64,000 bases of DNA, taken from Botryllus schlosseri. Lineage: Eukaryota. Positions 1 to 64,000 of the stretch are shown piece after piece. Below the pieces are notes generated by a model that worked only from the letters and a program-made list of their open reading frames with translations, was not told the origin of the DNA and did no database searches. Each line of letters starts with the position of its first letter. Position 1 is the first letter of the stretch. Where the stretch lies: assembly GCA_051294905.1 (NCBI GenBank), contig CM119371.1, positions 24,120,001-24,184,000 on the forward strand. The letters run 5' to 3'. Both the position numbers and the translations under genes were made by a program.

Positions 1-33
1 GCAATTTTTGATCCATCGGTACCACATCTTCCC
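1..33. mobile_element. Right end of a GGGGAGATGTGGTACC-TIR MITE (element continues upstream of the window)
   Basis: GCAATTTTTGATCCATCGGTACCACATCTTCCC matches the right end of the complete copy at 56188-57149. Confidence 0.85.
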
Positions 34-64
34 TGCTGTATTAGAGAATTTGAAAATTAAATAG

Positions 65-1503
65 TCAGAATATTTCTTCATCGTATCATAAAGGTTGATA
101 CTATCTAGTGTTGTGGTTCACAACTTCACATGAGCGTTATATAATATGAGTGGCTTTGTTTGGAATACATTAATGTTAAAATTATTACTGGGTACAGTAC
201 TAAATTCAATGTGAGCAGATATACCCATCCCAATCTCAGTTGACTTATTTATAGTTACACAAAGGACTAAGACCAAATCCAATACCATTAATCACCCCGT
301 ATTGCCAATCGCAGATGTGAATTCGGGATGGTTCGAACCACAAGATATGAGACCGTACCCGATTGTTGTTATAACAACCTTTATTTGACCATGAATAATA
401 TATATATAATATTATATGGTTTATTATAGTCGAATGGTCCTCGAGCGCGATTAAAACGCGAAATATTTACAACACCAACGTTCCGAAAAGACCGACTGGA
501 CTTTGACCTCTTACCAGGACCAAAACTGCTGCAACCCAAACCCCCAATCGGTGAGCTCGAAGGGTGCCCTAAATTATTTCGGTGAATGAAGATAAGTTAC
601 ACATCATGTTTTGACGACTCCCCCACGGAAGAATACGCATAATTATAGAAAATAGAAATTGGCGTCGGCCATTACCACGCCGCGATGCACGAAGACATAT
701 GTAGTTCCGGTCAATATGGGACTCTTTTGACTATATAGCGGACAAGGGGTAACAAAATAACAACATGTAACGAATTAATTGTATCAACGGGCACGCCCGA
801 ATACGTTCAATTATTAATTACGTTGCCTTTATTTACCAATACAACAGCGCACTCAGCGCTACTGGTAAATCTGATTATGAGGGCTGAAAGGATAAAAAGT
901 TCATAGCGACATATATATGCAATTACCACCTATTCAGTCATGCATTATAGAAAATTTGGCGCCTAGGGCGACCAGGCCACACGAACTTTGCTGACCATCG
1001 CAATCACGCGACGGGGTTCTTGGGAGCAAAGCCCCCAGAAGTTTGGTTTATGACGCTATGGATGCGCAAGACAATCGTTTTTTAGGGGGGTGACGAAGTG
1101 CTGTTACGGACCTCCCTCTTACCCATTGTCTTTATTACATTCCTTACAATATGAGGTGGGGGGAATTGGGGCACGATAGTTTTTGGGAGGGGCGCTATAC
1201 GAAAAAAGGTTAAGAACCCCTGGTGTAAGTGATTAACTCAATATATTTGTATTTGAGAGCTACAAATAGAAATCTTCAGAATATTTCTTCATCGTTTCAT
1301 ACAGGATGATACTGTTTAGTGTTGTGACCCGCATCAGCACAGCGACGTTATATAATAGCCTATGGGTTGCTTTTGTATGGAATACATTCATGCTGAATTT
1401 AATAACTGGGTGCAGTGCTAAACTCAATGAGGGCAAAGATCTCTATCACTATCTCAGTTGATATACTATAGTCCAAGAAGGCAATAAAACAAAATCCAAT
1501 ACA
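65..1503 (+). repeat. Two diverged ~230-bp direct repeats (65-290 and 1276-1503), probably decayed XK-like coding fragments
   Basis: Both start TCAGAATATTTCTTCATCGT and end near CAAATCCAATAC. The second copy reads SEYFFIVSYRMILFSVVTRISTATLY on +, similar to AERYFVFVGRLGIFVTRLAV in the XK-like ORF. Both contain stops or frameshifts. Confidence 0.6.
530..1222. mobile_element. 5'-truncated hAT-type non-autonomous element
   Basis: Ends AAAAAGGTTAAGAACCCCTG. Internal blocks (GGCGTCGGCCATTACCAC, CCCGAATA..TTCAATTATT) are shared with the copies at 15263-16410 and 59981-61298. Confidence 0.75.
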
Positions 1504-2813
1504 AATAATATTGTCATCTTCAATGTTCCAAGAATAAAACATGGACATATCAAGGTCGTTTGGCTGTTCGATTGTCACCTGCCGACGAGGCGACGAGAAA
1601 GAGCGCTGCAGTCAAAATTCTAATAATTATTCCTAATCGCCAGACAACAATGCCACCCCATCTTTGTTGCACTGATGACCAGATTGCGTTGCAGTTACAA
1701 ATCGTCATTGACTGGAGCAAGTAATCTGTGTTTGTGTAGGCGCATGGCGGTTAACTCCAGGTATGCTTTGTATTTGAAGAGATTTGAGGTAGCCTGGGAT
1801 GATTTCCTTATGGAAAGCATTTGCGACCGCAAATTTGCAGCATTCGTAAGCCTACTGGCTATGTATTATTTATAATTAATGATGCCGTCTTATGGGACAT
1901 AAAGGGCGTTAGCAAAGTTAGCAAAGTCATTCGCTAGCCCCGACAGCAGTACTATTTAGTGTCGCATTAAGCATAGAATATTGTCACCTTTTTTACCGGT
2001 ATTGTCGCATCCATAGCAAGTAACCTAAGTTATACTTATGAAACTGCTCGGGAGTGGAGAAATTCAGGCGCTTCAATATAGAAATAAACCGGCATTTACC
2101 TATTCAATGCATGACTATGAGTAACGTTTGCTACGAAATGTGGGAAATGGAGAAGGTAAGCAAGGAGTGAGATTACGTTATCGGGTTACTGTGGCATGGT
2201 CAGCACATATAATGTTACGAAACCTATCGCCAGATGGACAGAGACAGAATCCTCTATATTGCTTCCGTCTGCCCAGATGCTATATGTATTTTTTTTTTAT
2301 CTCGCCCACCATAACTTGCATCGTATCCTCTCAGTCCATTTTAGTACTGAGTGCAATCCTAGCTACGTAATTGAATAGGATCATACACCTCATATTTCAT
2401 TCGCTCATCCACGCGCACTTTTAGGACATTTCTTATGTCATAGAGGAGGTAAACACCGTAGATCGGTGGCTCATAACCCTTCTTTGGCCGTGGCCCATTT
2501 TCCAATTTAAAAGGGTTCTGTGGCGCACCTCTTGTAGATTCATAGTCCCGTGCAATGCATGGTAATCGCCGATGCCAATATGCCTATTTATCCAAAACAT
2601 CCGGATTTTTATCTTGCTATAATTAATGTTTAAACCCAGACAGTTGAGGACAATACAATATCTGAATGATGAAAGAGATCAAGGATGTTGGATGAGCTAG
2701 TATTGCATGGCTGTTTCTGGATTCATTATATTCCCTATTTGTAGAATATAGATGATCAAATTAATGTGTTGATTCTACGAATCCGGAGATATCAAACAAC
2801 TGGCAATATTACC

Positions 2814-3776
2814 ATGGAAATCGAATGGATTCGGAGGAAATTGGCTTATTTGATCGATCACAGATTCCTGTGGATTTTGGTGTTAATGATTATGGATACC
2901 GCCACAAACTTATACGCCACCGTACGCTACTGTACGAGCGCAGACCTGCTACAAGGAAAGCTACCATGTATGTTGGCAGCGTTCGGTGTCATAGTGGGTG
3001 TCAGCGTAAATGCAGAGGTCATTATCGATATTAATATGACAAAACGAGTGGCGAAAAGCTCGAAGGAGTGGAGAAATTTGGTCTATCGTCATTTGATGAC
3101 GTCGATGCTTGTCCGGTCAGTTTGTGAATCAATCCCTCACTTGTGCATCAGCCTCTATCTCCTGTCGACGAAAACGCGTCAGAAAATGGGGGATAATATG
3201 TTGACCTATGCATCCCCAACGCTGTCCTTCTGGTCGATAATATTTTCGTTGCATTTACCGTACGAAGAGTATCTCAAAGCAAAAAGCATTCATGCAACTA
3301 CCGCCGAGAGGTACTTCGTTTTTGTAGGAAGACTGGGAATATTCGTTACGAGACTAGCTGTGCTCATTCACCTCACAGTGGTGTTGGAATTGATAGCCGC
3401 TATATTCATTTCTGTCCAATGGCTTGTTCGCTATTTTTTACTGCAATGCTGTAAGGATGAAGGTAACGCTACTTTTTCAGACTGGTTTCAATCGAGGACC
3501 GGTGGGTGTACAGCTGCGACTTACTTCATGCTTACGCCTCTTTTGCCGAACAAATGTAATATCGCAGGCGTACTACGATTATATGTCGCCTTCCTCGATC
3601 AAATAGTGGTAGTATTGATCTCGAATGTTCTTCACAGAAGTCCGTATGCTCAACAGCAATCGCCGTGTCTCATCAGTTTTGAACACGTTAAATCAGGCAG
3701 TATCATATCTTTAGTTCATGTGATGTTGTCTATCTATGTCAGATACGTTTCGTCTTGGATTGATCGCATGACGTGA
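2814..3776 (+). CDS. XK-related (XKR / Xkr8-like scramblase family) multi-pass membrane protein, intronless, divergent, 320 aa
   Basis: Start in ACCATGG context. Multiple hydrophobic segments. XK-like motifs in the expected order: DTATNLYATVRY (cf. D..TD...A..Y), ESIPHLCISLY (cf. ESAPQL.LQLY), SFWSIIFSL, VTRLAVL, LYVAFLDQ (cf. YY...EN). Confidence 0.72.
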   Translation: MEIEWIRRKLAYLIDHRFLWILVLMIMDTATNLYATVRYCTSADLLQGKLPCMLAAFGVIVGVSVNAEVIIDINMTKRVAKSSKEWRNLVYRHLMTSMLVRSVCESIPHLCISLYLLSTKTRQKMGDNMLTYASPTLSFWSIIFSLHLPYEEYLKAKSIHATTAERYFVFVGRLGIFVTRLAVLIHLTVVLELIAAIFISVQWLVRYFLLQCCKDEGNATFSDWFQSRTGGCTAATYFMLTPLLPNKCNIAGVLRLYVAFLDQIVVVLISNVLHRSPYAQQQSPCLISFEHVKSGSIISLVHVMLSIYVRYVSSWIDRMT

Positions 3777-5099
3777 TTGCGAATTCGTTCTCACATCAGC
3801 ATCATCAAAATAAAAATTGTTATCAGCTTGAGTACGTTTGGCAGAAGTGGAACAATTGTGAAATATGTTAGAGATAACCAGAAGGAATAAATGAATATTT
3901 AAAGCAGGGGTGGGGAATTATTTTTTTCCGCAGACCAAATGCGAAACGGCAAATACGTTAGCGGGCCGAGTCAAGATGTTTAGCTATAGATATATGCTAC
4001 AACGTATGTTATAACTAAATTGAAAGCAGTGAATTACATATTACATTGGTAATAAATGTTGCTCAGTATATTCGTTGGTATTAGATAATGAGAAAATGAT
4101 GGTTATTAGGCAAGCAAAACATCAAATGATTTATTTTCCGTCGTAATTCGAAACGATCTCTTCAATCCACGTTTTTATATTAAGACATTCAAAGGTATTT
4201 GAGATACTAAAACACTTATTGTCCTGATCTCCGCCTTCCGAACAGTGTGCGGCTAGGTGAAATCCCCTTGTTGTGGAGCATAGCGAGAATGAACAGTGTA
4301 TAAGCATTGACTAATATTTACTCAGAAGATAGTCTAGCATCCGTGCCTTAAATGTGTGAAAATTCGAGATTTGTAGGCGTATCGGAATCTGCTTTTACCA
4401 TACATCAATCCTTGCCCATTTAAATATAGGGAATCCTCTATCAGAGTTGGACATGAACAAGTTGGAGTTTACCGCGTGTTATGATTATGAACATCATTAC
4501 AGTATCGAAAATAGTTCTGTAGAGATACGGGGCCTCGCAGTTGGTCAATTTTATACATTGCTTTGTCTAGTTCAAAGATATAAATATCGTAGCAGATCCC
4601 TAAACTATAATACCATACTGTATGTGTGAATGTATGATAGAAAAGTAAAGAGTGCGGAGAAATGAATTTGGAACTATTCGGTAAAGCTTCCATAATACAC
4701 CGATATTTCGTTTTGCGCATAGATTCGTGATAGGTTTGTGCCCTATTGGACCTAGATCGATATGAATTCCAATGTACTTAATAGACCATACAATGCGTAA
4801 TGTGACAATGACAACAACAAAGGTTTAAACTAAACTATATGAAAAAAGTGACTTCTTGCGATTTCATTTGCTACGGCATATTTCGCTACGTTGGCTTTAT
4901 TTTGAATGTGGATTATGCATGATGCGAGGTACGTAGACTGCGTAATGGCGTTATATTAATAAACAGGCTTCAGTTGTACGCAATGCGGTTCTGTGAAATG
5001 TGTGTGTGTGACGCACGCGATTTCAAATCGGGTGCACTATTTTCACAGGATCATATTTGTAGTGCGGAGCTAAGATTACAAGGACGAGACTTTCCGGTG

Positions 5100-5900
5100 C
5101 TGACCATTTTGAAGCTGGACAATGTCCAGCAGACATATCACTATTGAAGGTTTTGGCCAACCAGCAACGATCATTTTGGGCCAAGGTTTTATCGCAATGT
5201 TCCAGCGTGTTTGGCATTGCATTTTGACCGCATGTGGATGTAGGCGAAAACTTCATGTCCTCGTGTGTCGGCACGGGCGGAAAGAGCAACCTCAAAATAC
5301 CACTGCACACCCCAAGTTTTAAGCAGCATAACGGCGTCCGGTGGCATTAAGCTATACTAGGAATATTCTGCTCTACCGTAATTGCGAATTAAGTTGGTTC
5401 ACTTCTGTTAATCATGCATACACAAAAAAATACCGGGTGCGGAAATTACGACCGCGCTCTTTCCTTCCATCTACCTTACCCGAGTATTACACGCACCTTT
5501 CCAGTAAAACCAATGTCAGACAAATCTTATCATGACTTCAAACCAATTTGGGTGATACAAAGGTCGGCACATTTTCATGAACACTACGTTGTATTAACGA
5601 CTTTTCTGCGTGTCTCGCTTATCGGCTGGAGTACTCAACACAGCGACCTTGTATATCTATAAACCAATCACAGGATATTGCGCCAAGCTCGTTAAAATTT
5701 TGTTGTGTCAAGAAATGTTTGGTTCGCGACTCGCGACCGATACTTTAAGAATCTCTGCAGTAAAGCAATTAATATACTTTGTACCTATATCTCTACTACT
5801 TGAAAATATATTAAATTTGCAATATACGTGGATTCTGTTCGCCCCGACTCGGTGATGTTATTGAAAGGCGCCAACTTGATGCCAATGCAGTTTAGCCAGC
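5100..5900 (+). pseudogene. Possible decayed XK-like paralog
   Basis: Frameshifted fragments SFHLPY/EYY (cf. SLHLPYEEY), TATLY..ITGYCAKL (cf. TATLY..ITGCSAKL at ~1340-1425, with third-position changes) and LIYFVPISLLLENIL (XK 'Y....LLEN' type). Confidence 0.4.
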
Positions 5901-6957
5901 AGTTCCAATTGCAACATTCCCTACCTCATGTTTCAGGGCAAGTAGCGAGTCAAGTCAAGCAAATTTTCAACGACAAATCGAAAAACATTTCCGATCTCAA
6001 CTCAATTTGAAGTCACAAATTATTCATATTTCGTGTTGCGTGATTCTATATTTAGATATTGATATACATGCATATTGGGTAAAGCTTGACAAACTTGTCC
6101 AATTTGCTACATAGTTTATGCTACAGATACTATTGGTGCGATTTTTAAAGCAACCACTTAGAACTGACGACCGCAGGATACTAGCTTTATTATAACTTTT
6201 TTAGAACTTCAATGTGTACATCCAATATCGCTAGTTCTATTAGTATTAGTGTATGAATTAGGTCGAAGTCTACTGGACTACCAACACTGACTATCTTGAC
6301 CGTGTCTGTATCTGACAGACGCAACTGAACTCTGAACTCTAAATGAGCTGAACTCAATATTATGCGAACTGCTGCAATAGACGACTGTATCATAAAAAAT
6401 TATACCGGAAATAATTGTATTCAGATGTAAAATGTTATGGCAATGACATATCAAGTATTATAGATACCGCACTATATGTATTCTATCAACAAAATGGGCA
6501 TCATGGAATCAGCAGAATTGACATGGCGGAGACAAAGGATTTTCGATAGCTTATGTAAATGAGAGTAAAGGTATGGTATCACAGTAACTACAAAACGAGG
6601 AAAATTATGGTAAAAAAACAAATCCGGCAGTTATATGTGACTGTAAAATACTCACCATTGCGAACTATGGGCAATATAATCGGAACATGATACATTCGGT
6701 TACAACATCCAGCCGGAGTATTGGGTCAGCAACGGAAAATACTTCCATGTTGAATGAAGAATGGATTGGAAATTCGAAACTCATGCTTTGCGTGTGCGGT
6801 TCGATGCGGATAACACAATATTGGAACCAACTTGAATAACCAATTGGATAGTCGTAATGTTTTGAATCCCAACTAAAAACTATTCCGTTTACCTATGACA
6901 TTACAATAAAATAGAACTTTGGATTCTTAACATGGTAGAGTCGTTTTCATGATGAAA

Positions 6958-8079
6958 TTAAACACAAGCTTTCTCCGATTTTAACACATCTTTTATGCGT
7001 TCGATCGTAGCACTCTCTAGATCGCAATGATCAAATGATAAAACACCACCAGAAAACGTGTTATTGGTGCATTTCTTAACGTGTCGTTGGTGGATTTCGT
7101 GACAATATCAGATATCGTCAACAGCGTATTGAGGCTGCTGACCCGAGACAACCGTTCTTGCAACCATCGCAATTGAAAATACGACTCCTGCGAAATATGT
7201 GGCAGCGCTGACGCCGGTAGGACATCGATTTCCACCGATGCACATTCTTCATCGTCCGGGTTTCGGCGGTGATCTGCGTATTTTGGAGTCTGAATCGTGT
7301 TCATCCTTCTTATGATCAATCATCATTACATTTTCCGACTTGGACTTGCTCTGTGTTCCTAATTTCGATCTCTGCATAACGGACTTATGCAATTTTACTG
7401 TTAAGCGGGGAAACTCTTCTGTTGTGGGTGTATGTTGCGTTACAAACAATCGTGAGCCCGAATCGAGTTTCGCCTTCTTTTCATTCCAGCTTGTCGTACT
7501 TTTGGACCCTGATTTTCGTGTTTCACGGACACGTTTTTCGAAACCGTGGCCGGCAGACTTGACCAATCTTCTCGTGTTGACTGGGTCTGCGTCCTTGGCG
7601 GTTACGGACGTCACAGCAGTATCGCGATACGGCGAAAATATCCTCTTCTTTGGTTGATTACCAATGTATTGTAATACGGAATTATGTGGTGGCCCAGTTG
7701 TCAATATTTGCAAAATCGATTCGGTGCATTTTTTAATATTAAGGTCTTTCTTTGAACACGTTGCAGGCTGTGCCTTCCCTCTAACATCGTTTCTGGTGTA
7801 CTTTCTAAAGTCTACTCTTTTGCGTTCTGACATTATCCTATCAGAGACGCCAGACTTCCCTGTTTTTCTCTCCTTAGCTGGTGCTTCTGCGTTTTGAGTA
7901 AGCCAATTTAGCATATTTATTCGAAGTGGTGATAATTTCCTTTTCCTTGTCCCATTCGATTTCGCGTTACCTTCTGTCCACTTACGAAGGACTGGCTTTG
8001 TCACTTCTTGTACAGGCCGTTTAGGCTTGTGGGCGATGCGAACTCTTATCCGATGAGCAGTTACTACGATACCTTCCAT
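6958..8079 (-). pseudogene. AF9/ENL-like intronless gene, copy A (AHD-like C-terminus, truncated YEATS), two frameshifts
   Basis: Colinear with copy B. A +1 shift near 7258 gives the stop at 7249 and a -1 shift occurs near 7075. The corrected C-terminus is YFQLRWLQERLSRVSSLNTLLTISDIV...FDHCDLESATIERIKDVLK. Confidence 0.7.
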
Positions 8080-8198
8080 TCTCACTTCTGTGCGTGCGTT
8101 TTGATACGTCCAGCTCGACAACTATTTGGTAAATGCGAGTAAATCGCCATCAATGACTCCTCAATTATCATCGGACTTTCTTTACTTTCTGTTTGACA

Positions 8199-8297
8199 TG
8201 AAATTCACTCTCATTTGGCGCTCATTGAGATATTGCTAATTGCATATTCAATTTTCAATATGATCTTAGCTGATAAGATCGGAATGGAATCAATTGT
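8199..8297. promoter_or_regulatory. Highly conserved non-coding element upstream of AF9-like copy A
   Basis: 98/99 identical to 30869-30967 while the flanks are much more diverged. Contains TTTGGCGC (E2F-type), TAATTGCAT (octamer-like), GATAAG and the hairpin GATCTTA-GCTGA-TAAGATC. Confidence 0.55.
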
Positions 8298-10333
8298 AAG
8301 ATGTCGAGTCCGTGGTAAGTATGAGCTATAAAGAGATTTTCCTAACGGTCATTAGCTGACGAGGTCGGAATATATTCAATGGTTGTCTGGCCAGTCCAGT
8401 TATAACGAGAAGATTATGACTAACTGGGTGTACTGTTATCGCCATTGTCTAGCGTTCGCGGTTGATTAAGAAGATAGGATTGGAAAATTCAATTATCAGA
8501 TTATGGCCGAGTCGAGGAAAGTCTATTCAATGGACAGTTTAGAATTAAAATGAGGGCATACTAACTATATAGTGTAAATTTGTTTTCAAATCCATGATGC
8601 ATTGTACCTGAAATGTTGAATTCGTTATTTATAATCATTTCAACCATTGACGAAACAAGCTAGCGAGAGTCAAAATTTCAACCATTCAGTTTTAAGTTGC
8701 GAGTCGACTCGCGAAGAATGTACGATTCATTTCGCTTCGTCAATAATGCCAGTGTGCAGTAAAGCGATGGATATGCATATATACCAGGTTATGTACAATA
8801 GTTTTAACTCTACAAAACTGCATTTTGTCACATTCGTCGCGCCGCAGAAGTTTTATTGGCTTGTAGAAATAATGCAGGCTGCAATTCTTATGACAATTTC
8901 ATTTCGCTCTATTTTCAAGACACGTCCATACTGAAGTCACGCAAATTTTAAAATGCTAGAAGTCCAGTCGAGTCACCGCCAATTGTTTGATTTTGACTGA
9001 ATTTCCAGTTACCAAATATTAATCTCTGTCTCTCGATGTAGTATGATACAAAGGAATATACGCATACACGGATAGATCTCGACAAAGCTGTCAAAATTGG
9101 CTTCATATCATCTCTGAACAACTAAGAAGGAAGGAGTCACAGGTTATTCATTTAGGTCGCTAATATTACTTTCAACTGAGTATACACCATGCTCTCAATG
9201 TTATGTAAGTACAATTCAATGTAGGCGAAGTCAACTGACTGAATTGCTACATTAAGGATGTAGGAAATTCCGAACATTTTTATGTTAAGTAGAAACAAGT
9301 GGTGAATTATAAGGGATTTGATCGCCGTTAATACTGTTTAAAATGGAACAATGTAGGAGCAACATTCAATTCTTTAAAATAATTCTTTATATTTACAAAA
9401 CCTTTCTGTTGAACATGGAAATTGTATGCACTCCAACCTTCAAAATACACGGAAGTCGTCGACGTGACTTCGATTTTTACGATCGCCTTCTGAAACTTCC
9501 AGTACACTCTAAATCGAAAGCATCGATTTAGACACAAAATTGTGCATTCAAAGATGCAATATGGGACAAACACATAAAGTCGACCCAAATCTTTCGCCGA
9601 AGTGGTGTCATAATATGTGCAAGTCTACACTTCATCAGATAAAGTTACGAAATATGTGCTTCTGCTCTCATCTTATCATCTGTCGCCGGCTTTGATCACT
9701 ATGAAAGAGTTTACGTATACATTATAATAGTCCGGTAAGTCGCCGCACGAGTTGTGAGATCAGAAAGATTGAGAGGGATTGTGAGGTCGACGCTGGAAAC
9801 GCTGCTGAAATGTAATCGTAATGTCACTGGTAAATGACCAGATCATCCAGGGTAAGGTACGGTACACTCGTGTACCGATCATGACGTCGTCGGTAAACCC
9901 AATGACCCTGGGATCCGTTTGCTCCCGCTGGCTTATTTGCAGGGGAGGAATTAAGCTGCAAGATATAGATTCCCAAATGATGCCGCATTTCTATAATAGA
10001 TGTTGAACGGGAATAACGACTCTCGTGTAAGTAATGCGTGCTTTTAGCCCCGTTTACATATAGCTCAGAAGCAATGTTACCTCTAATTTCGACGAGTCTG
10101 CAGCAAGCGCTCACCTATTCACTGCGCGGTCCCTTGGACAACAGTGCGTAACCACTAAAAAAAGGTCATCTCTTCGGATTTTTTGTGCGCAACTTATAAT
10201 TTATGTGAGCAGAGACCGTGTCAGCTCAAATCAATTGCACACATGCGTACCTAAAAGGGCACATTGCTCAGGAGCCATGAAGCGGACTGCTGTTTCATCA
10301 ATGTCGCTCCATTATTTTAGTGTGTCGCTTTCT

Positions 10334-10592
10334 GTGCGAGATAGTGTAATGGTTATGCGTCCGGCTTCTCGAGCGGTAGGTCGTGGGTTCGATCCCCGAC
10401 CGGGTCATACCAAAGACTCGAAAAATGGTATCCGCAGCTATCCTGCTATGCGCTCAGCAATCACGGATAGCATGGAGGAGAAAAAAAACGGGGGCGCAGA
10501 CTAGATGACCTCATGGGGCCGTATCGCAACTCCGTCGCCAAAGCATCTCGATGGTGCAGGCGAGAAAGAATATCATATCTCTCTCTCTCTCT
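10334..10592 (+). mobile_element. tRNA-derived SINE
   Basis: A box TAGTGTAATGG and B box GGTTCGATCC, body CATACCAAAGACT..AAAATGGTATCC, (CT)n tail. A decayed second copy lies at ~23821-24020. Confidence 0.8.
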
Positions 10593-11039
10593 TGCATTTA
10601 CTAGATTTTGTGAACGTATCTCATCTCATTTTATTTACCTACCAAACTGGCAGAAGAAATTGATCATTTCAACCCAATTATGTATATCATTGTTACAACC
10701 ACATGATTGTCTGACTTGACTATGACTTCCATTATATTGCGTTTCCTCATTATTGCTCATTGATATATCAGCAGTATAGCAATGAAGAAATCAATCAATC
10801 AATCAATCATTGTCATGACCATGTAATTTTGAAGTACGTAGTTTTGTAATCGTTAGTGTTACCTGGCTATTATCAGTGCATTCTGCTTTTGACTGTTGAC
10901 TGAATAAACATCTCTGTATTTCTCTATTGCTATCCCTCTCTCTCTCTCTCTCTCTCTCATTCACGCTTCACATCTCTCGGTAACGGCGGAAACTCAGTCA
11001 CGGTCAAAGGGTCAAATTTAAATGGAGCGACAGGTCGCA

Positions 11040-13336
11040 GTACAGTGACTTTGTGGATGTGGTTGAACGTGTTGCTAATCTCATCATAGCGGAAGGAATA
11101 AAGAAGATGTTGATTGCGTACGGCATTACGAGAGAACACATTGCTTTAATAATTGAAGGTAATTCGTTCAAGAATATCAACATGCGATATGTTATGATTA
11201 CCGGTATGTTGTCAAGAGGGTTCTTACAGCAAGCAGCAGTGTGAGAAATATTGGTAGATTGCCTTTTAGATCAACTTGCAGTAGCATCGAAACTGAGTTT
11301 CAGAATGTCAGTTAATCCTCTAACTTGATGCAATATGGGTTTACAACTAGAATTCTTGACCAAGTTATATAGATCTTGCTTTGCAGTTGACTCACTTGTT
11401 TTTCCAATTACATGACATTTTCATTGGTTGAAAACATGATATTTCATTCATGAACCTATTATAATAATTATTGTTAATATTATCCAGTGAAATAAATCTT
11501 ATTATATTCATATCAAGTTCCCTCTATATAACACATAAAAGTGTGTGTGCAATGTGTATGCTTAGCTCACTACATAGCTGCTTTTATAGTAACACTTTGC
11601 CTTTGTAATAGATCAGAGCGGGGTTTCAAATGTTCGTTCCGAGGAGTGTTGAAGCGAAATACTTACTACTCCTGACGAAATATTTGGAGTAGAGCTAGAG
11701 ACAGATGAAGAGGTTAGTATTATTTAACTATTCTAGAATGAATTCATTAATTGGGATAATCCTGTTTATTTTTGTTGCAATTTTATATATTAAATATTGT
11801 TGTGTCAGAACTCTTGCCTTCATATCAACCGGAATGCAATAAGTGGAATATCCTTCAACCAAATCTTCTACTTTATATTTATTTGTAGGGAAAACAAGCC
11901 GCTGCGGTTATGATCCTGAGGGAGTTACGAAATGCAGTAACTGAAAAGAGAATCACAACAGGATTTGAGGGCGATAACGCTTTATCAGGTGAGTTGTAGG
12001 ATTTGCTGCTTGATTAACCTGGAACTGTGTGAACAATGAACATAGATGTACCATAACGTCCTGATTTGTCAGATTTGTACTGATTTCGACTCTTGTCCTG
12101 ATTTTTCGGCAAACATTGTTCGGCGTTTTCCGTAACACCTTGGATGTTTTGCATGCCACTATCTGGCACAAGTTTGAACTTAACAGACCGTCACAAAAGT
12201 ACAGCTAGTTGTTTGAAAATTTTATGGCTTAACCATGCGTGCATGTTGAGTTGGTTCTAATTCGGGGGTCTGTTAATTTCCAAGTGGCGCCACAAACATG
12301 TGTTCTAATTCGGGGGTCTGTTAATTTCCAAGTGGCGCCACAAACATGTGTTCTAATTCGGGGTCTGTTGAGCTCAGACGTGTGCCACATTTTGTTTCTG
12401 GGTGCTGAAAATATGGTAGGCCTATGTTTGGATTGACGCTGTTTACGTTATGACGGTGCAATAAACACTCGAACTGAAAGAAGGCTCCAAAAATAAATGA
12501 TTTTTAAATGCTTTTCAATTACATCATTATTTTTGATAAGGCTATAAATCAAAGTTAGAATAAACTGGTGTAAATTCGTTTTCGTCCCACGCCACGGAAA
12601 ATCATTTCTGCTGCTAATGTAAGTTTTGGTTTTCCTGACTACGAGTTCATGAGGATGGCTACCATGGATATAGTGCATAGAATCGGTGAATGTCAACATA
12701 ATACTTGAGCCGTTCCAAAAGGAACCTGTATGATGGTATACTGATCAAATCTGAATGGATCATTAAAGGTTAGTAAACTTATGATTATGTCGAAAAACCC
12801 ATACATGTCAACGACTAGACAGCATGTCGTGACGACAGAATTTGCTATCACTTGTTTCCATGAGTTAAGCTTGTTAAACCATATTGGCAAAAACCTATAT
12901 TGACCTATTCAGCTCTATTTTTATTCAATATGCATTATCCAGAAGTCGCATAAAGGCAATTCTGCATAATCTAAATCTTGTGCTTTCGATTCACACATGG
13001 ATTATTGGCAATATAATTTTACTTAACATATTTTTTTTTCAATTCCAGGCCCATTCAGTCGAATTAACGGCCACAAAGCTGAGTCCTCGACATCTCGTAC
13101 TAGCGCACCATGAAAATGGTGACCTGCAGTCATGGATCGTGGCGAATGGCATCCGCATAAAGGGATCGTCTCACAATAAAGCGAAACCATTTAAGATTGT
13201 GCTGGATCTTCTCGCGTGTTATTATGTTTGTGACCCCGCATATCCAAAAGTTTTCCAGATACTGTCAATTTTACAGTATGTCCTGATTGGAGACAAAAAT
13301 TTGGGTTTCAATCCAACAAGCTTCTCTGTTTTATGA
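11040..13336 (+). pseudogene. Spliced SAMD3-like / EnSpm ORF2-type gene remnant
   Basis: Exon-like pieces at 11611-11712 (with stops), 11889-11988 and 13049-13336. The last contains LLACYYVCDPAYPKVFQILSILQYVLIG, the typical C-terminal motif of this family. It is followed by a subterminal-type array. Element ends were not identified. Confidence 0.6.
12254..12369. repeat. 48-bp tandem repeat, ~2.4 copies
   Basis: GTTCTAATTCGGGGGTCTGTTAATTTCCAAGTGGCGCCACAAACATGT starts at 12254, 12302 and (partial) 12350. Confidence 0.95.
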
Positions 13337-13419
13337 GCAGATTCCAGAAATCCCAGTAATGATTTTGATTTCGTTTGCTGACTTGGACAACTATATAATT
13401 CTAGTACTAGCCTAGTTGT

Positions 13420-14700
13420 CTAATTAGAGTGAAAAAAAAATGTGTAGCTAAAATTCTGATTTTACTCTAATTTTGAAAATAAATAGCTATAATTATAATT
13501 CTACTTTAATTCGTGAAGTGCTTCGTCTTTCTCATTCGAATCTAATTTGTGAAAACAACTGAACCTATAATTCTAATTGTACTCTAATTTGGAAAAAACA
13601 GTGTAGCTATAGTTCTAATTCTACTCTATAATTTGAAAAAAAACTGTTACTATAATTCTGATCCCACTCTAATTTCGAAAAAGCTACAAATCTAATTCTA
13701 CTCTAATTTGGAAAAAGTTGTGTAGCTATAAATTGTGATGCTACTCTAATTTGTGAAATGTTTCTTTGCTCTCAATCGAATCTAATTTAGAAAACAACTA
13801 CCGTATAGCTATATTTCAAATTCTACTCTAATTTGAAATAAAAACTACCTCTGGTTGGATTCTAGTCTAATTCAGTAAATATACTGCAGTAATTATTCTG
13901 ATTCTACTCCAATTTTTCAAATGTTACTTTGCTCTGATTCGAATATAATTTGTGATAACAACTGTGTCGCTATAATTCTAATTCTACTCCAATTTTGGAA
14001 ATGTTTTTTTGATCTAATTAGAATCTAATTTGTGATAAGAACTGTGTCGCTATGATTCTAACTCTACTCCAATTTATGAAATGTTTTTTGCATTAACTAG
14101 AATCTAATTTGTGATAACAACTGTGTCGCTATGACTTTAATTCTACTCCAATTTGGGAAAGATTTTTTTGCACTAATTAGAATCTAATTTGTGAAAACAA
14201 CTGTGTAGCTATGATTGTAATTCTACTCCAATTTTTGAAATGCTTCTTTGCTTTGATTCAAATGTAATTTGTGGCTGCAACTGGTCGCTATAATTCTAAT
14301 TCCATACCAATTTGTGAAATGTTTCTTTGCTCTAATTAGAAAGTAATTTGTTAAAACAACCGTGTCGCTAGGATTGTAATTCTACTCCAATTTTTGAAAT
14401 GTTTTTTGCTTTAATTAGAATCTAATTTGTGATAACAACTGTGTCGCTATGATTCTAATTCTATCCCAATTTGTGAAATGTTTCTTTGCTCTGATTCAAA
14501 TGTAATTTGTGGTTGCAACTGTGTCGCTATAATTCTATTTCCACATCAATTTGTGAAATGCTTTTTTTCTCTAATTAGATTCTAATTTGCAAAAACAACT
14601 GTGTCGCTATAATTCTAATTCTACACCAATTAGTGAAACGTTTCTTTGCTCTAATTAGAATCTAATTTATGATAACTTTGTAGCTGTAGTTCTTATTTCT
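13420..14700. repeat. ~80-bp tandem array (two ~40-bp subunits), probable CMC-transposon subterminal repeats
   Basis: ACTGTGTCGC recurs at ~13961, 14041, 14120, 14438 and 14598. Unit is approximately TATAATTCTAATTCTACTCCAATTTGTGAAATG..CTAATTAGAATCTAATTTGTGATAACAACTGTGTCGC. Confidence 0.9.
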
Positions 14701-15262
14701 ATTTGGAAAAGCTTAAGTTTTTCAATTGTGCAAGCTAGAAATTCACACATTTTCGTCTGCAAATGAATGTTCTGTATTGATCTTTCGTTGCAATAAAATC
14801 TTTTTTGAGCCTAAGCTGAGTAAAAATTCATGGACGGCTGGTATTAATTTCGAGCTCTGCACCAGTCAACATGAACACACCACCACTAAACACAGGATAG
14901 CCAGGCACACATCGGCTCCAGCACGTTGTGTGGTAGTTAAAAAAAAACCGGATTTGGCATGTAAGTTTGCGTACCTCTGCACGCATTGGAATTTAGAGTG
15001 TAGAGTACCACGTTATTCCAAAGCCATCGCATACATTATTATTGCCCGTAAATAATACTTACTGTGGCAATCCCACATATAGCCCAAGTGAAATTATTGC
15101 ATGTACGATTCAAAGAGGTTCAAATGCGCGTGGAGCGCCCGTTTTATTTACAAAATCGATTGAGCAGATACCTGGTTGTCATATATTAACATATTAGTAA
15201 AAGTTATTTTAACGACGGTTAAGGACAGAGCGAGCTCTTTTATCGGCGATGATGCTGTAGAC

Positions 15263-16410
15263 CAGTGGTTCTTAACCCTGCCTCCAGCGCCCCCCCAGGG
15301 TGGATTTTGATTTTCAAGGGGGCGGAAACGCTCAGGGGTGATATGGGGGGGCGCTGGTCTCAGGGGGGCGGTACGGGGGGCGCTGAAGCAAAATGGCTTC
15401 ACAGTAGATTGTGTAGTATAGTAAAACATATTATTAACAAGTTATCAGAGCAAATTAGGATTCGACAAAACATGTCAAATCGACGGTGTTTGCTACATAT
15501 ATGTTCTCTTCAAAAATTACACATCAATTTCTGACGGTTTATACAAGTTTTCCACTTTTAGTAGGCATTTCGGCGTCGGCCATTACCACACCACGAGGCA
15601 CGAAGACGTGCCATATGAAGTTTCAGCCAATATGGGACTCCGAGAAATGTGCCAAAGCATCGTCAGGGAAAAAACATTTGCTGAAAAGAATTGCCCTCAT
15701 GTGGACCATAAATTTCGATATAATTATGTCTCGTTATCCAGTTTAAATGGCCCTTGCCAAATTGTTATGTCGTGACAATCTGAACCCGACAGGACAAATA
15801 ACATCCAACAAAGAAAAATTAATTGCCATTGAAGAAATACAAATTTTGAATCGTGTGCTTATCTTGGTTTAGTATGTTTATGCGATTTCAATATCTTTTG
15901 ACTATAATAGCCAGCAGATAAAACACACAAATTAACAACATGCAACGAAGTAATTTTACCAACGGGCCCGCCCGAATATATTTAATTATTAATTACGTGC
16001 ATGCATTGTCCCAGACAACAGCTCATAGAACGAAACCGGTGAATCTTATGGCGTGGGCTGACAGGATAGGAAATGATAGCGATATATATGCAATTACCAA
16101 TATTTTTGTCCGATTCCATGATCCGTTACAAAGAGAAAACTTTCGTTCCTAGGCGACCAGGCCTCATAAAACTTTGCTCAACATCGAAATCACGCGACGC
16201 TGGGTCTTGGGGAACGCTCCACAGAAGTTAGGTTTATCACCCTATCGGGGCCCAATACCAACTTTTTTTGAGGGGGCAAGCGAATTGCTGTTACGGCCCG
16301 TCCTTTTACCAATTTATTTTATCACAGTCTTTAAAATATGGTGTTGGGGGCGCTAGAACACTGAAAGTTTTGAAAGGGGGTGCTGGAGGGAAAAAGGTTA
16401 AGACCCACTG
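15263..16410. mobile_element. hAT MITE
   Basis: TIRs CAGTGGTTCTTAACC / GGTTAAGACCCACTG; perfect 8-bp TSD CTGTAGAC. Confidence 0.92.
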
Positions 16411-18370
16411 CTGTAGACCGAATTAACCTCATCGAAAACGTAAAAAGAAGTATTAGAATCCAATTCGTGACGTGCTCGATTTAAGTACGGCTGAGAGCTT
16501 CGGAATGTTTTGCGAAGGATAATATTTGACGACTTGAATATTGACTTGCCAATATGTATCCCAATCACTAGTAACATTGCGGACAGCAAAGTTTGATTGC
16601 ACTAGGTTTCTGTCCAAATCATAATCGTGAACTCCTAAGCTGCATATCAGGAAACTGTCTTATTTTCGCATCCTCATGCGACACCACGATATAGGAATAC
16701 CAGATACCACATTTTACAAGGACTTGGCGAGGGGGAAGCGAGGTGACTTGGCGAGGGGGAATTGCAGTTTCCTAGATAATTGTAACCTGCAAATAGTTTT
16801 ATTGGTTAACGGAAATGCTTCATTGTTCTTTCGGACCTATTACACAATTGAAACTAATGAACTACTCACACTTCAAACCCACATACATTTATGTACTTAC
16901 ATCTAAATGTTGAGAGTTCGACATTGCACGCTACATCCAGATATGTATCTATATATGAAAGTGGTTCTTACCAGCTGCTCCACGCAACACTATAGATAGG
17001 AGTTCCGTGGCACAGTCTCATGGTTTCCGCGGAGGCTAAGAGACGCAGTCAACTGATATACGATTTGTGATGATACTCCCATCTTGTCCATCATTGGCTG
17101 CTAATAGGCCTGATCAGTTGTGAAATTGTGACTAGTGGTACGTCGTATGCAGTGACGTACACAAGGGAGGATTGGTTTCGAAATCGAGACCCCGGCAGCC
17201 TTCTGATACGACGGATCGGTGCACATACTCTCTGTACGCGAGATCATGAATTACAATCGTTGATGATCATAGTGCGAGGCTTTGTCTGGATTCTGACTAA
17301 TCAGAGGAAGCCGTCGTTCCATGCATGCTGTCTTTTTACCTGACGATCGACAGGCGATGTACAACCAAATCTGTTTATTATACCCGATGATTTAATCGCA
17401 AGTCCGATGATGTTTTCCGTTCTTCAATGAGTGCAGGCTAAAGTATCTCTCGGCTCTCTGCTGCGAACCCTTGAGGGAACGTGACGACATCTGGCGTTAG
17501 ACATCCTGCTGCGCTCCCACGCCATAGCTCATATATCCAAAAACCTCTATGTATAGGACCAGGATACCACCAGTAACGCCGAAAATTAGCTGTATCTTAC
17601 CAAAGCATGTACGGAAGGAAGCCGACAGCTAATACATGTAATACGAACGACCTCCATACCAGTGTTGGGATGACTCGAGTCATGACTTGACTAGAGTCAG
17701 ACTCGAGTCACCTTTTTCGTATGACTTGACTTGACTCGAGTCACTTTGCTAAAATGACTTGACTTGACTTGACTCGGCGTATCAAAAATGTGGGTTGACT
17801 CGTGACTCGGAGCAAAATTCACGAGTCAATTTCGAGTCATCAAGCAATCGATGTCGATAAAAATCATTGTGTCTTGCATATGTTCGGATTGTACACGAAA
17901 CGCTGGTGTAACCTCTAAGAGCGACCAATCATTCAATGATTGTGCTTTTTACTGAACCTCCATTGTTCTCACACAAATGAATTGATCGGAAACGAAGTGA
18001 TCAAAGTTTACAGCTTACGCTGTCGCAAACTAGTATAGTAAAGCAATTTATTAGCAAAATATATATTTCTGTTCTCTTTTCTTAACTTAACCGAACTTGT
18101 TTTATTGAAATTGAATTCTAATATAGTTTTTATAGTCCTCAACCATTAGAGCAGGTCCGAATTGTATCAATTTGTCACTGCACTGTAAAAAATAATCATG
18201 GGTGTAGCCATAGTCTAGACCTGGTTCCACCTGAGTCATGTTGACATGGAAAAGGCCCATGATAACTTGTCGACATCCATGTAGACCTGTTGACATCCAT
18301 GTTCCTACCCATGTCCTAATAATGCTTCAAATTGACCTTTCACCTCTACTAATGTACACATACCCTGTGG

Positions 18371-21300
18371 TTAGATATATTTAGCTGTATTTGACATCTG
18401 GAATGTTTGCAAGAAAATCTGCGAAAAGTTCAATGAACTCGCTGACGCTGGCGCAAACTTGATGTTGAAAACGCAATATGTCGCCAATGTATGATGGAAA
18501 CTCATTAGTCCATCGACAGATTCCCCAACGAAATGGATTGTCCACTTTTTCTGAAGAGTATCGCACTTCATCGTCGGGTAGACATTCTTCGGATCCTATA
18601 ATGAATATAAATGTCATTACCATCCATGCACTATTCAAGGCACACCGGTTGATAGAATACATACGAATAGTTTCCAAGATGGTTTAAAGTTGTATCAATC
18701 ACAGCCAGTTAAGATGACAGAAATCTATTAGCACCTCATTACATTGACCTTGTCTATGAATTGTCTCGGTATATACAAAATCTACTTTTCACTTGACAAT
18801 ATCAAGTATGCACACATGCACAGTCTTCCATTCCTTTACCTCTGCACCACTATACTATTTGATGCTACGACCTACGATTATCCAATTATTAATAAATGGA
18901 TGGATTAATGCACGGATCGGCGGTAAATCCAGGATTTGAAAACTTGTATTTTGGTGACGGAGTTCAACTTTGGTGATTGTGACCCGGCCAAAGGTTGTTT
19001 GTGTCTTTTCTGGGAATTCCGAAAACAGAACTACTCGCTTTTTCAAATCCGCAAGTAAAACTAAAACTAGGACTAATCAATCACCTTATAAAATTCAAAA
19101 CTAGAATTGTAACTAAAATTACTCAATTTTCAAAATCCACAAATATAACTATAACTTACAACTATACCTAGAACTTTTTAAAATTTGATACTAGAACTAG
19201 TACTAGCAACCTTTTAAAATCAGGAGCTTACGAACTAAATCACAACTAACAATATCAGTGGTTTTTGACTGGTTTTCCCGCGAGGCAATGGCGCACACTA
19301 AACTCACATTGTTTGTAGGGCTGGGCATAATGATTCGAGCACTTGAATCTGAATTGAGTATTATTATTATTATTGTAGTATTGTCTTGTAGTATTATTGA
19401 GCAAACCAGTTTTGGCCATTATCAACAACTCGCCTTATCCACAATCAGGAAGCTGTCGAAGCGTTCATTGAAAATGGTCGGGATGCCGACCACCCAGTCC
19501 AATTTCTGATTACCTGAATGAGAAGTGAGAGATCAGCACAAGTGAAACACTCGAGAAAAAAAAACGTTTTAAAAATTAAATAAATGCAGTTACAAAAATT
19601 AAATGAATGCAGTTACTGTTTGTGTAGTGTGAACTGCAAATATGGGCGTGGCAAAAAATATGCAAATTTTAACATTGCCTTAGGAACCAGACAGTTTTTA
19701 AAATCGGCAACTTGAAATACCCTATTTCTATAATATCCTACCAAGTAATGACCTTCATAAATCCGCAACTAATGAACTATAATACATCGAACTCAGCCAT
19801 GGGCAAAGTGAGCCCCGCTATTTTGAGAAGCACGTGTGGCAATTTTTTGGAATTAAAAACATAAAACCTACTTTTGAATATTGCTGAATAAAACCATAAG
19901 CTGGATAAACTGAGCTGGAACGGAAATTGATTTACTTTGAAACCTGCTCAATAATATATCGCGATTACATAGCCTATAACTCCCAAGCTTGTATGCGTAA
20001 TCCAGATTTAAAATCAAGTCAATGTAGCAAAGTCGTAACAATTAGTCACAATAAGTTACTCCTTCCGTATAGTTTGGTTCAAACCTTCTTTGTTGCCATT
20101 GTCAGTGCGCGTTTTGACTGAGACCTCATCATACATAAAGGGTGAATGGGCATATCATAAAAAGAATGTCGAAAGCTGAAATACAAAGAAGGTATGGAGC
20201 ACTAAACACAGGGCCGCAACTGCCGCATCCCAGACCCCTCAAATGGAGAGGGCCCGAGGTCGAAGCACCAAAAATTACTTCGTAAATGGACATAAATCCT
20301 ATAATTTATGAAACTTAATTCAAATTTTCTTCGCGCGATATATAGTGACTAGATGTTTTGATAATAATATGGGTACCACTCTACCCGCAAGAACAGCTAA
20401 TTTATAGAGATCAGCATTTCGGCGTCGGCCGTTAGCGCGTCAGGACACACCAAGACGTTGACAATGACGTTTCGGCTAACATGTGACTCTGCGAAGTGTG
20501 CTGCAAAAAAGCTCAACGGCGAGGAAACCTTGACCAAAAGTACCGCCACATGTCCGCCGAAACCGATATATATATATGTCAATTTCATCAAGTCGCACTG
20601 TTAAGATATAGCCTACCTTTTAATGTATTGATATAAAAACCCGGATTACAGAGAATTCAAAATGTATCATGTTTAACATTATCTTGAATTAGGAGGGAAA
20701 ATAAATATAAATTTTCATTTCGGTAATTAACCGTACTTTTCTCATTAGGCTATCCAATATCAACACATCCACGGAGACGTATTTATTAAAAATGTAATTC
20801 ACTGCTTTCCATTTATAAATAAAATCAATACACTGGAGAATATAGCTGAACATGTTGGCTCGGCTCGGCACGCCAACTTACTTTCTATTACTGAAGTGGC
20901 CTGCAGAGAAAAATAATTGCCCAACCCTGAACTAACTAGATCTGTGGAATCACTCAGGTAGGCTATTCGATTTCAACCCACCCTCGCGATGACATGTGTT
21001 TTTCAGATATTGAGCACCTACACAACTGCGAAGCTGGAACAAGAATTACTCACTTCCCGAAACCCGCAACTAAAATTTGAACTAATCAATTTTCACAATC
21101 CGCGACTATAGAACTACTCGACAGATATTGACCGCCAACTAACTAAATTTGCGAAAGTCACTTACTTACCCATAACTTTTTGAATTTCTATCGGAATTTC
21201 TTGCGGTTGCAGGAGACTGAGTGCAGAGCTCCAAGTCTTTTCCAAAATCTTTGAGGTCAAGTCAACATCCAAACAGGCTTGATTCAGGCAACATATTTTC

Positions 21301-21790
21301 ACTTCTTCCAAAATCTGAACATTGTGACAGATTTACATCATAGCTAATTAATTAAGTTAGTCTGCAGGAGCCTTAGTACTATCAGTAGTCTCAATTTAAG
21401 CACAGGTCGGGCTTGTGGTCGAGGATATGTCACAACTATCGTGAATTATTTCAGGAATATATATATACGTAGTTTGTTTTGTACTATCATAGCATTCTGA
21501 AAAACGAACTCTTTGTGAGTTTGTTGCAAAGTCGCAGGTTGACTCGATCATGGCAATGTTGTGTTTGAAACCACTGCGTTAGATTGTACCTACCAAGGGA
21601 GCATGGGTCAAAACTGGGTATATCTTCATTCTCCATCAGTATTCCTGCTGATGTTCCATTTACGACACTGTCGCGGCCTGATTTAAAAGTTCTTCTCATT
21701 CTATCTTGCAGCATCTCTTCATCTGGCACCCTCTATTTCCACTCTGACTTATTTCCTTTTGTCGTCGACGCTAAGTTCGTCTTCGGAAGG
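18371..21790 (-). pseudogene. SAMD3-like / EnSpm ORF2 gene remnant
   Basis: Exons near 21590-21790 (DRMRRTFKS), 21170-21315 (ILEEVKICC..LLQPQEIP), 19434-19513 (WVVGIPTIFN) and 18371-18596 (YCVFNIKFAP). Same exon series as the gene at 58927-64000. Confidence 0.75.
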
Positions 21791-22579
21791 GTAGATGTGT
21801 TGACTTTGCAAACAGCTTTCTCTGCAAAAGTATAGAAGAGTCACGATAATACTTGGCTTAGCCATGGAAATATCTCTTCAGCGCAAAAATAGCAACGTGC
21901 TTGTAAGAAATCGATTGAAAGGTTGAAATTAAAGGGGCACCACTCTAAATATGATGTGGTCTCTCATGAAATAATCTATAAAAAACTCCAATTATGATAA
22001 ATCCAATTACCCTAAATATAATTATTTTACTTCATTTTGATTTAATACAGTGTTCAGTATAACAAGTAGATTTAATTTCTTAGCCGTTTTTTTAATCTGG
22101 ACCATACAGTGAAAATGTGACGTTAGTCAAAATAACCCCAAGGGATATCACCAAAACCAGAGACAATTTGAAAAAAACAAGGTCATATTTGGAATCAGTG
22201 TCGTTCGGAACCCCGAAACAACTCTTCCAATATGCGTTAAGAGTGTAATCCTAGTATAGTAGCCTACCAATTTATTTGTGGTAATAATTACTTACTTTCA
22301 TCGTCTGTCAAGATTTGTCATATTACTCCTTTATCTTGAATTGTCGAGAGATCATACGAGGTAAATGCCTCGTCGTAATATAGAAATTGAATATACTGTC
22401 CCCGATATTACTCCGAAATACAGTTCTCACAGTTTCAGCTATCTCAGATCTGTGATCCACTGTAATCACTCGTTCATGATCTCCAGCAGCCTCATTTTCA
22501 ATGTCACAAATATCACATGAGTAATATTACAAACAACTGCAGTATGTATATCTGTAAAATACAAATTTACATCAGTTCC

Positions 22580-22745
22580 TTATGTTTCTAGGGTTTTCAA
22601 ATCTTGAATCAAAGGCTCGAGTATAGCATGATATCCCATATTTTTTAAAGCTGAAGTTTTTTCAATCACCTCAGGATAAATATTCCTCCAGTTGGATAAA
22701 TACTTCATTTTAACATTGCCCAGTACGGTACAAAATAAAAGCAAG
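22580..22745 (-). pseudogene. EnSpm-type transposase fragment
   Basis: CTVLGNVKMKYLSNWRNIY...GYHAILEPLIQDLKTLET resembles the LGN..P.YRS...I...ILEPL..DL..LE block of animal CACTA transposases (recalled). Confidence 0.55.
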
Positions 22746-23064
22746 GGAGCTTGTGAAGCGTCTAGGACTACTAACGCATTACCAACTACCACATGATCTA
22801 CAACTACATACAAATGGATACGCAGTAAACTTTGATCACTATTTGCAGCCGTTTGGCAGTTCCCGCTATATACCGATATCTGACTGAATACGACTAAGTT
22901 GCTTCAGGTTCGACTATACCCAGTGACGCATTGCAGATTCGGCGGATATATTACAACGAAGACAGAAACAATAAATACATCAACACTTACTATCTAGTCC
23001 ACGGCTTAATACAGCAACAAGCCATAAACTCTGCAACTTTGACAAAGACGACCTATGAAATGAC

Positions 23065-23582
23065 TAGGGCTGGGCAAAATCGAGTACCTGAGTGATTCGA
23101 TTCTGAATCACGTAATATGCTTCGAGTCGAGTCGAGTAATCGAGTATCACTCCTTATGACGTCACAAGAGAATGTACCATGTCAAAGTTCAAATATGTAC
23201 CTTTTATGTCACCACAAAGAACATAATGCCTGTTATCCATCACATTAAATATACTTCGGTATTTTTTTCGACCATACCGATTTCATTGCACTTTTTGACA
23301 ATGTTGTGGGATAATCATGACTTCAGAAATGTGTTATTTCCAGTAACGTTCGCAGCTTTGTACCATGCCTGGTATGTTGCGTCACGGCCGATCAAGGTTT
23401 CAGGACTTCCTCAGTGGATCAATAGTATCAAAACTATAATTCTCGTTAGTAAAAATAATTTTCAGTTGTGTGGGGCGTATACTTTCAGTACTCGAAAAAA
23501 TCGTCTTTTACTACTCGACTCGAATCATTGAAATTAATACTCGTTTCAGATTCGAGTACTCGAATCATTGTGCCCAGCCCTA
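23065..23582. mobile_element. hAT MITE nested in the CACTG element
   Basis: TIRs TAGGGCTGGGCA / TGCCCAGCCCTA; TSD GAAATGAC. Confidence 0.9.
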
Positions 23583-23820
23583 GAAATGACCAACTCCATC
23601 AAACTTCCTCTTTTTTCCAATCCTTTTGAATTGAATGCTACGGCTATACTGTACGCATGCCTGGTTTTGTAACCAGATAATCCGGAGTCATTATGGCTCC
23701 GTAACCGAACGGCTATGTTTGCGTGCGATGATGTAGCTGTGTACGAATCACGATGTTTGTGTATTGCAATATATCCTGTAAGGATGTAACGATGTTTACT
23801 TGTCACTCAGCTGAAATAAC

Positions 23821-24364
23821 GATATAGTGAAATGGTAAAACGTCCTGCTTCTTGATCGGTAGGTCATATGATCAATTTCCAGCCATGTCAGACCAAAGAC
23901 TAAAAAACTGGTATCCGTGGCTATCCGGCTCAACGTTCAGCATTCTGGGATAGCATGGTTAGCGCATCTCAATCGTCAAAGCATCTCAATGGTGAAAACG
24001 AGAATAAGTCTGATATCTCTCTCCCCCCTCTCTCTCCCCTATCTCTCGCCTCCCCTCTCCCTCCCCCTCTCTCTCTCTCTCGCTCTCCTTTCTCTATGCT
24101 CCCTTTCCCTTCTTTCTCCCCCTCTCTTCTTTCTGCTCTATTCTCTATCTCTCCCCACTCTCTCTCCCCTATCTCTCTCCTCCCCTCCCCTCCCCCTCCC
24201 CTCTCTCTTTCTCTCTCTCCTTTCTATATGATCTCATTCCCTTCTTTCTCCCCCCCACTATTCTTTCTGCTCTATTCTCTATCTCTCTCTCCTTCTCTCC
24301 CTCCTCTCTTCTCTCTCCCTCTCTCGCTCCTCTCTGTCTCTCTCTCTCTCTCTCCCTCTCTCTC
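23821..24364 (+). repeat. Decayed SINE followed by a ~350-bp CT-rich polypyrimidine microsatellite
   Basis: Homologous to the 10334 SINE (ACCAAAGACT, GGTATCCG..GCTATCC, AAAGCATCTC). The CT tract runs 24016-24364. Confidence 0.85.
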
Positions 24365-25535
24365 AGTGACGATGATGATGATAATTATGATGATATCACT
24401 AAAGCTCAACGTGATACTCTTACTTGATAACCATAGACATGGGTCCCTTATCATGTCCCATCATGGAAGTTTTTGTCATGTCAACATGAGATTTTGAAAC
24501 CATGTCGGTGTTTTCATGGAATTAACATGAGAAAGAGGAAGTCATGTCATTTCCATCATAAAATCCATGTTTATTTTTACAGTCTGGGTAATGTATTGCA
24601 TCTTATCAATTCGTTCCTCTATTCTCTATTTTGGCTGGTAACTATAATCCGAGGCTATGCTATTACTTATGTAGTTTAGCATTTCTACGTATATGTGAGC
24701 AATAAAGTGCCTTCTTGTGTTTATATTTAACTCTATATTCGTTCATGAGTCCAGAATCAATGACCACTCAATCTTTATTCCTGACAGCTAGCAAAATGCA
24801 ATGACGTAAGCATGCCTTATACTTCGAAAAAGCAACTTGACTTGAATTGTGACTTGACTCGTGACTTGACTTGACTTGACTCGACTTGACTCGAGTCACC
24901 TCCAAAAATCGAGTGACTTGACTTGACTCGAGTCACCTTCGAAAATCGATTGACTTGACTTGACTCGAGTCAAAATGTGCAATGACTCGAAATGACTCGT
25001 GACTCGAAGGTAGTGACTTGATCCCAACACTGCTCCATACACGAACATCGAGTCGATTAGCATTGCGCAGAAGCCTATACTAGTGTTAAAGTATATAGTG
25101 ATAAATACTTTTCAAATTAATGATGTAAAGCAATAAATATACTTGGTGCGTGTATCACCGCCATGCCATTTTGGAATGTTTTAAAGTTGTAATATACCTG
25201 GGTTGATGTCAATGCGGTATAGCTAGCAATAAATAATAATATCATTTTACTGATGTTTCAAGACAAGTCAACAAATATTTCAACTCTCGACTCAATTTGA
25301 AGTCACTGATTATTCATTTTTCTTATTGCGTGATTATAAATGGGGATGCCGATGTGTCATACATACTTCATTGTTGATGCTGCAGATACCATTGGTGTGA
25401 TTTTTAAAGCAGCCACCTACGATAACCTACTAAAACAGTTTACAACCCGTCAAAATAAGGATACTAGCTTCAAAACTTTTCAGACCTTCAATTCGTACAT
25501 CCACTTCAATATCGCTAGTGCTATTAGTATTAGAG

Positions 25536-26253
25536 CAGGGCCGGCCAACCCGTGGCCCGCGGGCCATATGTGGCCCGCGAGAAGGTTTTGAGTGGCCCGC
25601 GAGGTAATTTCCGAAATTACTAATATTATCAAAAATGGACTGCACAGATTGTTAACTTGCAAGGCCAACCTAAAATTTGATTAGTCTGGCAGCAACACTT
25701 GAGATGTGATGACTAAAATATCAATTCCGACGCATTGGCAGATCCATGAGCCAGCCACATTTTGGTAGATCTTCGTACACTACAATAAAGCAGAATAATT
25801 TGCGACAGATTTATCAAAAGTAAAAAAAATCTGAACGCTTCGCGCAACAGGTTTCTTGATTTTAATATTGTTAATCCTTTTCTGAAAATGAAAGAACTCC
25901 TAATGCATCAGATTAAGTCTAGCTATACTCGCGATAACGAGACAAAGTGTCGTTCAACATAGCCCATGCGATTTTGCGTTTGCGTCAGCAGAAAGACCGT
26001 CGACTATGGAACCTAGGCACAAAAAGATTGACGCATGTTGGTCGAAGCTTTCGATATCGATATGTTCAGGCGCCGAATAGCCCATTCCTTGCAACTGATC
26101 CCAGCCATATACAGCAGGCCCGCAATATAGTCAAGTGACAATATTATTGACCTATGAGCTTCGAAAAATTTTCGCGCTTCGCGCGGCTAGTGGCCCGCGC
26201 AATAGTTCTTCAATCAAATGTGGCCCTCTGGCTGAAAAGGTTGGCCACCCCTG
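25536..26253. mobile_element. hAT MITE
   Basis: TIRs CAGGGCCGGCCAACC / GGTTGGCCACCCCTG; TSD TATTAGAG. The empty site is visible at ~6245 in the paralogous block. Confidence 0.92.
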
Positions 26254-26646
26254 TATTAGAGTTTAAATTTACGGCATTAAGTATAATTGTACTTGAGTAC
26301 CAATGATGACTATCTTGACCACATCTGTCTGACAGATGCAACTGACCGTACAAGCTGAACTCTGAATAATTTGGACTAAATTTATGCGAACTCTTTTAAT
26401 AGACAAAAAATACATTCCAGAAAGAATTATATATATATTAAAAATGTATTAGCAATAACATATCAAGTAATATGAAAAAGCACAATACGTAATCTAACAG
26501 CAAAATGGATGTTTTGGAATTGGCAGAATTGGCATGGCAGTTAAAATCGGATTTGTGTTACGTCATGTAGCTAAGTAAATGTATGGTATCACAGTATTGA
26601 CAACAAAAGATGAATAGTTTGTTAAAACACAATTCTGACAGATATG

Positions 26647-27926
26647 CAGAGGTGGTCAAAGTAGTCAAGAAAGCTACTCAAGTAGAAGTAGAAGTAGCGA
26701 CGAAAAAATCTACTCAAGTACGAGTAGAAGTACTTCTCCAACAAGCCACCTAAAACTACTTGAAGTAGAAGTAGAATTGACTGACTTTAAATCTACTCAA
26801 GTAAGTAAGTAGTTTTGATAACAGTCTTATTTCGTTGGCATGGACTCCTAAAAGCTGCGAATTGAGCTCTGTGGAAGGTGCAGAGAGTTTGATTCGTATT
26901 GATGCATCCAAGGAGGTATCAATTTTTAAAAGAATTAGCCATCTTTCGCATCATGGGATGCAAACTATAGTATTTGTATGAAAATTTGATACTAACCCTT
27001 CGTTTAGTAGAAGACCCCGTTTTAGAAAATATCATGGCATGGTGCCGTACCCCATATTATAAAGTCCCTAGTTTAGGCGAAGAGCAATACGTATGTGGTA
27101 TCGGATACAGTTTCCCCACTATGCGCGATTAGTTTCCTTAAAAACAAATATTGTGGATCGTGAAAGTTATATTTAGTGTAGCTTTATTTTCGGAAAATAG
27201 AGGCATTACTACACTTGCTTTTATGCTTCAACATTAGTGTTCTGCGGACAAAAGAACTGAAAGTAATTAGAACTCTAAGTATGATACTCGCAATTGAAAG
27301 TGAAATACAAATACCACTTCTAAAAAGCGGAAAATATATTTCATGTCTTTTGTCCACAAAGCTTCAAACGTGATTTGCTAAAACAGGTGTAGCGTTCAAA
27401 TAGACTGGATTTTCCAGATTAGCAAGACACGTAATGGGCTGCTAGATTAAGATATAATAGGTAATTGCTAGATTGCAAAACGGTAGTTTCAAACGTTATG
27501 GTGGGCCATATTCACTGTGATGAAATGTTTGTTATGAGCGACAATGCGGTGTGAGGGGAACCAAGCAATCCGGTCCCTAAATTATATTCACTGATACTTT
27601 CGTGAAAACATATTTGTCACTCCATAACTACTGTGCGCGAAGCGCAACAAAATTTCTGGGCTTTACTTGACTTTTACGAATATTAAGTGTTGGTACTCCG
27701 TGGAAACAGCCCCGAAATTCCTCAGGCTATCTTTCTTATTGGGGGATTAAACTACTTCTACTTGACAAACTGAAAATACCGAAAAGTAAGTAAGTAGATC
27801 ACAAAATATTACGAAGTAGAAGTAGAAGTAGAGAAAATCAGATTTACTTGAGTAAGTACCAGAAGTAGAGGAAAACTACTTGAGTACTTCCAAAAAGTAG
27901 AAGTACTTCGTTACTGACCACCTCTG
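26647..27926. mobile_element. hAT MITE with AGTAGAAGTA/TACTCAAGTA subterminal repeats
   Basis: TIRs CAGAGGTGGTCA / TGACCACCTCTG; TSD CAGATATG. Confidence 0.92.
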
Positions 27927-28266
27927 CAGATATGGGGAATAGAAAATACGCAGTCACCATTGCAAACAACAGCAAAACAACTGGAACATTATATAAAGGT
28001 GTCATGGTTAATAGAACATCCCGCCGGAATATCAAATCCAAAATCGAAAATACGTATGAGTAGAGGAAAAATGGGTTGGAAATTAGAGATGCTTGCTCTA
28101 CGTTCGCGGTTGGAAGCGGACCATCCGCGATTGGAACTAAGTTGAATTACCAATTGGATATAGTCGAAGTGTTATGAATCCTGAACTAAAAACTGTTCAG
28201 TAGACCATATTACAAAAAATGCGAATTTGGCTTCAAAACATGGTAGACTTTTTTTCATAACGGACT

Positions 28267-30738
28267 TTAGGAAGAAAGTATATCAGCTTTTAACACATCT
28301 ATGATGCGTCTAATCATCGCCATATCTAAATCACAAAGTTCAAAAGATAAAACACCACCTGAAAACGTGTCTTTGGTGCATGGAGAGAATGTGATTCTGG
28401 TGGATTTCATCACAATATTAGATATCCGCAACAGCGTGTCGAGGTTGCTAACCCAAGACAACCTTTCCTGCAACCATCGCAACTGGAAATACAACTCCTG
28501 CGTGACATGTGACAGCGCCGACGCTGGCAGGACATCGATTTCCACTGATGCGCATTCTTCGTCGTTCTGGCTTGGCGGTGCTTTGCGTATTTTCGAATCT
28601 GATTCAGAGTTTTCTTTTCTATTATTATCGATCCTTGTGTCTTTTGACACGATGTATGTTCCGAATTTCGATCTTTGCAAAACGGACTTGTGCAATTTTA
28701 TATTTAAGGATCGGAACTCCTCTGTTGGGGTTGTATGCTGCGTTACAGGCAATCCTCTGCCCGAATCGAGTTTCGCTTTCGTGTCACCCCTGCTTCTCGT
28801 ACTTGTGGAGGCTGATTTCATTTGCGATCCACGGACAAACTTTTCGAACCGGTGCCCGCTAGGCTTGGCGAATCTTTTTTTGTCGCCTGGGTTCACACCC
28901 TCGGTGGTAACCGGCTTCAATGCGGTATTGCAAAACGGCGAAAGTTTCCTCTTCTTTGGTTCATTTACGGGACTGGAGACATTAGGCTTCTTCAGATCTA
29001 AATCATAATTCGTCGGAATACGATCTTTGCGCTTCGATTCGCCCTTGAGACTTGCTATGCATTCAGATCTTTGCAGTACTGACCTGTGTAACTTTACGTT
29101 AAGGCTGCGGAACTCGTTAAGTACAGGTTCATTTTCCGGTATTAACAGCCGTGCGCCCGATTTTGAGTATCGCGTGGTTTTCATTCTTGCCTCTGGTACT
29201 TTCAGAGGCCGATGTATTTCAGAGGCCGATGTATCTTGTGTTTCACGGATACATTTTTCGGAACAGTGCCTGCTAGAATTCGCCAAAATTTTCTTTTCAA
29301 CGGGCATTTGGTCTTTGACGGCAACGGGCCTGAACGCAGTATAGCGCGATTGCGACGACTTGCTCTTTCTTGGTGGATTTCCGACACAATTTAATACGAA
29401 ATTTTGTGGTGGTGCAGATCAGTGTTGGGATCAAGTCACTACCTTCGAGTCACGAGTCATTTCGAGTCATTGCGCATTTTGACTCGAGTCAAGCCAAGTC
29501 AATCAGTTTTCGAAGATGACTCGAGTCAAGTCAAGTCACTCGATTTTTGGAGGTGACTCGAGTCAAGTCGAGTCAAGTCAAGTCAAGTCAAGTCACGAGT
29601 CAAGTCAAAATTCAAGTCAAGTTGCCTTTTCGTAGTATGAGGCATGATTACGTCATTACATTTTGCTAGCTTTCTGAAATACAGATTGAGTGGTGATTGA
29701 TTTTGGACCGATGAACGAGTTAAATATACAACCAATATGGCGCTGTAGCGCTCACATATACGTAGCCTCAGTTTATAGTTACCAACCAAAATGGGGAATA
29801 GAGAAATGAATTGATAAGATGCAATACATTACGCTTTACCCATTTATACATATGGATATGATACAATTCGAGCCTGCGCCAATGGTTGAGGTGTATATAA
29901 ACTATATTCGAATTCAAAATCAATAAAACATGAGGTTTGGTTAAGGTAGATAATTTTCTATTATATTACTGTACTACTAGTTCACGACAACGTAAGCTGT
30001 AAGCATCGATCACTTCGTTTGTGGTCAATTTATTTGTGAGAGAACAATGGAGGCTCAGTAAAACGCACGATCATTGAATGATTGGTCGCTCTCACGGGTT
30101 ACACCAGCGTTTCGCGAACAATCCGAACATATGCAAGATACAGTGATTTTTATCGACACCGATTAATTTATGACTTGAAATTGACTCGTGAATTTTGCTC
30201 CGAGTCACGAGTCAATCAACATTTTTGATACGCCGAGTCAAGTCAAGTCAAGTCATTTTAGCAAAGTGACTCGAGTCAAGTCAAGTCATGCGAATAAGGT
30301 GACTCCAGTCTGACTCGAGTCAAGTCATGACTCGAGTCATCCCAAGACTGGTGCAGATGCCATTATTTTCAAGCCGGTTTCGGTGCACTTTGAAAGGTAT
30401 AGTGCTTTCTCTGAAGTCGTTACCAGCTGTTCTTTTACATTAGTGTCCCCTCTGGTGTGCTTTCTAAAGTCTACCCGTCTGCGTTCTGATATTTTCTGTC
30501 CAGAGATGCTGGACTTTTCCGTATTTTTCTTCTTAGCTGGTGTCTCGGCATTTTCGGTAAGCCATTTTAACATATTTACTCGAAGTGGTGATAATTTTCG
30601 TTTCCGCGTTACGTTCAATTTTAATTGATCATCAGTCCACTTGCAAATTACTGGCTTGATCACTTCATGAATCGGACCCTTGGGCCTGTGGGCGATGCGA
30701 ACTTTTGGACGATGAGCAGCGACTACGATACCTTCCAT
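28267..30738 (-). pseudogene. AF9/ENL-like intronless gene, copy B (~510 aa when reconstructed), interrupted only by a MITE
   Basis: Removing 29420-30350 and one TSD gives a stop-free frame (...GLKIMASAPPQNFVLNCVGNPP...). C-terminus LYFQLRWLQERL..LLRISNIV..FELCDLDMAMIRRIIDVL matches the AF9 AHD pattern. N-terminal HRPKVRIAHRPKGPIHE matches the start of YEATS. An in-frame upstream ATG lies at 30813. Confidence 0.75.
29420..30350. mobile_element. hAT MITE inserted in coding sequence
   Basis: TIRs CAGTGTTGGGAT / ATCCCAAGACTG; TSD GTGCAGAT. Confidence 0.95.
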
Positions 30739-30868
30739 TCTGACTCTTGTGTATAACGTTTTGCTCCGGTCAGCTCGATAACTTTTTAGTAAATGCGAAC
30801 AAATCGACACCATTCCAACACAATGACTCTACAATCATCATCGAACTTTCTTCACTTTCTGTTTGATT

Positions 30869-30967
30869 TGAAATTCACTCTCATTTGGCGCTCATTGAGA
30901 TATTGCTAATTGCATATTCAATTTTCAATATGATCTTAGCTGATAAGATTGGAATGGAATCAATTGT
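30869..30967. promoter_or_regulatory. Highly conserved non-coding element upstream of AF9-like copy B
   Basis: 98/99 identical to 8199-8297. Confidence 0.55.
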
Positions 30968-31264
30968 TGTATGTCCAGTCCGTGGTATGAAGGAACTATA
31001 ATGAGATTTTGATCGTCGTTATTAACTGACAAGGTTGGAAAATATTCAATTGTTGTCTGTCTAGTCCAGTTATAACGAGAAGATTATAATTAATCTGGTT
31101 TACTGCTATTGTCAAATTTTAACGTTGGCGGTTTATGAAGAAGATATGATTGGAAAATCTAATTACATCTTTATCAGATAGATCATGGCCGAATAATTAA
31201 AGAAACACTTTCAATAGAGAGCCGAGAATTAAAAGGCTGACGGACTAACTAAAGCGGCAGTCAT

Positions 31265-31420
31265 CGGCGCGGCACCCGTGGACGAGAACAAAATGAATCG
31301 CCCTTGGTCGCAGTAGCAAATATTCAAATGGTAGATTTGGAAGTCGAACCTGAGAAGGTTTTTATATGAACGGCAGTTGAACATGGGTCAAGACCCTAAG
31401 GGACATACGAACCCAGTTGA
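31265..31420 (+). pseudogene. Degenerate 28S (LSU) rDNA fragment
   Basis: CTTGGT..AGTAGCAAATATTCAAA...GAGAAGG..TGAAC.GCAGTTGAACATGGGTCA matches a conserved eukaryotic LSU block. It is short and mutated, so not a functional rRNA gene. Confidence 0.8.
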
Positions 31421-32089
31421 TGATCGAGGATTTGTTTTCTATGATACAATAAACATATCAAATCAAGATGCTCCATGTAAGTCCGCTTTCGTTTTTACGT
31501 AAGACAACGATGTATTCTTCATATGAATTTCATTGATTGGTAGAATAAGCATCATTGACTGACTACACCTACATGCAGCGTATTTCGCTCTTGATGTTGT
31601 GTAATTGTCAAGCTCACAGTAGAAGGTCACTAAATATTTACAAACGTAAAACTGGATATTTTGAGCAAACTTTTGTAACAAATCAAGTAAATTTGTTTGG
31701 GTTTGTCGAGGCGCAACTCGTTTAGTGTTGACTTTTTTATGCTGCCAGCGCCATCCATAGAGTGGCCCGCAGTTGAAATGCAATGAATTTTAACCAAGAT
31801 GTTATAATGACGTGGAAAATTGTAGTATATGAAAAAGGTTCACAGTGCAAAACCTCTAAATTTCTGACGTTCACACACAGAACGCGCGCGAGAACCTCAC
31901 GTTCACACTATCCCTAGTACCTAGCCTACCTATACAGCTAATTCAAAAGCATGCAGATAGACTTGTATAGATTCTATACAGGTTATTTTAGCATTGATAG
32001 GCACATGTTAGCGAGTGCTATACATTGAGATAATTAACACAACATACTAAATTTGGAGGTTTATATAGGCTCCTCCTCACCATCTCATC

Positions 32090-32313
32090 CCCGTAAGCGA
32101 TGTCTTACAGAAAGCCTGGACGTGGGCGGTTCTACAAGACGGCAGCTATACGGAATAAAAAAATAAGGAATATCGGCCTGGTGTAAATGACCATATTAGT
32201 CGACAAACACCATGAATACCACAACCAACTAGAGACTCTGCTCGATATCAACGCGGCAATACTCAGACACCGAATACCCTGACTGGTCTGGCCTAGACCG
32301 CTAAGGCGCCAGC
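32090..32313 (-). repeat. Dispersed repeat, possibly a decayed SINE
   Basis: 32095-32225 matches 59830-59958 (CCTGGTGTAAATGACCAT..GTCGACAAACACCATGA). A-box-like sequence at the minus-strand start. Confidence 0.5.
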
Positions 32314-32570
32314 CTATATTCCCTTGAAGTTCCTCGTGGAAATTGTTGACAAAGCGACGGGAGATATTGATTTTAAGGGACTATTATATCATTTTATTGC
32401 CCCAGTTGATACATTTGGCGACGTTTAAAACGTCAATATGTGGCACTATGTCGAGTCGTTGCTTGGTATCGTGTACAACTGTACTGTACACAGTGTACAG
32501 TCTACATTGATATAGGCGCAGTGGTCGGGAACCTATGGTTCTTTTAAATAGTATATTCATATTGAAATGA

Positions 32571-32604
32571 ACCCGAATATTTTCGGCTGACACTCGTCAG
32601 GGGT
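32571..32604 (-). ncRNA. Minimal type I hammerhead ribozyme in the Penelope-like 3' region
   Basis: Minus strand reads ACCC-CTGACGA-GTGTCAGCC-GAAA-ATAT-TC-GGGT: intact core, stem I ACCC/GGGT, one-bp stem II, palindromic helix III AATATT. Confidence 0.75.
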
Positions 32605-32705
32605 AATCGTCAGCAACTAGTAGAGAATTGGAAAGAACATTGTATATCAACAATCGTATCACAAAATATGACGTCACCAGCATGAGATTTCGAATGAGAG
32701 AACGT

Positions 32706-34172
32706 TCAATGTACTATTTTTAGGTGATACACGAACTCCTTTTGTTGACAGAGTTTTGGTTGGTGTATTTTGATAAAAGTTGATTCCAAGGCACACAAAT
32801 GGAATTGTGAACGACCTCGACCTACGATTCGAAATCGGTCGTCTCGATAATTATTCGCACAAATCGGATTATCCAACAGATGTTTGCCGATGGCAGATTT
32901 AATGGCCTTTGATCGATCAGCATCAATCTTAAGTGGATGAGTTAAGGGTGAGCTTTTCACATCGCGTGACGCACGTGTTCTGATAAATCTGGGGACATGT
33001 TGGTTTATGCGGTCCTGCAGACGTCTTGACGTTCTTCCCACGTAGCCACAATCACAGTGGCACCTATATTCGTACACTACATTACTTTGTTGAAGTGCAG
33101 GAAGCACGTCTTTGCGTGTTGAAGGGAGCAGTTGTGTTGTTGTAAAAATCACATTGGTTTTGACTGTATCGTAAGATTTACCGACAGCAGAAATCAATTG
33201 TTTTTCAAAGCGGGTGGAAATGGGGCCAATCCAAGGTAGATGGATATAAACATCTTTTATTGTTCGTGCGGTGGGCTCTGCTCGTTTTTCTGCGTTGAAT
33301 TGCATTAATTTCCTCTCCATGCCGCGGCTGATGACGTGTTCAGGGTAACCGTTATCAAGTAAGATTTTTCGGATGTAGTCAAGTTCTAAACTCAGTTTGT
33401 TACCCGAACATATCATCAACGCTCTATGCACGAGTGTGCCTATGAGGTTAATTTTTCTGCGCCGAGGACTAAATGAATTCCAGCGGAGGTATTGGCCTGT
33501 GAATGTCGGTTTCCTGAAAACAGACGTTTCAAATTTGTTGGTATTGCGCTTTTCAACTAATACGTCCAGAAATGATAACGAGTTATTGCGTTCTTTTTCT
33601 ATTGTGAATTGCAAGGCCGGGTGAAGCGAGTTTAAGCGAATGAGAAATTGGTCACACTCCGATTCATTCCTGAAAATGACAAATGTATCATCTACGTATC
33701 GGCGGTACAATAGTGGTTTGGCGGACTCACGCTGGGACAGAAGCTCGCCCTCGTAATACCCTACGAAAATGTTGGCCAAAATAGGTCCCAGGGGACTACC
33801 CATGGCTAAGCCGTCTATTTGGCGAAACATGACCTCGTTAAAGCTAAATTCCACGCAGCAAGTTGCCGCTTGTAAAAGTTCAACAAAGACGTTACGCGGG
33901 ATTGATGGTGGCGGTAACTTACCACCGTACAGCGCGTTGGCACAAATATCAATAGTCTCATGCAGCGGAACGTTCGTAAAAAGACTAGAGATATCAAATG
34001 AGCTCAGAAACACGTCTGGATTCGGCAAATCCAGGTTTCGTATTTCACCAGCGAACGTGAACGAATCGCGAACCGGTTCCAAAATGTCAATAAGCCATTT
34101 TGCCAGCTGATGGTGAGCAGACCCGATCATGGAAAGTATAGGTCTCACTGGGACATTGTCTTTGTGAGTTTT
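32706..34172 (-). mobile_element. Penelope-like retroelement ORF (RT + GIY-YIG endonuclease), 5'-truncated
   Basis: RT motifs KTHKDNVPVRPI, SFDISSLFTNVP, GLAMGSPLGP, YRRYVDD and FLDV. C-terminal GIY-YIG NVVYEYRCHCDCGYVGRT..R..QH. Confidence 0.93.
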
Positions 34173-36495
34173 TGAGTTTTTGAGTATAAGATATGGCTCT
34201 TTGCCAAATACTGAATTGATAAATATTGCAGCAACTTGTTATTGAATTTTATCGCGGCCAGAATAATTATTCTGCTGGCAGTATAAACATGTCTTTGAGA
34301 GGTAAAGGCAATGTCGTCTTCAGTTTAGGGGCTCGAAGCAGTCCCTATTTCAAAAATACAGAAATTTTAGTTATTGTCGCGACGGCGACCAAGATCACAC
34401 GCGAATTCGATGTACCCGACTCGAAATTCTGGATCGTGCGATACGTTAATTGATCAAAGAGAATAGCAGACATGGTGACGCCCATAGGACGATGCAGGTT
34501 TTATATATAGACATTGTCTTCTTGATCTACGGCGCGACATTAACCGCCGTGGACGTGACATTCACAATTAAAAACTCGAATTACAAACAACGCTATAGCT
34601 ATTCACTTTACTGATTGGTAGCTCTGCAGTACCGGCGATAAATGTAGGCGTGTAGCGCAACGTTATATGTTACCAACGAATACTTTGAGAATTGACAAGT
34701 CGATCAGTGTTTAGATTTTCGGAATCAGTGTGACAGGTGCATTCGATTACATTAATGTATATATCAGTTATAATAAATTCGAAGTTACTTAAGATGGATT
34801 GCGTTATCAATGGTGACGCTTGGCCTGTCTGTGCCTCACCTCTCGTTTCGCGCTTTATTTTCGAACGATGAATGTACAAATTATGTGAATTTGGGAGAAA
34901 TATGTTCAAAATCTCGTCATTCATGATCATCAATAGAAAATGCCAATAGTAATTGAAGGTTTCACAGTTTTCGTTCACTCATCACGAAGACGGTTGAGGC
35001 GCTGTCTCACTTTTCTCCCGTGACCTCACGTTGCTGATATATCACAGCTTTGAGTGGATAGGCCTACTGCTGTAATGGCCATTTTTGGCTTCACCTACAC
35101 GTGTGATCATGGATTCTGGTATTTTAAAGGAACATCACGATGAACATATACGTTGTCGTAACTCAAGTTTCGCATGCACAAATAAGTCAACCAGCATGAT
35201 TAGTACGAGTTTTTACAGAGCAAATGTGACGCACACGACAGATTTCGAATTAGTGCTACCGTGACGTCCCGAATTTTCAATTGTATCGTAGTAGTTGATA
35301 GCCATGTATGACTCATTGGGAGTTAAAATGGAAAAAATAGGGCCAATATGGCTCTTCGGCCAAAAACGGTTCCGACCGCTGATATAAGGTATCAATTCAC
35401 TGAAATGTTGGATTGGAATTATCAATATGACGTCATACGACATCATGAGGTTCACGTTCGCGTTCACACAGAACCTTTGGAAAGTGTTCGCGTTCACACG
35501 AACCCGAACCTTTCAGCGGTTCACACCATCCCTACTATTTTGTCGTTATGCGTCTGCTCTTCACTTCATACATTCCAGCACCTAACGCACAAATTTGCTG
35601 GGGATTATACACTGAGTATTATTGGACGAAATACCATTTATACTTGACTGTGAGCCGTTATTTTGATGTCAGTAAAATTGTGTCGAAATTTACTTTTCAC
35701 AGAGACGATCCTAAAGGACTCTGACCGGCAGAACTCAAGACATATATTTTTTTCTGGCGGGTATTCATCTAAGCGTTTAACTACAGTCTTCAAGAATTCT
35801 CGTTCCCGATTTTCAGATGCGGCCTTGAACGGCTAGAGAAATAACGAATATCCTCCATTGTAGCATTCATATGCAGAAATTGACCATAACTATTCATAGA
35901 AACCAACAAAAACTGTCGTTTACTTTATTTTTGTGGCATATTTGACCTTAGAGATCAATCAGTGCCGCATGCGGCTCTGACAGCTGCGGTTGGGAATCAC
36001 TGGTCTAAATGGACAATGTAAGAGCAAAATTTAGTTCTTTGCAAGACAAATCATTTCAATACACAACCTTTCATTTGAATATGGATTATTTATTATTTCG
36101 GAATGTGTTACACTCCAACGTCCACAACACATGGAGGACCGCCAAGTTTGGTTTTAATAATTTTCTGCCAAAATCATTATAGCTAGCCCCCAAACTGCAT
36201 ATCAGGAAACTGTGCTATTTTCGCAATCTGAATGTGACACCACGATATAGGAATAACACATTGGCCTACCATATTTCACAAGAACTTGGCGAGGTGGAAG
36301 CGAAACGTGGTGGAAGATAAATAAATGTCACAGCCATTGTAATAGAGACCAAATCTTTAATGTTCCTCTCCTTTTTTCGAGATGAAATATAGCCTGAGAA
36401 TAGTTTTACTAGTTAACGGAAATGCTTCGTTGTTGTTATGGGTCTATTACATAATTTGAAATGCAGAACTGCTCAATCCCAAATTCATGTATGCC

Positions 36496-37704
36496 GGGGA
36501 GTTATGGTACCGATGGATCACTGGGACCAAAAATACTTTAAAAATTCTTGATGATAATTACTTGATCACACTCCGTGAACTTGTTTACAATTGCATGCTG
36601 GCAAAATATTTAATCACATACAAAAAAATTCGACGAGCCCGAGCTAAGGGTCTCTGACAGATGTTTTCTATTTTTGGGGGTGTAAACTAAATTTCGATCG
36701 ACTCATACATTTTTCTTTGTAACCTTCAACATGAACAAGCAAGCAATCATTTTTAATGTGAAGTGTAGGGCTTGTATCAGGCTATATAATGGCACATATT
36801 ATTTTATTCAATACCTTCCTTGAGTGGAATTTTTTTCGATTCATGTATGTAATTCGCCGGGTGATGGCCGATGATACAATAGCCAAATCAAGCAAAACAA
36901 TCAAGCATGCTAATCATGCAGCAACTGAAACATACCTACGTACAGAAACTCTTTGCGTAATAATTGCAAGTGATGTTTTACCGATATATAACGAGGTATT
37001 TGGAATTCACAATGTCGATTTACGGGCAATATGTATGTACCCTCAATTTTATAAATTCGAGCCTAAATCGAAACGTGATTTTATGGCAATATTCGAGTCA
37101 TATTAATTCTATTTTTTGACGGTTGCAACTAAATATTCTTCCTTGACTTGCTGTAGCTTAGATTATAATACACAGGAAGAAAAGTTTTCACATCTGAGTT
37201 TTTGAGAGTATGTCTCATAGGTCCCCGGGTCGTGTGCCATTGGACCCACCGGGTGGGGACCGATGATACGTTCGAGCAACAAACATTGAACGTTCATAAA
37301 TATTTTTTGGAAATTACGGATGTTATGTTCGTTCATTTTACGTTGGTATCGTTTGTCTCTTATTAGTCATTACCGCCAATCATTATTTCCTCGTGTGTCG
37401 TGCTTTGTATTTATACCCTGTGTTCTGTTGTCTACTGGTCTTTCGTTTAACTGCACTCGTGATGGTGTCGCCTGTCTCAAGTTATTCTGCTGTATAATAT
37501 ACTGGTTTCATATTGCAACCTAGTCGTATTGAGTTATTGTTCAAACAAGATCAAGAACATAACAACGGATATTCATGTATATATGCGCGATAGGAAGAGC
37601 TTGTATCAAAGTGTTGAGCCAACAAAAGATCTGCTGTTATCAGCTGATTATTTTGAGGTCTTAGATCATTTTCCAATTTTTGATCCATCTGTACCACATC
37701 TCCC
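36496..37704. mobile_element. GGGGAG-TIR MITE (older copy with an internal insert)
   Basis: Colinear with 56188-57149. The empty site is seen at ~16895 in the paralogous block. Confidence 0.88.
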
Positions 37705-37769
37705 TACCTCCATCTAAATGTTCAGGGTTCGACATTGCATGCTACATCAACGAATGCATCTATATATAG

Positions 37770-38397
37770 CAGTGGTTCTTCAGGTGTTGCACGGAACATT
37801 AAGGGTTCCGTGGGCCATGCAGTCTCAGTGTTTTCGCGGAGGTTAAGAGACACAGGTAATTATTGTATGGTTGGTGATGATACTCCCGTCTTGACCATCA
37901 TTGGCAGCTAATAATTATGCCCGATCAATAGACGAATTGTGATTGGTGGTTCGTCGTATGCAGTGGCGTGGACAGGGTAGATTTGGGTTGGAAATCGAAA
38001 CCTTGTCCTTCTGAAATACCAATTTTATGTCCCATATTTATAAGCTCATTTGGTATTAAGTAGTCGGTATAACGCTGTTGCGTTACGACAGAACAATACG
38101 CTGTATCTTTTCAAGGCGTAGCCTCGCGTTTTTGAACTGGTATTTGAAAGGGAAGAGCAGAAGTCACAGTGATTTTCAAATATGTGTTTCTTTTTGTGTG
38201 AAAATTATGTGGTAAAGGTTTTGTCCTTAAGACAAATTCACAGGCCATTCCGTGCTCAAGTAGTAATCTAGAGTGATGTATTATATATGTAGTGGTGTAG
38301 ATTTTCGATTTTATGACTCAGAGAATATTTGGAGTTCCGCAAAGGCCTGCCGACCAGCATAAGTGTATCGCGGGTTAGATAAGGACAGGAACCACTG
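37770..38397. mobile_element. hAT MITE
   Basis: CAGTGGTTC / GAACCACTG ends with a degenerate TSD. A truncated paralogous copy lies at ~16960-17190. Confidence 0.7.
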
Positions 38398-39637
38398 ATG
38401 TATAAGCAGCAAGGCTGAACTCAATTCACCATTCCTATGACATTAACTGTTGCAGTTTTTGAATATCTGTCTAATCCGTCACCATGAATCCTGAAGCTAT
38501 TGACTCCACGGCATTGCCACAGTAAGAAACAAACAAGATATATTTACAATACAGCAAAATATTATTGAGACGGAAAAGAAAACACAAGCAACACGAATGA
38601 AAGACAATTTGTCGTATCAAAAGACATGTCAAATAATGTTAGGATGCCTAACATGAACAATGAAATAACACACTTGGTAATACTCAATACATAGTTCAGA
38701 TCAAATGAAATGGCGAAAGTACCGATACATAGATAAAATAAATGTTACAATGTCCGATAAACTGATCGGCCGAAAAGGCGTCGTCATATAGCAACATGTA
38801 TTGTCGTTTGCCGTTTTGAGAAAACATAAAACTTTTTAACATTACAAGCATGATGACATTCTTAACAAACGGGTTGAAATGTTAAATCACAGATTTTCCA
38901 CTTCCAACATATAATCAATACGCTCAATCGTCACAGTTTCAAGACTACAGAGATCAAATACGTATGTGTTTACGTAAAGTCTCACACTGGCCAATGGCCA
39001 CTCACTTTCTAGACACGCCTGGAATATGATGGTTGGCGATGACAAATTAACGTAACTTCCCACCGTAAATGCTGTTCTTTTGTAAAATTGTTTGTATGTC
39101 TAATTTTAATAAGTTATTCTAGTTAGAATTAATCGACACATGGTATACAGCCATTATCACAGGTAACCTATCAATTTGATCATGGTACCGCCATTTCCCT
39201 ATCTTGAAGGTTTTGTAATCTTACAAATGAGCATTTTATTATGATCAATCGTCGGCGTTATCTCAGAACGTGCCGCATCCATCTGTCATATTTTTATTCA
39301 AACAGAGGAAGGTTGTCTGAGTAAACTGGTGTATATTGAATTCAAACAATACAACGCACAATTCCAATGATCAAGCGGGGTGTATTTACGTTGTTTACAT
39401 GTAATTGTTTGTTCAATAAAGCAATAACGGTTCAATTCAGTCGGTACTATGTGGCAGTGTATTAGCTGTTAAGAGGGAAGAGATAAGAAGAGTGAATTGC
39501 TTGACACATATAATCTCCGTCTAATTAGTTTTGGATGCTATTCACAGTTTGATTATGAAGTCTATTTCAGTTGCCGACTCCATCAGAAGAATGAACCCGT
39601 AGTTTTTTTCATCGGGCATCATAGATTATAATTAGTG

Positions 39638-39884
39638 GGGGGGATAGCGCAGTGATGAGCGTCAGCGCCATCTACAGCAGGTGGCCCATATTCGGTTCCC
39701 ATTCGTCGTAGGTTATTCTGGGCTCCTCGTCCCCCGTGTCGATGTTCTTATCGCGACAAAGAGCCAAAATCTGACTGACTCTGAAGGCCTAACGCCCCCT
39801 CGTCCTCTCCCAGTCTATACCGCAATTTGTTTTGTATACTTCTTTATTTATTGATATGACAAAAAAGACTATCTATCTATCTAT
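39638..39884 (+). mobile_element. Decayed tRNA-derived SINE with (TATC)n tail
   Basis: A-box-like TAGCGCAGTGA, B-box-like TTCGGTTCCC, ends in CTATCTATCTATCTA. Confidence 0.5.
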
Positions 39885-40683
39885 AAAAGACCCGACATAG
39901 AAAGACGAAGAGCTAGGAATACCTTCTAAAAATAACCGACGTAGAAGGAATAATATCGAAGAATACTGTGACATCGGGAACTAGGTCGAGATGGATACCA
40001 GTTTAAGAGACTGCAACTGGTTGGTCTTTCGGCACCCCCCTATCTGTTCAATACATCGCATTGTGTGTTGCAGCTGTGGATCATGCCGCTTCGCAATCTA
40101 GCCACTCTTTTGACTGATCGACCCTTGTCCAGGCAGACATATGTCCAATGCCCCCTAAATTATACAGGTGATTCATGATGTTTTTCTACGCTTTCCGTAG
40201 TAATCGTGTTAGTGCTCGAGGTACATACATCTATGGTCGCGTTTTCGTCTAACTTTAGTCATTGTGTTTTTAAAACTGAATTCATCAGATTGATATGTCG
40301 GATGTCACAGACCAGCTATTTGATCATTTGAGTGCAACCAATATATCTAGAACGACTACTAGGCCTATAGAAGACAATCGCCTTTTACTGCAACACAAAA
40401 TTAAATTTTGAATGTGCCGGTAACCCGTAACGTTTTCTGATAGTCATGATATTGTGCAGGACGCGTTTGTGACGCCAAAATTGGTGATCCACAGGTTACA
40501 TGAGTGTTTGTGAACAACACGCGATAAAATCATCGACACTTACAGTCCAGAGTACTCGACTTGTAAGTGCGTTTCCGATAACCAATATCAACACAAAATT
40601 ATTAATGCGACAGGTAACTAGAAAAAACTAGGTGTTGATTACGAAGCGAACACTACAATCAGTGAAGACATTAATCTGTTGCA

Positions 40684-43600
40684 ATGGCAGAAGGAGGTCA
40701 CGACCCACGTCCTCCGAATATCAACCCGTCATTCGACACTGCCGTCGCAAGTGAGTGCTTATCTTCACAACCTGATGCAAGAGAAAAGATCTTTCGATTT
40801 CATCAATAATTTCAGCAGATTCTCCCCCCCTCGATATCTCGATTCAATTTCATCAGTAGGGTTTTCGAATTATGACTGTTAGTCTTTACCTTTACAAGCG
40901 CATAGTGACCAGTGTCGGCACCGTGACCCAAAACACCTAAAACTTGACACACACATCGAATCCCATGTAGCGATTTTGTGCCACATTACGCCACGAATTG
41001 CCAATTGTGACCTCGCCGTTTATTGACATTGTTATATAGATCCATAGGCACAATCCACCACAATACTGATATTGCGAGAAGTCATAATGCCAAAGAGGGG
41101 AAATTATCTCAGCAACCGTAAAGTTATCATCATTTGAAATGAAAATCGTCATTCTTTTTTGGGCGGGAATTCAAGTATCCATAGCCTCGCCTCGAAGCAA
41201 CCTTCAAACTTCAAACTTAACCAATATTTGCTAACAATAACATTGCCAGTTGAAATTCTATTCGTAACATTCCTACGATGTCGTGACGCATGACATGTAG
41301 AAGTGGAAAATTTGAAATAATCAACAGTTTATCGTAGCTGATGATCAATCAACTATTTCAATCTGAAATCATATATAATGGTCTCAATTTCTATAGGGCA
41401 TGGGTGGGCAGACCTTCTTCATGCACGAGCCGCACGTCAAAAATCTTTGCTTTGAAAGAGGCACAAAACAAAAAAAAAAAAAAAATACGAATTCATGACG
41501 TCATAATTGAATGCAAGCTTTTGAATGAAGTCTATTATTGTGTAGTGATACGATTCGTCTCCAATTGGGCTGCAGGGCGTTTGAAATCAGGCTGCTATGA
41601 CGTCTAAGCAGTGCGCAGCATATTCTTCTAGTGCTGATAACAATTTAAGGACGATTTCAGCTCGGTAATCTGGACGACATTTTCTTGGCTTATCTGCAGG
41701 TATTGCTAGCCTTCACATAATACGAATGGATGAGCCCTATTCACTAGTGCTAGCCCAGAAATGGTTGTAACCTGCGCTGCTGTAATTAATTCATTAGTTC
41801 AATGTTGAACACAATGTTTTATCATTGATTGATGACCAGGCATCCATTATTGCGGTTGAGACGTTTATGTGAACCCGATTCGAGAGTTCAATTACAAATT
41901 TCTGACCCTGTAGTGCCACCTTACCATAAATTTTTCAAGTCTTGCGTAAATAACAAGGAACAAAATAACAGGGAAACAATATGCATATTGTTAATACGCG
42001 ATAAAATGCGTCAATATATATTCAATTTAATCCCCTCCAGCAAAATGGCGAACCTCATGTGCATTGTGCAATCATTAATGAGCCGCAATCAAAGGCGGAA
42101 AGAGCCGCATGGGTCTCGCGAGCCGTAGTTTGCCCACCCCTGCTATAGGGGATCTTGATATCAACTCATCTACCGGACGTGTCATTTCAAGTGAGTAGTT
42201 ATTATTACCACGAGATAATAACGAATGAATAACGGAAGACCAATAATTGGCGGATCCATGCTAAGCAGTAACTTTCATACATAAATTGATGCTCGTTGTC
42301 CATTCTTCATTCATAGTAATAACTGTCATGTTTGATTCCTATTGTTTTTCAAGATGGGAAGTTTTGCTATGGATGGTGGGTTTATATTGTTTAATCTTTT
42401 ATAGAATCAATTTGTTCCGACTTGGAGAATTCCTAAATATTCGACATACCAATTGAAATCTTCTGACCTAACGTTTTGTATCATCTTAGGGCATGCAATA
42501 TTGGCTGAAGGTGATCACGTCATTCAAGACTTTCGAAATGCTACCGTGAACGTTGTTGCAGGAGACCAGTACACCACGGTCATTAATGGTAAGCACAGAT
42601 GGTCAGTAACGTCGTAACGACGTAGGCTACTTCTCCTTTTTCTGAGAGCTCGATTAAGTTTTGCCTCATTGCATTACTTTGTAAGGTTATTATGAATTTC
42701 ATGTGAAACTACTTACTTTTATACGCCGTGTTTACTTTCACACACTTTATAGACATGTTTACGTCTCTTTCACAAGTAAAATTGTCTCCACAAGTGACGG
42801 GAGAATTAGCTCCTGTGTCACAGTGATTGAATATATTTTTGAAAAGTTCACCTGTTTCTAGGGATTATTTTGAGATTTTATGTTGGTGTCGAAGATGCAT
42901 CAGAAATTTTAAAAGTACCCCCTCCTAAATATAAACGTGATCTCAAGTCCAAATTTACTTTTTCAAGTTAGGTAATCGCTTACTCTTCAGATCTATCCCT
43001 TTCCCCGCCCAATTGAAGCATACTATTCATAGTTTAGCAGAAATTTTGTAGCGGTATCTCGATTTCTACTTAGGATCAACGTTGCTACCGTGATAATCAC
43101 TGATCATTGGCTGTATGCCTACCGGTGTAATTGTTACGAGATTTACTCAACAAACCCTTGATATCGAAACTAGGAAAACAATACAGTGTATAATTCATAT
43201 TTACCACATCTATTAGCGTACTACGGCATAAGTTTTTGTGTAGCGGCTGTTGTTAAATTTAGCAAAGTACTTTCCACTGTGATACCAATAATATTGTGCT
43301 CACTTCAGGTTGTTCTATTCTGTTGTCGAGGACTCGCACAAAGTTCTAATCAGAGTATTAGACTATAAAAATGTAATTCTCAATTCCACTTACGACTGGA
43401 ACTGTGTTACAGATAAACTGCGGAATATTTATTACAGAGATCCGTGTGGCTAATCTACCTGGCACTTTCGAAAACAAATTAGATCAAGAGCAGATGCGTT
43501 TAGGAGCAGGTAAGTTACTATAGCACTCCATTATAGCTGAATGATGAAGAAATGTGCTACTTGTAGTGAACGACGCATTTACCAGTATATGAGAAATATA

Positions 43601-46600
43601 ACAATGAGTTAGAGCTGGTTTTATGCAGAGGCGGTCAGTAACGAAGTATTTTCACAAGTCCACTACTTCCTACTGAAGTGATTATATTTCGAATCACGTC
43701 TACTTACACTTGACGGTATTCAATTTTCTATGTGAAACTAGGCCTACAATATCTATTTGATACTTCTTCTTGGGTTGAAGTTTACGAGGTTACTTCAACT
43801 TTTACTTGTGTTGCAACTGTGCGCTAATAGCTACGATGGCTGCTCTGACCACAGTTGGTGCAGTTCATAAATTTCATCCTTCAGTGACTTCCTACATACT
43901 GATATTGCTATTGGCAGCGTGACTATTTGATACTCAAGTCCATGACAGATCGCTCCTGATATACCCCTGTTATACCAACTTGACCTAGCCCGCCATGGAA
44001 TAACTGACAGTCCTTATCATCACATAAAAAGTCCAATATTAACTCGACGCGTATACTAAAAAGCCACTACTCGGAATCGAATCAGTTAACCGTTTGATTT
44101 CGTTTAATCACGAAGTTCGGGTCCAGTGGTCCCCAACGTCGGCGATATCGCCCCCAAGTGGGCGATTTTGAGAAACCAGGGGCAAAATACCAAAGGGGCG
44201 ATTAGGAGGCGAAAATGTTAGAACGTCCTGTGAGGTATATTTAATTAACACGGCCACAAACGCACGTGAAGATGGTTTATTCTGCATATGACGCGAAAGT
44301 TCCATAAAAAAGTCAACTCAACAGAAAGTATAGACGCGGAAACCGGTTTTCCAAGCACCTACTCGAAGAAATGGCCTATTTCGGGCAATTCTCTAGTGAT
44401 CAGAGTTTGGTGAATAAATTTCCCGTGGATTTGCCGCGTTTTTTCGAATCCGTAAATATGTGAGGAGGGGGGGGGGCGAAGCTTTTGTGTCGAGCTTGCT
44501 AAGGGAGCGATGAATCGAAAAAGGTTTAGAACCACTGTTCTAGTCTAATCTAGTTTTTCGACCCTGAAGAGACTCCTGGATGTTAAAAAACTCCAGCATA
44601 TATATTCAATTACAGAATCAAGGGATGTCAATGCATGTCAGGGTACATAGGCTATTTGTCTCCTTCAGATGCGATGTCACCACGAATGTTGATGATATTC
44701 CTCGATCAGAATTTAACAAAATCGGTATTTTTCTATCAGTCAATGCTTATTAGAAAGTTCAAGGCTCTGTTTTGAATATTGCACGTAAATAAAATAGATT
44801 TGATCCGCGCGCTCATCTCATTTCCGATTAATTTTTAGAAATGGCGTTTCTAGCAAAGACTAGGCTACATCTGCGAAAAGAAGTTGGAGAAATCGAAATG
44901 CCCGCTCGTCCCACAACAATGGTGATTGATATGCAAACGGCCAATGACGCCAATTTCGGGAAAGCAGGTCATAGTGATAACAACAATGTATACGGTCGCG
45001 ACGTTGAACTTACCTCTTATGTCCAATTTCACGATCCCGTGAAAGGTAACGCTCCCAGGCATGTTATGATCCTCGGAGAAGCTGGGGCGGGCAAAACAAC
45101 CATATCAGGAATGTATTGTTTGGCTGTAGCTGATGGAAAAGTTAACACCCTTAACAGTGTCAAACTTGTTCATTATGTTCAGGCGGCCCGCCTTCACAGC
45201 TTAAGTGCCGCGAATGCCTTTGATGTAATATTCACCGAGCAAATGGCTAACGATTCAAAGACTGAATTGAGTGTGACCGAGAGAGTAGCTGGAGCAAGCT
45301 GGTTGGAAGAGAATTCAGAAAAACTGTTATTGGTAATTGACGGTCTAGATCAGTGCTTAGATAACTATGCAGCGCATAATCCTCACAGAACCATTCAACA
45401 AAATGATTCGAGAGTCAATAATATTATTGCAAGAGTCGTGGGCGGAGACAGATGGCGTCGTGCACGCATATTGACTACGTCGCGGGTGAATATTTATTGG
45501 AATCTGACTGCTGAGCAGAAACCTGACAAAGTAATTGGCATGAGAGGACTTGACGATGAAAATCTCAAGTTGGCGGCATCAGGACACTCTGTTGACGGGG
45601 ATAAGATGATAGATCAACTTCTAAATACTAATACCTCATTGAAATTACTAAATTTGTGTCGAAATCCCATGTTTCTCAAGTACACCACGAAAATATTCCA
45701 AACGAATAGTGAAAATTTACCAGATAGTATTTCTGGCCTCATGTCAGCATTTTTTCGTAATTTCTTCCGCTTATCCTCTAAAAAATATGATGATATCACG
45801 AGACTCGCTTATAATGGAATGTTGGATAATGTATTCGTTTTCTCGCGCCGTTACTTGGATAACCTGGGAATAAATCCAACTGATCTCAAAGACTTCCTTT
45901 CTGCGGCAGCAAATTCGGAAAAAGACCAATATACCGCTAACACCTTTGACGATGTGTTTGCTTTCGCTCATCAAACAATGCAGGTTGGATACTTTTATGC
46001 ATTTGTTTCAATAGCGTGGTCTAATATAATAATTTCCATCATGACAGATCTGAACTACCTACAGTGAGCAACCAATAGGCCCATGCTATAGGCAATTTAA
46101 CATCGTTGTGTATATTTCCAGTTCCCAATCATTTAGTCAGACCAACGACGAACATTTTCGTTTAGATTAATGAAATTACAATTATTCACCCGTCAACGCC
46201 ATAACAGCCGTGAGAACCCTTTGGATACACTGGGACCCATCATTACTGATACTTATGAACATGATTCTAGCAATGATGTCTCAGTGTGTAAATAGATTGG
46301 TAAACGACTGTTGAATATCCTATGTAATACACCACCTAAATTTTAAGATGGTACCATAAAAACATTGATACATTCATCTTGTGTTCCTCAGAGATATCCC
46401 TTAATCATTTACCGAAGCAAGATTTTGCCGACACAGTAAAAGTTGCAATCACGTTTATTCAATGAACAAACCTTAAACTGTTTTCGACACACAATAAATC
46501 AACAAAGGTATAGGGACATACAGAAAATATTTATCAGAAAAAGTAATTAGTGAACACCTTTTAGTAATTCCACAACCATTCATCAAACATATTTGAGCTT

Positions 46601-49600
46601 AGATTCGAAAAAAGCTTCCAAAACTATTTTTAACACGAATTAGAATATCATGCAGCAACAAAATACGCGCAGTATTAATATTACACTAAACTAGAACGCG
46701 AACGATATTAGAATTTTAGCATGACATTTATTTATGTTTATTTACTTGATATATTGGTAATGTTACGTAAAGGTTTTGCACATACATCGGCACGCCGTGA
46801 ATATACGGTATCAACAGGGTGCAGAGGAGCCGATAGGACATGAGTGGGCAAACTTTTGAGCTCGCGGGCCGTATTCAACATCTGAATCCATTCGCGGGCC
46901 GCACTATATAAAATGCGATTATAAACCAAAACGTAATATTGGTATTTGATAATATAGTGAGGGCATGGAGATAATATATGTTCTTAAACAAAACAAACAT
47001 TGCTTTGATGACATCGTACACGCGTCAGAAAGATAGTGGCGTGATTTCATAGGCTGGTCGACCTCAATTACCAATTTCTCAAAACTATAGAGATGAAAGT
47101 CGGTTGTCCCGATTCTTAGAACAGGATTGAAATTTAAATTTGTGAGCAGCGATCTGTTCATAGATTTACTAATTCCACTTGTGGTTCAGTTCCGTGAAAG
47201 ATGATGATGGTGAAAGATTTCGCGCCCCTTATCGTCACATCACAAAACGTAACCATGTTGCTAGCAACCTAACGGATAGTCGGATGGCATGGAAGGTTAC
47301 GACTATGGATGAGAGGTTTTAAATGTGAAATTCAGACTAAATACAGAGCAAGAATTATGAAATTGTTGGTAAATCGCGAATTTTTTTTTAGTTGAGCTCA
47401 GCTTCGCGCCCCACTTCTGATGCTTTCACGCACCCCCAGTTTGAGAACCATGCACTGCTTAGAATTATCATGGTGAAATATACCAAGAAATAGTTTAATC
47501 AAGTCTCTGCATTATTTCGATTTTTAGTAGCGCATTTTATCAATCTTTTTAAAAAGTTTCTTTAGACTCTCGCGGGCCGCACAGAACGGTGTGGCGGGCC
47601 GTAGTCTGCCCACCCCTGCGATAGGATTATGGAGGTTTTTATTGTGCTATATAATAGATAGAACGTGCCCCCTTCATCTCTTATGTTTCAATGTCAGAAT
47701 TTATGCGTATTTCTTCGTCGTATGCTCAGGAATTTTGCTGCGCATTGTATATCCCGAGTCTTGGCCTTACGGAAATGAAGAAATTTCTTACACATCATCT
47801 AAATCAAAGCGGAATGGAGTTGACCAGACAACTTTTATACGGATTGATTCTCAATGATAAAGTGACTAATCCAATGAGGAAATACCTAGCCGGTATGTTT
47901 ATGTGGCACTTGAATACTGTTACGCTTACTTTATTGCGTATTTTCCGATATCAGTGACGATAGGATGCGCCACGCACCACCCCATATATTTCCATTGATG
48001 GCATGCGTTATTGCGACCACCCAATAATGTTTGTTTGCGAGTATATAAAGCAAAAACTGTTGATAGAACTGACATATCGTAATCTCAAAAATCGAGTTAA
48101 CGAATGCATTTCGAGTTGGAGCAAGAAAATGATTGAACCGGTGTCATCGGAAATCCAAAATAATCCGTGTCACAACTACAAATGTAGCTACAAATATCAA
48201 AATAATTTCGCATCAATAAACCATCCTCTATATGCCTCGGGGTCGTCAACTCAAGAGCATGTCGCGTGCCGCTTTTAAAATTTGGTATGGGCCGCGAGCC
48301 ACAAAAATTCAATATCGAGACAAAATAGGACATAGATTTAGCAACCATGATATTCAATCCTTACGTCAGTACAACGTCGTGCCCTCTAACATGAGCGGCG
48401 GAAATAGTTCCAACAAAGGAAGTAATATTTTAATAATGAAATAAAAATTCAACAAAAACACCATGATTATCAATTCACTTTATTTTGATCTATGAGTTGC
48501 TCACGGTACCTGACAACACTTCTCAGCGACTAATGAATCTATATGGCGGCTGGTGAGAGACGGCGGTACTATCTGGAAGACTATCTCCTGGTAAAGCTTG
48601 ATCTGGTGGTGAAGACCTAAGCCGTTTCGGTCTTGGCCGTGTCTGGGCCATCGCACGTCAAGACAATATGCCCATTCATATCAGATGGTTATCTCTTGAC
48701 GGAATGATGTTTCCATCCCCAAAGTTGTTTCAGCTTGTGAGGAATAGTCATAATGGGTACAGTAGTAGAGCTTTTTTGAAACAGCAACAACAATATTTTC
48801 AACTGAAGTAATTCAGCATTTTAATTAGCGTTTTTCAAAAATCAGATCGCGGGCCTCAAAATATGACCTCACGGTCCGCATGTGGTCCGTAGGCCGCGTG
48901 TTCGTGACCCTTGGTAAATATCTTCAACAGTTTATCTCGGAACCGTAAAAACCGATTATATAACACCGTAAGACATATCGTCGTGTTGTGGTATGTGCGA
49001 AATATTATATCGCTACACCAACTCTCTCATTAAGTTATTTTCTCGTGTTAAATTCGAACCACGCTACGCTGGTCAGTGCATTTCTTTGTTTAACTTCATC
49101 AATATTGATACTAACATGACGTTGCGTGATTCACAGGTCACAAGTCCTCGATCCAGGCGTGTCGCGATATGATATTAGAACAACTACTTAGCATGGTGAA
49201 GGATGGCGCAATACGGAAAATTCAGACTGTTCGTCTACTGAGCGAGTGTGGAGAAAATACATTTCAGAAAATAGAGGAGCACGTTCAACAAGTTACAATC
49301 ACTACTAGAGACCTGCTGTACAGTGACCAACTTTTATTAGTATTATTGATAAAAAGGCTTTCACCCCTTGCATCCGTGCTCGTTTGGCAAATCACTCTGG
49401 ATCCATCGATGATATCGTATGTTAAAGACTGTCTCACCGTTGTTGATTTATTCGAGGTAACTGAAATAGGCCTATCAACCAATTTACTCGAAGTTAGCGT
49501 ATTTCAATTGAAGTATTATTCTCTTATGTTTTATTTTCATTGGTATTCATTCGTCGACTTCTTCTAAAAGGCTGGTTATGAGGTCATGGATTCCGTGAAA

Positions 49601-52600
49601 GAAATTAATTTTGCTGATGCAATTACAATCCTCAACCAATCGAAAGTATTCTACGTCCGCCTTCGCTGTAATGATGATGTGAAACATTTATTTCTTTCTG
49701 ATTGGATAAGAAGACCACAGGTATCACATCTTACAATATTCCAAGTTATATAGGAAAAGGAGTCTTCACCACATGACTTTTTAAAAGTTGCTAATAATCT
49801 GCTAAATGTATATAATAAAGATATTAGGCGAATAACATTGATTCCAGTAACGGTTTTTAATGCACTCATGACAATACGGCAGTTCAACACAGTAAGCGTG
49901 AAATTGTGCAATATTACTCGGTGAAAATATTGGTCGCTATGAATAGCTTATCTGTTGGACTGATGATAGAATCCTTGACGAATTGAACTACACATTCTCC
50001 TATTTCAGATTCAACTGCATATCATTGGCTTGTTAAATATAAGTCGTATTGATACGCTGACAAAATTGTTTGAATTTCTATCGATACACTCAATAGCTAA
50101 TCTGCGTCTGAGCATAAATTCCTCCATAATTGGATCAGAATTCAGAAAGATTATTACCTCGCATGGGTGCAAAACAAGGAAGGTGAGAACTTTGATTATG
50201 CAATCTTACTGCGGCAATACATCCTGTTAAGGGAAATAGCGTAAGAGTGTTTTGAAGTTGCCTTTACTAGCCTCGCATTGTCTATGAACTCCTACCATCT
50301 CAAATCAATAGCTACAGCAGCTTAAGGATTATCAAATATTCATACCATCGATCATAAAAATATGGAATTTCATTTTTATTTGTCGATGAAATTGGATAAT
50401 ACAGACAGGTCATTTATATGGAACTGAATAAGTATAAATTTAGAAAAGGTTTTTGTCACCAGAACAGAACTCAAAATTCAGACGTTCAACCGAATAAATA
50501 TTTCATTATCAATAGTTCTCACTGTTTTAGTGTATTCAAATGAGTAAATTATGTTCAATAATAATAACACTGGGCAACAATTTTGAATGGAAAATTTGTT
50601 GACTTTGATTTTTGCATTTGATTTAGGCTAATTTTGGTGTGCTGATTCCAAAAATGCCACTGGCTTTCTTCTATCACGTCAGCTTTTTTCTCTACGACAT
50701 ATGCCCAAAATATGCAAATTTTCACGAATTAAGCCATATTACTTTTCCATATTATATAAAAATCCACACCTTTGCCATATAATAAGTTATAGAGTCAAGG
50801 GTTCGATTGAATTATGTAGGAAAAGGGTACTGGTATCGATCTGGGCCGATGTTTCCACCCATTTTGGCTACACTGTAAAAAATCTGGTAGATTTACTGGG
50901 AAATCTCTGTAAATTTTACCACGAATTACCGGTCGCAGCCAATTACTGTGCGTAGCTTGTCATTTTACATTTTGATATGTAATATTACCTTAATATAGCT
51001 GTAAAGTAAGTTACCAGAATTTCTTTGCAAAATTACTGACAGTTACTCGTTACTGCAGTTTACCGGGCTATTGGCAAAATTGATTAGCTTCAAAATCGCT
51101 GCAGCCAATGTATACGTAGAACTGAATGTTACTGATATATCATTCTAGAGGTGATTTGACCTGATTGAACCTCGTTTGCGAGACTGGGGTCTGTCATACC
51201 GAAATTGTTGGCCCTAGTATCAATTTAAGCTTAGTAGGGTACAAGAAATAACTGACAATCGTAGCTAATGTGGTACACCGTAGCCATATTATATTATAAG
51301 GCAATGGCTGTACGGCAAGTCTCGCTGGTTACATTCGTTGTCACGGATAAGGCTGATAAGTTAGAAAATTAGTTCAGGATGTATAATATTGCTCGGGGAA
51401 ACTAGAAATATCGGCACCGCGTGCTCAGCTGACCATTTGTTAATGGCGGACAAGGCGACCTGTAGGTTACATTAGATGACTGCTTTTTCTGAGATTCGTA
51501 GTAAACAACCAACGCACAACTGTGACATCACAAGCAGCGTCTAGTTAAGTAAGTACAGTAAGTAGTGAACAACACATGGAATATATATCAATTTATACGA
51601 AAGTAGACGAAAAAAGGGACTTTATGCAATGATAAATGTTTCTGTATGGAAAAACGACCCAGATCAAACATTATAACGTGGCCAGTAAATATTATTGGTG
51701 TCATGTGTCAGCGGATGAATACCATTTATTTCGAAATCGTTCGAGTGTCGTCTGGCCAGTGGCCAATTGGCCATTACCATTAGTGAGATTTGAGCAAAGG
51801 GTGGAGCGAAGCTTGTTGTACTTGAAGAAAGTGGACACGATCGTTGAAGATTCCTAGGAATGCTGAATGGAATACGCATCTTAAAAGGTAATACAGTACT
51901 ACATAGTATTTGTTACCGTGAATATCTGACTCTGCACACCAGCCCTCGATGACTTAGATTTCATGATTGATATATTTCATTCGCCGCATTCTCTGTTCTA
52001 TTTTGGGATATTTGTCGACTTATATAGTGACCACATACTCCGCTGCGGAGGAGTTGAAACTGTTGGCTTGGTAATGTCATTTTCGGGCCATAGCATAGAT
52101 ATGTTTTCATCCACTGCTGGATTTGTTTGCCACACATGCCACCTTAAATTAGGAACCTTTTTGCTTCAATACAGAGATAAAGTCATGAATCTCAGTTATG
52201 TCATGTAAAAGGCGGAGCCGTCATCACACAATGTGTCAGTACCGGTACTTCAAAACATGTTATATTTTTGTTAGCCTATTTGTCTTAGTCTTTATAATGT
52301 CATGTCCAGTGTCCAGGTTAGAAACTTTGCTGTATATAGCGACTTACGCATGAATTCTTTTAGTGGAACTGCAAGATACTACTTACACAGAAGGAATGAG
52401 AACGAGAAAAAGAAACAATGGAAGTTTGGCCGGTGGTGGAATTAATTCACGTTTTCTTGAGACCACTCGTGTTACTGCATGTCTCCTAAAGAAGAATTAG
52501 ACCTCCAGCAGCAATATTTTTCCATCGATAACCACTTCATCGTGATATCATGAATGAATATACACTATACAGTTTGTTCCAATGTCGTTTTGGGGATGTG

Positions 52601-55600
52601 AAGAAAATGTTGCGATATTTTTGCATCGGGTTGCTTTGCGATAGGTAGGGATGTACGTGAATTTACAAGCTGGTATGTAATCCTGATTTACAGGGACAGC
52701 ATGTAGGTAGGTAGGCGGTAAAATGACAGTCTCGATCGCAAATGTACAGGAGAACATGTAGATCAGATATACCGGAGGTGACTGTAACATTACAGTCTGG
52801 CGTGTAAAGTGAGATTACCGGACGAGTGTAAGTTAAATTTACATTGACTAACGGTAATGTTAGATTACCACGAAATGTCTGGCTACCGTGCTTCCAAACA
52901 TTTCGCGGTAAATCGAGGTTTTTATTTTTTACAGTGTAGAGGATGCAATAATCCGAGGATATTTCACACACATATTTGATGCAAACTGAAGGATATGGCA
53001 AGAACAATAAACACGACATTTGCTATCCGCTATAGGCCCAATGCCCCATTCAGCTTATCCAGTGTAACTTGAAACTCCTATACGCTCGATGATTTGGATC
53101 AAGATGAAGATCTTAGCGGTAGCAGGCGAAATGATGAAGATTTTGAAGTCGACACGAGTTATTGATCTGACATAAGTTTTGGGACTTGGGATAGATATCT
53201 TCGGAACTTTTAACATACCTATGAAGTGAGAAAAGATTACTTGGCAACGTAGAGAAGGTATCTCACTTTCGATCAGGAGAAACAGCCTTTTCTTCGTAGG
53301 CCTAGTTTCGGTAGCTTTGGGTATTGCCGTGATACTGGCATTGGCATGATACCGTTACCTTGGATTACTGGAGGAGCTAGGAATCCCGATTTACAAGTCA
53401 AATGAATGGCAAATACCTATAGGTAGCTCAAAAAGCGACCTGAAGTGTGGCATTGTCCGAAATGACAAAGTCTTAGGTGCAGTAACAATTGCACACTCGG
53501 TTAGTATTCGTGAATAATACAGAAACATTAAGAGTAATACAGAAACATTGAAACATCATATGTGTCAGCTTGGAATTATTGTGTTTTCTAGTGGTCAGAC
53601 AATAAGGATGCACATGTAACCCTGATACACATGTGTCACTGCCATATCTTCATGTCTGACAGCAGACATTCAAAAAAGCTAAAATATCTGAGTAATTTCC
53701 CTAAAAACATTGACATAGTCAGAGATGGACAAGGAGAAAATGTCCCCCAACATCTGAAGAGGATGGGCGTAAGATACCAGAGTAGACTTACATATGTTAG
53801 CTGACTATCGCCCGAGTATCAAACTAGGCAACCTAAAGAATTATAGGTTATTAGCGTAAATTTGGACCCTGAAACTCGCATTTTATTTGTCATGTAGAAG
53901 CAATATCATTTAAAATCAACCAAATAAAGCAGTACAAATGTTTATTTGAAGACTTTTGATTTACTGTCGACTGCTTGTGGTTTTTGAAATGTTTTATGCA
54001 ATAAACACAAAATATTAAAACTGGTGTTATTATGTGGGTTATGAGACCATGCGGTGGGTGCCTAACTCAAAAAAATTGACGTGATAGAGAAAAACGGAAA
54101 TCATTTCTGAATTCAGCGCCCAAAAGTTAGTCAAAATCAATTGTCTGAGCAAAGTCAACAAAAATAGTGTTGACCAGTGAATCAATCTGTGATACATATC
54201 GATGGGTACATATAATCGCATAATTATCCTGGTCAACACATATATTTAGGCGGACAAAGTAAGAGCATTTGTGGGGGTTTTGAAGGCCACGGATTCCCGC
54301 GGGATGACGTTATTTTGACTAAAATCTCATATTTTTGCTGGGCTAGATAAAACATCGGCTCCGTCGTACTATAAAGTTCATAAATTCGATCTACTTGTAA
54401 TTTCTACACACTGAATACTGTTTGAAATCAAAAAATAGCTGCATTATATTTAGGATTATTCGAGTTATCGTAGTTGGGAACTTTCACGAATTTCATGTGC
54501 ATAAATAAACTAAAATCATGTATATAAGTATTTACGTGAATACTCAAATAACGTTGCATTAGTTCAATCAGTTTTGCGTCAACCACATATTGTAGATTCA
54601 ATCATTTGGAGAATAATATTAATAATTATTTATAATAATAAGGTTCCCGCAATAGAGTGCCATATGTCCATCTCATCTGCCCCGACATCTTTCTGATGTT
54701 GCTTTATTGTCTTGGTGGAGCCTTGACCCTTGCTATTCCCTCTAATCAACAATATGATCAGGAAATATATCAATATGCCTGAACAGGAAGTAAACTTTAT
54801 TGCCCATGTTTTCTCCAACTATTCCAATTTTCGGACCGACTATTTGTAGTTTGTTGCTTTGTGGTATTCCAAAGAGTTTTATTTACAACATTTAAAGAGA
54901 ACTTGTGTGTACTGAGATCCTTTTCCCTAATATGAAATTGGAATTTTCCATCGGTATTCGAATCTGCGGTCCATCGAAGATACCAGGTTTAAATGTCTCG
55001 TTTGATAGGGATACTTGGTATTCCACTTTGTTCGATCAGCGAAAAATTATCCATTTACAAGCCCAAAGAGATTAGACACATATGAGTATTGTAGTTAAGC
55101 TTTTCAGTGACAGATTTGATAGCTTTATACACCTCTTTCATCCTGGTAGAATGAACAACTGGTACATCAAACATAGGCTACATTTCGGTTGTGTAAAAAT
55201 ACAATTTTGGCTTTACAAACTGTTTTTGTTTTGATAAACATAGATCTCGCACCAGATCATGTTAATATGGATGGTGAGGTCAATTATCTATTTATGCACA
55301 GTAGAGAAGTAGAAAAATATACGATCCAATTCCTACCCAATGAAATATTCAGGGGTAAATACAGTAATTTTGGACTTTTTATGGGTATAAGTATCTTCTA
55401 AACTAGAGCCAATCTGTAAAAACGAATGCGATATTCGTAATCAGCAACCCTGAAACCCCCAGAAATGACTTCTAGTTCTTCTGTCATTTTTTACTTCATT
55501 TCGTTGACCAATGAATCAATCATCACTATAACTGACTTTCCACTCTATTTCTCTTATGGTATATAGTACTAACAATATTAACAGTTATTTCTTCAAATTA

Positions 55601-55889
55601 CCGCTTTGTCAGCTTTTTGTCATCATGCAATATTATTTCAGTTCTTAATTTGCCTTACTGTGTTTTTTGTAGCCTGCATCGCTTTCAACCTCATCTGATT
55701 AGTGCGACTATGTTATAATTTTTTTTCAGGTTTACAATATGACAGTTGAAGATAATGCCATGATTGATTGATACTTATTTGGCGATTTTCCGGCAATGCA
55801 AATCTAGCGCTCTTGGTCTATGTAAATGCGATCTCACCCACAAAGATTTTGACATGATTTTACGATGTTGCCGTAGCCAAGGTCTTGAG
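40684..55889 (+). CDS. NACHT-LRR (NLR-family) protein, multi-exon. Predicted exons 40684-40750, 42149-42190, 42490-42588, 43438-43509, 44839-45983, 47730-47892, 49137-49456 (or -49492), 49571-49720, 50009-50182, 55730-55889 (frameshifted)
   Basis: Walker A GEAGAGKTT, Walker B LLLVIDGLDQ, sensor ILTTSR, LCRNPMFL, winged helix FAFAHQTMQ|EF split by a phase-0 intron, then HD2 and degenerate LRR-like exons. All junctions are GT-AG and phase-compatible. The small 5' exons and the 3' end are less certain than the NACHT core. Confidence 0.8.
41399..42142. mobile_element. hAT MITE at an NLR splice acceptor
   Basis: Ends CATGGGTGGGCAGAC / GTTTGCCCACCCCTG; TSD CTATAGGG. Confidence 0.9.
44124..44537. 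mobile_element. hAT MITE (intronic)
   Basis: CAGTGGTCCCCAAC / GTTTAGAACCACTG; TSD TTCGGGTC / TTCTAGTC. Confidence 0.8.
46839..47618. mobile_element. hAT MITE (intronic)
   Basis: CATGAGTGGGCAAAC / GTCTGCCCACCCCTG; TSD CGATAGGA. Confidence 0.9.
50568..54179 (+). mobile_element. Chapaev3-type DNA transposon fossil
   Basis: Ends CACTGGGCAAC / GTTGACCAGTG. Decayed transposase blocks EWQIPIGSSKSDLKCGIVRN..IAHSV (~53400-53510) and FPKNIDIVRDGQGENVPQHLKRMGVRYQ..MLADY (~53697-53810) match the recalled Chapaev motifs EWRLFIDSS and FPENLG.VSDEQGERFHQ..M..RYQG..MADY. Confidence 0.8.
50871..52936. mobile_element. Non-autonomous CACTG (EnSpm/CMC) element nested in the Chapaev fossil
   Basis: CACTGTAAAAAA / TTTTTTACAGTG; 2-bp TSD TA; short TTAC/GTAA subterminal motifs. 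Confidence 0.88.
54227..55513. mobile_element. Non-autonomous Chapaev-like element
   Basis: Degenerate ends CTGGTCAAC / GTTGACCAATG, with subterminal ATATTCGTAATCAGCA similar to the neighbouring fossil. Confidence 0.55.
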
Positions 55890-56187
55890 GTGAGGATTAC
55901 GGTAGACATAAGGTTACGTTTTCTATATGCATTTTGGTGCACAGAAAACATGCATGACTTATATACATTTTTCAATCCCAAATCTCGGATATCCGTAGTG
56001 CGAGAATAATAATAATCATTTATTTGATATTTTAACGACACGTATTATTAATGGTCACATCGCAAGACAATGGTTTTCATCGCCTTTTAAGACCCCCTTC
56101 CCATGGCATGAATTTCAGAGTGTTTATTGGGTCTTTGCCTTAGGTATTCGTCTAGTCGTACCTTCCCCTCGGTCATTCTTTAGTATA

Positions 56188-57149
56188 GGGGAGATGTGGT
56201 ACCGATGGATCACTGGGACCGAAAATACTTGAAAAATTCTCCATGATAATTCCATGATTACACTCCGTGAATTTGTCTACAGTTACATGCTGACAGATTC
56301 TTTCCTCACATGCAAAAAAATTCGACCTGCTTGAGTTATGGGGTCTGTGACGAATGATTTACGTTTTAGGGGGTATAAAGTAAATTTGGATCGACATTTA
56401 CATTTTTCTATATCACCTTCCAGACTAACAAACCCGCCATAATTTTTGATGTGAAGTATAGGGCTTATAACAGGGTATATAATGGCACATGTTTTTTTAA
56501 TCAATACCATCCTCGAGTGGACTATTTTCAAGTCAATTACAATATTTAGGGGGTGAGGGACCTATGGTACCATAGCCAAATCAAGCAAAATAGATGGGCC
56601 AACTAATCACTTAACAACAGAAACTCGCCTACATATATATAGGCTGTAAATCATCGGTACCTGTGGTGTTTTATCGCTATAACGAGTTATTTGAAATTCA
56701 AAATGTCGTGTTGCGGGTAATATGTATGTCGCATTAATTTTCTAAATTTAGGCGTATATCAAAACATGATTTTATGCCAATATTTCAGTTGATATAATCT
56801 ATTTTATTCTTGAAGGTCGCGACGAAACATTCTTCATTGACTTGCTGTAGCTTAGCTTATCGTACACAACAAAACAAGTGAACAAATTTGAGTTTTTGAG
56901 CGTATGTCTCATAGGTCCCATGGTCGTGTGCCGTTGGACCCACCGGGTGGGGACCGATGACACGTTCGAGCAACAAATTTTAAACGTTTATAAATATTTT
57001 TTGAAAAGGTGGATATTCATGTAAATGTCCGCGATAGGTAGAGCTTGTATCGAAGTGTTGAGAGAGCAAAAGATCTGCCATTCTCGGCTGAAGATTTGAG
57101 GGCCAGGGATCATTTTGCAATTTTTGATCCATCGGTACCACATCTCCCC
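56188..57149. mobile_element. MITE with perfect 25-bp TIR GGGGAGATGTGGTACCGATGGATCA, TA target duplication
   Basis: TIRs read directly at both ends, flanked by TA on each side. Three copies occur in the window. Confidence 0.93.
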
Positions 57150-57779
57150 TACTTTCACCCACATGCGTCCTGATCATGGTATATGGTGGCGACTTGTAGC
57201 TCGGCTCTCTTTCCGTCTGGGATTTTCAACGCACCGCGGTTGCAGCGAGATCGGCAATGAGGATCCCGGATAAACCTCCGACACGTAGATTTTTGTCACA
57301 ACCGGGATGCAAAACCACATCCATTCTATCCGTAAAGTCGGTGTTGACTAACTGCTCCAGTCGCCTCTCAACGAGACACACGCCACATCTTAAATTATTT
57401 TTAATTCGGCACGGTGGTGAGATTCAAATTCCAGTCTGTCGGTTCTATCAGGCACAGTGATATATTTAGGGGAATTTTTGGTAATAAATACGGCAGAAAT
57501 TCGTTTTGAAAAGATGAAAAGAACACTGTAAAAAATAAACCTGTTGGTAAACATGTTTACACCTGGTACCTCTTAATACATGTCCGTCATGTAAAACCAT
57601 ACGACAGGTTTAGTTCCACCTGTTGCCCAACATGTTTCTGCCCGTCATGTAATCTCGAAAACACGTCTGACCTGAGACTTCAATTGACCTTTCACCTTGG
57701 ACCGACAGGCACAAAATCTGTCGCCAGGATCAAAATAACCAATTCAGATTTGGGTCAATAATGTATATTGACAACAAAG

Positions 57780-58900
57780 GCAACGAAACATGAAATATTA
57801 TTACAATGGCAGAAGTTTCTGAAAATATGCAATGAAACAAGAATTATCATAAAAGTGTAAGCCAGAGAAATACCACGCGTCATGAAGTTTTGAAAAATAT
57901 GTAATGAAACAAAAATTATTTCAACAGAAGCCACAGAAGTAGGATATCCTAAGATTAGGAAGCTTCGGAAAATATGTAATGAAGCAAGGATTATTAAGCC
58001 GGCTGAAATATCACCCCGTCCTTGAAAAATCAAAATGTACCACAAACAGCTCAAGTCTCTAACGTTAGAAAGTTTCGGAATGCATGTACAAAACAAGAAT
58101 TAGGGCAACGGCTAATAGTATTGACCCGTCCTTAATGAATTAAACAACTACAAACATATACACAGTGTACCTAACGTTAGACAGTTTCGGAATCTATGTA
58201 ATGAAACAATAATTAATATAATAACTAAAAATATTGACTGGCCCTCCATAAATTAATTTAATACAAATTGCCACACAGTAAGCTGCCGAGCACATGATGT
58301 TTTGAAATTTTGGACATATGTGATGAAACAATAATTATTATACAGGCTAAATAATTGACTCGTCTTTAAAAATTCAATCACATTAATTTACTACAAACAG
58401 CTTAAGTCCCCAGCGTTAGAAAGTTTCGTAACGCATGTTAGAAAGTTTCGTAGCGCATGTACGAAAAAATAATTACAACAACAGATAAAAGTATTGATTC
58501 GCCCTTAATGAATCGATCAACTACAAACAGATACAGTGTACCTAACGTTAGAAAGTTTCGGAACGTATGTAATGAAACAATAATTTTAATAACGGCTAAA
58601 AACATTTACCCATCCTCAATGAATCAATAGCCAGTAATGTAGCCAGCACATGATAGGCACGCATGACAACTTTTAAATCTTCGCCGCAAACTACAAACAG
58701 CTACTGATTACATAACGTTTGGAAGTTTTGGTACATTTGCAATGAAATAAGAATTATTACAGCTAGAAGTATTGACCCGTCCTCAACGAAATAATTTACT
58801 ATAAACAGCCACAGTGAACCTAACCTTGGACAGTTTCGGACCGTTTTAATGAAACAAGAATCATAAAGGCTAAAAATATTAACAAGTCAATATTATACCA
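57780..58900. repeat. Irregular ~75-130-bp tandem array
   Basis: About ten recurrences of AACGTTAGAAAGTTTCGGAA..TGTAATGAAACAAGAATTA. Confidence 0.88.
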
Positions 58901-58926
58901 ATGGCTAAAAATGTATCTGCCACTGA

Positions 58927-61900
58927 TCAATCCACAAGCAAATTCAATTTGCTACGAACAGCCGCAGTGTACTTAACGTTCGGAAGTCTTGAAAGAAAGT
59001 TTGCAACGAAGGACCAGGAGTTCGAGGCTGACGGAGCGAACTTGATGTTGAACACCCAGTATATTGCCAGTGTTATAGCCATCGCATGATGGAAGCTCAA
59101 GACCCCTTTGATGACTTTGCCATCGAAGTGAACTTTCCACTCATTCAGGATCGTATTGTACTCGATCGTCGGGTACACATTCTTTGGCTCCTGATAATAA
59201 AAATGATATTAACTCGGTACTACAGGTGTGGGTATCAAATTAAGATAGATCGAATATTAGAAATAACAAGTCATGACAGCACGAGTCGAGCTCATGCGAA
59301 GAGGTACGAAAACGGTCATACGTGATCCTTGCATTAGTAGCTTTTAGTCCAGGGGCGGGCAACTTTTGCAGTCCGCAGGCCGGATATAGGAAAATTAGGT
59401 ACTTGGAGGGTCGGATTGGTGAATCGATACAAAATTTGCCCATTTATCCACATATACAAGTACAAGTAATAAATCGCATCTATTAAATGTCTTTTGTCGA
59501 CAGCAATGTCACATCACAGACATTTCTCGCCGATAATGACGAAGATAATGTAGATTTGAGAATAACATTGTTATAGAGACGCCACCATGTTTGGTTCTCT
59601 GTGATCAATCAACACATGGTGCAATCCTTCATTAAGATTTCAAGACGTTCGATAAGTCCAGTACCTCAAATTTACAAAGATATCAATTCATGAGGGTCGA
59701 GTAGGTGACGAGATAGCGTCGCGTTCAACTGTGTGGTCTAATTAATCTCGATATTGAATTCATGCGGCCTGCGTCCTATAAGAAATTTGAATAGTGGCCC
59801 GCGACCCATTTTGAGTGGGCAACCACTGGCATAAGCGGTGCCTTACAAAAGCCTATAAGTGTGCCGTGCTACATGTCGGCAGTTTCGGAATCAAAAATAA
59901 GAAATATCAGCCTGGTGTAAATGACCATTGCAGTCGACAAACACCATGATCACCACAGGGCCTAAGTCTTCCGTCTCCGACAGTGGTTTCCAACGTGGGC
60001 GATAGGGGGGCGAAAACGGACAGAGGGGGCGATGGCGCGTTGAAATGGCTACATTGGCGTCCATGACCGTAACTGCCACACCCAAGCCCCCAATTGAGAT
60101 GGGGGGAGTGAACTCGAAGGGGTCCCACAATTTTTCGTGAATTAACATTAATTATAGAGCATTATTTTGAAAATTTAGGACACTTTTTCAAAAAAATTTT
60201 GCGCTGCGCGCCATTTCGTGGATGCATTTTTATTGCTTATTGGATGCCCTTCCTCCAAGAAATAACACGCATGAGTTATAGAAATGGACATCTCGGCGTC
60301 AGCCATTATCACACCATGACGCACCAAGACATATGAAGTTTTAGGCCATGTAACATGCGACTCCGAGAAGTGTGACGGAACGAGAAAACCTTGGCGGAAA
60401 AGGACTGCCTTTATGAGAGAGAGAGAGAGAGAGAGTCTTTATTTTCATCGAACCGACTGACCGACTTCGATATATATACGATATGCAACATATTTAATTG
60501 TCCATAGGCGCCTAAATGCCTGGCTCCAAATGTTCTTGAACTGTCCAATCGGAACCCCACAAAAATGCCATCTCGCAGAGATTAATTGCCAGTGCTGAAA
60601 TACCAATTTGAAATCGTAAGCGTCTTTTAGTTTAGTACGTATGGACAATTTGAATATCCTTTGACATAGCAGACAGGCCACGAAATGTTATTACGTAGCG
60701 AAGTCATTTTACCCACGGGTCCGCCCGAATATGTTCAATTATTATTTACGGGCCCTACATTTTCCAAGACACGTCACTCAGCTTCACCGGTAAATCTGAA
60801 TACATGAGCAGAGAGAGGATGAAAAATTGGCAGCAATATTTATGCAATTCCCCATCATATTGATCGATTTAATCACTTCGCGCGAATTCAGCTGGCTAAC
60901 TAAACTCCTAAAGGGTCCGGGTCCAACAATTTGTGCTTAAAATTAGCGGTAAAGAGGTATCGGGAGAGTTGGGTCTGAGGGGTGCAGAAGTTTGATTTAT
61001 CGCCCTATGGAGGGGGTCAAAACCAACGTATTGGGGGGGGGGGGGGGCTGACGAAGTGTTGTTACGGTCCTTTGGCAATCAAGTCGCAGAAATCACCTTT
61101 TTTGTCAGTCAACTCACCAAAATTTAGCTGCAAAAGTGTAATTTCTAGGTAGAGCCGAAAATTTGACCTTTTTTCTTAGTCAATCTGTCGGTGATTTCAA
61201 TTTGTATGCCCATTTTTCTGTTCCCATTATTTGGGGGGCGATGATCGGTGTGGAGTTTGAAAAGGGGGCGATGAGTCGAAAAAGGTTGGGAACCACTGGT
61301 CTACGACGAACTTACGCGTAAGCTCCACTCTCGCACGCTGCGCATACACGCATATAATAACATACAGTCACTAAAATTGAACCTAGTAAACAATTAGTAT
61401 GGAATCTCGGCTAACAAGGGCCGCGGGCCACTTTATGACGCAATAAGGAAAACAGTCCGTGGGCCGGACAAAATCTTTTGCGCCCCTGTTCTAGTTGATA
61501 CCAATTGATGATGTAACCCGATCGCAGTGGGCCACGTGATTTGCTTGTGTCCACAAGACAGGACATCATGCTTTCACATACACCATTAACTTACTTTGTC
61601 CACAATCAGGAAGTTGTCATAGCTGTCATTGAAGATTGTTGGGATCCCGACCATCCACCCCAGTTTTTGACGACCTGAATGAGGAGTGCCAGAAATCAAC
61701 TCAACGTCAAAAAATAGATTAGCAGCATTGAAACATTGCGCGGGCCACTCTACTGCTGATAACGATTTTCAGTCACCTTGCAGGTCGGAACACGTTTGGG
61801 CAATGGTGAAAACACTAACAAATATTACTACGCAGCAAATTCGATGAAAATTGTGTTAATAAAAGCACGTGTGCAGTCATGTCGAGCGTGAAATAGCGGG

Positions 61901-64000
61901 TTGCCTCTGTATGCCGCTAAGCTCATTTGACAAGGATTAATCCACGCTTGGACAAATGAATATCAAAGACTACGGCAAATCTGCGTCTATGGTTTTGTGC
62001 AAAGGTTGACCGCTGATGGTCTTTCTGCGAGTACCAATAAATTCTATATATTTCCTAATTTCGAGAACACCTAGCTAGAACACCTTGCTAGCCGCCCCAA
62101 TAGCAATGGAAGAAATGACTACAACTGGGAGTATGTGCGACGAAGTCATCCCCCTCCAGAAGTGTAAAACATTAATTACTCACTCATAATCTTTTGGATC
62201 GGGATCGGAATCTTCTGCGGTTGTAAGAGGCATAACGCAGAGCTGCAACTTTTTTCCATTATCTTTGCAGTGATATCCATATCAGACAAACCTTGTTTCT
62301 GGCAAATCATTTGCATTTCTTCCAAAATCTAAACATTTAGAAATGTTTACAACCGAGCAATTCAAAAAACTTATATGCGCTGTGGGCCTATCACATGAGC
62401 GTGTAAGGCAGGGGTTGGCAACCTTTTGTATGCAGCGTGCCAAAATTTGAGGTTCCCACATTATTATAAACGAGAAATCTGGTTCCGATAAGCCGCGTGA
62501 GCATTGAAAAAAAAATCAAAATAACTCAAATCTGCTCAAATAGAATAACATATGCTAGTTTTGGAAACATGTTTGGTTCGCTAATTAGATTATACATTTC
62601 AAAAACTTGATCTCGGGTGCCACAAACGCCGACGGATTGATGTCGTGACTCGATCCTGGCACTGCTTCATACCTACCCAATGCGCATCAATCAGAATCGG
62701 ATGAATCTCCAACAGATCCTGTGTTGACATCCCATTCAGGGTGGCCTTGCGACGCGATTGAAATGTTCTTCTCATCCGATCTAATATTGTTATATTGTCA
62801 GGTACTCTTTTGACGCACTCGGTTCTTATTGCTTTTTGGTGCACCTCGATGCTGCGCTCGTCTTCTGGAGGGTATAATTTCTGACTCTGTGAGACAAAAT
62901 AGTTCTTTATTAAAACATGACCGGTTATCGGTGCATCGGTACTACTTCTTGGCAATCTATCTTCTAAACTGCAAGCATGGGCACTGCCAAAAAAGACTTC
63001 GTGCACAGAAAAATGTGTGGTATAGACTTGTGAAAAATTATGGGGAACCTTATTTCTCGGTGTTGTCGGTATCGGATCAAAAACTTCATATCGAGGATAT
63101 CTAAATGAAGGATGAAAGATACTAAATGCTCACATTGCATGTTGAGTCTCGAGAATTCTTGCACCGTTGACTGGATTTTTCCACCACAAGCTCCTGAGAT
63201 TTCCGTTTGCCGTGGCGTCCATGCTTTTGCTTTTTTAAATCTAGGATGAGATCTTCTTTTTCGAGGCGCCTTCGCCATTCCCTGTACTTGGTTTGGAGCT
63301 TGTCCTTCCATGATCCCTGCAATGTGGAATAGTTAGAGAAGGCTTCAGATTAAGTTTCGACAAACTTCTCACATATCTGTCACCACCATCGAATGATAAA
63401 CGATCTTGCAGCACCGGATACGTTGTCACCAAAGCACTCAATGAGCAGTTGTATTCATGATGCGTGGGATATAACCTAGGAACATATACATTGTACACTA
63501 ATTCAACTGCAATATTTGGTAATCTAAGAATTGTTGCGTACCCCGTGTAATTCCGTAGGTCATAAAACAGGTAATTTACGATTTCCTTCTTAATTTTGGT
63601 TGGAATTTCCAATATCTCTTTAAATTGCTGCAGCTCATGCGCCAAGGCTTTTGGTAAAGAAATTTGATACCCGCTTTCTGGCCATTTCAACGACTGGTAC
63701 TTATCTCGAAATCCGCTTGAAGTAGACTCTTGGGAGCACGAGGTTGACAAGGTGCTGTTCATAACACCTTCATCTGAAGACGATACAACAAATAAGGAAA
63801 ATAATATGAATTTGATGAAGAAGTGCTTACCATCACATTCAAAATCTTCAACAGGGGTGTCACGAGTGTCACTGGCATTCGCATCATTGAATGCTTCAAT
63901 ATTCAATGTGTCTTGGTCATTCATGCTTCCAGAAACTATGATGTCGGTGTCATCGGCGTCATCAGCAGAAACGTTAGCTTCGGCAATGGTTTCCTCTGCA
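58927..64000 (-). CDS. SAMD3-like / EnSpm ORF2 protein, spliced, apparently intact, 5' part outside the window. Exons >64000-63831, 63773-63542, 63475-63373, 63316-63134, 62886-62677, 62328-62184, 61674-61595, 59190-58927
   Basis: All introns are GT-AG and phase-compatible, with no stop in the joined frame. Motifs LYPTHHEY..LVTTYPVL, SWKDKLQTKYREWRR, RMRRTFQSRR..HPIL and YWVFNIKF. Confidence 0.8.
59350..61488. mobile_element. hAT MITE (intronic) containing further insertions
   Basis: CAGGGGCGGGCAAC / TTTGCGCCCCTG; TSD TTTTAGTC / TTCTAGTT. Confidence 0.7.
59981..61298. mobile_element. hAT MITE nested in the previous one
   Basis: CAGTGGTTTCCAAC / GTTGGGAACCACTG; TSD GTCTCCGA / GTCTACGA. Confidence 0.88.

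Follow-up and report, generated by a model that had tools for sequence, protein, structure and literature searches.

The NLRs of animals are thought to signal through filaments built from death-fold domains. Animal innate immunity also has a short beta-forming motif, the RHIM (of RIPK1, RIPK3, ZBP1 and TRIF, with the cRHIM in Drosophila), whose core is the tetrad (I/V)Q(I/V)G and which assembles homotypically into amyloid; it is not known from NLRs. In fungi and bacteria, NLRs bear N-terminal amyloid motifs, and basidiomycete strains often have dozens of copies on the NLR side and fewer on the effector side (PMC9815663). The same source and PMC12261475 give fungi, bacteria and archaea as the only groups from which NLR-linked amyloid motifs are known.

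Lineage-specific modules attached to NTPases have been described elsewhere. The NLR-B30.2 proteins of zebrafish carry N-terminal peptide repeats of ~30 aa that are family-restricted and exon-shuffled, and have no known function (Howe et al. 2016, PMC4852459). EAD10 (PF19954), from bacterial conflict systems, is a small non-enzymatic domain that is present on an NTPase core and on effectors and couples them homotypically; Kaur et al. 2020 (PMC7159879) describe it as mixed alpha+beta. Here we analyse an NLR gene on the plus strand (exons 1–6 at 40684–47893) of a window of 64,000 nucleotides from the ascidian Botryllus schlosseri, and the short N-terminal motif encoded by its third exon.

Gene structure and domain content

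The first-pass annotation of the window had read four small phase-1 exons spliced in frame onto a NACHT exon. Their coordinates, phases and AG/GT sites were verified, with all junctions of exons 1–4 and the NACHT exon being AG/GT and in phase 1 (Table 1), and the peptide given at that stage is, letter for letter, the spliced translation. Support for the chain comes from sequence and paralogs, since RNA-seq gave no coverage: over 40684–46067, four bulk RNA runs, sampled at 6–13% apiece, have a depth of approximately zero and yield no junction reads that speak for the chain or against it. At this level of evidence the exon chain can be taken as confirmed in the form in which it was first described. 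The 3' exons were mapped as far as exon 6.

Table 1. Exons of the NLR gene in window coordinates (a slash marks the exon/intron boundary)
Feature	Position	Strand	Description
Exon 1	40684..40750	+	67 nt; ATG, 22 codons and 1 nt; begins MAEGG
Exon 2	42149..42190	+	42 nt; phase 1-1
Exon 3 (motif exon)	42490..42588	+	99 nt; phase 1-1; acceptor TTAG/GG, donor ATG/GTAAGC
Exon 4	43438..43509	+	72 nt; phase 1-1; 17-residue register carries on
Exon 5 (NACHT exon)	44839..45986	+	pre-NACHT linker of ~70 aa, then NACHT NTPase domain; 3' end FAHQTMQ/GT
Exon 6	47731..47893	+	NLR continues, begins EFCCALY; acceptor CTCAG/GAA, donor G/GTATGT

Paralogs retain exons 1, 2 and 4 together with their splice sites, and the indels among them are in frame, of 3 or 6 nt. 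The donor of exon 1 is A/GTGAGT in phase 1, an in-frame TAA lies four codons 5' of the ATG, and homologues of this exon with the form CAATGGCAGAAGGAGG...GCAA/GTGAGT precede the motif exon at paralog loci L036, L037, L039, L047, L051 and L052. Exon 2 has 82–84% nucleotide identity in the C1 paralogs L032, L033, L034 and L038; its donor is kept in L033, L034 and L038, with L032 having AAGAGAGT instead of AAGTGAGT, and its acceptor AG is kept in L033 and L034 and altered in L038. Exon 4 is kept in L033, L005, L006, L008, L032 and L034, with 3-nt indels and a retained GTAAGT donor.

The translation of exon 3 is HAILAEGDHVIQDFRNATVNVVAGDQYTTVIN. It holds one complete unit of 17 residues (LAEG...) and the beginning of a second (VVAG...). 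Once the exons are spliced, the motif begins at residue 38 and its LAEG at residue 41; it is a short element at the N-terminal end of the NLR.

The NACHT exon lies in an open frame that spans 44832–46067, and the matches of paralogs to the 408-aa query stop near residues 383–393. This exon matches the Pfam NACHT profile (PF05729) with E = 1.7e-12 and 47.9 bits (cut-off 26.7), and it carries the Walker A P-loop GEAGAGKT (residue 173 in the spliced protein), bearing out the identification of the gene as an animal, in this case ascidian, NLR. The 47 downstream plus-strand ORFs gave no Pfam match to LRR or another repeat, in a search that small LRR exons could escape; the Styela relatives do carry LRR. 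Further along the window, an expressed unit at 51.8–52.6 kb has no Rfam match.

An effector domain of the death-fold or TIR type had been reported as missing from the N-terminus, and our searches agree. The Death, CARD, DED, PYD and TIR profiles are silent on the 72 plus-strand ORFs of at least 38 aa in 34223–44772, an ORF-based approach that could miss a domain divided among very small exons; death-fold matches in Pfam are also absent from the exon peptides themselves. The nearest of the 116 Death matches in the genome lies ~0.9–1 Mb from the gene. As had also been pointed out, the motif occupies the position on the NLR at which fungal and bacterial NLRs bear amyloid signalling motifs.

Copies of the motif exon and their constraint

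The exon 3 peptide has 103 matching places in the same genome. We analysed 83 of these copies, of which 81 are unique and make up the alignment and profile that we call A1. The consensus of the motif is A-x-LAEG[DE]-x-V-x-Q-x-F-x-N-[SA]-T-V-N-V-V-A-G-D-Q. Among the 81 unique copies, pairwise nucleotide identity at codon positions 1, 2 and 3 is 0.73, 0.79 and 0.47, and in the 63 nt upstream of the motif it is flat (0.36/0.36/0.35). An AG acceptor is present at the same position in at least 74 of the 81, and a phase-1 donor is recognized by a strict pattern in 62, with at least three others having GTATGT or GTGTGT. The motif exon is genuinely coding, and purifying selection acts on it.

Two other readings of this region were rejected. 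In many paralogs the frame upstream of the motif is hydrophobic and ends in LGS, giving the appearance of a transmembrane helix. This stretch has no codon periodicity (the flat values just given), in-frame stops occur at a median of 18 codons upstream, and the LG or SG is the translated [TC]AG/G acceptor. In one subfamily (L057, L077 and L082) the frame stops just after G-M, as though the motif were at the C-terminus of an effector; the relative P0017, however, reads through this point, and what is conserved there is the GGTATGT donor.

Association with NACHT genes

At 66 of the 103 motif matches, a same-strand NACHT exon is found no more than 30 kb downstream; in 200 random placements, such pairings numbered 1.3 on average and 5 at most. 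Two more copies were tied to NACHT by hand. The other 35 are without a listed NACHT, and many of them are probably NLRs too, because each added NACHT search assigned more. The ascidian NLR family comprises at least 160 NACHT loci.

The first-pass annotation had held that its reading would fail if the motif were not conserved in paralogs. It is kept there: in a hand-made collation of 22 gene pairs, the motif is 46–67% identical where NACHT shares only 21–28% identity with the domain in this gene. The module is tied to NACHT genes, and its conservation far exceeds that of NACHT itself.

Some of the copies without a listed NACHT are candidates for carriers of the motif that are not NLRs. Three copies on chromosome 8 (C8:3863738, 3917728 and 4008646) lie 4–8 kb upstream of NHL-repeat exons, without NACHT, although the motif and NHL exons are not directly joinable, because the motif donor is in phase 1 and the obvious NHL acceptor in phase 2. 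One further copy, at C3:16440081, is followed by a RING ORF 5.5 kb downstream. Within 100 kb of the copies without a listed NACHT, no Death or caspase domains were seen in the tables, which were inspected by eye.

Repeat architecture and predicted fold

The first-pass annotation had described the motif as a single beta-turn-beta unit of ~19 aa. This description is replaced by one in which the long form of the module consists of two to three pseudo-repeats of 17 residues: the self-similarity of 39 long copies peaks at offset 17 (z = 11.2; next-best offset, 3.4). In the present gene, G is found at position 4 in three successive 17-mers, LAEG, VVAG and NLPG, the last of which lies in exon 4. Most paralogs have the module in one symmetric phase-1 exon of 44–48 codons, an example of the long form being the 47-aa exon of L053, whereas in the subfamily to which this gene belongs extra introns split it over exons 3 and 4.

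The five residues most frequent in the core are V, A, N, G and Q; Pro is found there in just 5 of 81 copies, and the mean net charge of the core is -2.2. The AlphaFold2 monomer of the motif exon, modelled with the 81-row alignment, is unfolded, with a pLDDT of 63 and no secondary structure. Such a model would fit a segment that folds only upon association, and it would fit a simple linear binding motif equally well.

Comparison with known systems

The ascidian motif shares several features with the fungal, bacterial and archaeal amyloid signalling motifs. Like HET-s/NWD2 HRAM, PP, sigma, PUASM and BASS, it measures some tens of residues, lies at the very N-terminal end of a NACHT NLR, where it replaces the effector domain, and is rich in N, Q, G and V, poor in proline and built from pseudo-repeats. 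The presence of many NLR-side copies per genome is common to the ascidian and to Basidiomycota (PMC9815663). The motif nevertheless differs from these systems in that its core is acidic, it is encoded on an exon of its own and its host is an animal. The repeat period is 17 residues, as compared with the 21 given for HET-s (PMC4518210). In amyloid signalling systems the motif recurs on a separate effector protein, usually at its C-terminus; the ascidian genome has only candidates for such a copy. Membership in a known amyloid-motif family did not hold up: none of the 81 copies matches the Pfam RHIM, HET-s_218-289 or sigma-type profile at E <= 10. With the metazoan RHIM in particular, the likeness is one of motif type; the tetrad [IV]Q[IVLC]G occurs in 0 of 81 copies and PF12721 gives no match at E <= 10.

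Within animals, the zebrafish NLR-B30.2 repeats resemble the ascidian motif in being a lineage-specific N-terminal peptide of a massively expanded NLR family, a likeness drawn from their description in PMC4852459 and not a claim of homology. That source places the zebrafish repeats in several copies and, in some groups, beside death-fold and FISNA domains.

Among ascidian NLRs, the NACHT domains of P0020–P0023 from Styela clava are 31–32% identical to those of the large Botryllus subfamily. RefSeq lists these proteins under titles like "NACHT, LRR and PYD domains-containing protein 4C-like". They are likewise without a death-fold, and they begin with strand-like repeats rich in N, V, T, S, A, E and Q; P0020 has four near-perfect N-terminal units of 69 aa. 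Residues 1–284 are all-beta, with a pLDDT of 63–80, in one of five AlphaFold2 single-sequence models, and a fold search of this model returned nothing at E <= 0.001, the top matches being FapC and CsgA (E ~0.015, TM <= 0.19). The Styela repeats resemble the Botryllus motif in composition only. Homology between the two was rejected: the Smith-Waterman z against shuffles averages -0.4 to 0.4 and exceeds 3 in one of 156 comparisons. The motif is not detectable in the Styela clava NLRs, on which profile A1 reaches 0 bits at most.

EAD10 would, conceptually, do the same job as that proposed below for the ascidian module, namely homotypic coupling (PMC7159879). Three of the 81 motif copies align consistently to positions 33–68 of the EAD10 profile, at 12.5–16.3 bits. 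The best of these scores is below the 24.1-bit gathering cut-off, and no motif exon is among the genomic hits of the EAD10 profile, so that identity with EAD10 was rejected.

Run against 1.84 billion representatives, profile A1 found no annotated protein, its matches being confined to raw ORF calls from genomes and to four repeat proteins of bacteria. Word-indexed searches of protein databases with the motif and with the NACHT exon gave no match, Pfam has no match for the exon 3 peptide, and the best score in the ESM Atlas, 0.78, is uninformative. In the literature searched, whose coverage does not extend to subscription journals, we found no description of the motif or of ascidian NLR N-termini.

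Possible roles of the module

The reading we favour, while giving it somewhat less than an even chance, is that the product of exon 3 is the core of a module for homotypic beta-assembly, specific to the lineage, which replaces the death-fold at the N-terminus in a very large ascidian NLR family. The module consists of two to three 17-residue pseudo-repeats, each with short strands rich in V, I, F and N and a fixed [A/E]-G-[D/E] turn, and it would be the signalling and assembly end of the receptor. Oligomerisation through NACHT would gather these otherwise unfolded repeats, which could then stack between molecules as a beta-sheet, either beta-solenoid or cross-beta in type. If this sheet were to recruit or template a downstream protein bearing the same motif, the module would act like the PYD and CARD filaments of vertebrate NLRs and the HET-s-type motifs of fungal NLRs.

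That signalling proceeds by amyloid templating, as the first-pass annotation suggested by analogy with fungal and bacterial NLRs, is a plausible hypothesis, but one that we consider unlikely. The same doubt applies to its fullest form, in which the module would be the first amyloid or beta-solenoid motif associated with animal NLRs: a prion-like element of 17-residue repeats, which some hundred ascidian NLRs would carry on a symmetric exon spread by shuffling, and which, templated on oligomerisation, would signal to a few motif-bearing executors. Candidates for these are the motif-plus-NHL genes of chromosome 8 and the genes with two motifs near 11.44 Mb (C1:11442320+11439227) and 11.61 Mb (C1:11612247+11609749). 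A chordate would then have its own equivalent of NWD2/HET-S in fungi, either through convergence or by ancient common origin.

A beta-assembly module has to be weighed against other readings, of which the most serious, though we think it the less likely explanation, is a linear docking or regulatory segment. Such a segment would bind a single shared globular partner, be it an adaptor, a chaperone or an E3 ligase, or would fold onto the NACHT domain or sensor of its own protein for auto-inhibition, with no homotypic stacking. The disordered AlphaFold2 monomer and the acidic core are consistent with this, the second motif-bearing protein is so far a candidate only, and strong conservation of the motif against a fast-diverging NACHT is what is expected of a shared interaction surface. 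However, the internal 17-residue repeat and the strand-like alternation of V, I and N are unusual for a docking peptide, and 25–48 conserved residues are long for a linear motif. Tandem motif-exon pairs, which are found at at least seven loci, also suggest that copy number matters. The motif could instead be part of a larger globular N-terminal domain that has gone unrecognised, comprising ~95–165 aa of exons 1–4 and the pre-NACHT linker and having a novel effector or adaptor fold. Here the motif exon alone is common to the whole family, and a large subfamily has it in another context, as the single exon of 44–48 aa. This argues against a larger domain, as does the unfolded AlphaFold2 result obtained with 81 homologues, a model that covers the single motif exon. 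Exons 1, 2 and 4 are, on the other hand, also kept within the subfamily, ~70 residues separate the module from Walker A, and lineage-specific folds are often missed by Pfam. On balance we find a larger domain quite improbable.

A purely speculative reading, and a very unlikely one, is that the N-terminal strands form a membrane-inserting beta-barrel on oligomerisation. The NLR would then be its own executioner, in the manner of the plant resistosome but with a funnel made of beta-strands, which would account for both the absence of an effector domain and the lack of a proven partner. The motif does contain short amphipathic V-N-V and I-N-V stretches, but no alternating pattern is long enough to span a bilayer, several residues are acidic, and neither Pfam nor profile searches detected similarity to pore-formers. 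Finally, the motif might have no function, its copies being alike through recent expansion of the family or the exon being unused. RNA depth near zero in four runs points in this direction, families of this kind hold many pseudogene NLR copies, and several of the paralog NACHT matches contain stop codons. Against this stand the lower identity at third codon positions (0.47, versus 0.73 and 0.79 at the first and second) next to an upstream region flat at 0.36, the persistence of the motif where NACHT identity has fallen to 21–28%, and the conservation of the splice sites. A non-functional motif is already disfavoured by these observations, and we regard it as the most improbable of the readings considered here.

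Implications

The analysis describes a chordate NLR family of more than 100 genes which is without a death-fold, and in which the ATPase domain is conserved far less strictly than a short strand motif made of repeats. Profile A1 provides a handle for annotating these NLR genes, whose small exons are missed by gene callers. Should the motif prove to be a docking site only, it would still mark, for the largest family of innate receptors in this animal, the point of entry into signalling. Whether animal NLRs ever passed on their signal by prion-like templating is a long-standing question. A family without a death-fold that bears so strictly kept a strand motif makes it directly testable with a peptide of 47 residues.

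Structure of the gene

The window corresponds to C1:24120001-24184000 of the 495-Mb host genome (chromosomes are numbered C1, C8 and so on). The first-pass annotation had proposed that four small exons splice in frame onto a NACHT exon, and when the sequence is read and the junctions are recomputed, exons 1-5 have canonical AG/GT borders with phase 1 at every junction, and their spliced translation is exactly the peptide proposed. Exon 1 has an in-frame stop 4 codons 5' of its ATG; exon 3 translates as HAILAEGDHVIQDFRNATVNVVAGDQYTTVIN, a peptide that matches no family in Pfam; and exon 5 is a NACHT domain (E = 1.7e-12). The gene runs on through at least one exon after the NACHT exon, and neither LRRs nor repeats of any other kind turn up in the scanned ORFs downstream of the latter. 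Bulk RNA-seq, sampled at 6-13% from each of four runs that carry the same species label, yields near-zero reads over 40.2-46.1 kb. RNA evidence is missing rather than negative; the sole signal there is an A-run at ~41.47 kb, trapping poly(A) tails.

Positions of features in the window and of the chromosome 8 cluster
Feature	Position	Strand	Length	Remark
Exon 1	40684-40750	+	67 nt	
Exon 2	42149-42190	+	42 nt	
Exon 3	42490-42588	+	99 nt	
Exon 4	43438-43509	+	72 nt	
Exon 5	44839-45986	+		Pfam NACHT match
Further exon	47731-47893	+		
Short transcript	51777-52620	+ strand coordinates		Exons ~51777-51885 and 52362 to ~52565-52617
RT-like frame	32706-34238	-	510 aa	
Long ORF	7249-8121	-		
Long ORF	28267-29418	-		
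Long ORF	30337-30828	-		
Tandem cluster	C8:3.86-4.02 Mb			Motif exons 3863738, 3917728, 4008646; NHL exons 3867980, 3926084, 3978334, 4015851; no NACHT present

Three other features were observed in the window. A short, spliced and polyadenylated transcript is very highly expressed (depth ~2000x in RNA run X7), with a template-switch oligo at its 5' end, a GT..AG intron of 476 nt, a longest spliced ORF of ~54 codons by eye and no Rfam match; it is probably a multi-copy family, because 84-97% of its reads continue into unlike sequence. A minus-strand open frame shows, by eye, RT-like motifs (..YVDD..) as well as a GIY-YIG-like stretch at its C-terminus and is probably a Penelope-type retroelement. 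Three long ORFs with common stretches, such as RKRKLSPLR.NML.WLT.NAE, have the appearance of a repeated gene or element that has escaped annotation.

Conservation of the motif exon

The expectation that the motif would be conserved in paralogs is borne out by 103 genome matches to the 32-residue exon-3 peptide, 25 of them with E < 1e-3. The 83 matches retrieved yield 81 unique copies (alignment A1, in which the remaining 20 are not included), which align gap-free across a 25-residue core with the consensus A-x-L-A-E-G-E-N-V-x-Q-x-F-x-N-S-x-V-N-V-V-A-G-D-Q. Compared in pairs, the 81 copies have a nucleotide identity of 0.73 at first, 0.79 at second and 0.47 at third codon positions, while the 63 nt 5' of the exon give 0.36, 0.36 and 0.35, without periodicity. 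An AG stands at the same position in at least 74 of the 81, mostly as [TC]AG|GA, giving a phase-1 acceptor, and a phase-1 donor of the GT[AG]AG type follows the exon in 62, with GTATGT or GTGTGT in at least three more. Given this codon-position pattern, the flat upstream sequence, the kept splice sites and the conserved copies, the motif exon is genuine and under purifying selection, not a chance ORF.

Exons 1, 2 and 4 are also conserved inside the window gene's subfamily: in exons 1 and 4 the splice sites are kept and indels are in frame, while the donor of exon 2 is retained except at paralog locus L032, and that exon's acceptor AG is present in L033 and L034 but absent from L038. A membrane-helix-like hydrophobic stretch ending in LGS, seen in the upstream frame of many paralogs, was rejected as intron on the grounds that it has no codon periodicity and meets in-frame stops at a median of 18 codons upstream; its final LG/SG is the translated acceptor.

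Association with NACHT genes

The motif exon belongs to NLR genes. Two genome tables were merged into at least 146 distinct NACHT loci, all NACHT lists being lower bounds, and a same-strand NACHT exon lies within 30 kb downstream of 66 of the 103 motif matches, where 200 random placements average 1.3 and never exceed 5. The Pfam NACHT scan (best 94 of 224 candidates scored) let two more copies be tied to NACHT by hand, and one "orphan" motif locus, read entirely, has an unlisted NACHT 6.5 kb downstream. Searching the genome with the window gene's own NACHT exon (best 102 of 191 candidates scored as matches) found seven copies that are 72-81% identical and lie on the same chromosome within 0.7 Mb. 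For 22 hand-collated gene pairs, the NACHT exon is 21-28% identical to that of the window gene and the motif 46-67%, which at the sequence level indicates that the motif is under stronger constraint than the ATPase domain.

Repeat organization of the module

Most paralogs have a longer exon of 44-48 codons (for example AILAEGENVNLEFANSTVNVVAGDQINANKVVVNITRAEGEATPSSQ at locus L053), which terminates at a G|GTGAGT donor. The 39 long copies repeat internally with a period of 17 residues (z = 11.2 versus shuffles; next best offset 3.4), each unit opening with x-x-[A/E]-G-[D/E] and continuing with V/I/F/N-rich strand-like stretches. In the window gene the 17-residue register continues through exons 3 and 4, with G as residue 4 of the LAEG, VVAG and NLPG 17-mers. 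The beta-turn-beta motif on its own exon described in the first-pass annotation is thus the middle of a 2-3-unit module, split by extra introns in this subfamily.

V, A, N, G and Q are enriched in the core, whose net charge averages -2.2 and in which Pro occurs in 5 of the 81 copies. Conserved N-x-[ST] triplets (A1 columns 15-17; "YNIT" of the long forms) were also observed, at least one in 55 of 81 cores and 1.4 on average in long forms; in a cytosolic receptor these would more probably form a structural Asn/Thr ladder than be glycosylated.

Known families and other species

As had been proposed, no death-fold is found: none of the 81 copies matches any Pfam death-fold family at E <= 10, and the CARD, DD, DED, PYD and TIR profiles match none of the 72 ORFs 5' of the gene or inside its 5' introns. 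The suggested kinship with known amyloid motifs fared less well, with no Pfam match at E <= 10 to RHIM, HET-s_218-289 or sigma-type families in any of the 81 copies. RHIM carries a characteristic core tetrad, which none of the 81 has. EAD10, a bacterial homotypic effector-associated domain, was rejected: three copies align with it consistently at 12.5-16.3 bits, below the cut-off of 24.1, and its profile finds no motif exon in the genome.

Searched exhaustively with the motif profile, 1.84 billion representative proteins gave 18 matches, none of them an annotated full-length protein with the motif: 14 are short raw genomic ORF calls from B. schlosseri or a very close species, read through splice sites into intron, and the other four are repeat proteins of bacteria, DUF11 arrays among them. 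The closest named NLR relatives of the family are Styela clava proteins, likewise without death-fold, whose NACHT is 31-32% identical to that of the large subfamily with single long exons. They start with N/V/T/S/A/E/Q-rich repeats that resemble the motif in composition only. One such annotated NLR, P0020 (1155 aa), opens with a tandem array (residues 1-276) of four 69-residue units that are nearly identical and rich in N-x-[ST] triplets. One of five single-sequence AlphaFold2 models of the Styela repeats, the best of them, is all-beta, and a fold search with it returned nothing significant. As Styela NLRs also start with strand-like repeats, such N-termini may be a general styelid NLR trait, a resemblance of style for which we do not claim homology.

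Motif copies without a listed NACHT

No NACHT is listed for 35 of the 103 motif copies, the lists being lower bounds. Three copies on chromosome 8 lie 4-8 kb upstream of closely related NHL-repeat exons on the same strand, and one of these loci, read entirely, has no NACHT in between. The NHL family is large (191 first-look candidates, many on chromosome 8), and its obvious acceptor is phase 2, so the phase-1 motif donor cannot splice to it directly. At one locus (L066, C8:3916728-3926727) an LTR retrotransposon at ~1900-7200, with gag, protease, RT/RNase H and integrase ORFs and matching ends near 1982-2155 and 7006-7167, was observed between the motif exon and the NHL exons. A RING ORF of the C-terminal type stands 5.5 kb downstream of another motif copy. 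At no fewer than seven loci two motif exons follow each other in tandem on one strand; for the pairs at C1:11.44 Mb and C1:11.61 Mb, the lists place no NACHT within 190-360 kb. Around the motif copies lacking a listed NACHT, the genome tables, inspected by eye, show neither Death nor caspase matches within 100 kb. As read from sequence, these are candidate leads to a motif-bearing non-NLR carrier, none of them proven.

The 116 Death-domain matches in the genome all lie more than ~0.9 Mb from the window gene. Many are inverted pairs ~10 kb apart with identical scores (C4:20656892(+)/20667428(-), C5:25440527(-)/25450416(+)), and a caspase-like ORF of 257 aa stands ~16 kb from a Death match at ten loci at least (C13:24726282(-) with C13:24710226-24710843(-)); on both counts it looks as if a multi-copy element carries these genes.

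Role of the module

According to PMC12261475 and PMC9815663, fungi, bacteria and archaea are the known bearers of amyloid motifs linked to NLRs, and RHIM is the only amyloid motif that animals have. A close architectural analogue is found in zebrafish NLRs, whose N-terminal ~30-aa peptide repeats are called unexplained in a passage of PMC4852459; our search for literature on ascidian NLR N-termini found nothing.

We tentatively read the module as the element by which the receptor assembles homotypically and signals, at somewhat under even odds: NACHT oligomerization would stack module copies into an intermolecular beta-sheet. The version in which this templates amyloid in a motif-bearing executor is improbable. 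The leading rival reading, a peptide for docking or auto-regulation, is rather unlikely. AlphaFold2, given the 47-residue exon and the 81-row alignment, predicts no secondary structure (pLDDT 63, pTM 0.27), and a module that does not fold alone in silico is as compatible with a linear motif as with folding on association. A very large ascidian NLR family has a new, strongly constrained, repeat-built N-terminal module in place of the death-fold.
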